From contig OY843768.1 of NCBI GenBank assembly GCA_963693095.2, positions 1,024,001-1,088,000 of the forward strand: DNA of 64,000 bases, in the 5' to 3' direction. The stretch is from Cenarchaeum sp. (GTDB lineage Archaea > Thermoproteota > Nitrososphaeria > Nitrososphaerales > Nitrosopumilaceae). Numbering within the stretch: position 1 is the stretch's first letter; each line of letters opens with the position of its first letter. The translations under genes and the position numbers were made by a program. This document shows positions 1-64,000 of the stretch, piece after piece. Below the pieces are notes generated by a model that saw only the letters and a program-made list of their open reading frames with translations, searched no databases and was not told the DNA's origin.

Positions 1-876
1 GAGGAGGGCGTGCGCTTTTCGCACCCCGGCGCGAGCGTCGTAATCAGGCCCACAGTCGGCCACAGGGTGAGCGTGCGCATACGCGTCAAGGACGAGGGTC
101 TCCTGCCCGAGATCACCAACACCGACCCCGCCTATGAGCGCGTAGGCGGCATGGGAGTCGCGCGCGATGCTGCCGCCGAGATGAGGATTGCCGCAGCATC
201 GGCCATCTCACCAGAGCCCGGTGCTGCCCTTGCCGCACGCCTCGTCAACGACCTTGACTGCGAGTCGCGCCGCATAATGGCCGCAAGTCGCGTGAATGCG
301 CGGCGCAGGGAGCGCGGCGAAAAGGAGCTCGGGTGCATACTCTTGCGCGATGCGGGCTGTAACCGGCCGCGCGTGCGCCCCATAGGCGATGTCCACTCGC
401 TCTCGTTCTCGTGCATCGTCGACATGCCAGTGGAGATCGGCATTGCGCAGGTTCTCGGCATGAAGGCGTACGAGGCCGGCGGCGGGACAGACTATGCAAA
501 AAAGGCCGAGGTCGCAGCCGACGCAATAAAGCGCCACAACGTGATGTACGTCCACCTAAAGGGGCCTGACGAGTTTGGCCATGACGGCGATGCGGCCGGA
601 AAGGTTCGCAGCATTGAAGAGATCGACTCTGGGTTTTTTGCGCCACTCCTCGATCGCATCGGCGACAATGTTGCAGTCGCCGTCTCCGCTGACCACTCGA
701 CGCCATGCACGCTGCGCGGCCACAGCGATGATCCCGTTCCCGTCCTCGTCTCGGGCAGCATGGTCAGTCGCGACTCGTCATCAAGGGTGACAGAGGCCGA
801 GGCGCGCAGCGGCGCCATTGGCCACATTGCCGGCGCCGATGTCCTCAGGACTGCGCTGTCGATGGCCGGATCATGA
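1..876 (+). CDS. apgM: Cofactor-independent phosphoglycerate mutase, archaeal type (5' end outside window)
   Basis: Motifs YVHLKGPDEFGHDGD and SADHSTPC..HSDDPVP; frame open from base 1. Confidence 0.9.
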   Translation, partial: EEGVRFSHPGASVVIRPTVGHRVSVRIRVKDEGLLPEITNTDPAYERVGGMGVARDAAAEMRIAAASAISPEPGAALAARLVNDLDCESRRIMAASRVNARRRERGEKELGCILLRDAGCNRPRVRPIGDVHSLSFSCIVDMPVEIGIAQVLGMKAYEAGGGTDYAKKAEVAADAIKRHNVMYVHLKGPDEFGHDGDAAGKVRSIEEIDSGFFAPLLDRIGDNVAVAVSADHSTPCTLRGHSDDPVPVLVSGSMVSRDSSSRVTEAEARSGAIGHIAGADVLRTALSMAGS

Positions 877-1432
877 ACGGTCCGACGCTGCGCGAGGATA
901 TCATGGACGAGACGGCATCGCGCACTGCGGCAATGTTGATCCCGCCATATTCGGCCGGCGCACCGTGCAGCTTTTTTGCTGCGCGCGCCAGTATCGACAG
1001 CGATATGCCGTCCTCGTCCTTTTGGTGATGAACCAGCGCGGCAGCAGCAAGTATGATTCCCTGAACGGTATCTCGCTCAATGCTCGGCTGCGCGCATGAT
1101 GCCCAGAGGCCCTCGAATGCCTCGTGTGACTCCCAAAATCGCTCGCCGTTAAAGTGATCCACGCCCTCGCGAATGGCCGCAGCCGCACCCGCATAGCCCT
1201 CGACGAGGTGACGCGCGCGCACCAGGGCGCCCACGGGCTCGAGGTGGACGACCATCTCGTCGATGCGTGACTGATCGACGCTAATGTCGAGCTCCACGTG
1301 CGGCGTGGCGACCCTCACGTCGCGAACCGTGCGCTCAAGGCCCGAGGTCAGCTCGCGTGCGCGGGTCAGTATGTCGCGCGCCTCGCGCGGGGAGTGCCCG
1401 CGGTTCTCGAGGTGGACCATGAACCTGTCCAT
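845..1432 (-). CDS. DUF309 domain protein
   Basis: FN.ERFWESHE.FEGLW..QGII..AAALVH motif; start moved to ATG 1432 (MDRFMVHL). Confidence 0.8.
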   Translation of the reverse strand: MDRFMVHLENRGHSPREARDILTRARELTSGLERTVRDVRVATPHVELDISVDQSRIDEMVVHLEPVGALVRARHLVEGYAGAAAAIREGVDHFNGERFWESHEAFEGLWASCAQPSIERDTVQGIILAAAALVHHQKDEDGISLSILARAAKKLHGAPAEYGGINIAAVRDAVSSMISSRSVGPFMIRPSTAQS

Positions 1433-1494
1433 GGGGGCGCGGCGGCGGCGAGGCCAATTAAGGTTTATATCCACGCGTGGGCCGGTGCGCGGTG

Positions 1495-2034
1495 TTGCCA
1501 TCCATAAAGACGCTAAGCGACGTCAAGAACGAGTTTCTTGCGAGGCGCGAGCTCGTGTGCGACTTTGATGACGCCTCTGGCCGGATAAAGAGGGCAGAGG
1601 CGATCGAGGCAGTCTCCAAGGAGCACGGCCTAGACGGCAAGCTCATCATACCGGTCAGGCTGCAAAACCACGTGGGCCGGACACACACGACAGGGACGTT
1701 CTTTGTGTACGAGGACGAGGCTGTCGCAAAGGCCCACATTGACCCCTCGGTCATGGAGCGGATTGAAAAGTCAAAGGCCGCCGACAAGGGAGCAGCAGAC
1801 GATCAGGGCGACGGCAAGGCCGACGCAGCAGGCGGAGAGGAAAAGTCCGAGGCTGCAGGAACCGATGACAAGGGCGCAGCAGACGACAAGGCTGAAGGCA
1901 AGGCCGACACACAGGGCGGCGAGGAAAAGTCTGAGGCTGCAGGAACCGATGACAAGGGCGCAGCAGACGACAAGGCCGAAGCCAAGGCCGACGCACAGGG
2001 CGGCGAGGAGAAGCCCAAGGAGGGCGGCGAGTGA
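1495..2034 (+). CDS. rps24e: 30S ribosomal protein S24e with acidic repetitive C-terminal tail
   Basis: N-terminal NEFLARRE...G....TGTFFVYED; precedes S27ae as in archaeal operons; TTG start inferred. Confidence 0.85.
1783..2013 (+). repeat. ~2.75 copies of an 84-bp tandem repeat encoding [28 protein letters not shown]
   Basis: Units begin at 1783, 1867 and 1951. Confidence 0.9.
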
Positions 2035-2207
2035 TGGCAGGCAGAAAGGGATCAAGCCCCAAGATTCACACATACTACAAGATAGAGTCAGACAAGGCGA
2101 CGAGGCTAAAAAAGGTCTGCTCGCGCTGCGGCAAGGGCGTCTTTATGTCCGAGCACAAGGGTCGCCACACGTGCGGCAAGTGCGGCCTGACCGAGTTTGG
2201 TCAATAG
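2034..2207 (+). CDS. rps27ae: 30S ribosomal protein S27ae (57 aa; absent from ORF track)
   Basis: Translated by hand: [57 protein letters not shown]; C4 zinc ribbon; TGATG overlap with rps24e. Confidence 0.93.
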
Positions 2208-2905
2208 CGGCGCCGCGAACGTATGCTCTTGCTGCGCTCCACAATCTCATCCATCTTTGCCAAAAGTGCTGGATCAAAGCGTATCTTTGATATCGACTCA
2301 GCAGACAGTCGCAGTGTGTTAGAGTCAAGCTCGACGCCTGTTCGCGGCAAGCCGCGCTTGATCCACAGGCGCGTCACCTTTTCTTCGAGGCGCATGTCAT
2401 GGAACCCCTCCGGAAAGCGCTTTGTGATGTGCGCAAGTATGTTGCGGTCACGAAAGACGGCGCGTGGATCAAAGAGGCGCATAGAGTCCGAGTATGCCCC
2501 CTCAAAGAGGCTGCCAGAGACCTCATCGGACACGATGTCCATGGTCGATATGCGCCGCACGAGCTCGAGATAGTGGAGGAACTCGTGTGCGAGTATGGCG
2601 TGGATTGTGCCCTTTAGCCCATAGGCGACTAGGGGCGCGCAGACCTGGATGACGACGCGTAGGCTGTTCTCGACTACGAGTGGAACCGTGCGCGCATAGA
2701 GTATGCCATAGCCATAAGAGTCGCGCGTGCCGGCGATGACGATCGAAGGCTCGACATACGCGACCGGATACGCGATTCCCGTGGCTCCCTCTATGCGGTC
2801 AATTCCCGAGACGACACGGTCAAAGCGTGACTCGGCGAGCTCGGCGACATCCTTTGGGACGGTTCCCCCCGAGGCGGCCTCACGAAGCCTTGCGAGCGGG
2901 TCCAA
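2201..2905 (-). CDS. Conserved hypothetical protein with HEXXH (zincin-like) motif
   Basis: 234-aa ORF with protein-like composition and AHEFLHY. Confidence 0.7.
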
Positions 2906-3073
2906 CGCGGGCTCTCATGGCACGCGCGCGTAAAAACCTTGAGCCGCATGGCGCGATCCGGCCACGTCCTTTGGGCTACTTTGGGCCATGCGCGCTAGTT
3001 TGCCCACGGCTGCGTAGTCGAGCATGGCCGCCCCTGAGACTAGAACCAATTCATGGGGGGTGCGAGACCGAGC

Positions 3074-3175
3074 CTAGCGCCTGCCGCGCTTGCCGCTCTT
3101 TGACTTTTTTATCTTGCGGCGATTCTCGCGCTGGTCGGCCCATCGCATGTGCTTGCCAGGCTTTCGCGTCGACAT
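3074..3175 (-). CDS. Small basic protein, 33 aa (MSTRKPGKHMRWADQRENRRKIKKSKSGKRGRR)
   Basis: ATG-TAG ORF read by hand; AT-rich TATA-like box at ~3201-3208, 25-30 nt upstream. Confidence 0.55.
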   Translation of the reverse strand: MSTRKPGKHMRWADQRENRRKIKKSKSGKRGRR

Positions 3176-3408
3176 GGCAGGCGCTCCCCGCGCAAGAGTA
3201 GTTAATTGTTCGCATTATGGCCGACAATCTAGACGCAACGGGGCAGAAACGGCCCCTCCTCCGGGGTGCAGGCCCCTGATCGCAGCAGGCTCACGACCCT
3301 GGCGGCCAAGTGGGGAGGTGCGCGCTCGTGGCGAGTGTGGCACCACGAGCCGTTCTGCAGGGTGCGCAGCACGCCATCTAATATAGCGGCGGGGCCGGCA
3401 GGCGTCGC

Positions 3409-4341
3409 ATGGCCATGCTAGAGGTCGACTCGCTGTGCGTCGAGTATGCGACTGCCGGCGGGCGCCTCATGGCAGTGGACGGCGCGACGTTCTCGCTAGG
3501 GGCCGGCGAGGCCCTCGGAATCGCCGGCGAGAGCGCGTGCGGCAAGAGCACGCTTGGCATGGCACTCATGCGCAGCCTGCCGGCCGGCACGTCAGTCACC
3601 GGAAGCGCAAGACTTGACGGGACTGACATGCTCGCAATGAAGGGGCGCGACTATGACGCAACGCACAGGTGGAAGCGCGTCTCGATGGTCTTTCAGGCCG
3701 CAATGAACTCCCTTGATCCAGTGTACACGATAGGCGAGCAGCTCGCCGAGGTTCTCGAGGAGCACGGACGCGCGCGTGGGGCCGATGACGCAATTGCGTC
3801 GGCGATACGCGACGTTGGCCTTGAGGGCAGCGTACTGCGCCAGTACCCCCACGAGCTTAGCGGCGGCATGAGGCAGAGGGCAGTCATCGCCATGGCACTC
3901 CTCCTAGAGCCGCGCCTAGTCATCGCCGACGAGCCGACGACGGCCCTTGACGTGCTCGTCCAGTCCCAGGTCATCGGTGTCCTGCGCCGTCTGCGCCAGC
4001 GCGGGACATCAGTCATAGTCATAACGCATGACCTGGCCCTCCTCTCCGAGATTGCCGACGTGGTTGCCATAATGTATGCCGGCCAGATAGTCGAGCTCGG
4101 CTGCGCACGGGAGATATACGACAGTCCAAAGCACCCCTACACGCAGGCGCTCATAGCCGCAACGCCGACGATCCACGGGGACGCGCCGCAGCACATATCG
4201 GGCAGGCCGCCGGACATGGCCCGTCCGGGCAAGGCGTGCAGGTTTATGCCGCGCTGCGCTCACGCGATGGAGAAGTGCAATGTGGATCCGCACGTGTTTG
4301 GCGATCCTGCAAGATACACGAGATGCTGGCTCTACGAGTAG
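3409..4341 (+). CDS. Oligopeptide/dipeptide ABC transporter ATP-binding subunit (OppD/DppD family)
   Basis: GESACGKS, YPHELSGGMRQR, ADEPTTALD, HPYT, C-terminal CRF.PRC. Confidence 0.92.
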   Translation: MAMLEVDSLCVEYATAGGRLMAVDGATFSLGAGEALGIAGESACGKSTLGMALMRSLPAGTSVTGSARLDGTDMLAMKGRDYDATHRWKRVSMVFQAAMNSLDPVYTIGEQLAEVLEEHGRARGADDAIASAIRDVGLEGSVLRQYPHELSGGMRQRAVIAMALLLEPRLVIADEPTTALDVLVQSQVIGVLRRLRQRGTSVIVITHDLALLSEIADVVAIMYAGQIVELGCAREIYDSPKHPYTQALIAATPTIHGDAPQHISGRPPDMARPGKACRFMPRCAHAMEKCNVDPHVFGDPARYTRCWLYE

Positions 4342-4715
4342 CGCCGCACGACGGGAAGGCACGAGTCGACGATCCGGAGAACCTCGCTTCGCACGACCTT
4401 TTTGTCGATCGATATCCAGACGCGATGGCGCTTTATCGCAAACGAGATTATCTGGGCCTTTGTGCGCTCCTCCCAGATAAACTCGATCGAGCCGAGGCTC
4501 TTGTCAAAGTACGCCTCGAGGTCTGTCCTCATCGCAATGTGCGAGAACTGATAGTGCGTGTCGCGCTCGTTGAGCAGCGGGCGCAGGTTTGAGCGGCGAT
4601 TGTACGCTAGGAGCTCGCCGCTCTCGCCGATCAGGCCGACAAAGCGGATGACTGGGCTTATCGAGGCGATCGCATCGCATATCAGGCCATACTTTTTCCT
4701 GAGGCGGGCTGACAT
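4332..4715 (-). CDS. Thaumarchaeal DUF6659/roadblock-like protein
   Basis: IRFVGLI...G..L...R....PLL pattern; similar to 60497-60907. Confidence 0.6.
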   Translation of the reverse strand: MSARLRKKYGLICDAIASISPVIRFVGLIGESGELLAYNRRSNLRPLLNERDTHYQFSHIAMRTDLEAYFDKSLGSIEFIWEERTKAQIISFAIKRHRVWISIDKKVVRSEVLRIVDSCLPVVRRYS

Positions 4716-4870
4716 GGCACGCGCGCGCCGTGCCGAGCTATATTTGCGTGTCGGCACCTGCGCACGGGGATCACGCGCCCTCAGGCGCGCAAGATCGCCG
4801 TGCGTGCCATCAGTGGCCCCCCACAGGCCCTTAACACATATTTAACTTGGTCCGAGCCAGTCGCGCCAGA

Positions 4871-6583
4871 ATGGTCGAGAACCTCGAGTACGACCTTGTT
4901 ATATGCGGATCCGGCCTAGCCGGCCTGCGTGCGGCCATCGCCGCTGCAACAAGGCAGCCCTCGCTAAAGATAGGCGTCGTCTCAAAGGTCCAGGTCATGA
5001 GGTCGCACTCGGTCTCAGCCGAGGGGGGCACGGCTGCTGCCCTCTTTGAGGACGAGGGCGACAGCATAGAGTCGCACATCTATGACACCGTAAAGGGGAG
5101 CGACTTTTTGGCAGACCAGGACGTAGCCGAGAGGCTTTGTCGCGAGATGCCGCACGAGGTTTATCAGCTTGAGCACTGGGGCATGCCATGGTCGCGCAGA
5201 AAGGACGGGAGGATCGACCAGCGCGCCTTTGGCGGGTATAGCTTTCCGCGCGCAACGTACGCGTCTGACAAGGTGGGCTTTTTCGAGATGCAGACGCTCT
5301 ATGACACGTGCCAGAGGCATGAGAGCATAGAGTACCTCAACGAGTGGTTTGTCAGCGCGATTATACACGATGGCAAGAGGTTCCTCGGCGTCACGGCAGT
5401 AGAGCTTGCGACTGGCGCGTTCTATGCGATAAAGGCAAAGGCCCTAATCATAGCAACGGGAGGCGCCGGAAGGCTCTATAGCTTTTCAACGTATGCGCAC
5501 TCGTCGACTCCGGACGGACTTGACATGGCGTTTCGCGCCGGCATGGCGCTAAAGGACATGGAGTTTGTCCAGTTCCATCCCACTGGCATAATGCCGTCGG
5601 GCATACTAATCACAGAGGGCGCGCGAGGCGAGGGCGGACACCTACTCAACAGCGAGGGCGAGCGATTCATGTCCGCGTATGCGCCCTCAAAGATGGAGCT
5701 TGCGCCACGCGACATTGTGTCAAGGTCCATAATGACCGAGATTGCCGAGGGCAGGGGACTCAAGAGCATGACGGGTGCGGACTGTGTAAAGCTGGACTTG
5801 CGCCATGTTGGAGACGCCACGATACGCGAAAAGCTTGGCGCAATACGCGAGATTAGCATAAAGTTCTCCGGCGTGGATCCGTCCGAGGAGCCGATCGACG
5901 TGAGGCCCGTCTGCCACTACATGATGGGCGGCATACACACGGACATTGACGGCAAGACCGAGCTTGCCGGCGTGTGGGCCGCCGGCGAGGCCGCATGCAA
6001 CAGCACCCACGGCTCAAACAGGCTTGGGGCCAACTCGACGTCTGAATGCATAGTGTGGGGCAAGATAGTCGGCGAGCTCGCCGCCGACTATGCCGCCGCC
6101 GGCGTCGCGCAGACGCCCTGGCCGCACCACCTCGTGACTGCCGAGGAGAGCCGGATATATGGCGAGATATTTAGGGGGAGTGGGGACGCAAACCCCTATG
6201 AGGTCCGGCAAGAGCTGACAGACACGATGAACGAGTTCGCCTATGTGTACCGCGACGAGGACAGCCTGGCCGAGGGCCTGCGCAGGCTTCGCGAGCTGCG
6301 CTCGAGGCCATGGAGGCATGTTGAGGACAAGGCCAGCGAGTACAACACCAACTTTGTCAACGTCATGGAGCTCGACTCGATGTTTCGCGTGGCCGAAGTC
6401 GTCCTAGTCGGCGCGCTAGGCCGCAAAGAGTCGCGCGGTGCGCACGCGCGCACCGACTATCCAAGGCGCGATGACGAGTCGTTCCTCCATCACACGCTGG
6501 CGTACCATGGTGCCGAGGAACCCATAATGAGAACGTCGCCAGTCAAGATAACAAACTACCAGCCAGTGGAGAGAAAGTACTAA
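4871..6583 (+). CDS. sdhA: Succinate dehydrogenase flavoprotein subunit
   Basis: GSGLAG FAD motif, RSHSVSAEGG, QFHPTG, HGSNRLGANS, ESRGAH. Confidence 0.97.
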   Translation: MVENLEYDLVICGSGLAGLRAAIAAATRQPSLKIGVVSKVQVMRSHSVSAEGGTAAALFEDEGDSIESHIYDTVKGSDFLADQDVAERLCREMPHEVYQLEHWGMPWSRRKDGRIDQRAFGGYSFPRATYASDKVGFFEMQTLYDTCQRHESIEYLNEWFVSAIIHDGKRFLGVTAVELATGAFYAIKAKALIIATGGAGRLYSFSTYAHSSTPDGLDMAFRAGMALKDMEFVQFHPTGIMPSGILITEGARGEGGHLLNSEGERFMSAYAPSKMELAPRDIVSRSIMTEIAEGRGLKSMTGADCVKLDLRHVGDATIREKLGAIREISIKFSGVDPSEEPIDVRPVCHYMMGGIHTDIDGKTELAGVWAAGEAACNSTHGSNRLGANSTSECIVWGKIVGELAADYAAAGVAQTPWPHHLVTAEESRIYGEIFRGSGDANPYEVRQELTDTMNEFAYVYRDEDSLAEGLRRLRELRSRPWRHVEDKASEYNTNFVNVMELDSMFRVAEVVLVGALGRKESRGAHARTDYPRRDDESFLHHTLAYHGAEEPIMRTSPVKITNYQPVERKY

Positions 6584-7017
6584 TGTCCGACACAGACGAG
6601 AACAAGGGCGGCATTCGCGACATGGCAAGCCCGCGGCGCTATGGCATAGAGCGCGTCGCGTACTGGCTAATGAGGCTCTCAGGACTTGGACTCCTTGCGT
6701 ACTTTGTCGGGCACATTTACGAGACGAGCGCAATACTGCGCGGGCGCGCCGGCTGGGACGAGCTCCTCGCAATGACGCAGAGCACCGAGGGCCATGCGCT
6801 CCTTGCGCTAGTCATCGGCATGTGCGTCTTTCACACGGCAAACGGCATACGCCTCATGCTGGTCCAGGGCGGCGTGTGGGCCGGCAAGCCGGGGCGGGCC
6901 GACTATCCGTACACGCCGCGCTCGCAGAACGCGCGCAACAAGATTGCGATATACTCCTCGATTGTGATGGCTGCTGTCGCGATGGTGTATGGCCTGACGG
7001 TGATGTTTGGTGAGTGA
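6583..7017 (+). CDS. sdhC: Succinate dehydrogenase cytochrome b subunit
   Basis: Three TM segments, RLSG, FH..NGIR; operon position. Confidence 0.88.
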   Translation: MSDTDENKGGIRDMASPRRYGIERVAYWLMRLSGLGLLAYFVGHIYETSAILRGRAGWDELLAMTQSTEGHALLALVIGMCVFHTANGIRLMLVQGGVWAGKPGRADYPYTPRSQNARNKIAIYSSIVMAAVAMVYGLTVMFGE

Positions 7018-7020
7018 GCG

Positions 7021-7365
7021 ATGAGGGAAAGCCACCTGATAAGGATACACTATGCGACGGCACTGGCCGCCGTCGCCCTAGTCGCCGTCCACGTTCTCAT
7101 GCGCGTGACGCAGGGGTTCGCCGAGTCCCTCGAGTACGAGAGCGTCGTGGCCAACTATCGCTTCCTCCCGTATGCGGGCCTCCTCGAGATCATACTCGTT
7201 CTCCTCTCGATACACGGCTTTAACGGCCTGCGCGTCATACTCCTCGAGCTCCGCCAGGGCCGCACGTACGAGAGGGCAGTCACGGTCATATGCGTGGCGG
7301 GCATGGTAGCAGTTATAGCGTATGGCTCGCGCACGATATTCATGATGAACGCGGGGGTGCTCTAG
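7021..7365 (+). CDS. sdhD: Succinate dehydrogenase membrane anchor subunit
   Basis: TM protein with HGFNGLR; between sdhC and sdhB. Confidence 0.85.
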   Translation: MRESHLIRIHYATALAAVALVAVHVLMRVTQGFAESLEYESVVANYRFLPYAGLLEIILVLLSIHGFNGLRVILLELRQGRTYERAVTVICVAGMVAVIAYGSRTIFMMNAGVL

Positions 7366-7369
7366 GGAG

Positions 7370-8137
7370 ATGTCAGCAGCCGCAGTGCAGCAGGCCAAAA
7401 GTGCGCCGGCGCCACAGGCCGACTCGCATATCACGCGCAGGCTCCGCATAAGGCGCTCAAACCCGTCAGCTGGTGAGGCAAAGTCATACTCGGAGTTTGA
7501 CGTCGAGGCAGAGCCATGGACGACTGTCCTTGACGTCATACTAGAGGCAAAGAAAAACGCAGACCACTCCATCGGCGTGCGCTACTCTTGCAGGCAGGCG
7601 ACATGCGGCTCGTGCGGCATGATGATAAACGGCAAGCCGCGCCTTGCGTGCTTTACAAAGGTGAACGAGCTTGACGGTGACACGATAACAGTCGAGCCGA
7701 TGCAGAACTTTCCGGTCGTTCGTGACCTCGTAGTCGGCTTTGATCGCCTCTTCAGGTCGCACCACAAGATAAAGCCATACATCATTAGCGATGAGGCCGA
7801 CATCACAGAGGGGGTGCGCGAGACGCCGCAGACTCCCGAGGAGCTTGATCGCTATATCCAGTTTGCCGGATGCATAAAGTGCGGCCTGTGCAACTCGGCG
7901 TGCCCCACGATGGCAACAGACTCGCAGTTTATCGGGCCACAGTCCCTAGCGCAGGTGTACAGGTATGTTGCAGACACGCGCGACCACGGCAAGGACGAGC
8001 GCCTAAAGATCATCGATGACTCGCATGGCATATGGAGGTGCCACTATGCGGGCTCGTGCAGCAAGGTGTGCCCAAAGGGCGTCGATCCTGCGATGGGAAT
8101 ACAGCTCCTAAAGGGGCACATGCTCGGCCTCAGGTAG
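7370..8137 (+). CDS. sdhB: Succinate dehydrogenase iron-sulfur subunit
   Basis: SCRQATCGSC, CIKCGLCNSACP, CHYAGSCSKVCP. Confidence 0.97.
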   Translation: MSAAAVQQAKSAPAPQADSHITRRLRIRRSNPSAGEAKSYSEFDVEAEPWTTVLDVILEAKKNADHSIGVRYSCRQATCGSCGMMINGKPRLACFTKVNELDGDTITVEPMQNFPVVRDLVVGFDRLFRSHHKIKPYIISDEADITEGVRETPQTPEELDRYIQFAGCIKCGLCNSACPTMATDSQFIGPQSLAQVYRYVADTRDHGKDERLKIIDDSHGIWRCHYAGSCSKVCPKGVDPAMGIQLLKGHMLGLR

Positions 8138-8549
8138 TGCCACTAGGGCGCGCATCCTGCGCTGCAGCCGATGCTCCCTCACCCTGTGGCGCGCTGGCCG
8201 CTCCGGCCTGCGCCGGCTCTGCTGTCGCGCCGTCCTTTGGGGGCTTTGGGCTGCTGTTGACCTGGTTGTTTATCTGCTCGGCCATAAAGTGGTTTGACAC
8301 GTTTACCGTGACATTATCAACGGTGTCTATCTTTAGGAGATAGTCATGGATGTCCTGGCATATCTTGAACCCAAATACGGCAGGGCAGAACGGGCTCGTC
8401 AGGTGGAGGTCGACCTTTATGTCGCTGCCCTCAATGTCGACATTGTCTATGAGCTCGAGGTCAGTTATCGACGTGTTTATCTCGGGATCCACGATCTTTG
8501 AAAGCTCGTCAAAGATACGCACGCGAAGCTGCCTTGTCTCCTCGGACAC
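8130..8549 (-). CDS. DUF59/MIP18 (SufT-like) Fe-S cluster assembly protein
   Basis: DPE.....DL.LI and LTSPFCP motifs. Confidence 0.88.
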   Translation of the reverse strand: MSEETRQLRVRIFDELSKIVDPEINTSITDLELIDNVDIEGSDIKVDLHLTSPFCPAVFGFKICQDIHDYLLKIDTVDNVTVNVSNHFMAEQINNQVNSSPKPPKDGATAEPAQAGAASAPQGEGASAAAQDARPSGTT

Positions 8550-8599
8550 GCCTTGCGCCCACCGCTGACGCTATATATAACCACTGCACGAGGGTGCGC

Positions 8600-10075
8600 G
8601 TGTACCGCGCAAGGATGGGCGAGGGCCTCGATGACGCCGCCGCCTCGTACGTCTCCTCGGCTGACGATGATGCCGTGATTGTGCAGTATGACATTCTTGG
8701 CAGCATGGCGCACGTCGTCATGCTCCATGACCGCAAGCTCGTCTCGCGCCCCGATGCGGCGGCCATACTCGATGCGCTCTCCAAGATCTCGTCTAGCCCG
8801 CCGGAGGCGCGCGATGGCGTCGAGGACATCCATGAGCTCATAGAGGCCGACGTGATCAGGAGGGCAGGCAAGGGCGCAGGCGGGCGCATGCACACTGCCA
8901 GGTCGCGCAACGACCAGGTCTCCCTTGACATCCGCCTAAAGCTGCGCGATGACATCAATGACGTCTGCACGCTAGCCATAGGGCTCGCCGAGGCCATGGC
9001 CGCCGTCGCAAGCACGCACAGAAAGACTATCATGCCGCTCTACACGCACATGCAGCAGGCCCAGTACGGGACGCTCTCGCACTATATGATCGCCCATATT
9101 GATTCCCTCATGCGCGACGTCGAGCGCCTCTCCTCGGCGTACACGCGCATCAACCAGTGCCCACTGGGCGCCGGCGCAGTCGGCGGAACGAGCCTAAACA
9201 TAGACAGGCGCCAGGTCTCAAGGCTTCTCGGGTTTGGCGGCATAGTCGAGAACGCCCTTGACGCAACGGGCTCGCGTGACCACGTCGCCGAGTACGTCTC
9301 GGCCATAGCAATAATGATGTCAGGGCTCAGCAGGATTGCCGAGGACATTGCGATATGGTCAACGAGCGAGTTTTCGTTCGTCGAGCTTGGCGGCTCGGTG
9401 TCATCACCATCAAGTGTACTGCCGCAAAAAAAGAATCCCGACGTGCTAGAGCTCACGCGCGGCAAGGCCGCCGAAACCCTCGGCGGGCTCGTCACGACGA
9501 TTGCGGCGACAAAGGGCCTTGCGTCCGGATACTCGCGCGACCTGCAGCAGTCAAAGCTCGCCGCATGGGCAGCGACACGGACCGCAGTCGGCGCGCTTGC
9601 GATCCTGCGCACTGCAATATCCGGAATGAGCGTGAATGTCGAACGCATGTCCGAGGCGGCCAACGCAGGCGACCTTGACGCCCTAGAGATCGCCGAGATC
9701 CTAGTCGCCGGCGGCAAGGTGCCATTCAGGTCGGCCCACATGGTCGTCGGCCGGCTCGTAAAGAGCGCGCACGCCGCCGACGTTGGCATGGGCGAGCTAG
9801 ACGACAAGGCAGTCAGCACCGCAGTAAAGGGGGCAGGCGTGAGCGTCAAGGATCTGCGCAGCGCAATCGGGCGCTGCGGAGCCGTCGCGTCGCTGCGCCG
9901 GCGCGGCTCGATGGGCTCATCAGGATATGCCGAGCAGGCAAGGATGGCTCGGGCCAGGCTGCGCTCGATTCCAAAATACCGCCGCGAGGTCGACATGCGC
10001 CGGAGCGCAGTCAGCGAGGCGTATGCGGTTCTCGGAAAGAGGGTTCGCGCCCTAGGGGCGCGCCGCAAGTCCTAG
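8600..10075 (+). CDS. argH: Argininosuccinate lyase
   Basis: HTARSRNDQV, MPLYTHMQQAQ, SSVLPQKKNPD; GTG start at 8600 inferred. Confidence 0.95.
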   Translation: MYRARMGEGLDDAAASYVSSADDDAVIVQYDILGSMAHVVMLHDRKLVSRPDAAAILDALSKISSSPPEARDGVEDIHELIEADVIRRAGKGAGGRMHTARSRNDQVSLDIRLKLRDDINDVCTLAIGLAEAMAAVASTHRKTIMPLYTHMQQAQYGTLSHYMIAHIDSLMRDVERLSSAYTRINQCPLGAGAVGGTSLNIDRRQVSRLLGFGGIVENALDATGSRDHVAEYVSAIAIMMSGLSRIAEDIAIWSTSEFSFVELGGSVSSPSSVLPQKKNPDVLELTRGKAAETLGGLVTTIAATKGLASGYSRDLQQSKLAAWAATRTAVGALAILRTAISGMSVNVERMSEAANAGDLDALEIAEILVAGGKVPFRSAHMVVGRLVKSAHAADVGMGELDDKAVSTAVKGAGVSVKDLRSAIGRCGAVASLRRRGSMGSSGYAEQARMARARLRSIPKYRREVDMRRSAVSEAYAVLGKRVRALGARRKS

Positions 10076-10119
10076 GGGCAAAGAAATCTGCAATCGTTCC
10101 AGGATTGTGCGCGCAGGCA

Positions 10120-10563
10120 CTAGTGAAGAAATCTAGGCAGGCTGCGAATCTTGTGGGCCAGCGAGAGGCTTCCCGGACCGGCGACGATGACTAGGAGCGA
10201 GACGGCCAGGAGCATGAGGTCATACTCGTACGCGTCGGCTCCCTCGGCGCCGGCGTATGAGGCCAGGCCCTTTATGACTATCATTGCGGCGAGCATGATG
10301 ACTGCGATTATCGAGGCCGATATGCGGCTCAGGACGCCGATGACCAAGAGTATGCCGGGTATAAACTCGCCGGCCGCTATAATCATCGCAAACTCGGGCG
10401 ATATGCCATATGTCGACATCCAGCCGATAAAGCCCTCGTTGCCAAACTTGCCATACCCGTGGACGATGAACGCCACGCCTAGTGCGATCCTCATGCCACA
10501 GTAGGCGATATCCGTGAGCCTCTTTGGGCGAAATGCTGCTCCCTCGAGCTTTTCTGCTGTCAT
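10120..10563 (-). CDS. DoxX family membrane protein
   Basis: R..LG..FI.HG..KF, GE...G, EY...L, GPG.LSL. Confidence 0.88.
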   Translation of the reverse strand: MTAEKLEGAAFRPKRLTDIAYCGMRIALGVAFIVHGYGKFGNEGFIGWMSTYGISPEFAMIIAAGEFIPGILLVIGVLSRISASIIAVIMLAAMIVIKGLASYAGAEGADAYEYDLMLLAVSLLVIVAGPGSLSLAHKIRSLPRFLH

Positions 10564-10670
10564 GCCTGGTCTAGGCGTCTCTTCCACGCGTCATGGCCCC
10601 AACTGGCACTATTTAACTCAAGCGGGCACGGCCGCACGAGCCATGCCGCAGGCACGGTGACTCTATTATA

Positions 10671-12809
10671 TTGCCACGCGCCCTAGGACGAGTCATGGGC
10701 GGTTCGGAGAGGCGCGGTGCGGCCATGCCCGAGTGGAGGGTCGCGATGCTGCCGGCGCTTGCGGTCTCTTTTGCGCTCATCGCCGTGTCGATCACGGCGA
10801 TGGCCATAATATCGGACAGCGTGACAAAGGGGTCGATAAACTCACTCGTCGGCGAACAGTCGACGTTCGCCTCGCATGCGGCCCTCGCTAGAATCGACGA
10901 GGAGATCAATGACAGAATAGGCGAGCTGCTCGTTCTGGGAACCGAGCCGAGGATCCGCGCGGCTCTGGCGCACCACAGCTCTGATGGCGACGGGCCGCGG
11001 GGGCTTGCGCATGCGCGAGCCGAGGCGCTGCTGGAAGAGAGGATCGGCTCGCAGGGGGCGCCGTTTGCCGCAATTGCGCTACTGGGCGCAGACGGGCGCA
11101 CCGTCGCCGTGGGCGGTGCGGTCGCAGACACCGTCACGTCCGGCGAGCGCGACGTGCTAGTGTCTGATGCGCACTATGACGCGACGATCGGCAGGGATGT
11201 CATCAGGATCAGCACCACGCTAAGGGACGCTGGGGGCGCAGTGTCCGGCGAGCTCGTCGCGTTCATGGAGATGCACGAGGTCTATCGCATTGCCCGAGAG
11301 ACGCAGAACAGCGTGCGCCTCGGCATGGCGACTGTGGACATTTACAGGCTCGACGGCCGTCCCGTCTATGCGTCCTCGCCGAACGGGGACTTTGGCTCCC
11401 TTGAGCTAGTCGCGCCGGGATTTGCGCAGGTTCCCGAGGGCGTCAGGGACGAGCTCGAGAGGCGCTTTGAGGAGATCGACGCCGAGTATGAGCGCGTTTT
11501 TGCCGAGTACGGCTTTGAGCAGCCCGTTCTCGACGAGGACGAGGCCCACGAGTACATGGTTCGCGTCAGGGAGCTCGACGAGCGCTATATGAGAATCATC
11601 TCCGGTGCGGACGGCGACATCGACGGCTCTAGGGCCGATGACCTCAGGTGGGCAATGGAGGGCGCGCTCTCTGATGCCGTGATCATCGACGAGATTGAGG
11701 GCATTATCGACGAGGCTAGCGCCGGCTCCCTAGAGGACGTCTTTGAGGCGTATGACGTCGAGCACAGCAAGATCGCCGCAGACTATGGCATAAGCCACCC
11801 CATGCTGACTGAGGACGAGGAGATCGCACTAGCCGCCGAGACTGCGCGCATTGACGAGATGTCATCAAGGGTCTATGACGGCCTTGATGTCGACTATACC
11901 TTTGGCGAGCGCGGGTTTGTCATTGTGGGCCACGGCGAGGAGGAGACGCTCCACTCGTTCTCGCGGCAGGCCGGATACGGCGACTTTGACGGCCTCGGCT
12001 GGACCCTAGTCGTACACACAAACCTCAATGACGCCCTAGTCGAGGCCAACTCGCAGCGCAACGCGCTCCTTGCGCTTGCCGCCGTCATCGGCATTGTCGC
12101 CGGCGCGCTGAGCGCATACCTTGCGCGCACAATGTACTTTCAGTCAAGGCGGCTGCGCCAGACCGAAAAGATCGGCGCAATAGGGCACCTTGCCTCAAAC
12201 ATCGCGCACGACCTGCGCAACCCGCTCGGGATCATACGAAACTCGACTGAGCGCATCAGGCGGCAGGCCGGAGGCGGGGACGGCATCGTCGACGGCGAGC
12301 TCGACAGGGTGAACCGCGCGATATCCAGAATGTCGCACCAGATCGAGGGTGTCCTAAACTATGTTCGCACAACTCCGGTCATCGCAAAGGAGTGTCGCGT
12401 GAGCGAGATGCTAAAGTATGCCGTAGAGTCAATCGAGATTCCGGACAACGTGTCTGTCGAGCTGCCGCACGAGGACGCAGTCATCGAGTGTGACCGCGAA
12501 AAGATAGAGATCACGTTTGCGAACCTGCTCCTCAATGCGGTTCATGCGATCGGCGAGCAGGACGGGAAGATAGCTGTTCGCATGGCCGAGCGTGGCGATG
12601 CGATACACATGGAGTTTGAGAACACGGGGCCGGCCATACCAAAGGGCGACCTGCCGCACATATTTGAGCCGCTCTTTACGACAAAGCTAAAGGGCACTGG
12701 CCTTGGCCTGTCAGGCTGCCGCAACATTGTCGAGCAGCACGGCGGCACGATAGGCGCGTCGGCGAGTCCCGTCGTGTTTGCCGTGATGCTGCCCAAAAGG
12801 CAGCGATAG
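10671..12809 (+). CDS. Membrane sensor histidine kinase with large extracytoplasmic domain
   Basis: Two TM segments; H-box IAHDLRNPL, N-box NLLLNA, FEPLFTTK.KGTGLGL; true start uncertain (10671-10725). Confidence 0.92.
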   Translation: MPRALGRVMGGSERRGAAMPEWRVAMLPALAVSFALIAVSITAMAIISDSVTKGSINSLVGEQSTFASHAALARIDEEINDRIGELLVLGTEPRIRAALAHHSSDGDGPRGLAHARAEALLEERIGSQGAPFAAIALLGADGRTVAVGGAVADTVTSGERDVLVSDAHYDATIGRDVIRISTTLRDAGGAVSGELVAFMEMHEVYRIARETQNSVRLGMATVDIYRLDGRPVYASSPNGDFGSLELVAPGFAQVPEGVRDELERRFEEIDAEYERVFAEYGFEQPVLDEDEAHEYMVRVRELDERYMRIISGADGDIDGSRADDLRWAMEGALSDAVIIDEIEGIIDEASAGSLEDVFEAYDVEHSKIAADYGISHPMLTEDEEIALAAETARIDEMSSRVYDGLDVDYTFGERGFVIVGHGEEETLHSFSRQAGYGDFDGLGWTLVVHTNLNDALVEANSQRNALLALAAVIGIVAGALSAYLARTMYFQSRRLRQTEKIGAIGHLASNIAHDLRNPLGIIRNSTERIRRQAGGGDGIVDGELDRVNRAISRMSHQIEGVLNYVRTTPVIAKECRVSEMLKYAVESIEIPDNVSVELPHEDAVIECDREKIEITFANLLLNAVHAIGEQDGKIAVRMAERGDAIHMEFENTGPAIPKGDLPHIFEPLFTTKLKGTGLGLSGCRNIVEQHGGTIGASASPVVFAVMLPKRQR

Positions 12810-12813
12810 CGCC

Positions 12814-13095
12814 TCAGGCCGTGCGCTTTATGATGTGGTATCCATACTCGGTCTTTACGGGCGCCGAGGTCTCGCCGGGTGAGAGCGTAAAGGCAATCTC
12901 CTCAAAGGGCTTTACCATCTTGCCTCGCGCAAAATAGCCGAGGTTGCCGTCGCGCTTTGCGCTTCCCGTGTCAAGGGACGCCTCGCGCGCCAGGCGGCCA
13001 AATTTCTCGCCTGACTCTAGGCGCTCGAGTATTGTGATTGCCTCGCCGTGCTTTTTGACGAGTATGTGCGAGCACTTTATCTTGGCTGCTGCCAT
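12814..13095 (-). CDS. Parvulin-type peptidyl-prolyl cis-trans isomerase
   Basis: CSHILVK, F..LA...S.D, GNLGYF.RG.MVKPFE, GYHII. Confidence 0.95.
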   Translation of the reverse strand: MAAAKIKCSHILVKKHGEAITILERLESGEKFGRLAREASLDTGSAKRDGNLGYFARGKMVKPFEEIAFTLSPGETSAPVKTEYGYHIIKRTA

Positions 13096-13258
13096 GGGGC
13101 ACATGGGCGGATCAAGGGTAAAAAACTGTTTTGGGCGCCCACAGGAGCGGGAAGGTCAGGGCCGCGCAGCGATGGCACATGGCGCGTTCGAGCGGGCGCC
13201 TGCCGCCGATCATAATCATGCCAAAGTTGGGCAACGTGCCGCCACAATGCGCGATCCA

Positions 13259-13690
13259 CTACATGGGCAGGAAGGGCAGGACAAACAGAGAGAGCGCAAC
13301 CATGGCTCCCGCACCGGCAAGCACAAGTCCGGACAGGAGGCTCAGCTGTGCCATGTGCACCCTGGCCCCAATCCTGGCCATGTCCTGCTCGCGGCTGTAC
13401 AGCGCAATAAAACATGACCTGATTAGCATCACGTATCTCGTGTGATCTGACATTTTTATCAGTGTGTCTAGCATACCGTCATCCACCTTGCCGCCTTTTA
13501 CCAAGTTTTCAGACGATATGGGCTGGTATATGCATGAAACAGATAGCGCCCGTGCAGAAAAGATCATCGATATCATCGCCCCTGCAAGTCCGGCCATGCC
13601 GAGCATTATTGTGGCCGCTATTGCCTGAACTGGCAGCATTTGAGGATCAACTATGCGCCTCCGTGATGTCACTTGTGGGCATTGCCTCAA
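13259..13690 (-). CDS. Hypothetical membrane protein
   Basis: Two long hydrophobic segments; start uncertain (TTG 13690 or ATG 13639). Confidence 0.5.
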   Translation of the reverse strand: MRQCPQVTSRRRIVDPQMLPVQAIAATIMLGMAGLAGAMISMIFSARALSVSCIYQPISSENLVKGGKVDDGMLDTLIKMSDHTRYVMLIRSCFIALYSREQDMARIGARVHMAQLSLLSGLVLAGAGAMVALSLFVLPFLPM

Positions 13691-13791
13691 ACGGCGCGCA
13701 CATAGCCGCCAATCTCCAAGAGCTCTGGCTTTTTCTTTCTCTCCTTTGGCTCGGCTGCCTTGGCCTTGCCATCAGACTTGTCCTTGCCCAT
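13687..13791 (-). CDS. Putative 34-aa Lys-rich microprotein (MGKDKSDGKAKAAEPKERKKKPELLEIGGYVRAV)
   Basis: ATG-TGA ORF; stop overlaps TTG of the downstream membrane ORF (TTGA). Confidence 0.35.
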   Translation of the reverse strand: MGKDKSDGKAKAAEPKERKKKPELLEIGGYVRAV

Positions 13792-13808
13792 CAGATGGCC
13801 GGAGACTC

Positions 13809-14354
13809 GGCGTCGTTATAAATATTCCAGGGTCATGCGCGTATGAGGCCAGCACCTCTCCGCCCATTTGGACAAATGGGCGCGATCTCGACCAATCCAT
13901 TTACCGCTGCGGCGCCTGCCTGGGCATGAGCGGTGGCGGTGCTGATCTCGTAATGTGCCAGTGCCGGCAAGGCGTAGACAGCAATGCTGGTGCCACGCGT
14001 GGCGGGGTTAGCCCTCGTCATCTGACATGTAGGGGCAGAGCCTGGCGAACTCGAGCTCGGCGGCGGGCGCCCCACGTTGCCTGGATCGGGCGCGAGGAGC
14101 ACCTGAGCAACCGCGGCGAGTGGCTGTGGGACAACGGCTACGGCCGGAGGCCGTCAGGAGAGACGACGTTCTCCACGATCAAGCTGGTGTTCCGCGACCA
14201 CGTGAGGGCGCTGAACTGGGGCCAGGTGGTCCGCGAGGTGGCATTCATGGCGTACGCGTACAACCGGCTGATCGACATGGCGGGCGGTCCGGGGTGAGCC
14301 GCGGCCTGGGGCGCCATGCGTGGCACGCGCGGTCACCGGTTATGAAACAACGCC
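13809..14354 (+). mobile_element. Degenerate, internally deleted IS5-family (IS903-group-like) element
   Basis: C-terminal transposase fragment ~14060-14297 (W...GYGRR..GETTFSTIK..F...V.A......EV..MAY.YN); right end TTATGAAACAACGCC 14340-14354; decayed left end GGCGTCGTTATAAAT at 13809. Confidence 0.7.
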
Positions 14355-14436
14355 GTACACGATGACCCTGCCATACCACCTTGAGGCACAAGAAACCTCA
14401 TGGCATCATGGAACAGGCCAGTCATGCGCGTTCCCG

Positions 14437-15456
14437 TCACCCAACCCTGCGTATCCTCTCAGAGCGCTGACCGGGAACGTCAATCACGTACCTTCCGTCG
14501 CCGAGCTGCTCAAACCACTCATAGAGAACCTGCACGTTTCCCGTGAGATCCCGCCGGCTCGGAACCGGCACGTCAGTGCAGTTGTCCTGTATCCACTCCT
14601 TTACACGTCCAAAGTACGTCTCTGGGTCTATGAATGAGTCCATCTGTTGCACAAACGGGTGCGCAAAGAATCGTGATGCCAGCTGTGCGCGAAACTCTGC
14701 CTCTGACAGACCCAGCTCTATACCATAGTTTGCCAGGTCATGGAACACACATGCTGCCACCTCGTCATCATCAGACGGCTCTAGTCCCTGCCCCATTCTC
14801 GCGTATCCGGACACGAGGTCATCAACGCTCCTAGTCATCGGCAGTGCCGATACCAGAAACTTGTCTGGCTGCATTCTCACAAGCGAGTCAAGCTCATCCT
14901 CTGTCTTTGGTGGCTGCGGCTGTTTCCTAATCCATGCAGAAAGCTTGTCATACATTTCATCATCCACAAGCCGTGATTCGCAACGTATGCGCTCAAAGTA
15001 CACACGGTCATCCGGTGAGGCCTCTTTTACAAGCACGCCCATCTCATGGTTGCCGCCCTCGTGCATTCCCCTGCGCGACATGTTTCCCGTGCAGAGCACA
15101 TAGTGGCGCAGTCCGACCGAGACAACCTTTAGGTGGATTTTAGAGTTCACGTAGAGCCTGATGTCCTGCTCCTTGCAGTACGGATACAGGGACAGCTCGG
15201 ATGAGCCTGACACAAGATCCCTAGTGTCCCACGTCGTGATGATCACCACCTTGGAGTCGATGCCGTCTAGGAGCTCCCTGACCACGTCTGTCCGGATATA
15301 GGGGACGATGATGTGGATCGTCTCGCCGCTGCGCGAGTGCTCCTCAATATAGGCCCTGACGCGCGCATAGAGGGGGCTCTGAAACGTGGGCTGCTCGTCG
15401 GTCAATCCGGCGCGCACGCGCGGGGTTCCCGTATATGGATGGTTGGAAGAGGCCAC
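14437..15456 (-). CDS. Phospholipase D-family (restriction endonuclease-like) nuclease domain protein
   Basis: IIVPYI; IHLKVV...TGNMSRRG...NHE (HxK with degenerate D); true start may be downstream. Confidence 0.75.
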   Translation of the reverse strand: MASSNHPYTGTPRVRAGLTDEQPTFQSPLYARVRAYIEEHSRSGETIHIIVPYIRTDVVRELLDGIDSKVVIITTWDTRDLVSGSSELSLYPYCKEQDIRLYVNSKIHLKVVSVGLRHYVLCTGNMSRRGMHEGGNHEMGVLVKEASPDDRVYFERIRCESRLVDDEMYDKLSAWIRKQPQPPKTEDELDSLVRMQPDKFLVSALPMTRSVDDLVSGYARMGQGLEPSDDDEVAACVFHDLANYGIELGLSEAEFRAQLASRFFAHPFVQQMDSFIDPETYFGRVKEWIQDNCTDVPVPSRRDLTGNVQVLYEWFEQLGDGRYVIDVPGQRSERIRRVG

Positions 15457-15608
15457 AAGGCACAGAAACGATCAACAGAGAAATGTGGCGCAAGCGTGTA
15501 AACTGAGCACATCATTGAGATCTACTCCAATGAAAAGGTGCAAGTATGAGCATAACAAGCACGTAGTCAAGATGCTTGTTCAAACAACTAAACCACTTAA
15601 CTCACACA

Positions 15609-15961
15609 AGCGTTGTTTCATAACCTCTCCCGGGTATCATTCCCGCATGCTCCCCTGCCCGGCGTCCTTCGCACGAGGCACGCGGCAGTTTAACCAAGTC
15701 ACAAATGGATCGGCGCGTGCGATGGCTGGTGTCATGGACGCAAAGTACGTTGACAGAGAGAAGATGTTCGTCATTGGCTGGTACACTAGGGGCAAGCTAG
15801 TGCCTCGCGTCGTCCGCGTCCGCGCGCATGGCAAACATCCTGTCCCTGCCAACGTACTTTGCGTTCTCTGTGCCAGCCAACGCGATGTCAGCTCACGAGC
15901 CGAGCCATTTAGGGTTAAGTCGTGGACGTCACGTGCATAGACGCGGTTATGAGATAGGGCC
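15609..15961 (+). mobile_element. Second IS903-like remnant/MITE
   Basis: GCGTTGTTTCATAACC (15610-15625) is the exact reverse complement of 14338-14353; decayed right end GGTTATGAGATAGGGCC (15945-15961) matches 14338-14354 at 13/17. Confidence 0.55.
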
Positions 15962-16202
15962 ACAGATGCGGCAGGCTCATAACCATTACCAATCACAACA
16001 GATTTGTATCATGTAATACTAACGCAGTTCAAAAGATTTTAAAATAGTATTGTTATTCTACGTGTCATTCAAAACAAATCAAAAAAAGAGCGAACAGTAG
16101 AATTAAAAAACAAAAATTATTGCAGGAGTTTAGGTTTGAGGACATTAAAGAAGTTGATGAACAAATAATGAATAGACACATACAGAATAAAACTTCTATA
16201 AA

Positions 16203-18026
16203 TTATTTATCTAATTTCTTACGAATCGGATTTAAATCGATTTCTTTAGTGATTATATCTATAAGACGATTATGGCGTTTGAGTATTTCGTCGACATTCC
16301 AGATTGGAATTTCAGTTAATTCTTTTGTTATTTTATAAGTTGGTGATTTGCCATATACAATTTTTTTGTCTTCAAATGATTTTTTGCCAGCATCAACATT
16401 ATATTCATGAGCTAAAAGAGTTTGATTACCAATTAATCTATAATGCTTGGTATGAATAATATTAATAATTTGTTTAGGGGATTTGCCAGCAATTTCTTTG
16501 TTGTGGGTAAGAATATAGTCGTTCCAGAGATCATGATCTTTAGGCATTATATGTTCGACGGTTGTGCCAACACGACTTATTTTGTCAGACTTTTCGTATT
16601 CAACTTCCTCTAAGAGGACCTGAGCTTGACGGCCACGTGCAAAATCTTTAGTGTACAAAACACCTTTTATCGCTTCGTCATCAGGATATTCATTACCGAT
16701 TAATATCTTGTCAGAGATTATTTTACCCAATGAAACACCTTTATAAATATCACAAATAACACCATATAATTTACGTTCATAATTTTTGGTTTCAAATATA
16801 CGTGTTATAACCATAACCCTGACATGATACTTAAAACATAGCGTGACTAAATCTTCAAAGGTTTCATGATCTTTGCGCTTCCAATATTTTTCATAACCTG
16901 CCAAAAGGACAGGATACACATAGATGGCGCCCATATCGTTAATTTTTTTAAGATAGTAAATGGTGTTCGGGCTATTTTGAAAGTGAATCGGATCAGCTGT
17001 TCAAATTTTTTCAAATACCTTTGACCAGGACGATAATTCATCTATTATCGTATCAGGCATCATGCCAGAGTTTATCAATTTTTTGAACCCATTAGGGATT
17101 AGCTTGAGGTGCGGGACAGTTTTGGGACGATATTTATTTAAAAGTAGGTAATGGTTTAGAAATTTGTCAAGCTTGTAATTAGAGCCATTATAACTAGTCA
17201 CATTGTCAACTATGCCCTTCCATTCACGATCATAACGCTTTGTAATCTTATCTCCATCTGTGTTTTGTTCTATCATGCTCAGCAGATATGCCTTAACATG
17301 ATCAGCCGGATTAAGTTTTATTCCACGGTTGTTGATTAATTCAAACATACGATATATGTCTGTATGGCGAGCATAAGAAATGTGATAAACGAAGAATTTA
17401 TTCAAGACATTATTAATATATTCATAGGCCTGATCAATGTCATGTTCGTCCTTATGAGGAAGTTTTGCCACATGGAGGCGAATTTTAGTATACGCAGATA
17501 TTAGCCTCATGTTAGATTTGTTGCTATACTTTGGCTTGAGATCAGTTGCGGTATGTCCAACATTACGTTTAGGTCTAGGTTCTGGTTCAAAAGGAATAGA
17601 TATGAGCATCTCGTGAAAAAGATCTTTGTCGGTTTGGCTCAGAGTCAAGATAGGGGCAGAGCCGTTAATAGTCGATTTGTCGTCAATATGCAAGATTCGA
17701 CTAAGAGTTTTCAAATATTTTTGAGCGTTATTGTATTTTTTATGTTTATCAAAAAAGTTTCTGGCACAGATCAGCAATAATAACGCAGTGGTTAGGCGTT
17801 GTTGACCATCAATTATCGTGGTAGGTTGAGCAGAGTCGTTGTTTGTGGTGATAATCAGTCCGAATGGATGTTCTTCATCATTGCGAACTTTATCCAAATC
17901 ATCAAGAAAGTCAGCCACATGTTTTGGTTTCCATGAATAGCCACGTTGCTGGGAGGGGATGACATAGTGTGTGTTAGATCTAAGCACTTTTTTCAAGGGT
18001 TGCTTGTCCACAAGAAAACGACTCAC
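16203..18026 (-). pseudogene. DUF262 + DUF1524 (HNH) protein, SspE/GmrSD-like, interrupted by one in-frame TGA at 17001-17003
   Basis: YVIP.QQRGYSW, IIDGQQRLTT, FELINNRG (DUF262); TVEHIMPK and IGNQTLL...N (HNH); the two ORFs share a frame and the 22 codons between them are sense. Confidence 0.85.
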
Positions 18027-18404
18027 TAGCCAGTAATTAAACTTAATCTGCTGCCTAGCCAGGCAGAGGAGTGCAGGCCAATAGCTCGATAGGCGGAAAT
18101 CTGACTAGACGCGATCTAGTAGCGGAACACACCGATGGGAAATTCTAGCACCACATCAGGCAATATGAAGGGCAGGTTACAGAAAAGGCCATGTAGTCAA
18201 TATCCGTCATGAGGCTAGATGACATGGGGTAAACAGAACAAAATCAGCCACATGGTATGGCAAGTGCTCCAATCAGCTCATTTGGCTGGCATAGGAGGCA
18301 TCACTGGCCACAGTCTGAGACCTTCCGGCCGCAGATCAACCCCCCGGCACGCACTGTGGGTGAAAACAACATCAATAATGGGTTGATCGCAGGCACAACC
18401 AAAT

Positions 18405-18453
18405 TGATTTAAACTCCCACCCCCTCGTGGGGGCATGGCAGGCCAGGAGTTGA
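18405..18453 (+). promoter_or_regulatory. Putative TATA box (TTTAAA 18408-18413) and RBS-like GGAG upstream of the ssp-like operon
   Basis: TGATTTAAAC ~45 nt before ATG 18458; GGAGTTGA 5 nt before the start. Confidence 0.45.
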
Positions 18454-18457
18454 TCGC

Positions 18458-19297
18458 ATGACGCGCCACGTGTGCGGCATATCGGGCGGCAAGGACTCTA
18501 GCGCGCTGGCCGTCTACATGAGGGACAAGGTTCCGGACATGGAATACTTCTTTTGTGACACGGGGGCCGAGCTTCCCGAGACGTATGCGTACATCAACAA
18601 GCTAGAGGTCGTCCTCGGCAAAAAGATTGCCCGCCTCAACTCTAGCCGCGGGTTTGACCACTATTTCGAGGTCTTCAAGGGATGCCTGCCGTCCCCGCAG
18701 ATGAGGTGGTGCACAAAGCTCCTAAAGATAAAGCCGCTCGAGGAGTGGCTCGGCGATGACGAGTCCGTCTCATATGTCGCCATACGCGCCGACGAAAAGA
18801 ACCGCAAGGGGCACGTGTCATCTAGACCCAACATAACTACCCAGTACCCGTTCATCGACGATGACATTGACCTCGATGGCGTGAACCGCATACTCGAGGA
18901 GGCCGGCATTGGCCTGCCCGACTATTACAAGTGGCGCACGCGCTCGGGCTGCTACTTTTGCTTTTTCCAGCGCAAGGCTGAATGGGTCGGCCTGCAGCAA
19001 CACCACCCAGAGCTCTTCAAGCAGGCAGTCGCAATCGAGAACAAGGTCCTAAAGGACGCAGGCGCCAATGGTGATGCGTCATTTGCCGATCACGCAATGG
19101 AGGGCAGGCAGTACACGTGGTCGCAGGGAGAGACACTCATACAGCTAGTCAGCCGAAAGGACCAGATACTAGAGAACCACAAGGCCGCAATGGAGCGCTC
19201 CAAGGGAAAAAGGAAAAACCTGCCGCTAGTGGACGTCTTAGGCGGAGCGCTAGACGACGAGGAGGACACAAAGGCATGCACAATGTGCCATCTATAG
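18458..19297 (+). CDS. sspD: PAPS-reductase-family protein, SspD-like
   Basis: PP-loop SGGKDS, DTG.ELPETY, PS...RWCT, RSGCYFCFFQ...EW, C-terminal CxxC; context with desulfurase, DUF4007 and ATPase. Confidence 0.85.
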   Translation: MTRHVCGISGGKDSSALAVYMRDKVPDMEYFFCDTGAELPETYAYINKLEVVLGKKIARLNSSRGFDHYFEVFKGCLPSPQMRWCTKLLKIKPLEEWLGDDESVSYVAIRADEKNRKGHVSSRPNITTQYPFIDDDIDLDGVNRILEEAGIGLPDYYKWRTRSGCYFCFFQRKAEWVGLQQHHPELFKQAVAIENKVLKDAGANGDASFADHAMEGRQYTWSQGETLIQLVSRKDQILENHKAAMERSKGKRKNLPLVDVLGGALDDEEDTKACTMCHL

Positions 19298-19336
19298 TGT
19301 GGTCAACGACCCACCTGCGTTCAAGCGGAGGGCGAC

Positions 19337-20563
19337 ATGGAAGATAACAACGGTCGTGCTGGCACACACGGTTCGGGCAATGTCACGTACATGGACTATA
19401 ACTCTACTACTCCCGTGGATCCACGCGTCATTAGGGAGATGGAGCCGCTGTTCAGCACATGGTATGGCAACCCGTCAAGTGAGTATCACCGATATGGCCG
19501 GGACGCAGTGGCTAGGGCAGAGCGCGCACGCGCGCAAGTTGCCGAGCTTGTCGGCATGGGTTCACCCGATGTCATATTCACGTCAGGCGCCACAGAGGCC
19601 AACAACCTTGCGCTTCGGGGAATGGCCGAGGGGGCCGGAAGGCGCATTCGCATACTAGTCGGCGCCGCAGAGCACAAGTCCGTCCTAGAGGCAGCCGATG
19701 GCCTAGCCGAGCTCGGCCTAGCCACCACAGGCAGCGTGCCGGTGGGCAGTGACGGCGTCACTGACTGCGACGCCCTAGCCAACGCGCTCTCCGGGGACAA
19801 GGTCGACCTAGTCTCGATCATGGGAGCCAACAGCGAGACAGGCGTCGTGCAGCCGATCGGGCAGATCGCCGAGATTGTCCACGCGGCAGGCGCGATATAC
19901 CACTGCGACATGACTCAGGGGGTCGGCCGCATCCCCTTTGGCGCCTCTGGGCTAGGCGTTGACATGGTCTCGCTGAGCAGCCACAAGTTATACGGGCCCA
20001 AGGGGTGCGGCGCGCTCGTGGCGAGCAGGGAAGTGCGCAAGAGGCTGCGCGCAACGATGCGCGGTGGCGGCCAGGAAAACGACCTGCGCAGCGGAACGCT
20101 CAACGTGCCCGGCATCGTGGGGTTTGGCAAGGCATGCGAGATCGCCTCCAAGGACGGGCTTGCCGATGCCCCCCGGCAGCAGGCGCTCAGGGACGCACTA
20201 GAGGAGAGGCTCACGTCCAGGATTTCCGGGACGAGCGTGAACGGTGCTGATGCCCCACGCCTGCCCAACACGTCAAACGTGAGGTTTGAGGGCGTGTCTG
20301 CGATGGCAATGATCGCAAACGTGCCGTCACTGGCAATCTCGTCCGGAAGCGCGTGCTCGGCGTCCACGGTCTCCCCCTCGCACGTTCTGCTGGCCATGGG
20401 AATGGGCGACGAGGCGGCCGACGAGTCGCTCAGGTTCTCCATTGGCCGTCCGACAGTGGAGGCTGACATTGACGCCGCAATAGGCCAGGTTGTCGCCGCA
20501 GTCGAGCGCATAAGGGGCATGACAGAGAATGCCATGACAGTGGGTGAAGGACATGCACATTGA
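19337..20563 (+). CDS. sspA: Group I cysteine desulfurase, SspA/DndA/IscS-like
   Basis: YMDYNSTTP, GNPSS, FTSGATEANN, SSHK (PLP Lys), SSGSAC (catalytic Cys). Confidence 0.88.
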   Translation: MEDNNGRAGTHGSGNVTYMDYNSTTPVDPRVIREMEPLFSTWYGNPSSEYHRYGRDAVARAERARAQVAELVGMGSPDVIFTSGATEANNLALRGMAEGAGRRIRILVGAAEHKSVLEAADGLAELGLATTGSVPVGSDGVTDCDALANALSGDKVDLVSIMGANSETGVVQPIGQIAEIVHAAGAIYHCDMTQGVGRIPFGASGLGVDMVSLSSHKLYGPKGCGALVASREVRKRLRATMRGGGQENDLRSGTLNVPGIVGFGKACEIASKDGLADAPRQQALRDALEERLTSRISGTSVNGADAPRLPNTSNVRFEGVSAMAMIANVPSLAISSGSACSASTVSPSHVLLAMGMGDEAADESLRFSIGRPTVEADIDAAIGQVVAAVERIRGMTENAMTVGEGHAH

Positions 20564-21551
20564 GCAGGCGGTTCCAAATCCGGGGTTTGCGCGGCACGAG
20601 ACGTTTCACCTCCGCTTTGGGTGGCTCAAGAAATGCTATGACGGGACGAGTCAGGACGAGCGCGTGTTCCAGAGTGAGGACGCCCTAGTCAGGCTAGGCG
20701 TCGGAAAGAACATGGTTCGCGCCATTCGCTTTTGGGGCATCGCCGCAAAGATCATACGGCAAAAGGTCGAGCCCGGCGAGGAGAGCAGGCGCGGGAGCCA
20801 GGAGGTCGAGGTCACCGAGATGGGACGCAGGATATTTGACGGCAAGACCGGCCTGGATCCGTACCTCGAGCGCCCCGAGACGCTGTGGCTGCTCCACTGG
20901 CTAATCTACGCCCCGCCGTCGTCAATCCCCGCATGGTGGGTGATCATGAACGACCTAAGTGCGGTGAGGGTGCCTGTGGGCGAGCTTCCCGGATATGTGC
21001 GCGGCAAGGTGAGCACCGTGGACACGTGGGCAATACCCAACGAAACCTCGATCAAAAAGGACACGGACGCGTTTGTGCACACGTACGCCTCAAAACGCGA
21101 CAATATCGGGGACATGGAGGATTACATGGACTGCCCGTTTCGCGCGTTGCGCATAGTAAAGGCCGACACTTCGGCAAAGTCCACCATACAGTTCTCCATC
21201 GGCATAAAGCCTGGCATGAGCGCAGACATTGTTGCATATATCTGCCTAGACTTTTTGAATCGTCTTAGAACGGAGAGCCGAACCGTGTCGGTGAACTATT
21301 TGACAACCGAGCCTGGGGGGCCTGGTCACGTGCTAAAGCTTGATGAGCCAAGCCTCACAAAACTGCTGACCGAGGCGTCTAAAGTCAGTGGACGATCCAT
21401 CAAGGTGTACGATGTCAACGGCGTCGCACACATATCATTCCCAAAAGACATAATGAAAGAGGCCACGCAGATACTAGAGCAGATATACGCCACAGACAAG
21501 ACACGGGTTCGGCGCAAGGCACCCAAGGTCGTGATGAGGGCACGCAAATGA
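20544..21551 (+). CDS. sspB: DUF4007 family protein, SspB-like
   Basis: FARHETFHLRFGWLKK, LGVGKNMVRAIRFW, DPYLE...TLWLLHW signature. Confidence 0.88.
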   Translation: MKDMHIEQAVPNPGFARHETFHLRFGWLKKCYDGTSQDERVFQSEDALVRLGVGKNMVRAIRFWGIAAKIIRQKVEPGEESRRGSQEVEVTEMGRRIFDGKTGLDPYLERPETLWLLHWLIYAPPSSIPAWWVIMNDLSAVRVPVGELPGYVRGKVSTVDTWAIPNETSIKKDTDAFVHTYASKRDNIGDMEDYMDCPFRALRIVKADTSAKSTIQFSIGIKPGMSADIVAYICLDFLNRLRTESRTVSVNYLTTEPGGPGHVLKLDEPSLTKLLTEASKVSGRSIKVYDVNGVAHISFPKDIMKEATQILEQIYATDKTRVRRKAPKVVMRARK

Positions 21552-24500
21552 CACGCGAACGGCCACCAATGGCAAAAGTATCCAAAAAGGCAAAGGTCAA
21601 GACAAAGGGCAGACAAGGCACGGTGAAAAAGCCAGTTCAGCGAAGCGAACCGTTGACTAGGCTAGTCACGCCTGTTGACTCGTTTGTGCGCTCGACGAAC
21701 ATAGAGAGAGACAGGGCAGGATCAGAGTCCCTTGGGACATACATTGCAGACGCCTCAGTCCTAGACACGGTTCATCGGGTGTCTGCCTCCATGGAGTCAG
21801 GCGGAAGGGCATTTTCCGTGACAGGCCCGTACGGGTCTGGCAAGTCAACACTAGCCGTGTTTCTCAACGGCCTAGTCGCCCCGTCAGCCGATCCTGACTG
21901 GAAGTATGCGCATCGCCTGCTGCAGGGCATCGCGCCTGCCATGTCCAGGCAGATCGTCGCCGGACGCAAGCACCTCAAGGCTCACAGGGGCGGGTTTGTC
22001 AGGTGCTTTGTGGTGTCAAGCCGCGAGCCGGTGGTCGTGACCGTCGTGAGGGCACTAGAGCACGGAGTAAAGGAGCACTTTGGCCCAAAATACTCCAACA
22101 GGGACTTTGCCACGGCTAGCCAGCTGCGGCGCGTGTGTGACGATATACGCCGGACGGGCAAGGCAGGGCTGTCAGGCACGTCCCACGCAGGCGCAGTCAT
22201 GGAGATAATCAGGGACATATGCGCCAAGACGCCCATCATGATCGTGATTGACGAGTTTGGCAAAAACCTCGAATACTTTGCAGAGAGCAAGTCCGGAGAC
22301 GGCGACCTGTTCCTCCTGCAGACCATGGCCGAGGCCGGTGCCGGAAAGAATGGCATTGCGCTGTTTATGATCACCATGCAGCACATGGCATTTGAGGAGT
22401 ATGGTGTGGGAATATCGGCTGCGCACAGGAGGGAGTGGGCAAAGGTGCAGGGGAGGTTTGATGACATTCCATTCTCAAACTCGGCAGGGCAGACAAGGCT
22501 CCTAGTTGGCAAAGCACTCCGTGTCACCAATAATCTAAAGCGTCAAAGGACAGTAGGAAAATGGGCAAGAGATCACAGAAGGGTATTGCATAACCTAGGC
22601 TTAGACAGAGATCTTAGTGAAGAGGTGTTAACATCATGCTACCCACTCCACCCGCTAGCCCTGCTCGTTCTGCCAGAGCTGTGCGCCAGGTACGGGCAAC
22701 ATGAGCGAACCCTAATGTCATTTGTCGCCGGAAGTGGAAAGAATGCAGTTCCCGCATTCATAGACAATGAAACTTGGTCAGGAAACAAACTCCCTTCCAT
22801 GGACATAGAGTCCCTGTATGACTATTTTGTGTCTAGCCACCAGTCGACCAGTTCAGCGTCTGCGGCAAACGTGACGCGTCTCATGGAGATCACATCAATA
22901 ATACGTGACTCGTATGGACTTTCCAGGCAGGCGATAAAGACGCTCAAGACGATCGGGGTGCTAAACCTAATCTCGACATCAGGTCCCCTGCGTGCCTCCA
23001 AGGGCGTCATAGAGTATGCCATTGGCACGCATATTGAGGAGGCCATCGAAGAGCTAGAGGCAGGGTCGCTCATAACATATCGTCCATACGCAGACGAGTA
23101 CAGGATATGGCGCGGAACTGACGTGGACATACAGGCCTCAATAGATGTTCTATCCAAGCACTATTCCGGCGTGCCCCTAGCCCACACGCTAGAGCGTATA
23201 GCGCCGCTAGACCCCGTCATAGCCGCACGGCATGGAATCCGAACAGGGACGATGAGAATGTTTGAAAGGAGGTTTTTTGGGCAAAAGGAGGGCGAGGTTG
23301 ACGTGTCGAGGCAGGACTATGACGGCATTGTCCTGTACTCTACAGAAAAGGATGGCAGTCTGCCAAGGATCAGCACCGGCACAAAACCGGTAATTCTCGT
23401 AAGGCCCGCATCTAGCACACACGAGATAAGCGGAGTTGCGCTAGAGACTGCCTCCATAATGGAGATGCTTGAGTCTGATGAATCCATAAAGGGCGACTGG
23501 GTGGCAAGACGCGAGCTTTGGAGTCGCATGAGCCATGGCATTACCACAATCGAGTCCTGGCTTGAGCACGCATACGGAAACGATGCAGAGTGGTGGCTGT
23601 ATAACGGGACAAAACCCCACAGGATTGACGAGGCAGGCGGGGCAGCAGTGTCATCTGCAGCAGACATTGCGTATCCAGGAACACCGTACATTCACAATGA
23701 GATGATCAACCGCACAAAGCTGTCCATGCAGGCATCACGCGCCCGCCTCATGCTAATCAACGCGATGATCAGAGACCACACAAAGAAAAACCTTGGGATA
23801 GAAGGATGGGGGCCGGAACGCGCAATGTACGAAGCCGTGTTAAAAAAGACTGGACTGCACAAGCGCAATGGCAAAGTATGGAAGATTGCAGCGCCAACGC
23901 AAGATATACTAGCCGCATGGGAGTCAGTAAGCAAGTCAATTGAGCGTTCACAAAAACATCGCGTGAATGTGGGAGAAGTATATGCGGCATTGCAAACACC
24001 TCCCATAGGTGGAAAAGGCGGCATGGCACCCGTTCTCCTGTCAGCTGCGCTAATCATCAAGAGTGGAGACGTGGCGCTATACGAACACGGGACATACTGT
24101 CCAAACATTGCACCAGAAGTGGTGGAACGACTGCTAAAGAACCCCACACATTTTGAGATAAAGCACTTTGCTAGCAAGACAAAACTCAAAGCAAATGTGA
24201 TCCAAAACGTTGGCAAAGAACTAGGAATAAAAAATCCAAGCCTGCTGGGAATAGTAAGCTCGCTCGTAAAGACTCTGAGTGGGTTGCCAAAATACACAAA
24301 GACAACAAAAATGCTCGAAAAGCACGACCTGATGGTCAGAAACGCAATACTCACGGCCACAGAGCCCGACGTTATGCTGTTTGAAGCGCTCCCCAAGGCA
24401 CTAGGACTAGGACTAGAACTGTCAGGGAGATCAGCCTCAAATAGAGTCGTTAGCGAGTTTGCGCACAACCTAGCTATGTCAATCAAGTCAATAGAGCTGT

Positions 24501-25030
24501 TTTATCCGCGCACGCTAAAAATGCTGCAGAGTAGCCTGCTCAAGGCAACACAGACAAAAGAACGACAGCGCCTAGAGGCCATAGCAGCATCGCTATCGAA
24601 AAGGACAACTGCTGCAGATCCCAAAATGCGAACATTCCTGAACGCCATAACAACAAGCACTCTAGAGACTGAAGACTGGATCGAGTATGTAGCAATGATT
24701 ATGACGGATGCTCCAATGAGTGAATGGAATGACGACATGTACGAGTTATTCCATGCCAATTTACAAGAGATAGCAGGCAGGTTTTCGCGCCTAGTCGCCC
24801 TAAACTTTGAAAAGACGTCAAAACACATGAGCACAGATCCATCATTGTACAGAGTCACGGTTACAAACCAAGACGGAACGGAAAATACCAACATAGCGTC
24901 AATAAACAAGCGACAGGAAAAGAACGTAAATGAGATCGTTGAACGTATGATCGACGTAATCCAAAAAAACAGAGGAGAACGTCCACAGATCGTTTTAGCA
25001 TTAATTGCGTCATTAGCGAAGAAGTTATAA
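21548..25030 (+). CDS. sspC: Large P-loop ATPase, SspC-like (1160 aa)
   Basis: F.RS.NIERD, Walker A GPYGSGKS, Walker B IDEFGK.LE, EW.KVQGRF, YPLHP, YGQ.ERTL.SF; ATGA-coupled to the DUF4007 gene. Confidence 0.85.
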   Translation: MTRERPPMAKVSKKAKVKTKGRQGTVKKPVQRSEPLTRLVTPVDSFVRSTNIERDRAGSESLGTYIADASVLDTVHRVSASMESGGRAFSVTGPYGSGKSTLAVFLNGLVAPSADPDWKYAHRLLQGIAPAMSRQIVAGRKHLKAHRGGFVRCFVVSSREPVVVTVVRALEHGVKEHFGPKYSNRDFATASQLRRVCDDIRRTGKAGLSGTSHAGAVMEIIRDICAKTPIMIVIDEFGKNLEYFAESKSGDGDLFLLQTMAEAGAGKNGIALFMITMQHMAFEEYGVGISAAHRREWAKVQGRFDDIPFSNSAGQTRLLVGKALRVTNNLKRQRTVGKWARDHRRVLHNLGLDRDLSEEVLTSCYPLHPLALLVLPELCARYGQHERTLMSFVAGSGKNAVPAFIDNETWSGNKLPSMDIESLYDYFVSSHQSTSSASAANVTRLMEITSIIRDSYGLSRQAIKTLKTIGVLNLISTSGPLRASKGVIEYAIGTHIEEAIEELEAGSLITYRPYADEYRIWRGTDVDIQASIDVLSKHYSGVPLAHTLERIAPLDPVIAARHGIRTGTMRMFERRFFGQKEGEVDVSRQDYDGIVLYSTEKDGSLPRISTGTKPVILVRPASSTHEISGVALETASIMEMLESDESIKGDWVARRELWSRMSHGITTIESWLEHAYGNDAEWWLYNGTKPHRIDEAGGAAVSSAADIAYPGTPYIHNEMINRTKLSMQASRARLMLINAMIRDHTKKNLGIEGWGPERAMYEAVLKKTGLHKRNGKVWKIAAPTQDILAAWESVSKSIERSQKHRVNVGEVYAALQTPPIGGKGGMAPVLLSAALIIKSGDVALYEHGTYCPNIAPEVVERLLKNPTHFEIKHFASKTKLKANVIQNVGKELGIKNPSLLGIVSSLVKTLSGLPKYTKTTKMLEKHDLMVRNAILTATEPDVMLFEALPKALGLGLELSGRSASNRVVSEFAHNLAMSIKSIELFYPRTLKMLQSSLLKATQTKERQRLEAIAASLSKRTTAADPKMRTFLNAITTSTLETEDWIEYVAMIMTDAPMSEWNDDMYELFHANLQEIAGRFSRLVALNFEKTSKHMSTDPSLYRVTVTNQDGTENTNIASINKRQEKNVNEIVERMIDVIQKNRGERPQIVLALIASLAKKL

Positions 25031-25070
25031 CTACGTCACTAGATATAGACTGTGCGCGGCACCAACATGA

Positions 25071-26693
25071 TCAAGTGTCCCAGTAGGCTGAAAAATATTC
25101 ATACACATCGTCCAATCCACCATATTCAGTAATGATATTGTCCACAACGTCAATAAGCTGAAATTCTTCTGTCCCGCCTAGTTCTAATCCTCGCATACCT
25201 CTTCCAATCATTTGGCCATAAACCACCACAGATGTAGTTGGTCTAGCAATAACCACAGCATCGATATTTGGAGCGTCAAAACCAGTGGTGAATATATCAT
25301 AATTAAATATGAATTGAATGTCCCCATTTTTAAATTTGTTGATCACATCGTGTCTGTAGTTATGTGGCGTACTACCATCAACATGAATAGCGGATTTTCC
25401 CAGAGCAATCAATAATCCGCACAAGAGTTTTGATTGGCGGACACTTGCATTGAAAACGATTATGTGTTTGCAAGATTCAGATAGCTCCAGTAATTTTTGG
25501 ACAATTTTTAAATTACGTGGCACGTCATCAGCGATTTTTTTTAGTACTGAATCTGGATATTCATGATTAAAACTTTTTTGAATTTGATTCCATTCATCTT
25601 TAGTTAAATAAAATTTACGTTTTGTTTGTAATGGTTTTCGTATACACCTAGAAAGAATATTTTTATCTTGGAGATAAGAAATTGGACTTTGAACACCAGA
25701 GTCAATTGTGATGATTTGATTATCAAAAAAATCAGCCAGCTTGTCTGAATGTTTTGTTCGCCCAGGGGTTGCAGAAAGACCAATAATCTTAGTTTGTTTA
25801 TAAAATATATCACAAAGGGCTTTTATAATTTTTTGGTAAGTTGGTGCCAAAGCATTGTGTGCTTCGTCAGCAACTATTAGATCAGCTTTTAATGATAGTT
25901 GTTCGTTAAAAAGTGGATTACGAATTTTTTGATACATGGCGATAATTAATTGTGAGTGATCAAAGTCGAGATCAGGGATAGGGTGTTTCCCCCAAAGTCT
26001 AGAAATAGTGAGATCGCACTTAGCAACATGAGGCCAGATTGCAAGAAACGTATCGTATGCTTGTTCGCACAGTTCAGAGCGGTCGGCAAGCCAAACAACA
26101 GTTCTAGATTTGTTTGAATTTAAAAATGATGATACGATCTCCATGGCTACCCTAGTCTTACCTGATCCAGTGGGCATTTGAACAACAATTTTTGAATTTG
26201 GGTATTCAGCGTACTGCCGAGCTTTAAAATATACATAAGCCTGGTAATCTTTTAGAGTAGTATAGGTATGAATTGATTTAGGTATGAAATTTGCAGCTGG
26301 CACAGGTTTAACGCTATGTGGAATTAAATAATCAGGATATTGAAAGGCACTTACAAATGATTTAGTTATATCGTTATTAGACCAAACAAACCTAGATGAA
26401 CGTTTTCGAAATTCAACATCATCAATATCGGCATTGGTGTACGATATGTTTGATTTTTGTACAAAATCCAAAAATTGTGAAGAGGGAGCATATTTGAGCA
26501 AATTAGAACGAAACTGATGATTTGAATATTGATCAATATTCAGTGCGTGGTGTAATTGTCCAAGAAGATCTTTATCGTGCCGAAGCGGCAAATCAATGTC
26601 AGGGTCAATTGATTTTAATAGCAACTCCCATGAATCAATAAAAGGATCAAGGTTTTCATATAGTTGATCAAATGGGAGGTGTTGATTCAGCAT
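25071..26693 (-). CDS. Superfamily 2 DEAH helicase (ResIII-like), 540 aa
   Basis: LKDYQ, MPTGSGKT, DEAH, SATPGR, TGFDAP, QMIGRGMRG. Confidence 0.92.
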   Translation of the reverse strand: MLNQHLPFDQLYENLDPFIDSWELLLKSIDPDIDLPLRHDKDLLGQLHHALNIDQYSNHQFRSNLLKYAPSSQFLDFVQKSNISYTNADIDDVEFRKRSSRFVWSNNDITKSFVSAFQYPDYLIPHSVKPVPAANFIPKSIHTYTTLKDYQAYVYFKARQYAEYPNSKIVVQMPTGSGKTRVAMEIVSSFLNSNKSRTVVWLADRSELCEQAYDTFLAIWPHVAKCDLTISRLWGKHPIPDLDFDHSQLIIAMYQKIRNPLFNEQLSLKADLIVADEAHNALAPTYQKIIKALCDIFYKQTKIIGLSATPGRTKHSDKLADFFDNQIITIDSGVQSPISYLQDKNILSRCIRKPLQTKRKFYLTKDEWNQIQKSFNHEYPDSVLKKIADDVPRNLKIVQKLLELSESCKHIIVFNASVRQSKLLCGLLIALGKSAIHVDGSTPHNYRHDVINKFKNGDIQFIFNYDIFTTGFDAPNIDAVVIARPTTSVVVYGQMIGRGMRGLELGGTEEFQLIDVVDNIITEYGGLDDVYEYFSAYWDT

Positions 26694-28357
26694 TATTCTG
26701 GATCTTTATCAGTAGCGCCCTCAATTTTTTCATAAAGATAAAACGTCCAATTACGCATCAATCTCTTAATCACCTCGGCATTTTGTTGTTGGTCCGCATT
26801 GAATTCACGCCGAGCAATCGCAAAAGTGCCCAACGCAACATAAACGGAGTTTTTTATGTGCTTAAGTGCAAGTATTTGAGATTTGTCAAGATTAGGCGAT
26901 ATTGTGTCTAGTTTATTAAATGAATCAAAGAATAATTTCCAAAATGGGTGAAGCATGTTGAGTTGGAGTAATGTCCTATTACCTTCAGACACGATATCAA
27001 CGAACGGGCCAGCTGATCCTAAATTATAATTTTCATGAATCACATATGGTTTATCTGTTAGTTGCTGAAACAAAACGTCATTTTGAGCTTGGTTTTCTAC
27101 TCCCGCAGCTTTGAGAATGCTTGCAACCTCCTGATCATCTGGAGGAAGAGGATCACTTTGACCTTGCAGCCACTGTTCGGCCAATTCCGGAGATGCGGTA
27201 TTACCAATAACCTCTTGTTTTTTAGTTTTTTGATCTTCGCGAACTTTACGTATTAGCTTACGATAATCATAGATAGTACTGTTAACATGTTTTTGGATTA
27301 TTTCACGCATTTCAGGCAAAGGACGGGCACCAACTTTAATGGTCTTGACTTTAAACCAGCGATCAAGATCAGCATTAAAGGATATTTCACAACCCCAAAA
27401 TCGGTCAATTTCACGAGAATCCCCTTCATCCAGACTATAATGAGGTATTTTTCCAAACATCACCTCACGATCGTTGCGAAGTATGGAGAAACTAGTGGAC
27501 GTAACAAGCTGACGATCCTTATTTGCGATAGTGCCTCCCGAACCCTCTTTTTCCCACCAGGATTGGGGCAGTAACGATAATCGGATTGTGATAGGACTAG
27601 TGCCATGTTGCTTATCAGGAGGAGGATCATAAGTGTGGATTTTCATCGGAATGCTAATTTCTCCAGCAAGCTTTGAGACTTCATCGCCATATTTGGTTTG
27701 AGTTGCGTATAAAGGATCCAATGCAGGGATTTCTTTCCCATCAAGAAAAATATGGCGTTGGTTAGGATTTTGAACCACTTTGGAATTTGAGATTGTCTGT
27801 TTGCCGATAAATTTACGATAAGTTCTGCCTATCCATTTGATCAAGTCGTCAGAACGCGCATCTGCCATGTCAAGCTTTTTCCAGATCACAAGAGTGCCAC
27901 TATTCGCAATTAAATCAGAATAGTCTTCAGGAATGTTTTTTCTTATAGGAGGGGGGATTTTAGAACCAATTTCAAGAAAAGTGTAATACCATTCACCGCC
28001 TTTGGTTTTTGAGTACACCTCAATATGGCGACATTGGCTAATCGCACCAAGAATCATCCCCACGCCAAATCTTCCAATGCCTGATCTGTCATTATACCTA
28101 GACGAATATCCGAGAACCAAACATTTATGTAATGTGTCGGGATTCATGCCAATACCGTCATCTCCAAAAGCCATTTCAACAAATCTGTAATGTGGTTTAC
28201 GGGTTTCAACCTTTTGGGTCATGATCCTGATGTTGGTTGCCTCAGCCTGTATAGAGTTGTCTATGACTTCCCCGATGGCCGAGACTGTATCAAAATCCGA
28301 ATGTCGCATAGATTCAAGAGCTTGTTTGTCGTCAACTGGGCTTATAGGCGTGTCCAC
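26693..28357 (-). CDS. GHKL/MORC-family ATPase, 554 aa
   Basis: EVIDNSIQA, DDGIGM, GRFGVGM, GTLVIW; TAATG overlap with the helicase. Confidence 0.88.
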   Translation of the reverse strand: MDTPISPVDDKQALESMRHSDFDTVSAIGEVIDNSIQAEATNIRIMTQKVETRKPHYRFVEMAFGDDGIGMNPDTLHKCLVLGYSSRYNDRSGIGRFGVGMILGAISQCRHIEVYSKTKGGEWYYTFLEIGSKIPPPIRKNIPEDYSDLIANSGTLVIWKKLDMADARSDDLIKWIGRTYRKFIGKQTISNSKVVQNPNQRHIFLDGKEIPALDPLYATQTKYGDEVSKLAGEISIPMKIHTYDPPPDKQHGTSPITIRLSLLPQSWWEKEGSGGTIANKDRQLVTSTSFSILRNDREVMFGKIPHYSLDEGDSREIDRFWGCEISFNADLDRWFKVKTIKVGARPLPEMREIIQKHVNSTIYDYRKLIRKVREDQKTKKQEVIGNTASPELAEQWLQGQSDPLPPDDQEVASILKAAGVENQAQNDVLFQQLTDKPYVIHENYNLGSAGPFVDIVSEGNRTLLQLNMLHPFWKLFFDSFNKLDTISPNLDKSQILALKHIKNSVYVALGTFAIARREFNADQQQNAEVIKRLMRNWTFYLYEKIEGATDKDPE

Positions 28358-28597
28358 GGATCAGAACACCGGGGACTACATAATAAACATATCTCAAAAC
28401 ATGGACTTCAATTACGCATGAAATTAGAGCTCACGCTAGCGAGTACACATGATGATGCGTAGGCCAAGGCTCCCAGGTGCCAGAGGCACCACGTGGCGCG
28501 CACATAGGTAGCAGGCACTCCCAGGCCGCATCTTGGCTACCACGTATTTAAAAACCCGAAATAACGCTTATACGATCAACAGCCCGCTCCAAGTCCA

Positions 28598-29245
28598 ATG
28601 TCAGGACAAGAGCACGCCACGCCATGCCCTACTTGCGGGAGCACCAGGGCCGCAGCGGAAGCCGACAGGGTGCCAAAAAAGGAGATCAGCGCGTATGAAG
28701 GCCGGATGAATCGGCTCAGGCTAGAGGCCGAGGGCGGACCACTCGCCCCCATACCAGGATCCGCAGTCCCCATATTCCATGTCCTCTGCGACGCCGGCGT
28801 GGTTGACTGCGGCATGTCTCCGAGCAATGGAAGCGTCGCGGAGCGCCTGGCACTGAACATACTGGTATACTTTGCAAAGCACAGGTTTGGGTGTCCCGGA
28901 CTGGAGAGGTTTGACTACGAGTGGAGCATATCAAGTCCCCACTCGATCAAGCTCGAGGTCGACCTTGATGACATTACTGATCTCCATTCAGAGCCGGCCC
29001 AAGAGTGGGACAGAAAGGACGAGTTTGTCAAGTTTGCGCAAAAGCACGGCAACGACGCCGAATGGCTCCAGATTGCCTCGACGATATGCCACATAGATGA
29101 CGAGATGATGAAGGATTCCGTGACGCTCACGCGAGATGAGATGATCGACGAGGCGCGCCAGTGGTACATATTCAATTCCAAGGCAGTGCCAGGGGTGTAT
29201 GACGATATTGTCGACATGCTAGCAAGGACACGGGGCGACGCGTAG
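28598..29245 (+). CDS. Hypothetical protein, distant SocA/DUF4065/YwgA-like, paralogue 1
   Basis: N-terminal CPTCG; LVYF...F...F.YEW...SP.S..L..DL and WLQIAST patterns. Confidence 0.6.
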   Translation: MSGQEHATPCPTCGSTRAAAEADRVPKKEISAYEGRMNRLRLEAEGGPLAPIPGSAVPIFHVLCDAGVVDCGMSPSNGSVAERLALNILVYFAKHRFGCPGLERFDYEWSISSPHSIKLEVDLDDITDLHSEPAQEWDRKDEFVKFAQKHGNDAEWLQIASTICHIDDEMMKDSVTLTRDEMIDEARQWYIFNSKAVPGVYDDIVDMLARTRGDA

Positions 29246-29344
29246 CCCAAGGCGCCGGACACTGCATAAGTGCCACATGAAGCGCACATTAGGCAGCAAG
29301 AGTCCATAAACCGTGCTACGCCTACCGCGTATTTAAAAACCCGA

Positions 29345-30436
29345 TGTATTGTACAAAAAGTAGGAGCGGGGGCCAGAGGGCTTGCCGGGCGCGGATCCGG
29401 GAGCCCGCGGAGGGCCTTCGGGTCCGGCAGGCTGCCGAAACACACGTTTGGGGGCCTCCGGCGCCGGCGCGCCATGCCGGTCAGGAGGCTGGACGCGCGG
29501 GCGCTCCGGTACATCGCGAGGACGCTTGCGACCAGGAGCACCGGGGCAGTGGCGCGCGAGCTGGGGATCTCGCCGTCGTGGGCCCGCAAGCTCCGCGCGC
29601 ACTGCCGGCGGACCGGCGCGCCGCCGGAGCCGCGGCCGATGGGGAGGCCGCGCAGGCCGATCACGCGGGAGCAGGCCGACGAGGTCCTCGCCGCGCACTC
29701 GCGCGACCCCGTCGGCGTGGTGCACCTGGTCAGGCTCATGCGGCTCAACAACTCAAAAATAGCGTACGGCGCGGCGTACCGCATATTGTCTGCGGAGGGA
29801 CTGGTCAGCAGCTCGCCGGCGAGGTCGAGGAGGCGCAAGTGGGTGAGGTTCGAGAGAAAGTACTCCAACGCGATGTGGCACGTGGACTGGCACATAATGA
29901 AATACGGCCCCCTGAGGGGCTCGCACCTCATAGTGTTCCTCGACGACGCGTCGAGGTGCGTGACGGGGTTCGGTGTCTTCCCCGAGGCCACGTCGGGCAA
30001 CACTGTGCTCGTGCTGCACCACGCGATCGGGAGGTTCGGCAAGCCGGCGCAGGTGCTCTCGGACCACGGGACGCAGTTCACGGCGAGCCGGCGCGGCGCC
30101 CCGCGCCGCAGCTGGAAGCCGACGCTCTTCGAGCGGGAGCTGCTCGACGCCGGGATAAAGCACGTCATGGCGCGCGTCGGCCACCCCCAGACCAACGGCA
30201 AGGTCGAGAGGTTCTTCCGGACGCTCGAGACGGAGATCGACCGCCATGGCGGGGTCGCCGAGTTCATCGGGCACTACAACGAGGAGAGGCTCCACTTCTC
30301 CCTCGACATGGAGACCGGCGAGACGCCCCTGCTGGCCTTCAGGAGGCGGAGGGCCGACGGGCGGGTCCGGGCGGAGAACCCAGGGTGGATGGAGGTGGAC
30401 TCGGATGGGTAGCGCTCCTACTTTCCGTATAATACA
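29345..30436 (+). mobile_element. Intact IS481-family insertion sequence (1092 bp) with 15-bp target-site duplication
   Basis: TGT...ACA termini; ~24-bp imperfect IRs TGTATTGTACAAAAAGTAGGAGCG / CGCTCCTACTTTCCGTATAATACA; TATTTAAAAACCCGA at 29330-29344 and 30437-30451. Confidence 0.93.
29474..30412 (+). CDS. IS481-family DDE transposase
   Basis: N-terminal HTH; WHVD, LDDASR, SDHGTQF, HPQTNGKVERF, YNEERLH. Confidence 0.93.
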   Translation: MPVRRLDARALRYIARTLATRSTGAVARELGISPSWARKLRAHCRRTGAPPEPRPMGRPRRPITREQADEVLAAHSRDPVGVVHLVRLMRLNNSKIAYGAAYRILSAEGLVSSSPARSRRRKWVRFERKYSNAMWHVDWHIMKYGPLRGSHLIVFLDDASRCVTGFGVFPEATSGNTVLVLHHAIGRFGKPAQVLSDHGTQFTASRRGAPRRSWKPTLFERELLDAGIKHVMARVGHPQTNGKVERFFRTLETEIDRHGGVAEFIGHYNEERLHFSLDMETGETPLLAFRRRRADGRVRAENPGWMEVDSDG

Positions 30437-30489
30437 TATTTAAAAACCCGAGATAACGCTTATACGATCAGCGGCCCGCTCCAAGGCCA

Positions 30490-31128
30490 ATGTCCGAGCA
30501 AGAGCACGCCACGCCATGCCCGACGTGCGGGAGCACCAGGGCCGCAGCGGAGGTCGGCAGGGTGCCAAAAAAGGAGATTAGCGCGTATGAAGGCCGGATG
30601 ATTCGGCTCAGGCTCGAGGCCAAGGGCGGGCCACTCGCCCCCATACCGGGATCCGCTGTCCCCATATTCCACGTCCTCTGTGACGCCGGCGTGATTGACT
30701 GTGACATGTCCCCAAAGAACGAGGACAACGACACTCGCCTGTCCCTGAACATGCTGGTCTACTTTGCAAAGCACAGGTTTGGGTGTCCGGGGCTGGAGAG
30801 GTATGTCTTTGATTGGAGCGCGGTGAGCACATTCTCGATGAAGCTAGAGCACGACTTTGATGACATGGCAGAATTTCATTCAGAACCAGCCCAAGAGTGG
30901 GACAGAAAGGCCGAGTTTGTCAAGTTTGCGCGCAAGCACGGCAACGACGTCGAATGGCTCCAGATAGCCTCGGCTATATGTTACATAGAGGACGAGATGA
31001 TGAAGGATTCCGTGACGCTCACGCGAGATGAGATGATCGACGAGGCGTGCCAGTGGTACATATTCCATCCCGAGGCCGTGCCAGGTGTGTACGACGACAT
31101 TGCGGGTTCGCTGTTGAGGACGGGGTGA
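30490..31128 (+). CDS. Hypothetical protein, distant SocA/DUF4065/YwgA-like, paralogue 2
   Basis: Closely similar to 28598-29245 over nearly its whole length, including upstream DNA. Confidence 0.6.
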   Translation: MSEQEHATPCPTCGSTRAAAEVGRVPKKEISAYEGRMIRLRLEAKGGPLAPIPGSAVPIFHVLCDAGVIDCDMSPKNEDNDTRLSLNMLVYFAKHRFGCPGLERYVFDWSAVSTFSMKLEHDFDDMAEFHSEPAQEWDRKAEFVKFARKHGNDVEWLQIASAICYIEDEMMKDSVTLTRDEMIDEACQWYIFHPEAVPGVYDDIAGSLLRTG

Positions 31129-31137
31129 TGAGCAGTC

Positions 31138-31716
31138 GTGAACATGCCAAAAGTCCTCATGTTGTCGCTCCTTCTCATGGGGGCCATAGGCGGAGGACTA
31201 GTCATAATACACGCGAGCTTCCTGATCAACACAGGGAGTCTCTATGGTGCCGTCTCGCTGCTCTCGTCGATCATGGCCCTTGCAGTCGCCACAGTGTACG
31301 GATACTATGCATACCTGCTCGGCGTGTTTAGCTACCAAACTAACCAGCAAGCAGAGAGGTTCCGGCTTGGCGAGGAGACTGATTCGCTGCTCTACTTGCT
31401 TGCCATCCTGTCCATCGTATGCAGGCGCATCATCAAAACACTCGAGACAAAATCTCCGGACACATGTAAAACCACAATTTCAGATTATGACAGGGCGACG
31501 ATTGAAAAGCACGTGTACACGATAAGAAGTGCGATAATCAGCGCAAGGGTGGAGCGCGGCAGCAAGATTCGACCACTGTTCCTAACAGATCGGATGATAA
31601 AAGATCTACAAAGAGACACCCTTAACGTCTTGGACATCCAAAGCGTGCAAAAGTCGGCAATAAACATTGCCAGACACATCGCAGACACGCGGCGCCGGGC
31701 CAAATCGCGCGCCTAG
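31138..31716 (+). CDS. Hypothetical membrane protein
   Basis: Two N-terminal TM segments; starts 9 nt after paralogue 2. Confidence 0.55.
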   Translation: MNMPKVLMLSLLLMGAIGGGLVIIHASFLINTGSLYGAVSLLSSIMALAVATVYGYYAYLLGVFSYQTNQQAERFRLGEETDSLLYLLAILSIVCRRIIKTLETKSPDTCKTTISDYDRATIEKHVYTIRSAIISARVERGSKIRPLFLTDRMIKDLQRDTLNVLDIQSVQKSAINIARHIADTRRRAKSRA

Positions 31717-31835
31717 CCCTGCCCTGCACGCCATGCCACACAGAGCCGCCTAATGCAGCACTGCCCTAGACCCCTAGCGCCCGTGTGCGGCCGGCGCGCC
31801 AATGTTAATTAATGAAGGAGTGCCGCACCGTCGCA

Positions 31836-32846
31836 TTGCGCGTGATACTCTGCGGCTTTGGCGTCGTGGGCCAGAGCCTCGCTAGGCTCCTCGAGTCGAG
31901 GGCAGGCGACCTCTACTCTAGGTTTGGCGTAAAGCCGCGCATAGTCGGAGTGGCTGACAGCGGCGGGGCCGTGGCCGACTCTGCGGGGCTTGACGCATCA
32001 ACGCTAGTGGCCGCAAAGGGGCGCGGCAGGTCAGTGGCCACGTGCGAGGGCGGCGTGGCCGGCCGCACCGGCACCGAGATGATCAAGGACGCCGAGGCCG
32101 ACGTCCTAGTCGAGACGACGAGCAGCAACTATACTGACGCCGAGCCCGGCATGTCACACATCATGACTGCGATGGGCCGCCGCATGCACGTGATATCTGC
32201 CAACAAGGGCCCGCTCGCCCTAGCGTTCCCCTCGCTCATGGAGCTTGCCGGCCACAACGGCGTCTCGCTCAGGTTTGGCGGCACAGTCGGCGGCGGCACG
32301 CCGATACTCGACTATGCAAAGAACAGCCTGCGCGGCGAGCGCATCGTCTCCTTTAGGGGAATACTCAACGGGACGACAAACTATATCCTCACGGGCATGG
32401 CCGGCGGCATGTCATTTGATGACGCGCTAGGGGATGCGAGGTCAAAGGGCTACGTCGAGGCTGATGAGTCACTCGACCTCGACGGCCTCGATGCGGCAGC
32501 AAAGCTCGTCATACTCGCAAACTGGGTCATGGGCATGAAGGTCACGATGCCTGACATTGAGCGCACGGGCATACGCGACGTCAGCGGCGAGGACGTCAGG
32601 CGCGCAGAAGGGGCAGGAAGCGCGATAAAGCTCATAGCGTCATGCGACGGCGTCCTCAGCGTGGGCCCGCGCGAGGTTGGCACAGACGATCCCCTCTGCG
32701 TGAACGGGACGCTCAACGGAATATCATTTGTCTCCGAGCACTCGGGCACGCAAACGATAATCGGGAGGGGTGCCGGCGGGACAGAGACTGCAAGCTCCAT
32801 AGTGCGCGACCTAATTGACATACGGCGGGACATGACGCGGCAATGA
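31836..32846 (+). CDS. hom: Homoserine dehydrogenase
   Basis: GFGVVG, HVISANKGPLA, GILNGTTNYIL, EAD...D.DG.DAAAK, GRGAGG.ETA. Confidence 0.95.
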   Translation: MRVILCGFGVVGQSLARLLESRAGDLYSRFGVKPRIVGVADSGGAVADSAGLDASTLVAAKGRGRSVATCEGGVAGRTGTEMIKDAEADVLVETTSSNYTDAEPGMSHIMTAMGRRMHVISANKGPLALAFPSLMELAGHNGVSLRFGGTVGGGTPILDYAKNSLRGERIVSFRGILNGTTNYILTGMAGGMSFDDALGDARSKGYVEADESLDLDGLDAAAKLVILANWVMGMKVTMPDIERTGIRDVSGEDVRRAEGAGSAIKLIASCDGVLSVGPREVGTDDPLCVNGTLNGISFVSEHSGTQTIIGRGAGGTETASSIVRDLIDIRRDMTRQ

Positions 32847-33316
32847 GGACAGACACGCTCTCAAAGAGCGACACTACCGGACTGGTCGCAAGGATTGCCG
32901 AGCAGTGGCACGGTGTTGGGGCGCCCTCGGCGCGCAACGCAAGGGTCCATCGCCTAGAGGGCTCGCTACTCTACGAGCTAGACGGTGTGCGCGTCCTAGA
33001 GGTCGACGGCGCGCTCTTGCCGTTTCTCGGGCAGGACGAGACGCTAGCTGCATTCCCAAGGGTCACAGTCGACACGGGTGCGGTGAGATTCATGTGCAAT
33101 GGCGCAAACCTCATGCGCCCAGGCATAACAGGCAACACAGAGTTTGCCGCAGATGACATTGTGTGCATTGCCGAGGAGGCCCATGGCAAGTACCTCGCAG
33201 TCGGCCGCGCGCGCGTCGCTAGTGCCGAGGTCGAGACCATGAAGCGCGGCGAGGTCGTCACAAACATGCACTATGTGTCTGACAGGCACTGGAACGCGGC
33301 CAAGGCCATACCCTAG
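32843..33316 (+). CDS. PUA-domain RNA-binding protein (MCTS1/Tma20-like)
   Basis: VDTGAVRFMCNGANLMRPGI; HYVSD..W. Confidence 0.88.
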   Translation: MRTDTLSKSDTTGLVARIAEQWHGVGAPSARNARVHRLEGSLLYELDGVRVLEVDGALLPFLGQDETLAAFPRVTVDTGAVRFMCNGANLMRPGITGNTEFAADDIVCIAEEAHGKYLAVGRARVASAEVETMKRGEVVTNMHYVSDRHWNAAKAIP

Positions 33317-33909
33317 GGCGCTTCGCTAAACTCGCGCGCGCCTTCGGCGTTGACCACCATGACGTCAATGCCATCACCGCTCGCCGTGTCCCTCATCGAG
33401 GCCGAGCGGATCGACTTTTTGGCGAGCGTGACTGCGTCATCTTCTGACATGCCTTCGCGGAACTGTGGATCCAGCACGCCGAGGGCCATCTCGGCGCCGG
33501 TTCCCACTGCGGCATACCTGTCTGGGAGGACCGAGCCTAGTGGGTCTAGCGTGTATATCGACGGCTCGCCGACGACTCCGCCCACGATGACCTGCGTGAG
33601 GAGCGGAAAGAAGCGCCTCTCGTACATCATGTTTGACATCATCTTTGCGACCGTGTTGGGCGGCACGTCCCTCTGTATCTCCATGGCCCGAATCCTCGAG
33701 AGGGCCGCTATCTGGAGCGAGAGTATCTGCATGTCAGCCACGAGGCCCGCGCACGTCGCGCCCACCTTGGGGGTGATCTGGAAGACCTTTTTGGTCGACT
33801 TTGAGACTAGGAGGTTGCCGTAGGCTATGCGCTTTTCGCTCGCAAAGACGACACCGCCGTCAAATATCATGCCGACTGCAGTCGCGCCTGGCATATACAT
33901 GTAGGACAC
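33313..33909 (-). CDS. psmB: Proteasome beta subunit
   Basis: GATAVG, ASEKR, AGLVAD, DPLGS, GTG..MALG, RD..SGDG. Confidence 0.93.
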   Translation of the reverse strand: MSYMYMPGATAVGMIFDGGVVFASEKRIAYGNLLVSKSTKKVFQITPKVGATCAGLVADMQILSLQIAALSRIRAMEIQRDVPPNTVAKMMSNMMYERRFFPLLTQVIVGGVVGEPSIYTLDPLGSVLPDRYAAVGTGAEMALGVLDPQFREGMSEDDAVTLAKKSIRSASMRDTASGDGIDVMVVNAEGAREFSEAP

Positions 33910-34196
33910 GCCCAAGCGGGCCGGGGGGCACAATAAAGGGGTTTCTGCCCGCGCACGCCCCCGTGCGCGCATGATGCGCCCCTGATCGCAGGGTTTTGGC
34001 GTGGATCGCAGGGCGCAGCGCCGCACGAGGCAGGCGGCGCCGCACGGCAGGGCCATCACGCGGCCCCTGCCATGGGCACACTCGTGCGGGCATGAGCCCC
34101 CCTCGGGCGGACCTGCGGCGCGCCGGGACTGGGGCGGGGCGCAGGCCATGTGATCCCAGGCTGGGTCAGCAGGCGATTCTGGCGTGTGCGCGATCG

Positions 34197-35057
34197 CTAC
34201 TCGTACCGGTCAAACTGGACCATCACGCCTGGCAGCTCGTCTATAATGTCAGTTGCGAGCATGTGCGCGCCCAGGCGCTCCTGGATGCGCTCGCCGGCTG
34301 ACGCGTTGACAAAGGCCGCCGCAGTGGCCGCCTGGCGCGCGTTGCGGTTTCGCGCTAGTATCGAGGCCGCAATGCCCGAGAGGACATCGCCGGTCCCGCC
34401 GACAGTCATGGCAGGCGCACGCTTTTGGCACACCACACTCACGCTGCCGTCTGATATCACGTCAGCAGGCCCCTTTAGGAGTATGGTCGTCGAGTGGGCC
34501 GCCGCGCGCGACTCTACAGCGGCAATGCGCGACTCGAGGTCCACGGGCGGCGCCTCGCCAAAGAGGCGCGCATACTCGCCGGCATGCGGCGTGAGCAGGC
34601 AGTTCTTGCCCGATATTGCCGGCAGGATCGCAGCAGAGAGGGCACCGGCATCGAGGACCAGGCGCGTGTCGGCGTCAACGAGTGACGAGACGAGTAGCTC
34701 GAGGGCGCCCTCCTCGGCTACTGCAAGGCCCATGCCGATGGCTGCAGAGTCCATGCCGACAGGGGCAGCCCCCACAAGCTTTCTTGCCGCGCCGCGCGTT
34801 AGCTTTTGGTCGGCGAGCGGGATGACGATAAGGTTGGGCGAGATTGACCGTATCGCCGTGGCGTGGTGCGGCGGAACGGCAGTGTACACGAGGTCAGAGC
34901 CGGCCCTTAGCGCGGCGAGCGACGAGAGCGCAGGCGCGCCATGGTATGTCGTGCCGCCGCCGACGACGAGAACCTTGCCGTTCTGCCCCTTTCTAGAGTC
35001 GATCTTGCGCGGCGGGATGCACTCTCCCACGTCTGCGGCAGTTATGGTCAGCGCCAA
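34197..35057 (-). CDS. nnrD: ADP-dependent NAD(P)H-hydrate dehydratase
   Basis: KGQNGKVLVVGG, LDAGAL, LTPHAGE, GGTGDVLSG. Confidence 0.92.
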   Translation of the reverse strand: MALTITAADVGECIPPRKIDSRKGQNGKVLVVGGGTTYHGAPALSSLAALRAGSDLVYTAVPPHHATAIRSISPNLIVIPLADQKLTRGAARKLVGAAPVGMDSAAIGMGLAVAEEGALELLVSSLVDADTRLVLDAGALSAAILPAISGKNCLLTPHAGEYARLFGEAPPVDLESRIAAVESRAAAHSTTILLKGPADVISDGSVSVVCQKRAPAMTVGGTGDVLSGIAASILARNRNARQAATAAAFVNASAGERIQERLGAHMLATDIIDELPGVMVQFDRYE

Positions 35058-35084
35058 CGTGCCCCCACGGCGAGGCGGGGGGCG

Positions 35085-35906
35085 TTAAGTCCCTTTCGCG
35101 CCATCGGCAGCCGCCTGCGCGCGTGCGCGCCCAAAGTGCGCCTTGCGCGCGTGGCAGAGGTACGCCGTGTGCCCTATGGGCTGGAACGCGTGCCTCGTCT
35201 TGCCCTCCCTGGCGTTTATCGGCCGCAGTATGTGCTCGCTGCACTCAATGTCGGTAAACTCGTTTTGCACAAGCTCGGCAACTAGGCGCTCGAGCTGGTT
35301 GACCGTCGGGCACACCGCAAAGAGCGCGCCGCTGTCGCGCAGCATCTTGCGCGCCTGCGGCAGGACCGTCCACGGATCGCCAAGATCCACTATTACGAGG
35401 TCAGCGCCCGACACTGGCATCCTCTTGGCCGACTTTAGGTCCACCTTGTTGAGCGTCACATAGTCTGACATGCCGGCGCGCTCAATGTTCTTTGCTGCAA
35501 TCTTCATAAACTCCTCATCGACGTCAAACGAGTGGACATGGCCATCAGGCTTTACGATGCTCGCCGCAAATATCGTGAGCGCGCCGCTTCCGGTCCCAAT
35601 CTCTACGACGGTCTGCCCGCCCATGAGCCCAGAGCGGGCCGCGATGTATCCGAGGTCCTTTGGATACACGATCTGCGTGCCGTGCTGGAGCTTCATGATG
35701 TGGTCGTGTGTCGTTGGCCGCAGGAGATAGACGTACTTGTCCTTGTTTGTCACGAGCCTGCTCCCGTAGCGCCGGCCGATCGCCTCACGGTGGTCGATGA
35801 CCCCAATGTGCGTGTGGAGCTGTCCGCCATCAGACATCTTGACTAGCCACTTTTTTGTCCCGTTATAGTAAAAGAGGACGTCATCGCCTGCTGTGATCTT
35901 TTCCAT
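35085..35906 (-). CDS. trmI: tRNA (adenine-N1)-methyltransferase
   Basis: TQIVYPKD, EIGTGSGALT, DLGDPW, GHTAYL. Confidence 0.93.
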   Translation of the reverse strand: MEKITAGDDVLFYYNGTKKWLVKMSDGGQLHTHIGVIDHREAIGRRYGSRLVTNKDKYVYLLRPTTHDHIMKLQHGTQIVYPKDLGYIAARSGLMGGQTVVEIGTGSGALTIFAASIVKPDGHVHSFDVDEEFMKIAAKNIERAGMSDYVTLNKVDLKSAKRMPVSGADLVIVDLGDPWTVLPQARKMLRDSGALFAVCPTVNQLERLVAELVQNEFTDIECSEHILRPINAREGKTRHAFQPIGHTAYLCHARKAHFGRARAQAAADGAKGT

Positions 35907-35958
35907 CTGCGCGCGCGCGATGCGCACGGTGTAATATATCCACGCGGTGCGATATGGC

Positions 35959-37845
35959 CTACATGCGTCCAGGAAGCGGGATTCCGAGGTGGGCCGCGAC
36001 GCCCTCGAGTGTGACCCTGAACGAGGTGACCAGCTCGACTCGTGCGGCCGTGGCTGCGCTGCCCCCGTCCCCGCCGGCAACCCTGACATGCTCATAGAAC
36101 GAGTTGAACGTGACGGCGAGATCGTGGGCGTATCGCGCAAGAACCTTGGGCGAGAGGCCGGCGGCTGCGCCGCGCAGTGCGACCCCAAGCGAGCCTATCG
36201 CCATGACGAGGGCGCGCTCGTGGGAGCCTGCGAGTGCCCCATAGTCTGCCTTGCCGTGGCCGATCCCCGCCTTTTCGAGCACACGGATCGCGCGCGCGTG
36301 CGAGTACTGGAGGTATGCGGCCGTGTCGCCGTCAAGGCTGAGCGAGCGCGCCAAGTCAAACGTTATGGCCCTGTCGAGATCCTGCCGGACCATCTCGTAG
36401 CGGATTGCGCCCACTGCGATCTGCTCGGCGATCGCGCGCACCTCGGCAGCGTCCATCCCCTCGTTGCGCCCAGAGGTCTCAGCCGTTGCGCGCTCGAGGA
36501 GCGAGTCGAGGACAGAGTCAGCGCCCACATAGAGTCCCCGCCGACCGGACATCTGGACGCTCTTGCCCCCCGTGGCCAGGCCAATGCCCTGGGCCGTCTC
36601 GGCGCTAAGCGTGACTGACTCGTATGCGAGGTGCACGTATGCGCCCTCGGCGATGCCAAAAAAGCGGCGCAGGAGCGACTCGATGATCGCCTGGAGGCGC
36701 GACTGGCGCGAGTCTATGACCGTTATGACGCGCCCTGCTGACATGTCGCGTGCCCTGCCGCCTGAATCCCGCAGCGCCGTGCAGAGCAGCGAGCGATCAG
36801 GCTGGTCAGGCACATACGCGACGTACTCAAAGGGGTCATCGACGAGGCCCAGCTTCCATGCGGCATACGGTATGTCCTTGGCCATGTATGTCGCCGTCCC
36901 GCCGCTCCTGACTAGAACCTTGTCATCATCGTCCTCGCCAGTACCGGGAACAGTCCAGCAGCCGGCGTTCTTGCCGTCTGTCTCGAGGCGAACCGTTCGC
37001 GCATCCTTGAGGCGCGCAAATATCTCGTCCCACATGCCAGAGCGCAGTATGTGAGACTCAAAGTTGAGGCAGTCGTACCGTGCGCCCACGCGCCAGCACG
37101 TCTGAAGCTGCGAGTCGAGGATCATGCGCGTTAGCCTGTCAGCAAGCCTGGCCTCCTCGGTTCCATCACGCTCCATTGCTGCCAGGATCTCGCCGGCCTC
37201 GCGCTTTAGGCCCTCGTCCTCCCCTATGCGGGCCATTGCGCCCACATACACAGTGTCGCCACAGTACGCGTCAAACTTTTGGCCGTCTGGTGGCGACTCG
37301 TCAAAGCCGAGGCGCGTAAAGCCGAGTATGAGGTTTGCGACCTGCAGGCCAGAGTCATCGACATAGTTGAGCGTGCGCACGTCATGGTTTGTGGCAGCAA
37401 GTATGCGCGCCACGGTGTCGCCCACGATGACGTTGCGCAGGTGACCTATGTGGAGAGCCTTGTTTGGGTTTACGCTAGTGTGCTCCACGGTGACGCGCTT
37501 TCCGTGGCCAATGTCGGCCCTGCAGTACGTGTCCTGCTGTGATGCGGCGATCGTCTCGGCGGCCAGTTCTGCCGCATCGGCAAAAAAGTTGATGTGGCCA
37601 GACGCATGGGCCTCAACTCGCCCAACGAGGCGGCGCGGCTTGCACGAGCGCGCAATGTCTGCGGCAATCTCGCGCGGCGCGCGGTGCGCAGAGCGCGCAA
37701 GGAGGAACGCCACGTTGGAGGAGACGTCGCCAAACCCCGGCCTCGCCGAGGGCTCGATGCCATAATCGGGCCCGTCAAGGCCGAGCTCGCCCACGGCCGA
37801 GTCGACCATTGCGCGGGCCTCAGAGGTGAGCGCATCGAGGGTCAT
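35959..37845 (-). CDS. argS: Arginine--tRNA ligase
   Basis: EHTSVNPNKALHIGHLRN, MSGRRG, GDTAAYLQYSHAR. Confidence 0.95.
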   Translation of the reverse strand: MTLDALTSEARAMVDSAVGELGLDGPDYGIEPSARPGFGDVSSNVAFLLARSAHRAPREIAADIARSCKPRRLVGRVEAHASGHINFFADAAELAAETIAASQQDTYCRADIGHGKRVTVEHTSVNPNKALHIGHLRNVIVGDTVARILAATNHDVRTLNYVDDSGLQVANLILGFTRLGFDESPPDGQKFDAYCGDTVYVGAMARIGEDEGLKREAGEILAAMERDGTEEARLADRLTRMILDSQLQTCWRVGARYDCLNFESHILRSGMWDEIFARLKDARTVRLETDGKNAGCWTVPGTGEDDDDKVLVRSGGTATYMAKDIPYAAWKLGLVDDPFEYVAYVPDQPDRSLLCTALRDSGGRARDMSAGRVITVIDSRQSRLQAIIESLLRRFFGIAEGAYVHLAYESVTLSAETAQGIGLATGGKSVQMSGRRGLYVGADSVLDSLLERATAETSGRNEGMDAAEVRAIAEQIAVGAIRYEMVRQDLDRAITFDLARSLSLDGDTAAYLQYSHARAIRVLEKAGIGHGKADYGALAGSHERALVMAIGSLGVALRGAAAGLSPKVLARYAHDLAVTFNSFYEHVRVAGGDGGSAATAARVELVTSFRVTLEGVAAHLGIPLPGRM

Positions 37846-37964
37846 TTGGGCCTGCCCCGCTGCCCGCGTGGCCGTGTCCTGCCGCACCCACATGATCTCC
37901 GCAATGCCTGTCGCGCGCGGCACACACGGCAACAATATTAAGAATAGCCCCACGCGCGCGCCGT

Positions 37965-39071
37965 GTGGGAATCCCCGAAAAGATCAAGGCCATACAGGAC
38001 GAGATGGCACGCACGCAGATCAACAAGGCCACCGAACACCACCTTGGCCTCCTGCGCGCAAAGATAGCGAGGCTCAAGCGCGAGCAGGAGGACGCGGCAT
38101 CTGGCGGTGCCCAGGATTCTGAGGGCTTTGACGTAAGGCGCACTGGGGACGCGACAGTCGTCTTTATCGGCCTTCCAAGCGTCGGCAAGTCGACGCTGCT
38201 CAATGCGCTCACCGGGGCAAAGTCAACAGTTGGCGCATTCCAGTTCACGACACTCACTGTTGTTCCCGGAATGATGGAGTACAAGGGTGCGCGCATTCAG
38301 GTTCTTGACCTGCCCGGAATAATAAAGGGCGCATCAACAGGGCGCGGAATGGGAAAACGAATGCTCGCCGTTGCCAGAAATGCAGACCTTGTGCTGCTTG
38401 TGCTCGACGTGTTCCAGCCATACCATGAGGATGTCCTAGTCAACGAGCTTGGAAACGTTGGCATTCGCCTAAACCAGGATCCGCCAAACATAACTATTGA
38501 AAAGACGCACAGTGGCGGGATAGCCATTGCGCAGCAGGTTCACCTCACAAAGACGACGGAGCGTCTCCTCACTGACGTCCTCCACGTGTATGGCATCAAC
38601 AGTGCGCGCGTCGTCATAAGGGAGGACGTGACCTCAGACCAGATCATAGACCGCATATCAGGCAACAGGACGTACGCCAAGGCCCTCACCATCGTCAACA
38701 AGATAGACCTCGTCGACGCGGATTTCCTCGATGCCATGCGAAAGAAGGTAAAGGCCGGACACCTCGAGGTCTCAGCAGACACGGGAGCCGGAGTCGAGGA
38801 GCTCAAGGATCGCATATACGCCGAGCTCAGGTTCATACGCATCTACATGAGGCCAAAGGGCGGCAAGACCGACTATGTCGAGCCGCTCATAATGAGGGAG
38901 GGCGACACCGTCGGTGACGTGTGCGACAAGCTCCACCGGACGATGAGGCGCAAGTTCCGCTATGCGATGATCTGGGGCAGCAGCGTAAAGTTTGGCGGCC
39001 AGCGCATAGGCATAGAGCACAAGCTCCATGACGAGGACGTCCTGACCATAATCAAGGCCCAGTGGGCATGA
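37965..39071 (+). CDS. DRG/OBG-family GTPase with TGS domain
   Basis: NKATEHHLG, GLPSVGKST, FTTLT, DLPG, NKID. Confidence 0.95.
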   Translation: MGIPEKIKAIQDEMARTQINKATEHHLGLLRAKIARLKREQEDAASGGAQDSEGFDVRRTGDATVVFIGLPSVGKSTLLNALTGAKSTVGAFQFTTLTVVPGMMEYKGARIQVLDLPGIIKGASTGRGMGKRMLAVARNADLVLLVLDVFQPYHEDVLVNELGNVGIRLNQDPPNITIEKTHSGGIAIAQQVHLTKTTERLLTDVLHVYGINSARVVIREDVTSDQIIDRISGNRTYAKALTIVNKIDLVDADFLDAMRKKVKAGHLEVSADTGAGVEELKDRIYAELRFIRIYMRPKGGKTDYVEPLIMREGDTVGDVCDKLHRTMRRKFRYAMIWGSSVKFGGQRIGIEHKLHDEDVLTIIKAQWA

Positions 39072-39250
39072 TTTTGCGGCCATGGGATGCGCAAATACGC
39101 GTAAAATGCGCCATTTTGGCAGCCAAACTGCGCAGTGATCGTGATCGCAGTGCTGTGATCTTGCGCCAAATTTCGTTTACTATTTGTTATCAAATTGTGT
39201 AATAATGTTTAGTATTGCTTTAGAAAAACTATGAGTTGTCCGTAAACGTA

Positions 39251-39709
39251 ATGGCTACCAAGAGAAAAGCAGTCTCTAGGAAACGCACCTCAACGAAGAG
39301 AAGGACGACTAGGAAGACGACAAGAAAGACGACTAGGAAGACAACTAGGAAAACGACAAGAAAGACGACTAGGAAGACAACTAGGAAAACGACAAGAAAG
39401 ACGACTAGGAAGACACGAAAGACCACGACAAAGAGGACCGCTACCAAGAGGCGTACAACGCGACGCAAGACAACCGCAAAGGCAAAGCCCACACGGAGGC
39501 GCAGGCGAAAGTCTGTGACTGCGGCGGCAAAGCCCAAGCGCACGGTGAGGAGACGCAGGCGAAAGTCGGCAACCTCAACGGCAAAGCCCAAGCGCACGGT
39601 GAGGAGGCGTAGACGAAAGTCAACGACTGCAAAGCCCGCAACGCGCAGGCGTCGTCGTACGACCAAGACTGCTGCAGCCCCAAAGAAACGCAGGCGAAGG
39701 CGAGCATAG
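39251..39709 (+). CDS. Extremely basic Arg/Lys/Thr-rich repeat protein (histone H1/protamine-like)
   Basis: 152 aa with no acidic or aromatic residues; own AT-rich promoter region and terminator. Confidence 0.8.
   Translation: MATKRKAVSRKRTSTKRRTTRKTTRKTTRKTTRKTTRKTTRKTTRKTTRKTTRKTRKTTTKRTATKRRTTRRKTTAKAKPTRRRRRKSVTAAAKPKRTVRRRRRKSATSTAKPKRTVRRRRRKSTTAKPATRRRRRTTKTAAAPKKRRRRRA
39305..39412 (+). repeat. 9 x 12-bp tandem repeat encoding TTRK, with 36-bp higher-order period
   Basis: Synonymous variants ACGACTAGGAAG / ACAACTAGGAAA / ACGACAAGAAAG cycle. Confidence 0.92.
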
Positions 39710-39729
39710 CCGCCATCACCTAAACTAGG

Positions 39730-39751
39730 GTCGCTTTTAGCGACTTTTTTT
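39730..39751 (+). terminator. Hairpin plus T-tract terminator
   Basis: GTCGCT-TTT-AGCGAC followed by T7, 20 nt after the stop. Confidence 0.65.
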
Positions 39752-39786
39752 CCATTATTTTACATTTATTCCGTTAAAGACCCTGC

Positions 39787-40074
39787 CTACTTGAACATCT
39801 GCCTTGGCGGGGGCGGGGACTCTGCCTTGCCCTTTATGTTGCCCCTCGGAACCGTGAACGTTCGCTCGGCAGGAAGAACAGATATCTTTACTGACGTGTT
39901 TATCGCGTAGTGCGGCGTCCCGTCTGGATTTGTATAGTTGGTCGCCTTGCCGACCCTGTCGAGGTCCACCTTTACCTTTACAATCGTGTCATCCTCTAGC
40001 TTGAAGGACATGAACTCGTTCTCGAGTCGCGCGTGGTCTAGCATGCGAAACTCGACCTTGTCGTCAGGAGGCAT
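39787..40074 (-). CDS. Conserved hypothetical protein
   Basis: 95-aa ORF (MPPDDKVEF...) with host-like codon use. Confidence 0.65.
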   Translation of the reverse strand: MPPDDKVEFRMLDHARLENEFMSFKLEDDTIVKVKVDLDRVGKATNYTNPDGTPHYAINTSVKISVLPAERTFTVPRGNIKGKAESPPPPRQMFK

Positions 40075-40154
40075 CAACGCGCGTGGCGGCTCCCGAGCTA
40101 TTTCAACATAACGGCCTGTGCGCGCACCATGACCAAGCGAATCGCGCACATGCG

Positions 40155-41609
40155 CTAGTACAGGTAGCTCATGAGGCGGATCTGCTCCTCGGTCGTGATG
40201 ACGTCCTTTGCCTTTAGGGTGTCGAGGAGATCCTTAAAGATCGCCTTTTGGTCCTCTGACATTGAGCCAGACGTGCCCTTGTCACCGGGCGGGCCGGGCG
40301 GGCCAGGCGGTCCGGGTGGGCCGACCCCGCCCTGTCCGCCACGCGGTCCGGGCTCTCCGGCCGGACCGGCCGAACCCACCGGACCGCGCGCGCCCTGTGG
40401 GCCCTGGATTCCCTGCGGGCCGTGCATGCCCTTGTCACCGGGCGGGCCCGGCGGGCCGCGCTCGCCTTGCGGTCCCTGTGATCCTTGCGGACCCTTGTCG
40501 CCCGGCGAGCCCTGCATTCCGGGCTGGCCCTTCTCGCCGGACGGGCCGGCCGGACCCTTTTCTCCAATCTCACCTTGCGGTCCGGGAATTCCGGTCAGGC
40601 CCTTCTGTCCCATCTCGCCTTGTGGGCCGGCCGGACCCTTGTCACCTGGCGTTCCCTGTGGACCGTCCTCGCCCTTGTCGCCGGGCGGACCCGGTGGGCC
40701 TGTCGTCCCCTTGTCGCCGTGCGGACCCGGCGGACCCTTGTCGCCGTGCGGACCCGGCGGACCCTGCAGGCCCTTGTCACCAGACGGGCCGCGTGATCCC
40801 GTCTCCCCCTTTGCACCGTGCGCACCGCGCTCTCCGGTGATTCCCTTGTCGCCAATTGATCCCTGTGGGCCCTTGTCGCCCTTTGAGCCGACCTGACCCC
40901 GCGGACCCTGCGGTCCCCTTTCGCCCGGTGAGCCTGTCGGGCCTGTCGTGCCCTTGTCGCCCGGTGGACCCGGTGGACCCTTGTCGCCCTTGTCACCCTT
41001 GTCGCCGGTGAGACCCTTTGGACCGGACTGGCCCTTCTCGCCGGGCGGACCGGACACGCCGCGCGATCCCGGCGGACCCTGCGTTCCGGTCGGTCCGGCG
41101 CTGCCGCGCTCGCCGGGCGGACCCTGCGGGCCGCGCTGGCCCTTGTCACCCAGTGGACCCTGCGCGCCGCGCGTGCCCTGCTTTGCGCGCGGTTCATCAT
41201 GGCGAGGCCGCCTCTGCGTGTCGCGTTGACGCGGGGCATCCTGATGACTGCCTGGAACGGCTGCCTCAAAGACTGTGTGCTCACCAGAAAAGACGTCATT
41301 TACGACAACCCAGACCGAACCTAGCTCAAACACAGAGTCTGGAATCGGCCGTTGGCCCTCGCCTCCCAGCGAGACGGCAAACTCGCCATCCTTTACCCTT
41401 AGGTGGAACTCGGAGGTCCAGAGGGCATCAAATGACCTCGAGGAGGCCGATGCGGCATCTGGCCTCTGGCCTGCAAGCGATATGGCAGCCTCAAACACGC
41501 CCGAGCCGGTAAACGGTGAGCGTCCCCCCACGTCCAGCGTCCTGATCCGGTCCGGCATGGATCGCAGCTCAAGTGCCAAGTATTTTTGTATTTTGACATA
41601 TATGGGCAT
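40155..41609 (-). CDS. Collagen-like protein (long Gly-X-Y run, SHOCT-like C-terminus)
   Basis: About 100 consecutive GXY triplets (~40265-41180); C-terminal [15 protein letters not shown]. Confidence 0.9.
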
Positions 41610-41680
41610 GGGGGCGCGGCGCGCAGGCGTGGGGGGCCGGCGATGCCTAGAATGGTATTTATCTAGAAACAGCGCCACCG

Positions 41681-42796
41681 GTGCCAAACATGAAGGGCGA
41701 CGGGGTCGATACCGGCAAGAAGCGCGATGTGCCAGCGAGGAGCGGCGAGGAGGGTCTCGCAAAGCCTGACTATCAGCTCCAGAAATACCTCAAAAAGGGC
41801 ATAAACAGCATGGCCGACGACAGGCTCGATGAGGCCGTCGCGCACTTTGAGCGCGCGCTGGCCTGTGAGCCCGGCAACGTGGAGGTGCTGCTAAAGCTCG
41901 GATACGCGCGGTTCCACATGGAGGACCACGCCGAGGCGATGCGCGTGTATGACCGCGTTCTCGACATTGATGTCGCCAACGCCGAGGCATGGAACCTAAA
42001 GTCCCTCATACACTATGGTCAAAAGAACTATGCGCGCGCGCTAGACAGCGTCGAGAAGGCAGTCGACTCTGATCCAAAGTTCGGCATGGCACGCTACAAC
42101 AAGGCGTGCTACCTGTCGATGCTAGGCAGGGTGACAGAGTCTATCGAGGCGCTAAAGCGCTCCATAGAGGTCGACGTAAAGAACGCACGGCGCGCAGTCA
42201 AGGACAGGGACTTTCAGAACGTGCGCATCGAGGACGGATTCAAGAGGATAATAGAGGTCGTTGTCCTCGAGTCCGTGAGGCAGGGATACCACACGATAGG
42301 CGCAATAGTGTGGACAACGTTTCTTGACAGGGTCGACGCCGAGGAGGCACTGCGCAACCTGATGCAAAAGGGCCTGCTCACAATGCACGAGAGGCGCGAT
42401 GGATTTCACAAGATACCAACGTATGACCTAGCCGACTCGGTCGCAAAAAAGCTGCCGCCGATCAAGCGCGGACTCTTTGGGCTCAAAAAGTCCTCGCCAG
42501 CCGAGGTCGGCGGACTCAAGAGGCTGAGCAGCGCAATACAGGACGTCAAGGTGAGCATCGGCGAGGAGGACGTGCCGGCAACACTTGAGAACCTCGAGCA
42601 GTTTATCGATCCAAAGAGGTGCGGCGAGCACATGATCGAGAACTTTTTGGAGGAGCATCGCGAGATTCGCCTGTGGAAGGTGAGGCTAGCTGACGGGTCA
42701 GTGGACTTTTTGCGCGACAACAAGAAAAAGATGATGACGATGCTAGAGAACATAGAGGCCTCTGTGACAAAGCAGCTCCGCAGCGAAGTCGGCTAG
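41681..42796 (+). CDS. Tetratricopeptide-repeat protein
   Basis: Several TPRs ([25 protein letters not shown]). Confidence 0.88.
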
Positions 42797-42807
42797 GCTG
42801 CATGCGC

Positions 42808-43620
42808 CTACTCGGCTGACAGATCCCAATAGTTTGCGTCAGCCTGCGTCTCTAGGGGCTTTTTGAGTCCCTTCCACTCCCTAAAGGAGCGCACATAGAG
42901 GCGCACGTTTGGCATTCCGGCCGAGCGCAGCGCGCAGTAGGCCAGGCCCGAGAGCGTCCCGACGCTGCCACAGTACGTGATGACCTCGGCACCCTGGCGT
43001 ATGCCACGATTCTCAAGCAGGCGCGCGATCTCCTCGCGCGGGCGCAGGACGCTGCCCTCAGCCCCTAGCGTCCTGTAGGGTATGTTGATCGCGCCGGGGA
43101 TGTGGTTCTCTAGGTAGTTGAGGCGCTCCCTGTTGTCGACTAGGACGACGTCGCCGCGCGAGGCCGCATCCTCGAGGTATGTCGACGTGGCCAGCGTTTC
43201 TGGACGCGGGCTGACTGTGTGCGTCGAGGCCTCCACGCCAGGGGCGTCAGTGGAGACCTCGAGGCCGCGCGAGTCCCACTGCGAGTACGTCGAGTCAAGG
43301 AGCGCAACGTCCCTGTGCCCAATGTGCTCCAGTGACCACACGAGCCTCGAGGCGAGTGCGCCAAACGTGTCATCATAGGCGACGACGCGCGTAGAGTCCC
43401 CAATGCCGGCTTGCGCCGCAAGGCGCGCAACGGACGCGTCACTGTCATCTGCCAAGAGCTCTGAGAGCGGCAGGTTTACGGCCGACGGGATGTGCCCGCG
43501 CGCATACTCTTCGGGCTTTCTGACGTCAATAACGCGCGTCTTCCCGTCACGCAGCTCGCCGGACAGGTCATCGGCGCTAGTTAGCATGCCTCCGGCAGCG
43601 TCCTGCTCGGCGCCGCTCAT
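42808..43620 (-). CDS. Tandem-domain rhodanese/sulfurtransferase
   Basis: DVR..EY..GHIPSA, HIPGA, YCGSVG. Confidence 0.9.
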   Translation of the reverse strand: MSGAEQDAAGGMLTSADDLSGELRDGKTRVIDVRKPEEYARGHIPSAVNLPLSELLADDSDASVARLAAQAGIGDSTRVVAYDDTFGALASRLVWSLEHIGHRDVALLDSTYSQWDSRGLEVSTDAPGVEASTHTVSPRPETLATSTYLEDAASRGDVVLVDNRERLNYLENHIPGAINIPYRTLGAEGSVLRPREEIARLLENRGIRQGAEVITYCGSVGTLSGLAYCALRSAGMPNVRLYVRSFREWKGLKKPLETQADANYWDLSAE

Positions 43621-45419
43621 GCGGCGCACTCGCCCCTTCCGGTCTTTGTGTGATAGCCGCCGTCGCTCCCATAGTCACTGAAAAAGTCCGCGTCATCTGA
43701 CTGCGAGGGGGCCGCAGCAAGGTGCGCTAGTGCTGACTTTATGTCCTTCACAGACGAGAGCCCCGTCGCAGACGCGCCAGAGACGATCTTGTGGATCCAG
43801 TCCCTAAAGAGGTCACCGTCCTGCCTGTCCTTTTTGTACATGTCAATGAGCTCGAGGAGCGCAGGAATGACGCGCTTTGCGGGCACGCGCATGCACATGG
43901 TGCCGAGCATCGTCTGCCCGTCAGAGCGGCCGCCAAGGGACATCTGGTACACCGGATACATGTCGCCTCCGGAGCGCGCGCCGCCGCCATAAAACCCGAC
44001 TGTGGCTATGCCGTGCTGGCCACACGAGTTTGGGCAGCCGCTGATCTTTATCGACGAGCCCCGCAGGTCGGCATCCTCGTCGAGGCCGGTCTCGGTGAAC
44101 TTGCGCTGTATCTCCTTTGCGAGCCTGTGCGAGTTGGTAAGCGCGAGGTTGCACGAGGTCGTGCCCGAGCACCCAATGGGCGCGGCCATCGTCAGCGAGC
44201 CCGGCCTTGCGAGGCCAGCCTCGAGGAGGTCGCCGTAGAGCGCGGTGAGGCCGTCCTCGCGCACGTAGCGGAGGGCAATGTTCTGCGTAAAGCCGATGCG
44301 CGCAAGGCCCTCGCCAGAGTGCGTGCGGCATATCTGCGCTAGCGCACGAAGCTGGCTTGCCGTTATGTCGCCGGCCTCGAGCGCAATAAAGACAGAGCGG
44401 AACCCGTCTTGCTTTTGCGCGCACGTGCACGTGCGCAGCCACCGCGCATACCCTTCAGGTGCGGCGCCGGCGGGCTCATCAGATACGCAAAGGCGCGGGA
44501 TGACCTCATCGGGCTTGAGGTCGACGTCAAATCCCACCGTGACGGACTGTGTCGCGCGCATTATCGCGCGCTCTTTTAGGACAAGGCCCCTAAAGGCATC
44601 CCAGCCCATGTCGTTGACAAGGTATCGCATGCGGTTCCTCGCGAGGTTCTTCCTGTCCCCAAGCCTGTCAAATATGCGAAGGACCGCAAGTGACGTGTAG
44701 ATGAGATCCTCCTGCGGGGTAAAGTCCTCAAGCTCGTGGCCAACAAATGACTTGTTGCCCAGTCCGCCGCCGAGAAATACCTTGAATCCGCGCCGTTCCT
44801 CGCCGTTTTCATGGCGAACCTGCGGGAGGACGCCGACGTCGACCATTCGAACCATCCCGTGCTCCTCGCAGCACGTAAAGTTGAACTTGAACTTGCGCGG
44901 CAGGTTTTGGTTCATCGGGTTTCGCAGGAGGAACTTTGCCGTCGATAGCGCGTATGGCGTCGCGTCAAACGCCTCGGCGCCGCACACGCCGGAGAGCGGG
45001 CTGCACATCACATTGCGAACCGTGTTGCCGCACGCCTCGCGCGACGTGAGGCCGACTTCTGCGAGGCCACGAAATATCTCCGAGACGTCCTCGAGTATGA
45101 CCCAGTGGAGCTGCACGTTCTCGCGAGTCGAGACGTGCGCACTGCCTATCGAAAATCGCTCGCTGAGCTGGGCCATCTTTTCAAGCTGTGCGGGCAGTAT
45201 CTTGCCGGCCGGCACCTTTATGCGGACCATCGCATAGTCAGACGTCATGCGCGTGCCGTATGCGCCATGCTGCAGGCGAAACCTGCGAAAGCTGTCCGCG
45301 TCGTACTTGCCCTGCCTGAAGAGCCTCACCGTGCGCGCAAAGCTCTCCGTCTCCTCCTCTCGTGCCCAGTTGATCCCCGGCTCGGGGTCGGCTACCTTTT
45401 GCGTTTGCTGCGGCTTCAA
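43617..45419 (-). CDS. Ferredoxin-dependent sulfite/nitrite reductase (siroheme)
   Basis: TRENVQLH, GNTVRN, LPRKFK, CSG...C, SGCPNSCGQH; TTG start inferred. Confidence 0.92.
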   Translation of the reverse strand: MKPQQTQKVADPEPGINWAREEETESFARTVRLFRQGKYDADSFRRFRLQHGAYGTRMTSDYAMVRIKVPAGKILPAQLEKMAQLSERFSIGSAHVSTRENVQLHWVILEDVSEIFRGLAEVGLTSREACGNTVRNVMCSPLSGVCGAEAFDATPYALSTAKFLLRNPMNQNLPRKFKFNFTCCEEHGMVRMVDVGVLPQVRHENGEERRGFKVFLGGGLGNKSFVGHELEDFTPQEDLIYTSLAVLRIFDRLGDRKNLARNRMRYLVNDMGWDAFRGLVLKERAIMRATQSVTVGFDVDLKPDEVIPRLCVSDEPAGAAPEGYARWLRTCTCAQKQDGFRSVFIALEAGDITASQLRALAQICRTHSGEGLARIGFTQNIALRYVREDGLTALYGDLLEAGLARPGSLTMAAPIGCSGTTSCNLALTNSHRLAKEIQRKFTETGLDEDADLRGSSIKISGCPNSCGQHGIATVGFYGGGARSGGDMYPVYQMSLGGRSDGQTMLGTMCMRVPAKRVIPALLELIDMYKKDRQDGDLFRDWIHKIVSGASATGLSSVKDIKSALAHLAAAPSQSDDADFFSDYGSDGGYHTKTGRGECAA

Positions 45420-45636
45420 CTGGCTTGATCGCACGGGGTTTGAATATAAGCTTAAGCGTCGTGGCGGCCATTCCACACGCGTGTAGGGCCACAGGCCACC
45501 ATAATGCCCGCAGGTGGGCCGTCGGCGAACGGCCCGCGCGGCGCTGGTGGGCCGGCACCCCCGCGGACCCCCTTTGGCCAGATGGGCGCAATGCGGCATG
45601 AAGGCTTTTAACATACCGCGCCAACGCAGGATCCAT

Positions 45637-46653
45637 ATGGGCTTTATGCGCAAGGACTATGTTTCGGACCGCCTCACGATAGTGGCAAAAAGGGAAAAGC
45701 GCACAACTGATCCAAAAAAGTCCCCGCACGCGCCGGGCAACGAGTCGATGACCAACCCGTCGGTTCTCTCGCTAGTCTCCAAGGACGGCATGCTCCAGAG
45801 GCTGCAGGACAGCGAGGGCGAGTACATCAAGGGTTGGGCAATACGCGTCTTTGAGAGCGACAACCCAATAGTCACGACAACGCCAGAGAACACATACGGC
45901 GAGTTTCCGCACTACAAGGAGCCCGCATACGGGTACCACTATGTCGTTGTAGCGTCACCAGACCACAAGGAGTCGCTCTCGACGATAAGCGTGGAGCAGT
46001 GGTCAAACGTGCTCATCGTGGTACAGGATCGCCTGCGATGGCTCTACACGCAAAAGGGCGTCACATACGTTGCCATATACGCAAGCCATGCGAGCAGCGA
46101 GGACTCGAAAAATGACCACCCGCGCCTCGACATTGCGACATTCTCGACGATACCTCCCGTAATCGAGAAAGAGTCGGCGATCTCGCACCGTATACTCAGC
46201 GAGCGCGGCGTGTGCCCAATGTGCCACACCATCGAAGTCGAGGCCGCCGGGCCGCGCCAGGTTCTGCAGACTGAGGGGTTTGTCGCACTGTGCCCATGGG
46301 CACCGGCACACGAGTACGAGTACTGGATATGCCCAAAAAAGCACACGACATCATTCTCAAAGATAACGCACAAGGAGATAAATGACCTTGCCCTAATGCT
46401 GCGCGCCACGCTCGGCGGGCTCTGCGAGACCGTAAAGGGCGTGTCCTTTGGCATTGCGTTCCACCTGTCGCCAGAAAAAAAGAACAGCAAGCAGATACAC
46501 TGGCATGTCGAGGTCTATCCCGTCAAGGGCGAGGTGACCGGCCTCGAGCATGGGTACGGGATACACCTAAACCCCACGTCTCCAGAAGATGCGGCCGCCA
46601 ACCTCGGGGAGGCAAGCAGGAAGGAGATTGCGCGCCTAGTCGGGATAGTGTAG
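45637..46653 (+). CDS. GalT/HIT-superfamily nucleotidyltransferase-like protein
   Basis: PGNE, YG.H.V, CPMC, HWHVEVYP; canonical HPH is degenerate (HPR). Confidence 0.75.
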   Translation: MGFMRKDYVSDRLTIVAKREKRTTDPKKSPHAPGNESMTNPSVLSLVSKDGMLQRLQDSEGEYIKGWAIRVFESDNPIVTTTPENTYGEFPHYKEPAYGYHYVVVASPDHKESLSTISVEQWSNVLIVVQDRLRWLYTQKGVTYVAIYASHASSEDSKNDHPRLDIATFSTIPPVIEKESAISHRILSERGVCPMCHTIEVEAAGPRQVLQTEGFVALCPWAPAHEYEYWICPKKHTTSFSKITHKEINDLALMLRATLGGLCETVKGVSFGIAFHLSPEKKNSKQIHWHVEVYPVKGEVTGLEHGYGIHLNPTSPEDAAANLGEASRKEIARLVGIV

Positions 46654-46657
46654 TGCC

Positions 46658-47110
46658 ATGGGAATAGAGAGGTACATTGCAGCCGCCGGCATGGGACTCT
46701 ATGTCATGTTTGCCGCCGAGATCTGCACGCTCTATGACTTTTTGCAGGATCCCTACCGCACAATCGAGGCGGCGCCAAAGATACTCCAGTTCATCTCAAT
46801 TGGCGTCGCGCCCGCGTCGATTCTTGCGGCAGTCTCGTATATCATGACAAGGAGGTACGGCTCGAGGCCAATAGGCGTGATGATCTGCATAGGCGGCGTC
46901 GCGATGATGGCCGGCATGGCATACGCGCAGATGCTAGTCGCCGGCATAGGCGCAGATCACCTCAACGCCACAGTAGAGTACACGCCGATCCTCTTTGCGA
47001 TCCTGTCGATTCCGGTGATCGTCGTGGGCGCCTCGCTCATGCGCGAGAGGCAGAGGCCAAAGCGGCACTCTACCCTAGATCACACCTCATGGACACAGAG
47101 TGACGACTGA
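46658..47110 (+). CDS. Four-TM hypothetical membrane protein
   Basis: Hydrophobic segments; 4 nt after the GalT-like gene. Confidence 0.7.
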   Translation: MGIERYIAAAGMGLYVMFAAEICTLYDFLQDPYRTIEAAPKILQFISIGVAPASILAAVSYIMTRRYGSRPIGVMICIGGVAMMAGMAYAQMLVAGIGADHLNATVEYTPILFAILSIPVIVVGASLMRERQRPKRHSTLDHTSWTQSDD

Positions 47111-47513
47111 GTCCAAGGCCCTCATAGAACGGCACGAGCTCATCGGCGCACTCGAGGACGACCTTGTAGCAGCCGGCGCGGCGCGCCTCGGCGATCGCCG
47201 CGCGAACGAGTGTGCCCCCGATGCCCTCGCGCTGATGATCCTTGCGAACTGCGACGTCCTCGATGTGGCCCACAAGGCCCCCGTCATGGATGAACTTGCG
47301 CTCAACGAGGAGCGTCACGGTCCCGACTATGCGGCCGTCGCGCTCGGCCACAAGCGTCGTGTGGCCGTCGTTGGCCTCTATGGCATCCATGACGCGCATG
47401 GCAGTCTCCGTGTCCATGCCGCTAGCGCTGCGCAGCGAGTCGAGTGACTCTAGAAAGCCCGCCCCAAGGTCGTCTCGCCGCAGCGGCCTTATCACGGGAT
47501 CCATTGCGCTCAC
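47070..47513 (-). CDS. GNAT acetyltransferase (glucosamine-6-phosphate N-acetyltransferase-like)
   Basis: ERKFIH.GG.VGHIEDVAV, GCYKVVLEC, FYE..G. Confidence 0.88.
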   Translation of the reverse strand: MSAMDPVIRPLRRDDLGAGFLESLDSLRSASGMDTETAMRVMDAIEANDGHTTLVAERDGRIVGTVTLLVERKFIHDGGLVGHIEDVAVRKDHQREGIGGTLVRAAIAEARRAGCYKVVLECADELVPFYEGLGLSRHSVSMRCDLG

Positions 47514-48205
47514 GCGTCCTGCCCCCCAAGGCGGGCCTGCGCGCGCTCATAGGAGGCAATGTCGCCAATGTCGGTGAACGCCCCGCGCGCGCGGTACTCG
47601 CGCACGCGCATGCCGCGCGCAATGGCGCGCCTCACGGCAGAATCCATTCCGAGCGCGCGGTTTGGCGGGATGAGCGCAAGGACTGCAGGCTCGATGACAT
47701 AGCAGCCGACGTTTATGAGCGACTCGATGCGCGGCTTTTCGTCCCATGATGTCACCGTGCCGGCGCGCGTCGTAGTAATGACGCCATACGGGACTGTCGT
47801 CGTGTGCATGTGCGTGGCGATCGTCATTGCCGGACGCGTGCGCACGTGCTGCCTGACCATGGCACGAAGCGAGTGGCCAAATATCGAGTCGCCATACATG
47901 CACACAAACGCAGAGTTAAGGAGGCCACTTGCGGCACGCAGCTGTCCGGCAGTCGCCATTGGCCGTGGCGTTGCGGCGTACTCGATGCGCACGCCAAAGT
48001 CCGACCCGTCGCCAAAGTGGCCCTCGATCGACTCGCGGAGGTGACTCACGCAAAGCACGATCTCCCGTATGCCGGCCTTGCGTGTCCATTCAACGAGGTG
48101 CTCTAGTATTGGCCGGCCGGCAAGCGGGAGCATCGGCTTTGGAGTTGTTGCCGTGTATGAGCCCATGCGCTCTCCGAGCCCGCCTGCAAGAATCACGGCC
48201 TTCAT
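47510..48205 (-). CDS. Sugar-phosphate nucleotidyltransferase
   Basis: AVILAGGLGER, PKPMLP, YGD, EKP, DIG. Confidence 0.9.
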   Translation of the reverse strand: MKAVILAGGLGERMGSYTATTPKPMLPLAGRPILEHLVEWTRKAGIREIVLCVSHLRESIEGHFGDGSDFGVRIEYAATPRPMATAGQLRAASGLLNSAFVCMYGDSIFGHSLRAMVRQHVRTRPAMTIATHMHTTTVPYGVITTTRAGTVTSWDEKPRIESLINVGCYVIEPAVLALIPPNRALGMDSAVRRAIARGMRVREYRARGAFTDIGDIASYERAQARLGGQDA

Positions 48206-48223
48206 GCATGCGCGCGCCGGCGC

Positions 48224-49525
48224 CTATAATTTATGTTGAGCAGCACGCGCGGCGATTCGGCGAACCTTGCGCAGCACGTCAGCGGGATCGCGGCCAAAGA
48301 CTAGGGCCATGGGCTCCTTGCCGTGCGCGCCGGCATGGTGAACGATATCAGGCGGGGCCGCTCTCCGCGCGATGGCCTCGCGCACGCCCCATGCTACAGT
48401 CGTGCCCTCGAGGCGCGCACGCGCGCGCGGCTCGCGGGCGCGATCGTATGACGAGAGCGACATGCCAAGGCGGCGCATCGCGCCAAGCGTTGCCGGCGAG
48501 CGGCGGATGTTGGCGCACGAGGAGACGTCCGGAAACCTCTCGCGCATGGCGGCCAGCGCAGAGGCGACGTGGCGCGAGCCGCCGCGCTCAAGGCTGCCGA
48601 CGGGGATGAGGCGCGTGCCGGCCCTGACGATTCTCCCGCTCATGCCGATCATGTCCTGCGCCGAGGACGACTCGGGCGTGGCGACGACAAAGTTTGTCTG
48701 GCATTCTGGGACTAGCGCGTGTGCGCCGCGCGTGGAGCACAGGCCCGCTATTGCCGCAGCAAGTCCTGCGACATGGGGCGAGTCGCGCAGTCCCGTGATC
48801 GCAAGGCCGCGGCCGGGCGAGGCGGCCGCATCGAGGTGCGATGCGGCGATCGTGTGGGCCATGCGGGCAGCCTCGTATGGGCTGCGCCGGCCCGCAAGCG
48901 CAAACGCCAGGGCCGCCGAGTGCGCGCATCCGCCCCCGTGGCTCTGCTCAGCGTGTGCGGCGCCGCGGATCACGCGCCTGCGTGGCGCGTACACGTGATC
49001 GCATATGCGTCCGGCGCACGGCACGCCTGTCACGATGACAGCGCCGCACCCGAAACCCAAGAGTGCGCGTGCGCTCGCGTCAGGCCCGCGCCTCGTCGAG
49101 ATGGCCTCGGCCTCCTCGAGGTTTGGCGTGACGGCTGCCGCTAGCGGGAGCATCTCAGAGCAGAGGGCCGGAATAGCGGTCCGCCGGAGCAGGACACCCC
49201 CCGTCGTTGAGCGGATCACGGGGTCGACCACTATGGGGGCACTAGAGCCGCGAATCGCTGAGGCGACTGCGCGCACCGTGGCAGCAGAGTGGAGCATGCC
49301 GACTTTTATTGCGTCAAGCTCAAAGTCTGCCATCACCGAGTCGATCTGCGCGCGTATGGCCGCCGGCGCGAGCGCGTGCGTGCCCGAGTACGACGACGTG
49401 CCCTGTGCCGTTATCGCAGTTATCGCCGTGACGCAGTGGGCGCCGAGTGCCGAGAGAACCCTCACGTCACCCTGCACGCCGGCGCCAGAGGACGGATCAG
49501 AGCCCCCTATTGACAGAATGTTCAC
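48224..49525 (-). CDS. thiD: Bifunctional HMP/HMP-P kinase - thiamine-phosphate synthase (ThiDN)
   Basis: GSDPSSGAGVQGD, KVGML, TPN..EA, HGGGC; ThiN PECQTN, S.HVA, GKEPM. Confidence 0.92.
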   Translation of the reverse strand: MNILSIGGSDPSSGAGVQGDVRVLSALGAHCVTAITAITAQGTSSYSGTHALAPAAIRAQIDSVMADFELDAIKVGMLHSAATVRAVASAIRGSSAPIVVDPVIRSTTGGVLLRRTAIPALCSEMLPLAAAVTPNLEEAEAISTRRGPDASARALLGFGCGAVIVTGVPCAGRICDHVYAPRRRVIRGAAHAEQSHGGGCAHSAALAFALAGRRSPYEAARMAHTIAASHLDAAASPGRGLAITGLRDSPHVAGLAAAIAGLCSTRGAHALVPECQTNFVVATPESSSAQDMIGMSGRIVRAGTRLIPVGSLERGGSRHVASALAAMRERFPDVSSCANIRRSPATLGAMRRLGMSLSSYDRAREPRARARLEGTTVAWGVREAIARRAAPPDIVHHAGAHGKEPMALVFGRDPADVLRKVRRIAARAAQHKL

Positions 49526-50070
49526 CGACGCTCACCGCGTTGCGCGGCATGGAGCCATGCGAGCCATGCTCAGGACGTCTCCTGTGCGCACCTGAATGAG
49601 CAGAACCTGCTCCCTGTGCCCTCAAACTCGCGGCCGCAATGCAGGCACTCCCGCGCTAGTCTCATGCTGTTGGTCACGCGTCTTGGCCAATATAACTGCG
49701 ATCCAGATCCCTTATAGCCAGAATGGGCGCCCACACGGCCTGAGGCGGGCCATCACAAAGGCGTGCTGGGCAGCACGTGGCCGCGGCACGCTCTGCCGGT
49801 GCGTCGAGCCTGCGAGGCCATGCGTTCACGCGGTGCGGGCTCGAGGCTGTGCAGGCATTGCGCCTGCGACATGCCGCACGCCGGTGTGGCGCATTGCCTG
49901 ATGGGCAAGCCGTGCCTGAAATCATGCAGCACAAAGCGCCCAATTGCGCACATTGCGCCGTGAACTAGCCATGTGCCATCCTGTGGCCTATACGCCATAA
50001 CCCATGGCATGGCTTGATGGCACAGGCACGTCAATTGTGCGCAAGGGACACGCCATAAAGCGTCGTTACG

Positions 50071-50565
50071 CTAGTGAAACGGGTAGGTGCTCCAGGCCGG
50101 AGGCTCGATGAACGTTCCCACCACGGTCATTGTCATGATAAATCCAAATATACACAGCGATATCAGCATGATGTTCCAGTGTTGGGTGTGTTTTGTGCGG
50201 AGAAGACGGGTGTTATAGTGAATGGCGCGATCAAGATCGTCCACAAGATGGATCCAATAGGATTCGTGCTCAGGAGAACCCGGCGCAGGTGGAACCCCGT
50301 TCGACAAAGTTAGCAGCGGTCCGGCATTCAGTGTTGTGTTGCCCAACATCTGCACACCAATCCTGATTGGAACCGCGATTGTAAATGCCACTGCCCCGAC
50401 AAGCGTGATCAGGTTCACTGCCGGACTAAACGCGTAGGCCAACACCATAGCTGCGACAACTGAAAGAAAGATCGAGGCCTTTATGTCAACATGGTTGCAG
50501 AGAACGCCAAGGTGATAACACTGATGCTGCATGTAAAAGGCCTGTTCAGACCGACTCATCGTCAT
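50071..50565 (-). CDS. Hypothetical 3-TM membrane protein (DxKA motif, Pycsar-effector-like layout)
   Basis: HVDIKASIFL, TM hairpin, soluble loop, N..LL..K, final TM; start uncertain (50592/50565/50559). Confidence 0.55.
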   Translation of the reverse strand: MTMSRSEQAFYMQHQCYHLGVLCNHVDIKASIFLSVVAAMVLAYAFSPAVNLITLVGAVAFTIAVPIRIGVQMLGNTTLNAGPLLTLSNGVPPAPGSPEHESYWIHLVDDLDRAIHYNTRLLRTKHTQHWNIMLISLCIFGFIMTMTVVGTFIEPPAWSTYPFH

Positions 50566-50743
50566 ATACGAAATCTGACCTCCGTGCGTCAAATGTTGTG
50601 TACAGGGTAGTGATGGGCAGACGATTGGGGCCTATGTATATCGTGTTGGCCTCGTCTGTCTCACGGCTCAGCTTGTCCAGCTCGGCATCGCTCATCTCGC
50701 ACCTGCGTGCAGCCGTCATCCAGCCGCGCAACCAGTCCCACAT
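50546..50743 (-). CDS. 65-aa microprotein, copy 1 (MWDWLRGWMTAARRCEMS...)
   Basis: Frame conserved in a diverged second copy; TATA-like box ~25-30 nt upstream. Confidence 0.65.
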   Translation of the reverse strand: MWDWLRGWMTAARRCEMSDAELDKLSRETDEANTIYIGPNRLPITTLYTTFDARRSDFVYDDESV

Positions 50744-50788
50744 TGCCGCAGTTAGACGTGTCGGCGTATATATATGATCTCTAGACTT

Positions 50789-52093
50789 CAGTACATGATC
50801 ATGTACCGGCCCTCACGGCCAGCCATGGGGGCGGCTTCCGGGGGCGCACGCACGAGCCGCCCCCGCCGATCCAGGCCATGAACTCCACCAGGGTCGGCTC
50901 CCTCCCCGCCCCGCGCCCCAGCCGCTGGCCGGCGGCGAGCTCCCACTTTGCGAGGACCCACGCGTTGTACGCCATCATGGTGTACAGGAAGCAGAACAGG
51001 CGGTACTTCGAGTCGCGGCTGCTCGTGCGAACCCGCACGCCCTCCAGGCTCGCGTAGCCGCTCTCGATCCCCCACCGCCTCGGGTACTCCTCGTCGGGGT
51101 CGCACCCCCCGGGGACGTTGGTGGCGAACGCTATGTGCCTGGCCTCCGGGGATCCGGAGTCCCGCGTGCCCGGCTCCCTCTCCCTCTTGAGCCTCCGCTT
51201 GATGACCATCGTGTACGGGACGGTCGTACCGTCCGTGCGCGTCACCACCGTCTCCGACACGTCGCCGATCCTTCCGGCCGCGTAGTCGCGCAGCGAGGCC
51301 GTGACGCCGGGCCTGTTCGGGCACGGGACGAGGTAGCTCGCCCCCATCGAGTCGAGCGTCTCGAGGACGTCGGCGCTGAAGAACTCGCGGTCCATCAGGA
51401 CCAGGCGCACGCGCACGCCGTGCGAGAGCACGGTTTCCATTATGCGGCGCACGCACTCGGCGTTCCTGTCGCCGAGGCGCATGGGGACCGCGGCGAGCTG
51501 GAAGCGCACGCCCCTGGTGACGACCTGCGCCGACATGTACGTCTCGGCCCACGTCGTGCCCCTCTTGAAGCGCCCGCGCGACAGGTGCGAGCGGTCGCCG
51601 CTGTCGTAGCGCGGGATGTTGTGCTTGTCGATCGCCACGACGATGCCGCGCCTGGCGAGGCCCCCCGTCACCGTCGCCGACAGCAGGCCGTAGACCATCC
51701 TGTCAAAGTCCTCCCCCATCTCCGTGGCGTCCATGCGGTGGATCGCGCGCCTCACCCACAGGGCGCCGGGGAGCCTGCCGTGCGCCGACAGCGCCGACAC
51801 GGCCGCCGCCGACGAGACCGACCGGGCGAGGAGGCACGCCCCCAGCATGCAGCGGTGAAAGTCCGCGGCGCCGTACAGCGCGTTGTGCCGCGCGGACACG
51901 GGCACGCGGCACATCGCGCAGAACGCCCCGTAGATAGCCCCATATATCCGGGGGTTTGCGATCCCGCGGCGCCTCAGGCGGCCCCTTATTCGAATCAAGC
52001 GGGCCGCCTGGGGCCGCCCCCCAATTGATCTGTTTGCATTTCGGGCGGCTCAGGGGCCGTTTTGGGCGGTTTTGGGTACATGACCAACTACTG
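50789..52093 (-). mobile_element. Intact ISH3-family insertion sequence (1305 bp) with 5-bp TSD GACTT
   Basis: IRs CAGTACATGATCATGTACC / GGTACATGACCAACTACTG; GACTT at 50784-50788 and 52094-52098. Confidence 0.92.
50799..51998 (-). CDS. ISH3-family DDE transposase
   Basis: VAID.H.IP.Y, LMDREFFS, FATN, Y.RRWGIESGY, YNAW. Confidence 0.9.
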   Translation of the reverse strand: MIRIRGRLRRRGIANPRIYGAIYGAFCAMCRVPVSARHNALYGAADFHRCMLGACLLARSVSSAAAVSALSAHGRLPGALWVRRAIHRMDATEMGEDFDRMVYGLLSATVTGGLARRGIVVAIDKHNIPRYDSGDRSHLSRGRFKRGTTWAETYMSAQVVTRGVRFQLAAVPMRLGDRNAECVRRIMETVLSHGVRVRLVLMDREFFSADVLETLDSMGASYLVPCPNRPGVTASLRDYAAGRIGDVSETVVTRTDGTTVPYTMVIKRRLKREREPGTRDSGSPEARHIAFATNVPGGCDPDEEYPRRWGIESGYASLEGVRVRTSSRDSKYRLFCFLYTMMAYNAWVLAKWELAAGQRLGRGAGREPTLVEFMAWIGGGGSCVRPRKPPPWLAVRAGT

Positions 52094-52323
52094 GACTTTA
52101 CGCACGAGTGCGCGTCTTGTGACGTGCATTTGTCGCCTGTCCTAATGCCCTGTTTCACAGCCCCGCCCCGGCGAGCGGCAACTCTGGCCAAAATGCAAAT
52201 GTGGAGGCCCGCACGCCGATGCCGCGTCGGCACGCGTGGCAGACGCAAGGTACGCGGGCAAGGGCAGGGTGCCCGTAAAGAATCAGAGCAGGGCGGGCAA
52301 GGCGCAAGATCTACTGGGCAGTA

Positions 52324-52524
52324 TCACGACTCGTCATCGTCGCCATGGATGAAATCCGACCTCCGGGCGTCAAACGAGGAGTATATGCGAGTGATTGGGA
52401 GCCGTTTGGGGCCGACGTATATCGTGTTGGCCTTGTGGGCCTCGCGGCTCAGCTTGAACAGCTCGGCTTGGCTCATCTCGCACCTGCGTGCGGCCGTCAT
52501 CCAGCCGCGCAACCAGTCCCACAT
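52324..52524 (-). CDS. 66-aa microprotein, copy 2
   Basis: Paralogue of 50546-50743; first 18 aa identical. Confidence 0.65.
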   Translation of the reverse strand: MWDWLRGWMTAARRCEMSQAELFKLSREAHKANTIYVGPKRLPITRIYSSFDARRSDFIHGDDDES

Positions 52525-52652
52525 GGCAGCAGTTGGACGTGTCGGCGCATATATGTGATCTCTAGGCCTTGCGCACGGGCGTGCGCCCCACGACGCGCAT
52601 TTGGCGCCAGAGGCAGCCACTGTTTAAATCCCTCTGCGCTGCCATGCGCGCC

Positions 52653-54035
52653 ATGGGCACACAGATGGGAGCGGCGAGGCGCGGGGAGATAACCGATCAG
52701 ATGCGCCGCGTTGCCGCTGATGAGGGCGTCGATGTGGAGTGGCTAGCAAGACGCATGGCCACAGGCTCCATAATAATACCCTCAAACGTGCGTCGGCCGC
52801 AGTCCATACACAACGTCGGCATAGGGAAGGGCCTCAAGACAAAGGTCAACGTGAATATCGGCACGTCAACGCTCCACGTCGACGTAGAGGCAGAGGCCCA
52901 AAAGGCGCGAACCGCCGTAAAGCACCACGCCGACACGATAATGGACCTCAGTGACGGGGGCGACGTCGGCGCGATAAGGAGGCGCCTCATGGACGAGGCC
53001 CGCATAACGTTTGGAACCGTCCCGATATACGAGGCATACAACCGGGGCGTCGAAAAGCACAGAGACCCGCTCGCAATAAGCGAGGATGACTTTATTGCGG
53101 CATTTGAGTCCAACGCGCGAGACGGGGTCGACTATACGACGATACACTCGGGCATCACCATGGACATTGCAAAACGCATAGAGCGCGTGCGAAGGCACGG
53201 TGGAATAGTGAGCAAGGGCGGAACGATAACTGCGGCATGGATGATGCGCCATGGCAAGGAGAACCCATACCACTCAAACTATGACTATCTCCTCGAGGTC
53301 GCAAAGGAGCACGACGTGACGTTTAGCCTCGGCGATGCGCTCAGGCCCGGCTCGATACTCGACTCGCATGACGAGCTGCAGGTGCAGGAGATGATCAACA
53401 TTAGCGATCTCACAAAACGCGCGCACGAGTCTGACGTTCAGGTCATGGTCGAGGGTCCCGGCCATGTCCCGCTCAACGAGGTTGCGGCAAACGTCCGCGT
53501 CGCAAAGGCGCTCATAGGCGAAGTCCCGTACTATGTCCTCGGCCCGCTAGTGACTGACATTGCGTCTGGCCACGATCACATTGCGAGCGCAATCGGCGCT
53601 GCAGTGTCAGCAGCCGAGGGAGTCGACCTGCTCTGCTACCTGACGGCATCCGAGCACCTTGCGCTTCCCAATGACGCAGAGGTAAAGGACGGGCTGATCG
53701 CGTACAGGATAGCGGCCCATGCCGGCGACCTCGTCAAGAACCGCGAGCGCGCCATAAAGTGGGATCGCGCCATGACCAAGGCGCGCCGCACGCTTGACTG
53801 GGAGGCGCAGATCGCCCTCTCAATAGACCCCGAAAAGGCCGCCGCGATCCACTCGCGCACAGGCCAGCACCCCGGCAACAACGTCCCGTGCACAATGTGC
53901 GGCGGCGCGTGCGTGTATGTCATGCTCCCGCAGCAGCGCTCCTATGACCCCGAGGATCCACCAGGCGCCAAGCCCGAGGTCGCCACGCTAGAGAAGCGAG
54001 TCGAGCGTCCCGGCCAGGCACGGGACGGAGTCTAG
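52653..54035 (+). CDS. thiC: Phosphomethylpyrimidine synthase
   Basis: TKVNVNIGTS, GTVPIY, LGDALRPG, EGPGHVP, CTMCG..C. Confidence 0.96.
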   Translation: MGTQMGAARRGEITDQMRRVAADEGVDVEWLARRMATGSIIIPSNVRRPQSIHNVGIGKGLKTKVNVNIGTSTLHVDVEAEAQKARTAVKHHADTIMDLSDGGDVGAIRRRLMDEARITFGTVPIYEAYNRGVEKHRDPLAISEDDFIAAFESNARDGVDYTTIHSGITMDIAKRIERVRRHGGIVSKGGTITAAWMMRHGKENPYHSNYDYLLEVAKEHDVTFSLGDALRPGSILDSHDELQVQEMINISDLTKRAHESDVQVMVEGPGHVPLNEVAANVRVAKALIGEVPYYVLGPLVTDIASGHDHIASAIGAAVSAAEGVDLLCYLTASEHLALPNDAEVKDGLIAYRIAAHAGDLVKNRERAIKWDRAMTKARRTLDWEAQIALSIDPEKAAAIHSRTGQHPGNNVPCTMCGGACVYVMLPQQRSYDPEDPPGAKPEVATLEKRVERPGQARDGV

Positions 54036-54389
54036 TAGCCGCAGCGAGTCGCGCGCGACCCAGCGGTGCTCAGAGCCCTCCCAGTTTAGCGTGACCTGTC
54101 GGTCGCGCGCCTCAAAGAGAAACGCGTGTATGCGCCACTCGCCGCCATGCCTCTCGGACCTCACCATTGCCGGCGGTGCCGAGGAGACGAGGCGCAGCGA
54201 GTCGCGCGCGATTCGAGCCTCCTCTAGGAGCTCGGCGTATGCGCGCTCTAGGGCAGCCTCGCCGGCATTTATGCTCCCGCTTATTGCCGACCACAGCCCA
54301 CGCATCGTGCGCACGCGCTCGCTGCGGCGAACCACAAGATACTCGTTATTGTTGCGCACAAATGACGTCGCGACGTTGCGCGCATCCAA
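53988..54389 (-). CDS. NUDIX hydrolase
   Basis: W..ISGSI..GE.....A..EL.EE, LNWE. Confidence 0.82.
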   Translation of the reverse strand: MDARNVATSFVRNNNEYLVVRRSERVRTMRGLWSAISGSINAGEAALERAYAELLEEARIARDSLRLVSSAPPAMVRSERHGGEWRIHAFLFEARDRQVTLNWEGSEHRWVARDSLRLLDSVPCLAGTLDSLL

Positions 54390-54391
54390 GG

Positions 54392-55249
54392 CTACTTTTT
54401 GTCCATCACGCGCGACATTGCAATCATCTTTTTGTACGACTCGGCGGTTCCGCCGTTGGCCTCTATCCTGGCCTGGCACGCGCGCACATAGTCGGTGACC
54501 TCTTCGGACTTGTTCTCCTGCACTGCGGTGAGGAGGCGCCCGATGTCCTTCCAGAGCTCCTCGGCGATGCGGCGAAGTTGCGGGTTTGATATTATCGTGT
54601 CAATCAGGTCAGGCGTCTCGGACATTATGCTGTCAGAGAGCGCCTTTTGTATACGGAACGTGCTGCCTGACATCTTGTGCGTTAGCGAGGGCTTTTCGTC
54701 CTTTGAGATAATGCTCGCAAATGCGATATTGACAAGGTGTGTGAGGCCGAGTATGACGGCGACCCTCTTGTCATGCTCGGCAGAGTCTATCGTGACGAAC
54801 GTCGCGTCCGGAAAGAGCGTCTTTGAGACGGCGATCTCCTTCTTGCCGTCCCTTATCGGCACAGAGATGATGTTCTGTCCCTTTGTGCCCTTGGCTCCCG
54901 GCCCGAACATTGGGTGTATGCAGACCGGAACGACCTTTGAGGGAACGCGCGAGAGAGCCGGCGCGGTCTTTAGCTTTTGCGAGGATATGTCGATGAGGTA
55001 CGCATCGCGCCTCATCTCCTTGGCGATTAGCCTGATGATCTCTGGTGTCTTTCTCGTCGGCGTGCACAGTATCACATAGTCGGCCTCGAGGATAGCCCCT
55101 ACGAGTGAGGAGCCCTTTGTGACCCCCTTTGGCAGCGATCTCGACTCGTCCTCGTCATATCCGGTGACGTCGTACTTTGGCGCAAAGTATCGGCACATCC
55201 ACGTGCCCATCTGCCCTGCGGCCCCAATCACGGACACCCGCTTCTTCAT
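54392..55249 (-). CDS. tyrA: Prephenate/arogenate dehydrogenase
   Basis: GAAGQMG, DISS.K, HPMFGP, EHDK...LTH. Confidence 0.9.
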   Translation of the reverse strand: MKKRVSVIGAAGQMGTWMCRYFAPKYDVTGYDEDESRSLPKGVTKGSSLVGAILEADYVILCTPTRKTPEIIRLIAKEMRRDAYLIDISSQKLKTAPALSRVPSKVVPVCIHPMFGPGAKGTKGQNIISVPIRDGKKEIAVSKTLFPDATFVTIDSAEHDKRVAVILGLTHLVNIAFASIISKDEKPSLTHKMSGSTFRIQKALSDSIMSETPDLIDTIISNPQLRRIAEELWKDIGRLLTAVQENKSEEVTDYVRACQARIEANGGTAESYKKMIAMSRVMDKK

Positions 55250-55252
55250 GCC

Positions 55253-56644
55253 CTAGGCCCCTGAGACGACGCTATTTAGTATATCCATTCCACGCGCCAG
55301 CGTGCGTGCCTCGCGGCACGCCGAGAGGCGCACAAACTGCCCATATCCCCCAAATGCGGCCCCCGGCGCTATCGCAAGGCCCCTTTTGAGGCACTCGAGG
55401 GCGACCTCGCCGCCGTCAAGGCCGCCCGGAAGTCGCGCAAAGAGGTACATTGCGCCATCGGGCTCGGCGAACTCGAGGCCCATGGCCGATGCCTGCGGCG
55501 AGAGGCCGGCGAGCCTCGAGAGTATGTCGTGTGCTGCCCCCGGCGGCTCGGCCTGCAGCGCGGCTAGCGACGCATACTGGATCGGCGAGGGCACGCACGT
55601 GAGGCATAGCGACTGGAGGCGGCCCATGCGCCGTATCTCCTCGGGCGGTGCTATGGCATATCCGGCGCGAAACCCCGTCATCGCGTGCGACTTTGAGAGC
55701 GACTGCGTCACGATCGTCTTGTCATGGCCAAACTCTAGCGCGCTGTGCCACTCTGTGCGCGAATAGAGCGAGTATATCTCGTCGCTCAGGACATAGAGCG
55801 AGTGGCGTGCGGCAATGTCCATGATCTCCTTTTGCCTGCGCCGTGGCAGAACCTTGCCCGTTGGGTTGTTTGGATAGTTTATCGCAATCATCCTTGTGTT
55901 TGGCGTTATGGCCGACTCGATCTCAGATATATCTGGCTCCCAGCCCGACTCTAGTGTCGTGTGGATGTGCCGAACCTTTACTCCGGCGCGCATTGCGCAT
56001 TGCGCATATGCCGGCCATGCCGGCTCGATGACTATGATCTCGTCTCCAGGATCAAGAAGCGACTCTATTGCAAGGTATATCGCAAACCTTGCGCCCATTG
56101 TGACTATGACATTGTCATGCGAGAGTCCGGCAGTGTGCGCAGACTCTACGTTGGCGATGACGTCGCGCAGCTCGGTCATGCCAAGTGCGGTGCCATACTT
56201 TGTGTGCCCCTTGGCACATGCGGCAGCCAGCGCATCGACTGCATATCCGGACGGCGCCGAGTCTGGCTCGCCGACTTCCATGTGGACAATGCTCTTGCCC
56301 TCCTCCTCTAGCCTCTTTGCCTCCTGAAATATTGCCGTGTGCGACGGTGCGGCACCCGTTGCGGCCTTTGACTGGACCTGCACGGACTCGTTTAGCAAAA
56401 AGTTCAGGAGCCTGGACGCCATTGCGGCCTCGCCGCCATCGGCGCACGACTCGATGACCTTTGCGCGCAAGTCGCCCTCCCGCCCAGAGTCATCAACTGG
56501 CGCGCCCATGTCGCGCTTGGCCTCGCCTATGCGGCGCGCAAGCTCCGAGCGCCTGCCCAGAAGGCGGACCATCTCGAGTGTGACTGTGTCCATCTCCTCG
56601 CGCAGGGGCTCGAGGGGTCCGGGCTCAGAGGACGGGTCTGACAA
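55253..56644 (-). CDS. Chorismate mutase fused to class I/II aminotransferase
   Basis: N-terminal LREEMD......L..R......IG..K....D..RE; PNNPTG, DEIY, SKS.AMTGFR.G. Confidence 0.88.
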   Translation of the reverse strand: MSDPSSEPGPLEPLREEMDTVTLEMVRLLGRRSELARRIGEAKRDMGAPVDDSGREGDLRAKVIESCADGGEAAMASRLLNFLLNESVQVQSKAATGAAPSHTAIFQEAKRLEEEGKSIVHMEVGEPDSAPSGYAVDALAAACAKGHTKYGTALGMTELRDVIANVESAHTAGLSHDNVIVTMGARFAIYLAIESLLDPGDEIIVIEPAWPAYAQCAMRAGVKVRHIHTTLESGWEPDISEIESAITPNTRMIAINYPNNPTGKVLPRRRQKEIMDIAARHSLYVLSDEIYSLYSRTEWHSALEFGHDKTIVTQSLSKSHAMTGFRAGYAIAPPEEIRRMGRLQSLCLTCVPSPIQYASLAALQAEPPGAAHDILSRLAGLSPQASAMGLEFAEPDGAMYLFARLPGGLDGGEVALECLKRGLAIAPGAAFGGYGQFVRLSACREARTLARGMDILNSVVSGA

Positions 56645-57719
56645 ATCCCCCCACCAGTGCAAGGTCGGCAATAACAAGGCTCACAAGCGAGTCCACAACG
56701 GGCGGCGCGCGCGGAACCACGCACGGGTCATGCCTGCCGCGCACGCGAAGGATCGCCGGCTTGCGCGTCCTGGCGTTGACAGTAGGCTGGTCCATCGCTA
56801 TTGACGAGACTGGCTTGAAGGCAACGTTCATCGTTATCGGCATGCCATTGGAGATCCCCCCAAGAATGCCGCCTGCGTTGTTTGTGCGCGTGATGATGCG
56901 CGAGCGCCTGATCTCGTACGTGTCATTGTTCTGCGAGCCCGAGCTGGCAGCGCCGGCAAACCCCGAACCAAACTCGACGCCCTTTACTGACGGTATGGAG
57001 AACATGGCGCGGCTCAGGTCTGACTCGATGGACGCAAACAGCGGCTCGCCGAGGCCGACAGGCACTCCCGTCGTGACCGAGCGGACAATTCCTCCCAGTG
57101 AGTCCCCTGCACGCCGCGCTGACATGACTAGCTCGCGCATCCGCGATGCGGCCCTTGCGTCAGGACAGCGCACGTCGTTGCGGTACATTGCGCGCAGCGC
57201 GCGAGGTGTCGGCTCGCCCTCCATTGACACCCCGCCGATCTGCGCGGTGTACGAGTGTGTCTTTATGCCAAGCGCGACATCGATGAGCTTGCGCGCAATG
57301 GCCCCGCCCATGATGTGCGTGGCCGTCAGCCTGCCCGAGAATCGCCCGCCCCCGCGATGGTCGCCGTGACCGCCATACTTTACCATCGACGTATAGTCGG
57401 CATGGCCCGGCCTCAGCAGTCGCTCAAGGGCGTCATATGACCTCGAGTCGGCATCCTTGTTCCATGTCAGCATTGCGATCGGCGCGCCTGTCGTGCGTCC
57501 CCTAAACACGCCAGAGAGCATCTCCACGCGATCAGGCTCCTTGCGCTGCGTGGCTATGGCCGACTGGCCAGGCCGCCTCTGATCGAGCATCGGCTGTATG
57601 TCACGCTCGGATAGTCGCAGTCCGGCCGGACACCCGTCAAGGACCGCCCCGACGCACTTGCCATGGCTCTCGCCAAAGCTTGTTAGGACAAGGCGCCGGC
57701 CGATCGAGCTCTCTGACAA
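56625..57719 (-). CDS. aroC: Chorismate synthase
   Basis: GESHG, RPGHAD, GGRFSGR, GRHDPCV. Confidence 0.97.
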   Translation of the reverse strand: MSESSIGRRLVLTSFGESHGKCVGAVLDGCPAGLRLSERDIQPMLDQRRPGQSAIATQRKEPDRVEMLSGVFRGRTTGAPIAMLTWNKDADSRSYDALERLLRPGHADYTSMVKYGGHGDHRGGGRFSGRLTATHIMGGAIARKLIDVALGIKTHSYTAQIGGVSMEGEPTPRALRAMYRNDVRCPDARAASRMRELVMSARRAGDSLGGIVRSVTTGVPVGLGEPLFASIESDLSRAMFSIPSVKGVEFGSGFAGAASSGSQNNDTYEIRRSRIITRTNNAGGILGGISNGMPITMNVAFKPVSSIAMDQPTVNARTRKPAILRVRGRHDPCVVPRAPPVVDSLVSLVIADLALVGGFVRPVL

Positions 57720-57921
57720 TGCAGCGCGTTTTGCGGCCGTGGCGCATATAACTCCTTACAGGTCCATGGCCTCGCAGCGCGCCGCCGGGGCACAGGGCAT
57801 GTCGCGGGCCGGCATGGCGCGCAGGGCCAGGGCAGGCGCACGTCCCCCTCGTGGGCCCGCACGCGTGACGTCTCACGGGTGCCCAATATGATAAAATAGG
57901 GCGGATCGGCCCCATGCGTCC

Positions 57922-58341
57922 GTGTCAGCAGATCCCAACAGCATACCGCCTGTCCTTCGCGAACAGGTCGAAAAGCTGCAGCAGATGCAGGGCAGCCTCC
58001 ATGGCGTCTCGGCCCAAAAGCAGCAGGTCGAAGTCGAGCGCCTCGAGGTCGAGCGCGCCCTAGAGGAGCTCAGAAAGGCCGGCGAGGACGAGACTGTCTA
58101 CAAGCATGCCGGCTCGATACTCATAAAGACGACGCGCGATGCCCTAATCGCCGAGCTCGAGGAGAGAAAAGAGCTCTCCACTACGCGCCAGACGGTCCTC
58201 GCAAAGCAGGACGCGCGCCTGCGAGAGAGCCTAAAGGAGCAGGAGGCAAAGGTCACCGACATGATAAGGGGGATGCAGAGTCCCGGCGGGCCGCAGGGCG
58301 GGCCGCCCCCACAGGGCACGCAGCCCCCTGCGCAATCGTGA
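57922..58341 (+). CDS. pfdB: Prefoldin beta subunit
   Basis: Coiled coil - VYK.AG.ILIK hairpin - coiled coil. Confidence 0.9.
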   Translation: MSADPNSIPPVLREQVEKLQQMQGSLHGVSAQKQQVEVERLEVERALEELRKAGEDETVYKHAGSILIKTTRDALIAELEERKELSTTRQTVLAKQDARLRESLKEQEAKVTDMIRGMQSPGGPQGGPPPQGTQPPAQS

Positions 58342-58363
58342 TATAGCGCACGGCGTAACGTGT

Positions 58364-59173
58364 GTGCGCATGGACATCAAGAACCTGCGCATCATTGCAG
58401 ATGAGCGCGAGCGAAAGAGCCGCATACCCGCACTCCTCACAAAGCTCGGCGTGCAGACTGACTTTAGCACTCTAGTGACCGGCGACTATATCGTAGCAAC
58501 GGACACGGGTGTGGAGCGCAAGAGCACGCGTGACCTCATCGCGTCTGTCGTTGACGGTCGGCTAGATGAGCAGTGCAAGAGGCTAAAGACAGAGTTTCGC
58601 CATCCCGTCCTAGCAGTGGAGGGGCCTTCTGAGGATATTACGCGCCACGTGGAGAACTCGTATGTGTTCTATGACACCGTGGCAAGGGTTGCTATCGAGT
58701 CAGGCATCTCGCTCGTGCAAACGCCTGATGCCAACGGGACCGCAAGGCTGCTCATCGCGCTCGGGACGCGAAAGGGCGTGCGCAGGGGCGAGCTCCTCAA
58801 GAGGCAGCGCAGGAGACCCGGCGCGAGCGTGCGCGAGCAGCAGCTTTGCACGCTGTGCAGCCTGCCGGGCATTGGCGAAAAGCTTGCCACGCGAATGCTA
58901 GACAGGTTTGGCACGCCGATGGCCGCCTTTGGCGCATCAGCGTCCGAGCTTGCGCGCGTCGAGGGCATTGGAGCCGTGCGCGCCAAAAGGCTTTGCGCGA
59001 TCATGGGCTCGCCGGCCCGCACTCGCGCCCCCGGGAGGCCTGCGAGTCGCCGGACGCCGGACCGCCGGACCGCCGCAGACCGCACAGCGGGACTCGGAGC
59101 CCATGTCACGCGAGCACGCCGGACAGCGCCTCGTCCAGCGCCGCGGCGTGCGCGTGCCGGCCGTCATGACTGA
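58364..59173 (+). CDS. XPF/ERCC4 nuclease with HhH motifs
   Basis: DERE, GDY, VERKS..D...S..DGRL..Q, LPGIG, VEGIG. Confidence 0.9.
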   Translation: MRMDIKNLRIIADERERKSRIPALLTKLGVQTDFSTLVTGDYIVATDTGVERKSTRDLIASVVDGRLDEQCKRLKTEFRHPVLAVEGPSEDITRHVENSYVFYDTVARVAIESGISLVQTPDANGTARLLIALGTRKGVRRGELLKRQRRRPGASVREQQLCTLCSLPGIGEKLATRMLDRFGTPMAAFGASASELARVEGIGAVRAKRLCAIMGSPARTRAPGRPASRRTPDRRTAADRTAGLGAHVTRARRTAPRPAPRRARAGRHD

Positions 59174-59518
59174 GACGACGCGCATGCCCATCGTCTTTGC
59201 CACGTTGGAAACGGCATAGTCATCAGTGACGAGCTCGCCTCCAAGCTCGGAGCACAGCGCGATGACTGACATGTCTGCGCGCGAGAGCGCATCAGACTCG
59301 CCTACGCGCCGTGCTGCTGCGCGTGCGGCGGCAACTGATGCCTCAGACGGGGCCATGACGACGAGTCGTCTGACTGCGATGAGCGTCTCGATTGCGCCGT
59401 GGGCCGACTTTATGTGGCGGATCTCGCCATACACGTCCTCTGTCGTGTGCAGGATGCCAGATGACGCAAATGGAACGCCCGCATAGAACGCCGAGGCGTC
59501 AAGAACCCTAAAAGCCAA
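58937..59518 (-). CDS. nob1: Nob1-family PIN endonuclease with zinc ribbon
   Basis: VLDASAF, LS.AD, TDDYAVSNVA, CPAC...CAVCG. Confidence 0.88.
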   Translation of the reverse strand: MAFRVLDASAFYAGVPFASSGILHTTEDVYGEIRHIKSAHGAIETLIAVRRLVVMAPSEASVAAARAAARRVGESDALSRADMSVIALCSELGGELVTDDYAVSNVAKTMGMRVVSVMTAGTRTPRRWTRRCPACSRDMGSESRCAVCGGPAVRRPATRRPPGGASAGRRAHDRAKPFGAHGSNALDARKLGR

Positions 59519-60323
59519 GCTTTGTCATCTGTCTCAGGCCAGCCTTTCTCTGCCTCACAAACACCGCATGGCGGCTGTGGCGCCTTATCGTTATCGAGCC
59601 GCCAAACTCGACTGGCCTGATAACCTGCGCGTCCATGACAACGTTGCAGTCATGTGAGCACTTCACCTCGATCTTTTCATCTGGCACGACGATCGACTCG
59701 AGCCTGAACACTGGGGCAACTGGCGTTATGATAAGCACGTCGAGCGTCTCGTGGAGTATCGGGCCTCCAAGCGATAACGAGTGCCCTGTTGAGCCGCTAG
59801 GTGTCGCCACGATAACGCCGTCCATCTTTTGCGTGACTGTGTCGTTCTGAAACTTTATCTCAAACTCGGATGTCCGCGTAAGGTTGGCGCGGCTGATGAA
59901 TATCTCATTGAGCGCGGCCGGAAACTCCTCGCCGCCAGTAGAGGCTGACACGCGCACGCGCCGGTCAAGGAATATCTTGTCGTGGCGAACCTGCTCAATT
60001 GCGCCGTCAATCCCGTCCATCGTAGTCTCGGAGAGTATGCCGCGGTTTCCGCCGACGTTTACGGCAAGCATCGGAACCTCAGAGTCGAGGCCGCGTGCCG
60101 TTCTCAGGGTCGTCCCGTCGCCGCCTAGCGTGATGACCATGTCAAGGCTCTCGCCGCGCATCGACTCGACATCCTCGGCGACGCGAACGCCCTCAGCAGA
60201 CACCGGCGGCGTCGCGATGACCTCCGAGCCGGCAGCCGCAAGCCGGCTAGCCACCGCAGTCGCCGCCCTAGCAGCGTCTGCTGAGCCAAGCTTGCACACA
60301 ATGCCAACCCTGTCGAGCCTCAT
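59508..60323 (-). CDS. nadK: NAD+ kinase
   Basis: LGGDGT, LNE, DG..VATPSGSTGH.LS.GGP. Confidence 0.93.
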   Translation of the reverse strand: MRLDRVGIVCKLGSADAARAATAVASRLAAAGSEVIATPPVSAEGVRVAEDVESMRGESLDMVITLGGDGTTLRTARGLDSEVPMLAVNVGGNRGILSETTMDGIDGAIEQVRHDKIFLDRRVRVSASTGGEEFPAALNEIFISRANLTRTSEFEIKFQNDTVTQKMDGVIVATPSGSTGHSLSLGGPILHETLDVLIITPVAPVFRLESIVVPDEKIEVKCSHDCNVVMDAQVIRPVEFGGSITIRRHSRHAVFVRQRKAGLRQMTKLGF

Positions 60324-60496
60324 GCGGCACACGCATGCGCGCCTCAATTAAAAACAACCGACTCGGCATGGGCGCCATTGCGCGCGCCAGCAGCAGCGCA
60401 CGCGCGGGATCGGTGCGGCCTGAGAGCCAGGCTCTGCGCACGCGTGGGTGACGCGCGGCATGGCGCCCACAGTTTAAACGAGGCCATCGCAGGCGC

Positions 60497-60907
60497 GTGG
60501 CCAAGATGGTCGGCGAGCCCCCCGTTCTGTCCAGGGAGGAGTATTCGACAAAGTGCGACCAGATACTTGAGGACTCGGAAATCAGGTTCTGCGGCTTTAT
60601 AGGCGGTGACGCCGAGCTCATAGTCAGCAGGTTCAGAAAGGACGTTGATCCCATCGAGACTGACGAGAACAGGCGCAAGATATACCAAGATCTCGTAGCC
60701 CGCATAACGAGGCGCAAGATGTTTGATGCCAAGCTCGGGCGCGTAAAGTACTCGGCATCACGCCGCGAAAAGGCCGTAATGATGAGCTTTCCGGTAGGCG
60801 AGGACATCGTCATGGTCATGGCCGAGCCGCACGTCAACATTGACCGGACCGCATACAGGATTATCGAAAAGCTCGGCAGCCAGTGGTCAGAGTTTTACGG
60901 CAAATAG
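60497..60907 (+). CDS. Thaumarchaeal DUF6659/roadblock-like protein
   Basis: C..IL....IRFCG.I, R..FD.KLG.VKY....R. Confidence 0.7.
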   Translation: MAKMVGEPPVLSREEYSTKCDQILEDSEIRFCGFIGGDAELIVSRFRKDVDPIETDENRRKIYQDLVARITRRKMFDAKLGRVKYSASRREKAVMMSFPVGEDIVMVMAEPHVNIDRTAYRIIEKLGSQWSEFYGK

Positions 60908-60924
60908 AAAAGATGGTGTGGGGC

Positions 60925-61884
60925 CTAGAACCCCTTTGGAAGCGTTCCGTGAGTTGAGCTAGGTGCCGGTGCGGTGCGCTTTTGCGCATTTTCTCTCGCA
61001 AGGCGCTCGAGCTCTGCTCGCTCTGCCTGCTCCGTCTCTAGTCTCTTTAGATAGTCTTCCTCGTATGACTCGAGATTGCTCTGTGAGCTGCCACTCTGCT
61101 GTACTTGCTGCTGCTGTTGCTGCTGCTGCGGCGGGGGCGACATGCCCTTTGGCAGGCTACCGCGCGTCGATGACGGCGGTGGTGGTGGCGGTGGTGCGCT
61201 AGCCTGTGTGCCAGCACCCTCTACGCGCATGCCATAACCCGTAAAGCGCTTTTCGGGTGGATGGTATGCGAGTCTCTGCCTTGTCGCAAAGTACTGGTTT
61301 GAGGGCTGCGTGTATCCCGTGACATTCTTCTTTTGGAGGTTCCAGTCAGACGTTACGACCTTGCCCGTCGGTGCCGTGTTGCGCGCATAGTAGCGGCTCG
61401 GCGAGGGCGTGTATCCCGTTATCTTGGCGCGCATCTCGCCAAACGTGTCAGTTATCGGAAAGTTTCGGTATGACTCTTCGAGTGCTGCGGCCACAGTTGC
61501 CGGTGGTGCGCTAGTCTCGGCGCTAGCCGCCTGCGGTGGCGGTGCCATGCCTTTTGGCAGGCTTCCGCGCGTCGATGACGGCTGCGGTGCCGGCTTTGGC
61601 GGCGGTGCTGTCTGCTGCTGTTGCTGCTGCGATGGGGGCGACATGCCCTTTGGCAGGCTTCCGCGCGCCGCTGAGGGCTGCGGTGCCGGCTTTGGCGGCG
61701 GTGCTGTCTGCTGCTTTTGGGCAGTGCCCTTTGGCAGGCTTCCGCGCGTCGATGACGGCTCCGGTTTTGGTGGTGCCTGAGCCGAGAGCTTTGCGATCTG
61801 AGCCTCTAGGGTCCGAATCCTCTCCTCTAGATCCTTCTTGGTCGTTCTCGATGACTTTGCCTTCTTTGTCGTTGCCATTGCCAT
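60925..61884 (-). CDS. Pro/Gln-rich protein with repeated (S/T)RGSLPKG motif
   Basis: N-terminal coiled coil; five G(S/T)LPKG repeats. Confidence 0.75.
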   Translation of the reverse strand: MAMATTKKAKSSRTTKKDLEERIRTLEAQIAKLSAQAPPKPEPSSTRGSLPKGTAQKQQTAPPPKPAPQPSAARGSLPKGMSPPSQQQQQQTAPPPKPAPQPSSTRGSLPKGMAPPPQAASAETSAPPATVAAALEESYRNFPITDTFGEMRAKITGYTPSPSRYYARNTAPTGKVVTSDWNLQKKNVTGYTQPSNQYFATRQRLAYHPPEKRFTGYGMRVEGAGTQASAPPPPPPPSSTRGSLPKGMSPPPQQQQQQQQVQQSGSSQSNLESYEEDYLKRLETEQAERAELERLARENAQKRTAPAPSSTHGTLPKGF

Positions 61885-61956
61885 GGCGCCGGAGGGGGTG
61901 CTTATTTACATTTTGGTTGATCGCAGCGGATTTCACGCCTGAGGGCGCCCTGACCG

Positions 61957-62151
61957 CTAGTCAGGCTCCCAGAACTGCATCACATAGAGGCAGTTGTTGC
62001 AGCGCCAGACGCTCACGTGCGGGCCGTTGGCCGTGTCGGCCCCATACTCGCCGCCCTTGAGCCTCACGGCCGTGGGCAAAAAGTGCGTATTTGGGCTCTG
62101 GAGCCACTCGTTCTGGCCGCAGTTGGGGCAGCGCGTCCTTGGAGGCAACAC
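61957..62151 (-). CDS. 64-aa zinc-ribbon microprotein
   Basis: CPNCG...CNNC; GTG start inferred. Confidence 0.6.
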   Translation of the reverse strand: MLPPRTRCPNCGQNEWLQSPNTHFLPTAVRLKGGEYGADTANGPHVSVWRCNNCLYVMQFWEPD

Positions 62152-62235
62152 GGCGCGCCCGCGAGGCTCCCAAAATGTAGGTTTCGGGCAGGCCTGCCCA
62201 AAAGGGGTAATTAGGGCAGCGCGCTGGGTGCGCCA

Positions 62236-63189
62236 TTGGCGCAGGTGGACGCGCAGTCTGGTCTTGGCGAGCTCGTGGGCCGACTGCGCGGCGATGGCGG
62301 TGTGCGCGATGACGAGGTGGACGCGGGTGCGATCGCCGAGCTGCGCGCGCTGGGGTACGGGATTGCGCATGACGGCCCGTCATGGAGGATGACTCACAAT
62401 ACCGAGCGAATCCTCCCGTGGGAGCTTGCGCGCGGACTGCAGACAAGCGTGCTCGGCAGGCGCGCAGAGTACCATGACGAGATTGGCTCGACGCAGGATC
62501 GCGCAATCGAGGTGGCGCGCTCTGGTGGCGCGCGCGGCACAGTCGTCGTTGCGCGAACGCAACAGTCCGGAAGGGGACGTCGCGGAAGGAGGTGGGAGTC
62601 ACCGGCCGGAGGACTGTGGATGTCAGTTGTCATCGGAGAGTGCGCCGGTGACGCAAGCATTCTGCCGCTTGCCGCATCGCTCTCCCTAAGGGACGCGATT
62701 CTCGGCACGCTTGGCGAAAAAACCGGACTCGTGTGGCCAAACGACATTGTGGTTCTCAGGGACGGTGTTGCTCACAAGGTCGCCGGCATTGTCGTTGACG
62801 CAGATGCGCGCGGCGAGTCCATCGAGCATGCAGTCATCGGGGTCGGGATAAACATCGGCGTTGACGAGGATGCGCTAAACGCGTCGATTCATGGCGCGGC
62901 GCGAAGGGCAGCGTCGTTGCGTGGTGATGCCCATGCGCCAAGGAGGCTTGCGCAATCGTTTCTGCTAAACCTCGAGTCAGTGTGCGCAAGGCTCGGGCAT
63001 GATGCCGCAGGCATTGCAGCAGAGTGGTCAAGGGAGTCAGGCATGATGGGGCGAGCTGCCACTGTCAGGACCGAGTCTTGCGCGGTTTCCGGGACCGTTG
63101 TGCGGATTGAGCCTGACGGGGCGCTCGTCCTGCGCTGCGGCGGGCGCGAGGAGCGCTTTGTCGCCGGCGAGGTTGTTTGCGTCCGCTAG
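62236..63189 (+). CDS. birA: Biotin--protein ligase
   Basis: STQ, QQSGRGRRGR.W.SP, WPND, KVAGI, GVGIN. Confidence 0.92.
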   Translation: MAQVDAQSGLGELVGRLRGDGGVRDDEVDAGAIAELRALGYGIAHDGPSWRMTHNTERILPWELARGLQTSVLGRRAEYHDEIGSTQDRAIEVARSGGARGTVVVARTQQSGRGRRGRRWESPAGGLWMSVVIGECAGDASILPLAASLSLRDAILGTLGEKTGLVWPNDIVVLRDGVAHKVAGIVVDADARGESIEHAVIGVGINIGVDEDALNASIHGAARRAASLRGDAHAPRRLAQSFLLNLESVCARLGHDAAGIAAEWSRESGMMGRAATVRTESCAVSGTVVRIEPDGALVLRCGGREERFVAGEVVCVR

Positions 63190-63475
63190 TGGCCCGCGAG
63201 CGCACGCTCCTTCCAAGCATCTCAGACAGCTCGGACTGGACGTCGAGGACCGAGTCGATGATGCCCTCGAGGCCTGATGTGTACTCGGCATAGAGGTCGA
63301 TTATCCGCGACTTTTGGGCGCCGGATCGCGCGAGCGTGTCGTTTGCGCGAATCAGGTTTGCCGCATCGGTGAGCTCCGGGCTAGTCGGTGCCGGCTCGCC
63401 TATCTTGCCAAGGGCCGCCCTAGCCGCGTCTATCTGCTCGCGGAGGCTCGGTGAGCCCTGCGCGCGACCTGCCAT
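63065..63475 (-). CDS. Hypothetical coiled-coil protein
   Basis: Helical ORF with TTTAA box upstream; 3' end overlaps birA. Confidence 0.5.
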   Translation of the reverse strand: MAGRAQGSPSLREQIDAARAALGKIGEPAPTSPELTDAANLIRANDTLARSGAQKSRIIDLYAEYTSGLEGIIDSVLDVQSELSEMLGRSVRSRATSGRKQPRRRQSAPRARRSAGRAPRQAQSAQRSRKPRKTRS

Positions 63476-63581
63476 GGGGCAGCAAGGGGTGCCGGGGCGT
63501 TAAAGCCTTTGTGCGGCGCCACGCACTAGATCGTGCGCAATATGCACAGGATAAATAGATTGGATGCTTCCCCGCCGACTG

Positions 63582-64000
63582 ATGGCATGGAGACTAGTGG
63601 CCTGCGGCGCCGTGGCAGCGGTTCTAGCTGTTGCGCTAGCCGGAACGGCTGACGCGCAGGATGACGGTGCAATGAAGGAGGCCCGGAGCCTCTTTGCGCG
63701 CGGCGAGTATTCGGCGGCCATTGCGATATACGACGGCATTCTCGACGGGGCGCCAAGGGACGCAGATGTCCTGCGCCTAAAGGGAATAGCGCAGTCAAAC
63801 AGCGGCCTGCATCGCGAGTCGCTCATATCGTTCTATACCGTGCTCCAGGACAACCCTGCTGACACCGTTGCGCTAGCCGGAGCCGGCGTGGGGTTTGGCA
63901 ACCTAGGCGAGTACGCCGAGGCAAGGCTGTACTTTGCGAGAGCCCTTGAGGCAGAGCCAGAGAGCACGGTGTACCAAAACTATGCGACGTTTATCGATGG
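63582..64000 (+). CDS. Secreted TPR protein (3' end outside window)
   Basis: Read by hand: signal peptide MAWRLVACGAVAAVLAVALAG.ADA followed by TPRs. Confidence 0.8.
   Translation, partial: MAWRLVACGAVAAVLAVALAGTADAQDDGAMKEARSLFARGEYSAAIAIYDGILDGAPRDADVLRLKGIAQSNSGLHRESLISFYTVLQDNPADTVALAGAGVGFGNLGEYAEARLYFARALEAEPESTVYQNYATFID

Follow-up and report, generated by a model that had tools for sequence, protein, structure and literature searches.

The best explanation for the region from 14.4 to 30.4 kb of the window (64,000 nucleotides of Cenarchaeum sp., GCA_963693095.2 OY843768.1:1024001-1088000), and one we regard as fairly likely, is a defense island of ~16 kb in an ammonia-oxidizing thaumarchaeon, in which an SspABCD phosphorothioation (PT) writer is partnered by a trio of genes encoding a helicase, a GHKL ATPase, and a PLD-family nuclease. 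Judging from the gene neighborhoods described below, the trio is probably an undescribed phosphorothioate-linked restriction module.

The ssp genes and their host

Four genes on the plus strand constitute the writer. The first, sspD (18458-19297), encodes a 279-aa PP-loop ATP pyrophosphatase of the PAPS-reductase family (Pfam PF01507, PAPS_reduct, 2.5e-11; PADLOC SspD, 2.8e-107, model positions 1-276 of 277). It is followed by sspA (19337-20563), which encodes a 408-aa PLP-dependent cysteine desulfurase (Pfam Aminotran_5, 1.4e-71; PADLOC SspA, 9.3e-127, and DndA, 1.7e-124); sspB (20544-21551), which encodes a 335-aa DUF4007 DNA-binding protein/nickase (DUF4007, 1.5e-75; PADLOC SspB, 2.6e-84) that matches the solved SspB structures 6juf and 6lb9 over residues 3-321 (7.3e-44); and sspC (21548-25030), which encodes a large BrxC-related ATPase of 1160 aa (PADLOC SspC, 7e-302, model positions 2-1103 of 1104). 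The E-values of these family matches are far beyond chance. A gap of 39 nt separates sspD from sspA, while sspA overlaps sspB by 20 nt and sspB overlaps sspC by 4 nt.

SspD contains the PP-loop SGGKDS at residues 9-14 and CxxC pairs at 165/168 and 274/277. In SspA, Lys217 within SSHK is the PLP lysine and Cys340 within SSGSAC the catalytic cysteine. SspC carries GPYGSGKS at residue 93 and MIVIDE at residue 231, the Walker A and Walker B motifs, respectively; both are invariant across five thaumarchaeal homologs. The operon-like spacing, full-length family matches, and intact motifs argue that this is a genuine SspABCD writer, and they support the assignment of 18458-25030 as a complete thaumarchaeal (Nitrososphaerota) SspABCD module. 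The sequence-only reading had proposed such a module from four co-oriented, closely spaced or overlapping genes with intact catalytic motifs. The ORFs fall exactly where it placed them, and the HMM and PADLOC searches against SspB, SspC, and SspD bear it out, as do the host markers: the genome has an archaeal SSU rRNA match (1457.6 bits) and encodes an archaeal AmoA (3e-117), and the nearest relatives of its SspC are from Cenarchaeum, Nitrosopumilus, and Nitrosopumilaceae. By these matches, the host is an ammonia-oxidizing archaeon.

The only DUF4007 gene in the whole genome is sspB. Since sspA lies inside the operon, and the genome has five full-length class-V aminotransferase genes including it, the earlier suggestion of a dedicated desulfurase is reasonable. 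That the archaeon would place sulfur in a single DNA strand is suggested by homology with bacterial Ssp.

The same reading had noted that grouping of the ATPase with BrxC, and a linked pglZ, would instead point to BREX type 4. SspC is homologous to BrxC (PADLOC, 8.5e-94) and SspD has a weak BrxP match (2.6e-11), but the ATPase scores 1002 bits with the SspC model compared to 313 bits with BrxC, and distinct genes encode SspB and SspD, as is the case for Ssp. A search for PglZ (PF08665) gave no matches in the 99.55%-complete genome (control matches in 2 of 14 genomes). As no PglZ was found genome-wide and the ATPase scores as SspC, we reject BREX type 4, to which we assign almost no probability.

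Ssp is not unique to this genome. Within its family, 17 of 201 genomes encode SspB, and 21 archaeal SspC sequences form one clan that spans six genera of the family. The D-A-B-C gene order, although present here as first described, does not define the system: among 76 related loci with an sspD match, sspD is downstream of sspC in 75 and upstream only in one locus of a congener (L017). By this comparison, the D-A-B-C order is a local rearrangement.

The ssp genes could also have been gained recently, or be in decay, and make no PT in this organism. Their GC content is mixed (0.51-0.63; genome 0.60), and sspD of the sister species (G036) was recovered as two separate tblastn pieces with a 253-aa ORF, possibly reflecting a frameshift. 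We consider this improbable, as all four ORFs in the window are full length, their catalytic motifs are invariant, and the occurrence of a single archaeal SspC clan across genera argues for long retention.

The trio and the structure of the island

The candidate restriction module consists of three genes on the minus strand. Two form an operon to the right of sspC, in which the gene for a 554-aa MORC-like GHKL ATPase (26693-28357; Pfam HATPase_c_3, 3.6e-19) is followed by that for a 540-aa SF2 (ResIII/DEAD) helicase (25071-26693; Pfam ResIII, 3.9e-27, and Helicase_C, 6.9e-16), which overlaps the stop of the GHKL gene. The third gene (14437-15456) encodes a 339-aa PLD-family nuclease with a predicted C-terminal tandem winged-helix DNA-binding domain. 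In the window the trio is split, with the PLD gene 10 kb from the helicase/GHKL pair, across the ssp genes. The sequence-only reading overlooked both this likely restriction partner and a complete Dnd-Pbe system that lies elsewhere in the same genome and includes a true PbeA/PbeC pair at a separate Dnd locus; dnd genes are already known from sponge-associated and marine thaumarchaea (PMC6790972, PMC7848895).

Helicase motifs Q, I (PTGxGKT), II (DEAH), III, and VI are conserved in 13 homologs. In the GHKL ATPase, E30/N34, D66-G68-G70, G95/G98/G100, G154-T155, and K341 are invariant in 13 homologs, and its AF2 model (pLDDT 66, with low confidence past approximately residue 210) has the human MORC4 ATPase (7k7t, E 7e-13) as its top structural match, then MORC2, MORC3, Hsp90/TRAP1, and GyrB. 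The nuclease matches Pfam PLDc_2 below the cut-off (9.3e-4) and DrmC weakly. Its single HxK motif (H108, K110) and GN124-125 are invariant in 10 archaeal homologs, and residues 25-175 of its AF2 model (pLDDT 80.6) resemble SauUSI best (7clg, Z 13.0), followed by Nuc (1bys, Z 12.7) and BfiI (Z 11.4). The winged-helix matches of residues 196-339 have middling Z scores of 5.8-8.4 (3bhw, 8.4; N.BspD6I, 7.6; BrxA, 6.8; FokI, 6.4; SspB 6juf, 5.8). In bacteria, a homologous ORF of ~310 aa comes after the GHKL gene (hhalign 99%, E 7.5e-18). The PLD gene is outside the family core, occurring in 19 of the 201 family genomes.

Comparison with the sister species reveals a mosaic island. Identity to the counterpart genes is 92-95% for sspD and the PLD gene (PLD, 92%) but falls to 60-69% for sspABC. 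The helicase and GHKL genes, both low in GC (0.36 and 0.41, respectively; genome 0.60), belong to another subtype and share 24-34% identity with the sister species' pair. As the pair differs in subtype and the PLD gene is 92% identical, the three genes may not be co-adapted here. At the right border is an IS-type transposase gene with an rve integrase core (29270-30412, plus strand; Pfam rve, 1.3e-12, and rve_3, 9.7e-11) that is absent from the syntenic site in the sister species. In run X1, summed contig depth over 28986-29500 is ~20-fold higher, with many loose ends.

Directly upstream of sspD is a type IV restriction gene resembling GmrSD (16203-18026, minus strand; DUF262 + DUF1524; Pfam GmrSD_N, 1.6e-33, and GmrSD_C, 1e-14). 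This position, its sharing of the SspE domain pair, and the presence of GmrSD-like genes in 5 of 20 other archaeal Ssp loci raise the possibility that it is the PT-sensing nickase of the system. We judge this very improbable. The gene is far closer to HEC-06 (PADLOC, 6.6e-42), which is described as a stand-alone defense (bioRxiv 10.1101/2024.01.29.577857), and similarly to Orf5, than to SspE, which matches only its N-terminal part (9e-9). It is broken by an in-frame TGA (17001-17003), the one stop in its read-through translation, after residue 341. It also lies in a low-GC insert (0.33-0.38, genome 0.60) that is missing from the sister species' site and from co-occurring contigs of runs X1, X2, and X4, which join 15436 to 18399, and a full-length paralog adjoins the Dnd cluster. 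A canonical full-length SspE (~770 aa) linked to sspBCD was not found; genome-wide, the SspE model gave N-terminal partial matches in three DUF262 genes only.

Association of the trio with phosphorothioation genes

Of 20 archaeal SspC loci, 15 contain the helicase/GHKL pair, as do 11 of 60 bacterial ones. Both the pair and sspD are present in 25 loci, and in 18 of these no more than 400 nt separates them. When we surveyed the 201 family genomes for full-length GHKL homologs (E ≤ 1e-70), 15 genomes were positive. Thirteen of these also have SspB, and in the other two (G403 and G132) the trio directly adjoins dndBCDEA or dndDEA. Conversely, 4 of 17 SspB-positive family genomes lack a full-length GHKL homolog (G443, G453, G458, and G511) and the pair is missing from 49 of 60 bacterial Ssp loci, indicating that Ssp does not require it.

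In a reverse test, we searched metagenome contigs starting from the GHKL protein. The pair was present in 30 of 80 loci, with a linked PLD nuclease in 27 of the 30. Eight of the pair-bearing loci have 3 kb or more of sequence on each side, and all eight carry sspB, sspC, or sspD; with a one-sided minimum of 3 kb, the count is 16 of 17. Two further loci contain dnd genes. In plasmids with a GHKL homolog (at least 86% coverage and 40% identity), ssp genes lie no more than 13 kb from the homolog in 12 of 12. Both kin genomes and metagenome contigs are non-independent samples in these association counts.

In some loci, the trio is embedded in the ssp operon itself. In the sister species (locus L017), the order is sspD, helicase, GHKL, sspA, sspB, sspC. 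On plasmid A of Trichormus variabilis ATCC 29413, the trio is likewise embedded among ssp genes, in the order DUF4007, SspC, PAPS reductase, a "DndB" protein, helicase, ATP-binding protein, phospholipase D family protein, cysteine desulfurase.

Defense genes cluster in islands anyway, and adjacency alone can mislead. A real but "orphan" PT writer, with epigenetic or redox roles, could share the island with a helicase/GHKL pair, a PLD nuclease, and a GmrSD-like gene that are independent defenses. According to PMC8092258, sspE and sspFGH are both absent from 83.9% of 2,678 bacterial sspBCD clusters, and its authors deem true orphans possible; modules of MORC/paraMORC with an SFII helicase were predicted to be R-M-like, with no PT link (PMC2292703). 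The separation of the PLD gene from the pair in the window and the many bacterial Ssp loci without the pair also fit an orphan writer. Counting from its own side, however, the trio is almost always accompanied by a PT writer (all 15 family genomes, all 8 well-flanked metagenome contigs, and all 12 plasmids), and it is found inside ssp operons in both an archaeon and a cyanobacterial plasmid. We thus regard independent defenses as unlikely and favor the trio as the partner of the writer.

Comparison with known systems and a possible mechanism

We found no description of the trio in the literature. Its writer resembles that of SspABCD-SspE (Vibrio cyclitrophicus FF75, E. coli 3234/A), as the four proteins, including the solved SspB, match full length and share the logic of desulfurase, PP-loop enzyme, nickase, and ATPase (PMC7188994). 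Here, in contrast, the host is archaeal, sspD is first in the operon, there is no canonical SspE, and the neighboring gene is of HEC-06 type and broken. SspABCD-SspFGH of Vibrio anguillarum FF-93 likewise has a multi-gene restriction module adjoining sspBCD. As described in PMC8092258, SspFGH includes a Walker A protein and an FtsK/SpoIIIE-like protein, unlike the SF2 helicase, GHKL ATPase, and PLD nuclease found here, and no FtsK/SpoIIIE Pfam match was obtained among the 20 island ORFs scanned. On an Agrobacterium plasmid, helicase and GHKL genes are followed by a 359-aa hypothetical gene with no PLD-model match and lie beside four further genes, including one for an FtsK/SpoIIIE-domain protein; by domain content, this four-gene set looks SspFGH-like.

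The archaeal PT defense of Haloterrigena jeotgali, DndCDEA-PbeABCD, likewise joins a PT writer to a module that has a large DNA-manipulating ATPase along with PLD and ResIII/DEAD helicase domains (PMC6459918). The helicase matches the PADLOC PbeA model (1.1e-21) in the helicase core only (model 260-436) and the core of the same genome's PbeA (hhalign 98%, E 8e-14), and two family genomes couple the trio with Dnd, as PbeABCD does. However, PbeA is a PLD-helicase fusion and these are separate genes here, PbeC is an SMC-like ABC ATPase and the ATPase here is MORC-like GHKL, equivalents of PbeB and PbeD are absent, and the writer is Ssp rather than Dnd. The PLD profile did not match PbeA, and PADLOC detected no PbeC in the window. 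With a PbeA match confined to the helicase core and no PbeC, we rejected the trio as PbeABCD.

With its invariant GHKL motifs, MORC proteins as top structures, adjacent helicase, and linked PLD nuclease, the trio fits the MORC/paraMORC + SFII operons of Iyer, Abhiman and Aravind (2008), where the neighbors of a GHKL+S5 ATPase are an SFII helicase and a nuclease that in some cases is an HKD phosphoesterase (PMC2292703). Those operons are linked to DNA methylases, whereas the partner here is a PT writer; the words Dnd, PAPS, and phosphorothio are absent from that paper. In SauUSI and DISARM (DrmA/DrmC), a PLD nuclease works with an SF2 helicase, as here, but DISARM uses methylases and DrmB, and both lack a GHKL ATPase and a PT writer. 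SauUSI is a single polypeptide that targets modified cytosine. The trio thus differs from SspE, PbeABCD, and SspFGH, the last being set apart by its published description.

By analogy with characterized bacterial homologs, SspA would draw sulfur from cysteine and hand it to the PP-loop enzyme SspD. SspB would bind and nick one DNA strand at a short motif and SspC would contribute ATPase-driven scanning, the outcome being sulfur placed in the backbone of one strand. The restriction partner would most likely be the trio, and neither SspE nor SspFGH. The PLD nuclease may dimerize, since it has a single HKD motif, and may read DNA through its winged helices; the helicase would translocate on DNA and the GHKL ATPase would clamp or loop it. 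DNA without the host PT mark might be nicked or blocked, or host PT might license activity, as for SspE and PbeABCD.

More broadly, we propose, with the balance about even, that the trio is a previously undescribed PT-dependent restriction module that serves either writer (mostly Ssp, sometimes Dnd) in Archaea and Bacteria, with two subtypes swapped as cassettes by thaumarchaea at one chromosomal site. If so, the trio would explain part of the ~84% of sspBCD clusters now called orphan.

The SspABCD writer and its archaeal host

The sequence-only reading had described a complete Ssp module for phosphorothioation (PT), to our knowledge the sole natural DNA-backbone modification, and its four co-oriented ORFs were all present exactly as described. 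On the forward strand, sspD (18458-19297; 279 aa; PADLOC SspD 2.8e-107, Pfam PAPS_reduct) is separated by a 39-nt gap from sspA (19337-20563; 408 aa; PADLOC SspA 9.3e-127, Aminotran_5 1.4e-71), which overlaps by 20 nt with sspB (20544-21551; 335 aa; DUF4007 1.5e-75, PADLOC SspB 2.6e-84, solved SspB 6juf 7.3e-44), which in turn overlaps by 4 nt with sspC (21548-25030; 1160 aa; PADLOC SspC 7e-302 versus BrxC 8.5e-94). The catalytic motifs, called intact in that reading, are all there: the PP-loop, PLP lysine, catalytic cysteine, and Walker A and B. A BREX type 4 system, in which the ATPase would be linked to pglZ or brxL, was checked for pglZ; as the host genome (2.0 Mb, two contigs, 99.55% complete, 60.4% GC) contains no PglZ and the SspC model scores far above BrxC, it was ruled out. 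Judged by its sequence, the writer is an ordinary SspABCD member in an unusual host.

The D-A-B-C gene order, also part of that reading, is true of the window but not general. A pattern search with five thaumarchaeal SspC sequences yielded 453 candidate loci, of which the best 80 comprised 20 archaeal and 60 bacterial loci. In 75 of the 76 loci among these 80 that have an sspD match, sspD follows sspC; the window's D-first order is a local rearrangement. The writer mechanism is drawn from characterised homologs, not from the window locus: in the available portions of these papers, SspA, a PLP-dependent cysteine desulfurase, binds the ATP pyrophosphatase SspD, and SspB acts as a nickase (PMC7188994), and the product in model systems is single-strand PT at C-ps-CA (PMC9646914).

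The host was correctly called a thaumarchaeon, since it has an archaeal SSU rRNA and an archaeal AmoA (3e-117) and, among the best 80 of 453 candidates, its closest SspC relatives come from records of Cenarchaeum sp., Nitrosopumilus sp. or Nitrosopumilaceae. The genome encodes five full-length class-V aminotransferases and one DUF4007 protein. It also contains a second complete PT system, Dnd-Pbe, at C1:1.594-1.608 Mb (locus L002, C1:1592000-1611999), and thus one archaeal cell carries both. There the order is dndB, C, D, E, A, a 286-aa ORF, PbeA (PADLOC 2.9e-178; TIGR04095 1e-115), PbeC and a 161-aa ORF, together with a divergent full-length GmrSD/HEC-06 gene (1.6e-109). According to the accessible parts of two earlier reports, dnd genes occur in thaumarchaea (PMC6790972, PMC7848895). 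No tRNA or Rfam family was found within the 64-kb window, which does encode a 535-aa collagen-like protein (40155-41762, reverse strand) consisting mostly of triple-helix repeats (Pfam Collagen 1.9e-50, 6 stretches; NCBIfam SclB-like 9.5e-47).

Of 401 genomes sampled from the phylum, 7 had a DUF4007 match, and each of these belongs to the window's family, Nitrosopumilaceae; within that family, 17 of 201 genomes, spanning six genera, scored above the cut-off. The denominator of 201, here and in the GHKL and PLD surveys below, includes one genome marked as unpublished, G462, whose match was sub-threshold and on which no claim rests. Many of the bacterial records among the best 80 of 453 candidates are named for lineages associated with sponges, for example Ca. 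Poriferisocius and Ca. Spongiisociaceae. All trees were built with FastTree only. In the SspC tree (81 rows), a branch with 100% support separates the 21 archaeal rows from all others, and the window and L017, the ssp locus of a sister-species genome (G036), are together sister to the other 19. As the tree is unrooted and holds the best 80 of 453 candidates, it cannot name a donor.

A helicase, a MORC-like ATPase and a PLD nuclease near PT writers

The writer is flanked by an SF2 helicase (25071-26693, reverse strand), a MORC-like GHKL ATPase (26693-28357, reverse strand) and a PLD nuclease (14437-15456, reverse strand), a trio that in the window is split and may be mismatched. All SF2 motifs are present in the helicase, whose N-terminal ~140 residues have no recognised domain. 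In the ATPase the GHKL motifs are invariant and a lysine is conserved at position 341; the best matches of its predicted model are the ATPase modules of MORC4, MORC2 and MORC3. The PLD protein has a single HxK motif. Its modelled N-terminal domain aligns structurally with three nucleases, SauUSI, Nuc and BfiI (Z 11.4-13.0), and its modelled C-terminal half resembles, at middling scores (Z 5.8-8.4), the tandem winged-helix DNA readers 3bhw, N.BspD6I, BrxA, FokI and SspB. In bacteria, a co-oriented ORF of ~310 aa downstream of the GHKL gene is homologous to the archaeal PLD protein across both domains (hhalign 99%, E 7.5e-18, 268 columns). The PLD family numbers 4,710, 2,294 and 911 representative clusters at E ≤ 1e-3, 1e-10 and 1e-30, respectively.

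Neither NCBIfam nor PADLOC holds a model specific to the trio. In NCBIfam the helicase gave weak matches to RadD (3e-35) and TIGR04095 (2e-11), the GHKL protein matched MzaB (2e-14), and the window PLD protein matched no family. Since the PLD profile did not match the host's PbeA (hhalign probability 0.04%), a common origin of the PLD gene and the PbeA PLD domain is unsupported.

Among the best 80 of 453 SspC candidates, the helicase/GHKL pair is present at 15 of the 20 Ssp loci from archaea and at 11 of the 60 from bacteria; of the five archaeal loci that lack it, three lie on contigs of at most 6.2 kb. A full-length GHKL homolog occurs in 15 of 201 family genomes, 13 of which are among the 17 SspB-positive ones. 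The remaining two have the trio directly adjoining dnd genes. The PLD gene might have been a core gene that marks an insertion hotspot; it is not, because it is present in 19 of 201 family genomes and usually touches the pair.

For the reverse test in metagenomes, the dnd-linked genomes and plasmids, we used HMMs built from the 80 SspC loci. The pair was present in 30 of 80 metagenome loci found from the GHKL protein, 27 of them with a PLD match. At least one of sspB, sspC or sspD was detected in all eight pair-bearing loci flanked on both sides by 3 kb or more and in 16 of the 17 with that much flank on one side, kin genomes and contigs not being independent samples; two short contigs carried dnd genes instead of ssp. 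The other 50 loci have lower-scoring GHKL proteins without a helicase, several as GHKL-GHKL pairs, which appear to be a different, two-GHKL system caught by the same sequence patterns. Adjacent GHKL pairs with no helicase, PLD or ssp genes were seen at L146, L148, L160, L164, L166 and L173.

GHKL homologs with coverage ≥86% and identity ≥40% occur on 12 plasmid records. In nine of these, an SspC homolog lies no more than 13 kb away; in the remaining three, ssp genes were recognised from the annotation or with our HMMs. The trio lies within the ssp operon in G036 (L017) and on plasmid A of the culturable cyanobacterium Trichormus variabilis ATCC 29413, and it is also on plasmids of Roseobacter, Aminobacter and Mesorhizobium, so that its possible role as a partner is directly testable.

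Several loci showed further arrangements. On Trichormus plasmid A (L177, 1-1766), a divergent gene annotated 'DNA phosphorothioation-associated putative methyltransferase' adjoins the ssp-trio operon, and between sspD and the helicase lies the gene for a protein annotated 'DndB' whose size, 768 aa, is like that of SspE. On an Agrobacterium tumefaciens CFBP7129 plasmid (L178, 5705-20612), the helicase and GHKL genes are followed by a 359-aa hypothetical gene without a match to the PLD model. Directly downstream of this set are four genes, including one for an 1836-aa FtsK/SpoIIIE-domain protein, and a PAPS-reductase gene adjoins; judged by its domains, the arrangement resembles the trio set beside an SspFGH-like module. 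One Nitrosopumilus-labelled MAG has two separate Ssp-plus-trio loci (L019 and L024). The L019 helicase is split, with pieces at 17244-18047 and 19072-19980 separated by ~1 kb, suggesting an insertion.

Exchange of cassettes at a conserved site

GC content changes by block across the island: 0.56 in the PLD-like gene, 0.33-0.38 in a GmrSD-like insert, 0.57, 0.63, 0.57 and 0.51 in sspD, sspA, sspB and sspC, 0.36 and 0.41 in the helicase and GHKL genes, and ~0.6 again from about 28.5 kb. The GmrSD-like gene (16203-18026, reverse strand) is one reading frame interrupted by a single TGA. An rve-type transposase (29270-30412, forward strand) closes the island at its right edge. At 28986-29500, summed contig depth was ~20x that of neighbouring genes and there were many loose ends, as expected of a multi-copy IS.

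The flanks in the same-genus genome G036 are the same as those of the window (histidine kinase 94%, PLD gene 92%, homoserine dehydrogenase 99%), and the order is PLD (reverse), sspD, helicase, GHKL, sspA, sspB, sspC. Between these flanks, identity to the window is 95% for SspD, 66% for SspA, 69% for SspB, 60% for SspC, 34% for the helicase and 29-30% for GHKL. Thus, the site is conserved and the cassettes have been exchanged. The transposase may explain the inversion of the window's helicase and GHKL genes relative to the sister species. The GHKL tree (51 rows) has two deep clans that coincide with gene order: in one, of 21 rows with the window among them, GHKL comes first, and in the other, of 30 rows with L017 among them, the helicase does. 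Thaumarchaea are in both. With tblastn, the G036 sspD (L012, 4475-5327) aligned in two parts, the first of 245 aa at 95.5% and the second of 32 aa at 78%, and its ORF is 253 aa versus 279 aa in the window; a frameshift may have removed the C-terminal CxxC.

Helicase/GHKL GC is below that of the adjoining ssp genes in all four high-GC thaumarchaeal loci: 0.36/0.41 in the window, 0.38/0.38 in L017, 0.55/0.51 in L022 and 0.50/0.48 in L037. This suggests repeated import from low-GC relatives.

Contigs from public sequencing runs X1 and X2, which may be the source of the assembly itself, were identical to the window, with 0 differences, over 15407-18535 (both runs), 20397-28645 (X1) and 19093-28645 (X2). 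Contigs also gave a form without the GmrSD insert, joining 15436 to 18399, at a summed depth of 679 versus 146 for the insert form in X1 and 180 versus 67 in X2. This form probably comes from a co-occurring relative. Contigs of run X4 covered sspA-sspC with 0 differences; the GmrSD insert and helicase/GHKL were uncovered, which we did not count as absence.

A candidate restriction partner

We infer all functions of the writer and the trio. The PLD protein would dimerise, since the single-HKD nucleases Nuc and BfiI require it, and could read DNA via its winged helices. The helicase would translocate and the MORC-like ATPase would clamp or loop DNA, as the available text of Iyer et al. (2008; PMC2292703) proposes for prokaryotic MORCs. 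Two modes can be envisaged: the trio might attack unmarked DNA, as DndFGH and SspFGH do, or might need host PT for activity, as do SspE and PbeABCD (accessible parts of PMC8092258 and PMC6459918).

The trio is neither SspE nor PbeABCD and probably not SspFGH; none of 20 island ORFs scanned with Pfam matched FtsK/SpoIIIE. A search of the host genome for SspE gave three N-terminal partial matches only, ruling out canonical SspE. Iyer et al. described a MORC-plus-SFII-helicase theme that the trio fits; their examples, in the portion available, are linked to methylases. In the open-access literature, with recent SspABCD work covered partly by title and abstract opening, we found no paper that links MORC, GHKL or PLD-helicase modules to Ssp or PT, nor one that reports Ssp from Nitrosopumilaceae or Thaumarchaeota. 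Open-access papers, PADLOC and NCBIfam gave no name for the trio; Table S2 of PMC8092258, on the 2,678 sspBCD strains, may include archaeal hosts or these neighbours.

Most Ssp writers have restriction partners still to be named: in the available part of PMC8092258, 2,211 of 2,678 sspBCD clusters have neither SspE nor SspFGH. The locus shows that Ssp-type writers are established among ammonia-oxidising archaea and can share a cell with Dnd-Pbe, and it presents a conserved candidate partner with a MORC-type ATPase. If the trio is such a partner, it would offer a prokaryotic case of a MORC-like ATPase that reads an epigenetic mark on the DNA backbone.

Follow-up and report, generated by a model that had tools for sequence, protein, structure and literature searches.

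Phosphorothioate (PT) writers put sulfur into the DNA backbone. Several restriction partners have been described for them. DndFGH is a PT-linked, ATP-dependent restriction complex built from DndF (kinase-like), DndG (wHTH), and DndH (HerA/FtsK-like), and PT is reported to repress both its ATPase and its translocation; the available parts of two sources state the repression of the ATPase and that DndFGH and SspFGH damage non-PT DNA (PMC8092258, PMC11662687). SspFGH is a three-gene module adjoining sspBCD, proposed to damage non-PT DNA and able to coexist with a DUF262-type effector, for which the accessible sections of the original report give a Walker A motif in SspF, an FtsK-like C-terminus in SspH, and otherwise no recognizable homology (Wang et al., 2021; PMC8092258). 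SspE/DndI (DUF262 + DUF1524) is a PT-coupled effector consisting of a single protein. In PbeABCD, an HKD nuclease and an SF2 motor encoded beside PT genes are fused in PbeA (dnd_restrict_1), the partners being the CxC ABC ATPase PbeC and the DndE-like PbeD, and SauUSI likewise carries a PLD/HKD nuclease and an SF2 motor on one polypeptide. Operons combining MORC, an SF2 helicase, and a nuclease were predicted to be restriction-modification (R-M) systems by Iyer, Abhiman, and Aravind (2008; PMC2292703, as far as its available text goes). SspE or SspFGH adjoin only about 15% of the 2,678 sspBCD loci surveyed in the work that defined SspFGH (PMC8092258), and in a 2024 reappraisal of Dnd systems most writers were likewise not coupled to DndFGH. 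A further recurrent effector cassette would partly fill this gap of writers without a known restriction partner. Here we describe a recurrent, unnamed cassette that lies beside PT writers in many archaea and bacteria.

The Locus and Its Genes

The window, i.e., the whole stretch of DNA analyzed (64,000 nucleotides from Cenarchaeum sp.), contains an island with the following features:

14437..15456, minus strand: PLD/HKD-like putative nuclease gene with a conserved C-terminal DUF; GC 0.56; 9.6 kb from the ATPase-helicase pair
16203..18026, minus strand: GmrSD-type gene (DUF262 + DUF1524; DndI/SspE-like); Pfam GmrSD_N and GmrSD_C on its halves; GC 0.33-0.38
18458..25030, plus strand: PT writer operon sspDABC; PADLOC matches over full profile lengths
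18458-19297, plus strand: sspD; PADLOC SspD, 2.8e-107
19337-20563, plus strand: sspA; PADLOC SspA, 9.3e-127
20544-21551, plus strand: sspB/DUF4007; PADLOC SspB, 2.6e-84
21548-25030, plus strand: sspC; PADLOC SspC, 7e-302
25071..26693, minus strand: SF2 helicase/translocase gene (RadD/Hef/XPB/SauUSI-like); 540 aa; GC 0.36
26693..28357, minus strand: MORC-like GHKL+S5 ATPase gene; 554 aa; GTG start; GC 0.41
29344..30436, plus strand: IS481-family insertion sequence; NCBIfam transpos_IS481, 2.8e-49; about 1 kb upstream of the ATPase gene

A preliminary description of this DNA had noted two intact minus-strand genes, joined by a TAATG overlap, ending 40 bp from the sspC stop, and without a recognizable nuclease motif, all of which is confirmed. 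In an ORF check both 25071-26693 and 26693-28357 were free of internal stops; the ATPase stop overlaps the helicase ATG in the TAATG at 26693, and the two genes are translationally coupled; the stop codon of the helicase gene starts at 25071, with 40 bp between it and the end of sspC at 25030; and Pfam, PADLOC, and NCBIfam matched no nuclease family in either protein. The GTG at 28357, given there as the start of the ATPase gene, also fits better than the recorded 538-aa version, because homologues conserve the residues that precede Met17 (A13 nearly invariant, S16 invariant). Intactness of the ssp modification genes is borne out by the full-length PADLOC matches. The interruption of the SspE-like gene, which PADLOC labels HEC-06/Orf5/SspE, is confirmed as well: read-through gives a frame of 607 codons, in which codon 342 (17001-17003) is the one in-frame stop. 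The pair is compositionally foreign (GC 0.36-0.41 vs. 0.60). Searches with bacterial promoter and terminator consensus sequences between 24800 and 29000 gave no more matches than in shuffled sequences, the host being an archaeon. The genome carries both types of writer, sspDABC and dndBCDEA.

The first protein of the pair scores 69.6 bits with Pfam HATPase_c_3 (3.6e-19; cut-off 25), and the Bergerat-fold motifs I-IV are present and invariant in 40 homologues (E30/D33/N34/A38, D66-G68-G70, G93-G100, G154-T155). Its predicted fold (pLDDT 83.9) is GHKL+S5 followed by a helical C-terminus; an S5-fold transducer domain after the GHKL domain is found in both the model and the Foldseek alignments, the best of which are with MORC2, MORC4, and MORC3 (413-440 columns, TM by target 0.46-0.54). 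MORC3 was also retrieved from PDB sequences by profile search (1.3e-8). The term MORC-like is used here for a class that spans MORC proper and paraMORC1-5, which are separated by a MORC-specific motif (Iyer et al., 2008). The nearest named GHKL family by profile is MzaB of the Mza system (NCBIfam 52.9 bits, PADLOC 38.6 bits), an identity rejected on the NCBIfam cut-off of 850 and on the absence of Z1, AIPR, and other Mza partners, and BbrUII/HgiDII and Topo VI-B were ruled out by scores far under the NCBIfam cut-offs. In the ESM Atlas, the C-terminal domains of the ATPase and the PLD protein yielded only unnamed or PLD-bearing clusters below 0.9 and no lead to a PT-reading domain.

The second protein matches ResIII (95.6 bits) and Helicase_C (58.9 bits), both above their cut-offs, as well as DEAD, and all SF2 motifs searched for (Q, I, Ia, II (DEAH), III, V, and VI) are found in two RecA lobes. 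Walker A (P174-T180), D276-E277-A278-H279, and motif VI (Q494/G497-R498-G499/R501-G502) are invariant in 38 homologues. The model (pLDDT 89.7) consists of the two RecA lobes preceded by a helical, variable N-domain of ~125 aa, and its best Foldseek matches are RadD, Hef, SauUSI, and XPB. A 207-aa PC4-like protein, a single-strand-DNA-binding type (Pfam 1.5e-7) encoded in many bacterial cassettes, was considered as a split-off helicase N-domain, which is rejected by helicase lengths of 536-558 aa with or without it. A complex prediction of the helicase with a part-length ATPase (residues 190-554) scored 0.01, informative for neither side.

The PLD gene, the sole homologue in the genome, had been suspected to belong with the pair, and it indeed proves to be the third cassette member: its protein is 48-57% identical to those of PLD genes adjoining GHKL-helicase pairs in related archaea, and its cluster, found in 34 genome-contig loci, lies beside the ATPase-helicase pair in most of them. 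All of 33 sequences compared share H108, K110, N125, and E138. Of the active-site motif HxK(x)4D(x)6G[ST]xN, the H, K, and N are thus kept and the D is lacking, with the residues spaced differently; Pfam PLDc_2 scores 19.5 bits, under its cut-off of 27. A profile search of PDB sequences returned the PLD domain of SauUSI as the best match (E 2e-4), followed by PLD1/2, NucT, BfiI, and Nuc.

Linkage to PT Writers

Genome contigs gave 183 pattern matches; 102 of these were relatives, and 78 loci were retained, the ORFs of which were clustered together with those of the window and the cluster identities confirmed by PADLOC. After removal of five loci that lacked a complete GHKL ORF, 74 rows remained, 39 of which hold both ATPase and helicase. 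As a replicate, metagenomes were seeded with the helicase, which gave 80 loci, 45 with helicase and GHKL. The rows cannot be counted as independent, since many come from kin, L085 has the same sequence as a genome locus, and L099 and L100 are apparently one sequence. Among them, 33 of the 39 genome loci have two or more sspBCD or dndBCDE genes no farther than 10 kb away, and 29 of the 45 metagenome pairs (22 Ssp, 7 Dnd) lie beside PT genes, a strongly positive outcome for the association proposed in the preliminary description. The 39 pair loci divide into 27 with at least two of sspB/C/D, six with at least two of dndB/C/D/E, one with sspD only, one with dndD only, and four with none. Among those without two such genes, L044 has dndD and a cysteine desulfurase within the locus, and the genomes of the others (L002, L008, L037, L052, and L075), when searched, all had a DndC or SspC match elsewhere (5/5), in one case 13.5 kb from the ATPase gene. 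The 16 metagenome pairs lacking PT genes have a flank of at most 3.6 kb; where the flank is at least 5 kb, PT genes are present in 16/16. More distant metagenome helicases without GHKL have PT genes in 4/35 cases, GHKL homologues without the helicase mostly lack them nearby (27 of 35 rows), and among 40 relatives SspC and/or DndC occur in 6/6 with the helicase vs. 3/34 without.

The linkage is conserved across distant lineages: in archaea and in many phyla of bacteria the pair adjoins PT writers, frequently as co-directional sspD>GHKL or with the pair inside the ssp operon. The suggestion that the pair is a PT-associated effector therefore stands as to the link with PT writers, which has to be widened from Ssp to include Dnd writers. 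That the cassette is present because the SspE-like gene is broken does not hold, as in related loci the cassette occurs alongside an intact GmrSD-like gene. The cassette loci share no conserved methyltransferase.

GHKL and helicase co-vary in pairwise identity (Spearman 0.72) to the same degree as SspD and SspC (0.73). On a quick GHKL tree the Dnd label is scattered, with six changes for seven rows, and the pair of the window falls in a subclade that is otherwise Dnd-linked. The cassette thus has no one-to-one pairing with any particular writer, unlike what would be predicted for a strict cognate R-M pair.

In a genome of the same genus (G004), collinearity with the window (94.7% nt) extends as far as the PLD gene, which there adjoins sspD and encodes a protein 92% identical to that of the window; the SspD of G004 is 96% identical (aa). 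Its pair, helicase (536 aa)>GHKL (587 aa), lies between sspD and sspA, with only 34% (helicase) and 30% (GHKL) aa identity to the proteins of the window, and is thus non-orthologous. After sspC, where the window has its pair, G004 carries nothing, and the segment 15437-18391 of the window, including the GmrSD-type gene, is absent from it. The ATPase-helicase pair would thus seem to be a swappable unit, GHKL>helicase here and helicase>GHKL in G004, with PLD and sspD kept in both. The two sister genomes offer a natural swap experiment, in which the same nuclease and writer are combined with two different ATPase-helicase pairs.

Comparison with Described Systems

PADLOC, NCBIfam, and Pfam matched the cassette to no named system, and it was not found described in the papers searched on GHKL/MORC/HATPase proteins together with DNA phosphorothioation or ssp genes; MORC and GHKL do not appear in the main texts of PMC10853773 and PMC12839542. 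In the comparison with SspFGH and PbeABCD that the preliminary description had proposed, it proves to be neither. Identity of the trio with SspFGH is rejected by the description of SspF and SspH in the available part of PMC8092258, as the ATPase is a GHKL protein without a P-loop; no FtsK/SpoIIIE-like region was found in the cassette, of which the DEAH SF2 helicase is the only P-loop protein. Compared with PbeABCD, nuclease and helicase are separate, a MORC-like ATPase is added, and the ABC ATPase is absent; the PADLOC PbeA match on the helicase covers the core only (75 bits, model positions 260-436 of 672), and PbeC and PbeD were not found among the window genes scanned. SauUSI is close in both enzymatic parts, ranking first among PDB sequences for the PLD profile and being one of the best fold matches of the helicase, but has as one polypeptide what is here divided over two proteins and accompanied by the MORC-like ATPase. 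DndFGH belongs to unrelated families, and SspE/DndI is rejected as an identity of the pair by its different fold and single protein, its homologue being the broken neighbor in the same island (16203-18026).

A resemblance in kind exists with the operons of Iyer et al. (2008), which share the GHKL+S5 ATPase, the Rad25/XPB-like helicase, in a few cases an HKD domain, and the proposal of DNA looping, unwinding, and cutting. Those operons were linked to DNA methylases, and the part of the text available (PMC2292703) contains neither Dnd nor PAPS; the cassette is instead partnered with a PT writer, and its HKD forms a protein of its own. The claim of a new system therefore needs to be restricted: operons of MORC, SF2 helicase, and HKD have been known as a kind since 2008 (PMC2292703, in its accessible part), whereas the coupling of a MORC, helicase, and PLD cassette to PT appears to be undescribed.

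Proposed Function and Alternatives

We consider it likely that the pair is the ATPase-motor part of a predicted three-gene restriction cassette, completed by PLD and functionally coupled to PT writers, here sspDABC. Its genes probably encode a so far undescribed set of enzymes for destroying unmarked foreign DNA, and the module may read PT status, as was proposed earlier. SspABCD would place PT marks on host DNA, the helicase would use ATP to translocate along DNA, and the MORC-like ATPase may form DNA-bound dimers that serve as an ATP-gated clamp or loop-former linking motor to nuclease. The PLD protein, probably a dimer because it has a single HxK site, would nick or cut the DNA. By analogy with reports on DndFGH, PT encountered on self DNA may turn the ATPase or the translocation off, which would leave only unmarked incoming DNA to be cut. 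Prokaryotic MORC-like ATPases, kin of eukaryotic chromatin silencers, would then gain a defined epigenetic mark to respond to. Several observations count against this explanation: the displacement of PLD by 9.6 kb, its composition unlike that of the pair (GC3 0.58-0.80 vs. 0.18-0.47), its missing HKD D and sub-cut-off PLDc_2 score, the lack of co-variation between PLD and GHKL identities (Spearman -0.09), the GHKL homologues without helicase that mostly lack PT genes, and the scattered Dnd label. In addition, the island is in flux, since an IS lies ~1 kb upstream and the neighboring GmrSD-like gene is broken.

A cassette that is PT-coupled without restricting unmarked DNA, being either activated by PT or aiding or regulating modification (target search, nick repair at PT insertion), seems rather improbable to us. 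SspE is activated, not inhibited, by PT (PMC8092258, PMC11662687, in the parts available), and MutL, a relative of MORC, does repair with a helicase according to the accessible text of PMC2292703; the PC4-like protein of many bacterial cassettes and the position of the G004 pair inside the ssp operon also speak for this reading. The conserved PLD-type nuclease partner, however, suggests DNA cleavage, and the writers do not need the cassette, because most ssp and dnd loci, as far as the available literature describes them, lack it.

Unlikely as well is a self-contained, PT-independent restriction or defense cassette of the MORC type (type 1 of Iyer et al., 2008), near ssp and dnd genes only through the clustering of defense islands. 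Its domain set (MORC, Rad25-like helicase, and HKD) is that of the MORC R-M operons in the accessible part of PMC2292703, the pair is foreign in composition and IS-flanked, its distribution among relatives is patchy, and one plasmid copy sits amid IS elements with a PAPS reductase gene ~9 kb away. Yet clustering would have to account for adjacency to PT writers across archaea and many bacterial phyla, in some cases inside the ssp operon, and for a writer elsewhere in 5/5 searched cassette genomes without local PT genes; PT systems occur in about 10% of prokaryotes (PMC12914056, available part), and the cassette loci do not conserve a methyltransferase. That the pair is a stranded, non-functional remnant, parted from its nuclease in a decaying island, as the displaced PLD, the nonsense codon in the GmrSD-like gene, and the IS481 copy and IS5 fragment at the edges might suggest, is very unlikely given two full-length, translationally coupled ORFs with every catalytic motif kept, an intact PLD 92% conserved relative to G004, and a foreign composition that favors recent arrival over old decay.

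The PT-coupled restriction cassette could tentatively be taken further, to a widespread PT-reading restriction machine that is indifferent to the writer (single-strand Ssp or double-strand Dnd marks), has changed partners several times, and has a hot-swappable 'reader-motor' pair that comes in two non-orthologous gene orders, with PLD remaining constant; we regard this extension as possible but doubtful. If true, one cassette from a Dnd-linked lineage may police both marks in this archaeon, and such a machine could explain part of the large share of ssp and dnd loci without a known restriction partner.

At the edges of the island lie an IS5 fragment and the IS481 copy. The latter element is multi-copy in the genome, with a 100% identical copy at C1:1706695-1707787 and more elsewhere, and the 450-aa ORF that runs opposite to it at 28915-30267 is an antisense shadow of the element.

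The cassette and its neighborhood in the window

The ATPase and helicase genes (the pair) form, together with a PLD-like gene, what we conclude to be a putative three-gene restriction-type cassette coupled to phosphorothioate (PT) writers, i.e., the sspABCD-type or dnd-type modification genes. The genes concerned are:

14437-15456: PLD-like gene, beyond the GmrSD-type gene
16203-18026, minus strand: GmrSD-type gene (DUF262 + DUF1524), upstream of the pair, broken by a single in-frame stop at codon 342
18458-25030, plus strand: sspD, sspA, sspB, and sspC, matching PADLOC SspD, SspA, SspB, and SspC over full profile lengths
25071-26693, minus strand: helicase, 540 aa, uninterrupted; Pfam ResIII, DEAD, Helicase_C
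26693-28357, minus strand: ATPase, 554 aa, GTG start, uninterrupted; Pfam HATPase_c_3

A preliminary description, made from the sequence alone, had reported two intact, coupled genes for a MORC/GHKL ATPase and an SF2 helicase ending 40 bp from the sspC stop, an interrupted SspE-like gene beside intact modification genes, and a PLD nuclease as possible partner. All of these elements proved correct, since the open reading frames (ORFs), the TAATG in which the ATPase stop overlaps the helicase ATG, the 40 bp between the helicase end and the stop of the convergent 1160-aa gene, the ssp genes, the broken GmrSD-type gene, and the PLD-like gene were all found. The absence of a recognizable nuclease motif in the pair was also borne out, as searches of Pfam, PADLOC, and NCBIfam gave no nuclease-family match for either protein. 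Because the ATPase residues ahead of Met17 are conserved among aligned homologues, a start at the GTG at 28357 is preferred over the recorded 538-aa version.

The left border of the island carries a fragment of an IS5-family transposase, limited to the C-terminal part (13653-14297; NCBIfam 2.7e-8). An IS481 copy lies between two paralogous segments that share 86% identity (28542-29210 and 30434-31102), each with one ORF of 212-215 aa without family match (28598-29245; 30490-31128); the sister genome has two ORFs of this type side by side.

The three proteins

The ATPase keeps all four Bergerat motifs (E30/D33/N34/A38, D66-G68-G70, G93-G100, and G154-T155; alignment with 40 homologues). In its AlphaFold model (pLDDT 83.9) the GHKL+S5 part is structurally nearest to MORC2, MORC4, and MORC3, with Hsp90 next, and the best PDB sequence matches of the family profile are MORC3, MORC4, and MORC2, from 1.3e-8. 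The C-terminal ~170 residues are modeled as a helical domain that includes a small sheet, for which no recognizable relative was found. In the helicase all SF2 motifs are invariant among 38 homologues; its model (pLDDT 89.7) resembles RadD, Hef, SauUSI, and XPB, and its N-terminal domain of ~125 residues is helical, confidently folded, and poorly conserved. The PLD-like protein has invariant H108, K110, N125, and E138 in 33 homologues and lacks the HKD-motif aspartate. Its profile matches the PLD domain of SauUSI (E 2e-4), then PLD1/2, NucT, BfiI, and Nuc, and its C-terminal domain is conserved, with no function assigned.

Linkage to phosphorothioate writers

A scan with the ATPase alignment against one genome per species gave 183 pattern matches, of which 102 were relatives; 78 loci were kept, with up to 10 kb per side. 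ORFs were called in these loci and the window, clustered, and named from PADLOC and Pfam.

Commonest gene clusters after the ATPase, with number of loci
Helicase: 40
PLD protein: 34
Cysteine desulfurase: 29
SspD 29, SspC 27, SspB 21
PC4-domain protein, 207 aa, between ATPase and helicase: 17
DndD 14, DndC 9, DndB 9, DndE 7
DUF2196 + AlbA_2 protein, after PLD: 9

Dropping five loci that lacked a complete ATPase ORF left 74 rows, the window included. ATPase and helicase occur together in 39 of them, and the cassette is linked to PT writers: 27 of the 39 rows have at least two of sspB/C/D, six at least two of dndB/C/D/E, one sspD only, and one dndD only. The other four carry no PT gene, three of them being cut contigs. 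A DndC or SspC match elsewhere in the genome was found in all five genomes searched out of the six loci without two PT genes, in one case a DndC match 13.5 kb from the ATPase gene, just past the fetched flank. PT genes are missing from the vicinity of 27 out of 35 helicase-less ATPase homologues. A quick maximum-likelihood tree places the helicase-linked ATPases in a single group (40 rows, SH-aLRT 94), within which the seven Dnd-linked rows are scattered, requiring six changes.

A second scan, of metagenome contigs with the helicase alignment as seed, yielded 80 loci, 45 of which contain both helicase and ATPase, in the order ATPase>(PC4)>helicase>PLD or helicase>ATPase>PLD. PT genes accompany 29 of these 45 pairs (22 Ssp, 7 Dnd), including all 16 pairs with a flank of at least 5 kb; the flanks of the 16 pairs without PT genes do not exceed 3.6 kb on either side. 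These rows are partly dependent, one (L085) repeating a first-set locus exactly and two (L099 and L100) resembling one sequence. Four of 35 more distant metagenome helicases without an ATPase neighbor have PT genes. The link that had been proposed for ssp extends to PT writers in general, with Dnd in place of Ssp in 6/39 rows of the first set and 7/45 of the replicate.

Of the 40 genomes nearest to that of the window's organism, six have the helicase and all six have SspC and/or DndC, compared with three of the 34 without it, counts that are descriptive only because the genomes are kin. A Rhodobacteraceae isolate has ATPase, PC4, helicase, and PLD genes on a plasmid, where their annotations read “hypothetical protein” and “DEAD/DEAH box helicase,” with a PAPS-reductase gene ~9 kb off.

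Some loci carry additional genes. Neither the window nor the thaumarchaeal cassette copies have the PC4 (single-strand-DNA-binding) protein of bacterial cassettes (17 loci, e.g., L016:11680-12318), and no homologue of the DUF2196 + AlbA_2 (Schlafen-type) protein found 3' of PLD (L004:14324-15103 and eight other loci) was found in the window's genome. A Rhodoferax MAG (L019, 4030-12540) has tandem cassettes, helicase>GHKL>PLD and then GHKL>PC4>helicase, beside one sspBCD.

Two PT writers in one archaeon

The assembly (2.0 Mb, 99.55% complete) holds each cassette gene in single copy and, ~550 kb from the cassette, a complete dndB-C-D-E-A cluster (C1:1599844-1607983; dndA being a dndA-like cysteine desulfurase gene), which is adjoined by an apparently intact GmrSD/DndI-like gene. 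Consequently, this archaeon has both Dnd and Ssp PT writers. In a quick tree the window's ATPase groups with three Nitrosopumilus/Cenarchaeum copies (SH-aLRT 99), two of which adjoin dndBCDE, the third having a DndC match at 13.5 kb; in a further relative (G011), PLD, helicase, and ATPase genes stand immediately beside dndABCDE. Two further GHKL proteins of 619-620 aa (C1:891192 and C1:670079) share ~30% identity with the ATPase in the first 120 residues.

A sister genome and a mosaic operon

Over 8360-15436, as far as the start of the PLD gene, the window and the same-genus sister genome G004 run collinear, with 94.7% of nucleotides identical. Protein identity is 92% for PLD and 96% for SspD and lower for SspA (66%), SspB (69%), and SspC (59%). 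Between PLD and sspD, G004 has no gene whereas the window has a 2.95-kb low-GC GmrSD-like segment (15437-18391). Nothing follows sspC in G004. Its helicase and GHKL ATPase genes (536 and 587 aa; GC 0.38; 7-base overlap) stand between sspD and sspA instead, and the encoded proteins share only 34% and 30% identity with those of the window's pair. The two genomes therefore share nuclease and sspD, and each has one ATPase-helicase pair of a different lineage, differently placed in the operon. This agrees with the co-variation of ATPase and helicase identities (Spearman 0.72; SspD-SspC 0.73), with the lack of such co-variation between PLD and ATPase (-0.09), and with the foreign composition of the window's pair, whose GC3 is 0.18-0.47 vs. 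0.58-0.83 for PLD, sspD, sspA, and sspB (genome GC 0.60).

The ssp operon itself looks mosaic, considering SspA/B/C against SspD/PLD identities and the GC3 of sspC (21548-25030), which drops from ~0.75 to 0.40-0.50 toward the low-GC pair. The sspD ORF of G004 (L164:7378-8139) encodes 253 aa vs. 279 aa in the window, and nucleotide similarity runs on to 8227; the pair inserted behind it may have altered the 3' end of sspD.

Relation to known systems and possible mechanism

Comparison with SspFGH and Pbe showed that the cassette fits neither. SspFGH, in the sections of its description consulted, comprises a Walker A protein and an FtsK-like protein with no other homology reported (PMC8092258), and this identity was rejected. 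SspE and DndI are, in the portions of the literature consulted, DUF262+DUF1524 proteins, an architecture that in the window belongs to the broken neighbor and not to the pair, so this assignment was rejected as well. PbeA is an HKD-SF2 fusion acting with a CxC ABC ATPase; the match here is confined to the helicase core. The nearest named GHKL family is MzaB, for which the ATPase scores 52.9 bits and the cut-off is 850. Work from 2008 on prokaryotic MORCs (PMC2292703) has, in the sections consulted, the same kinds of parts, but with methylases, and its text mentions neither Dnd nor PAPS; MORC or GHKL do not occur in the main texts of a 2024 Dnd reappraisal (PMC10853773) and a 2026 BREX survey (PMC12839542). 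In the literature searched, no paper contained both “GHKL” and “phosphorothioation.” The whole would be a PT-based defense with an undescribed putative effector cassette whose component domain families are already known.

The suggestion that the pair is an alternative module associated with PT holds, with corrections, as a linkage; for its function we infer the following. The helicase would be a translocating motor, and the MORC-like ATPase an ATP-gated DNA clamp or loop-former coupling this motor to the nuclease, a role put forward for MORC operons by Iyer and colleagues (PMC2292703, in the sections consulted). The PLD protein would act as nickase or nuclease. PT represses the ATPase of DndFGH, and SspFGH damages DNA that lacks PT (as stated in parts of PMC8092258 and PMC11662687); by analogy, PT on self DNA could switch the cassette off. 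Candidates for the PT sensor are the conserved PLD C-terminal domain and the family-specific ATPase C-terminus.

In three Lachnospiraceae loci (L031, L059, and L060), helicase-less ATPase homologues follow a cysteine desulfurase, a 720-aa, PbeA-sized ORF, a DndD/PbeC-like ABC ATPase, and an HNH protein; given these neighbors, the ATPase family may also be part of Pbe-type systems.
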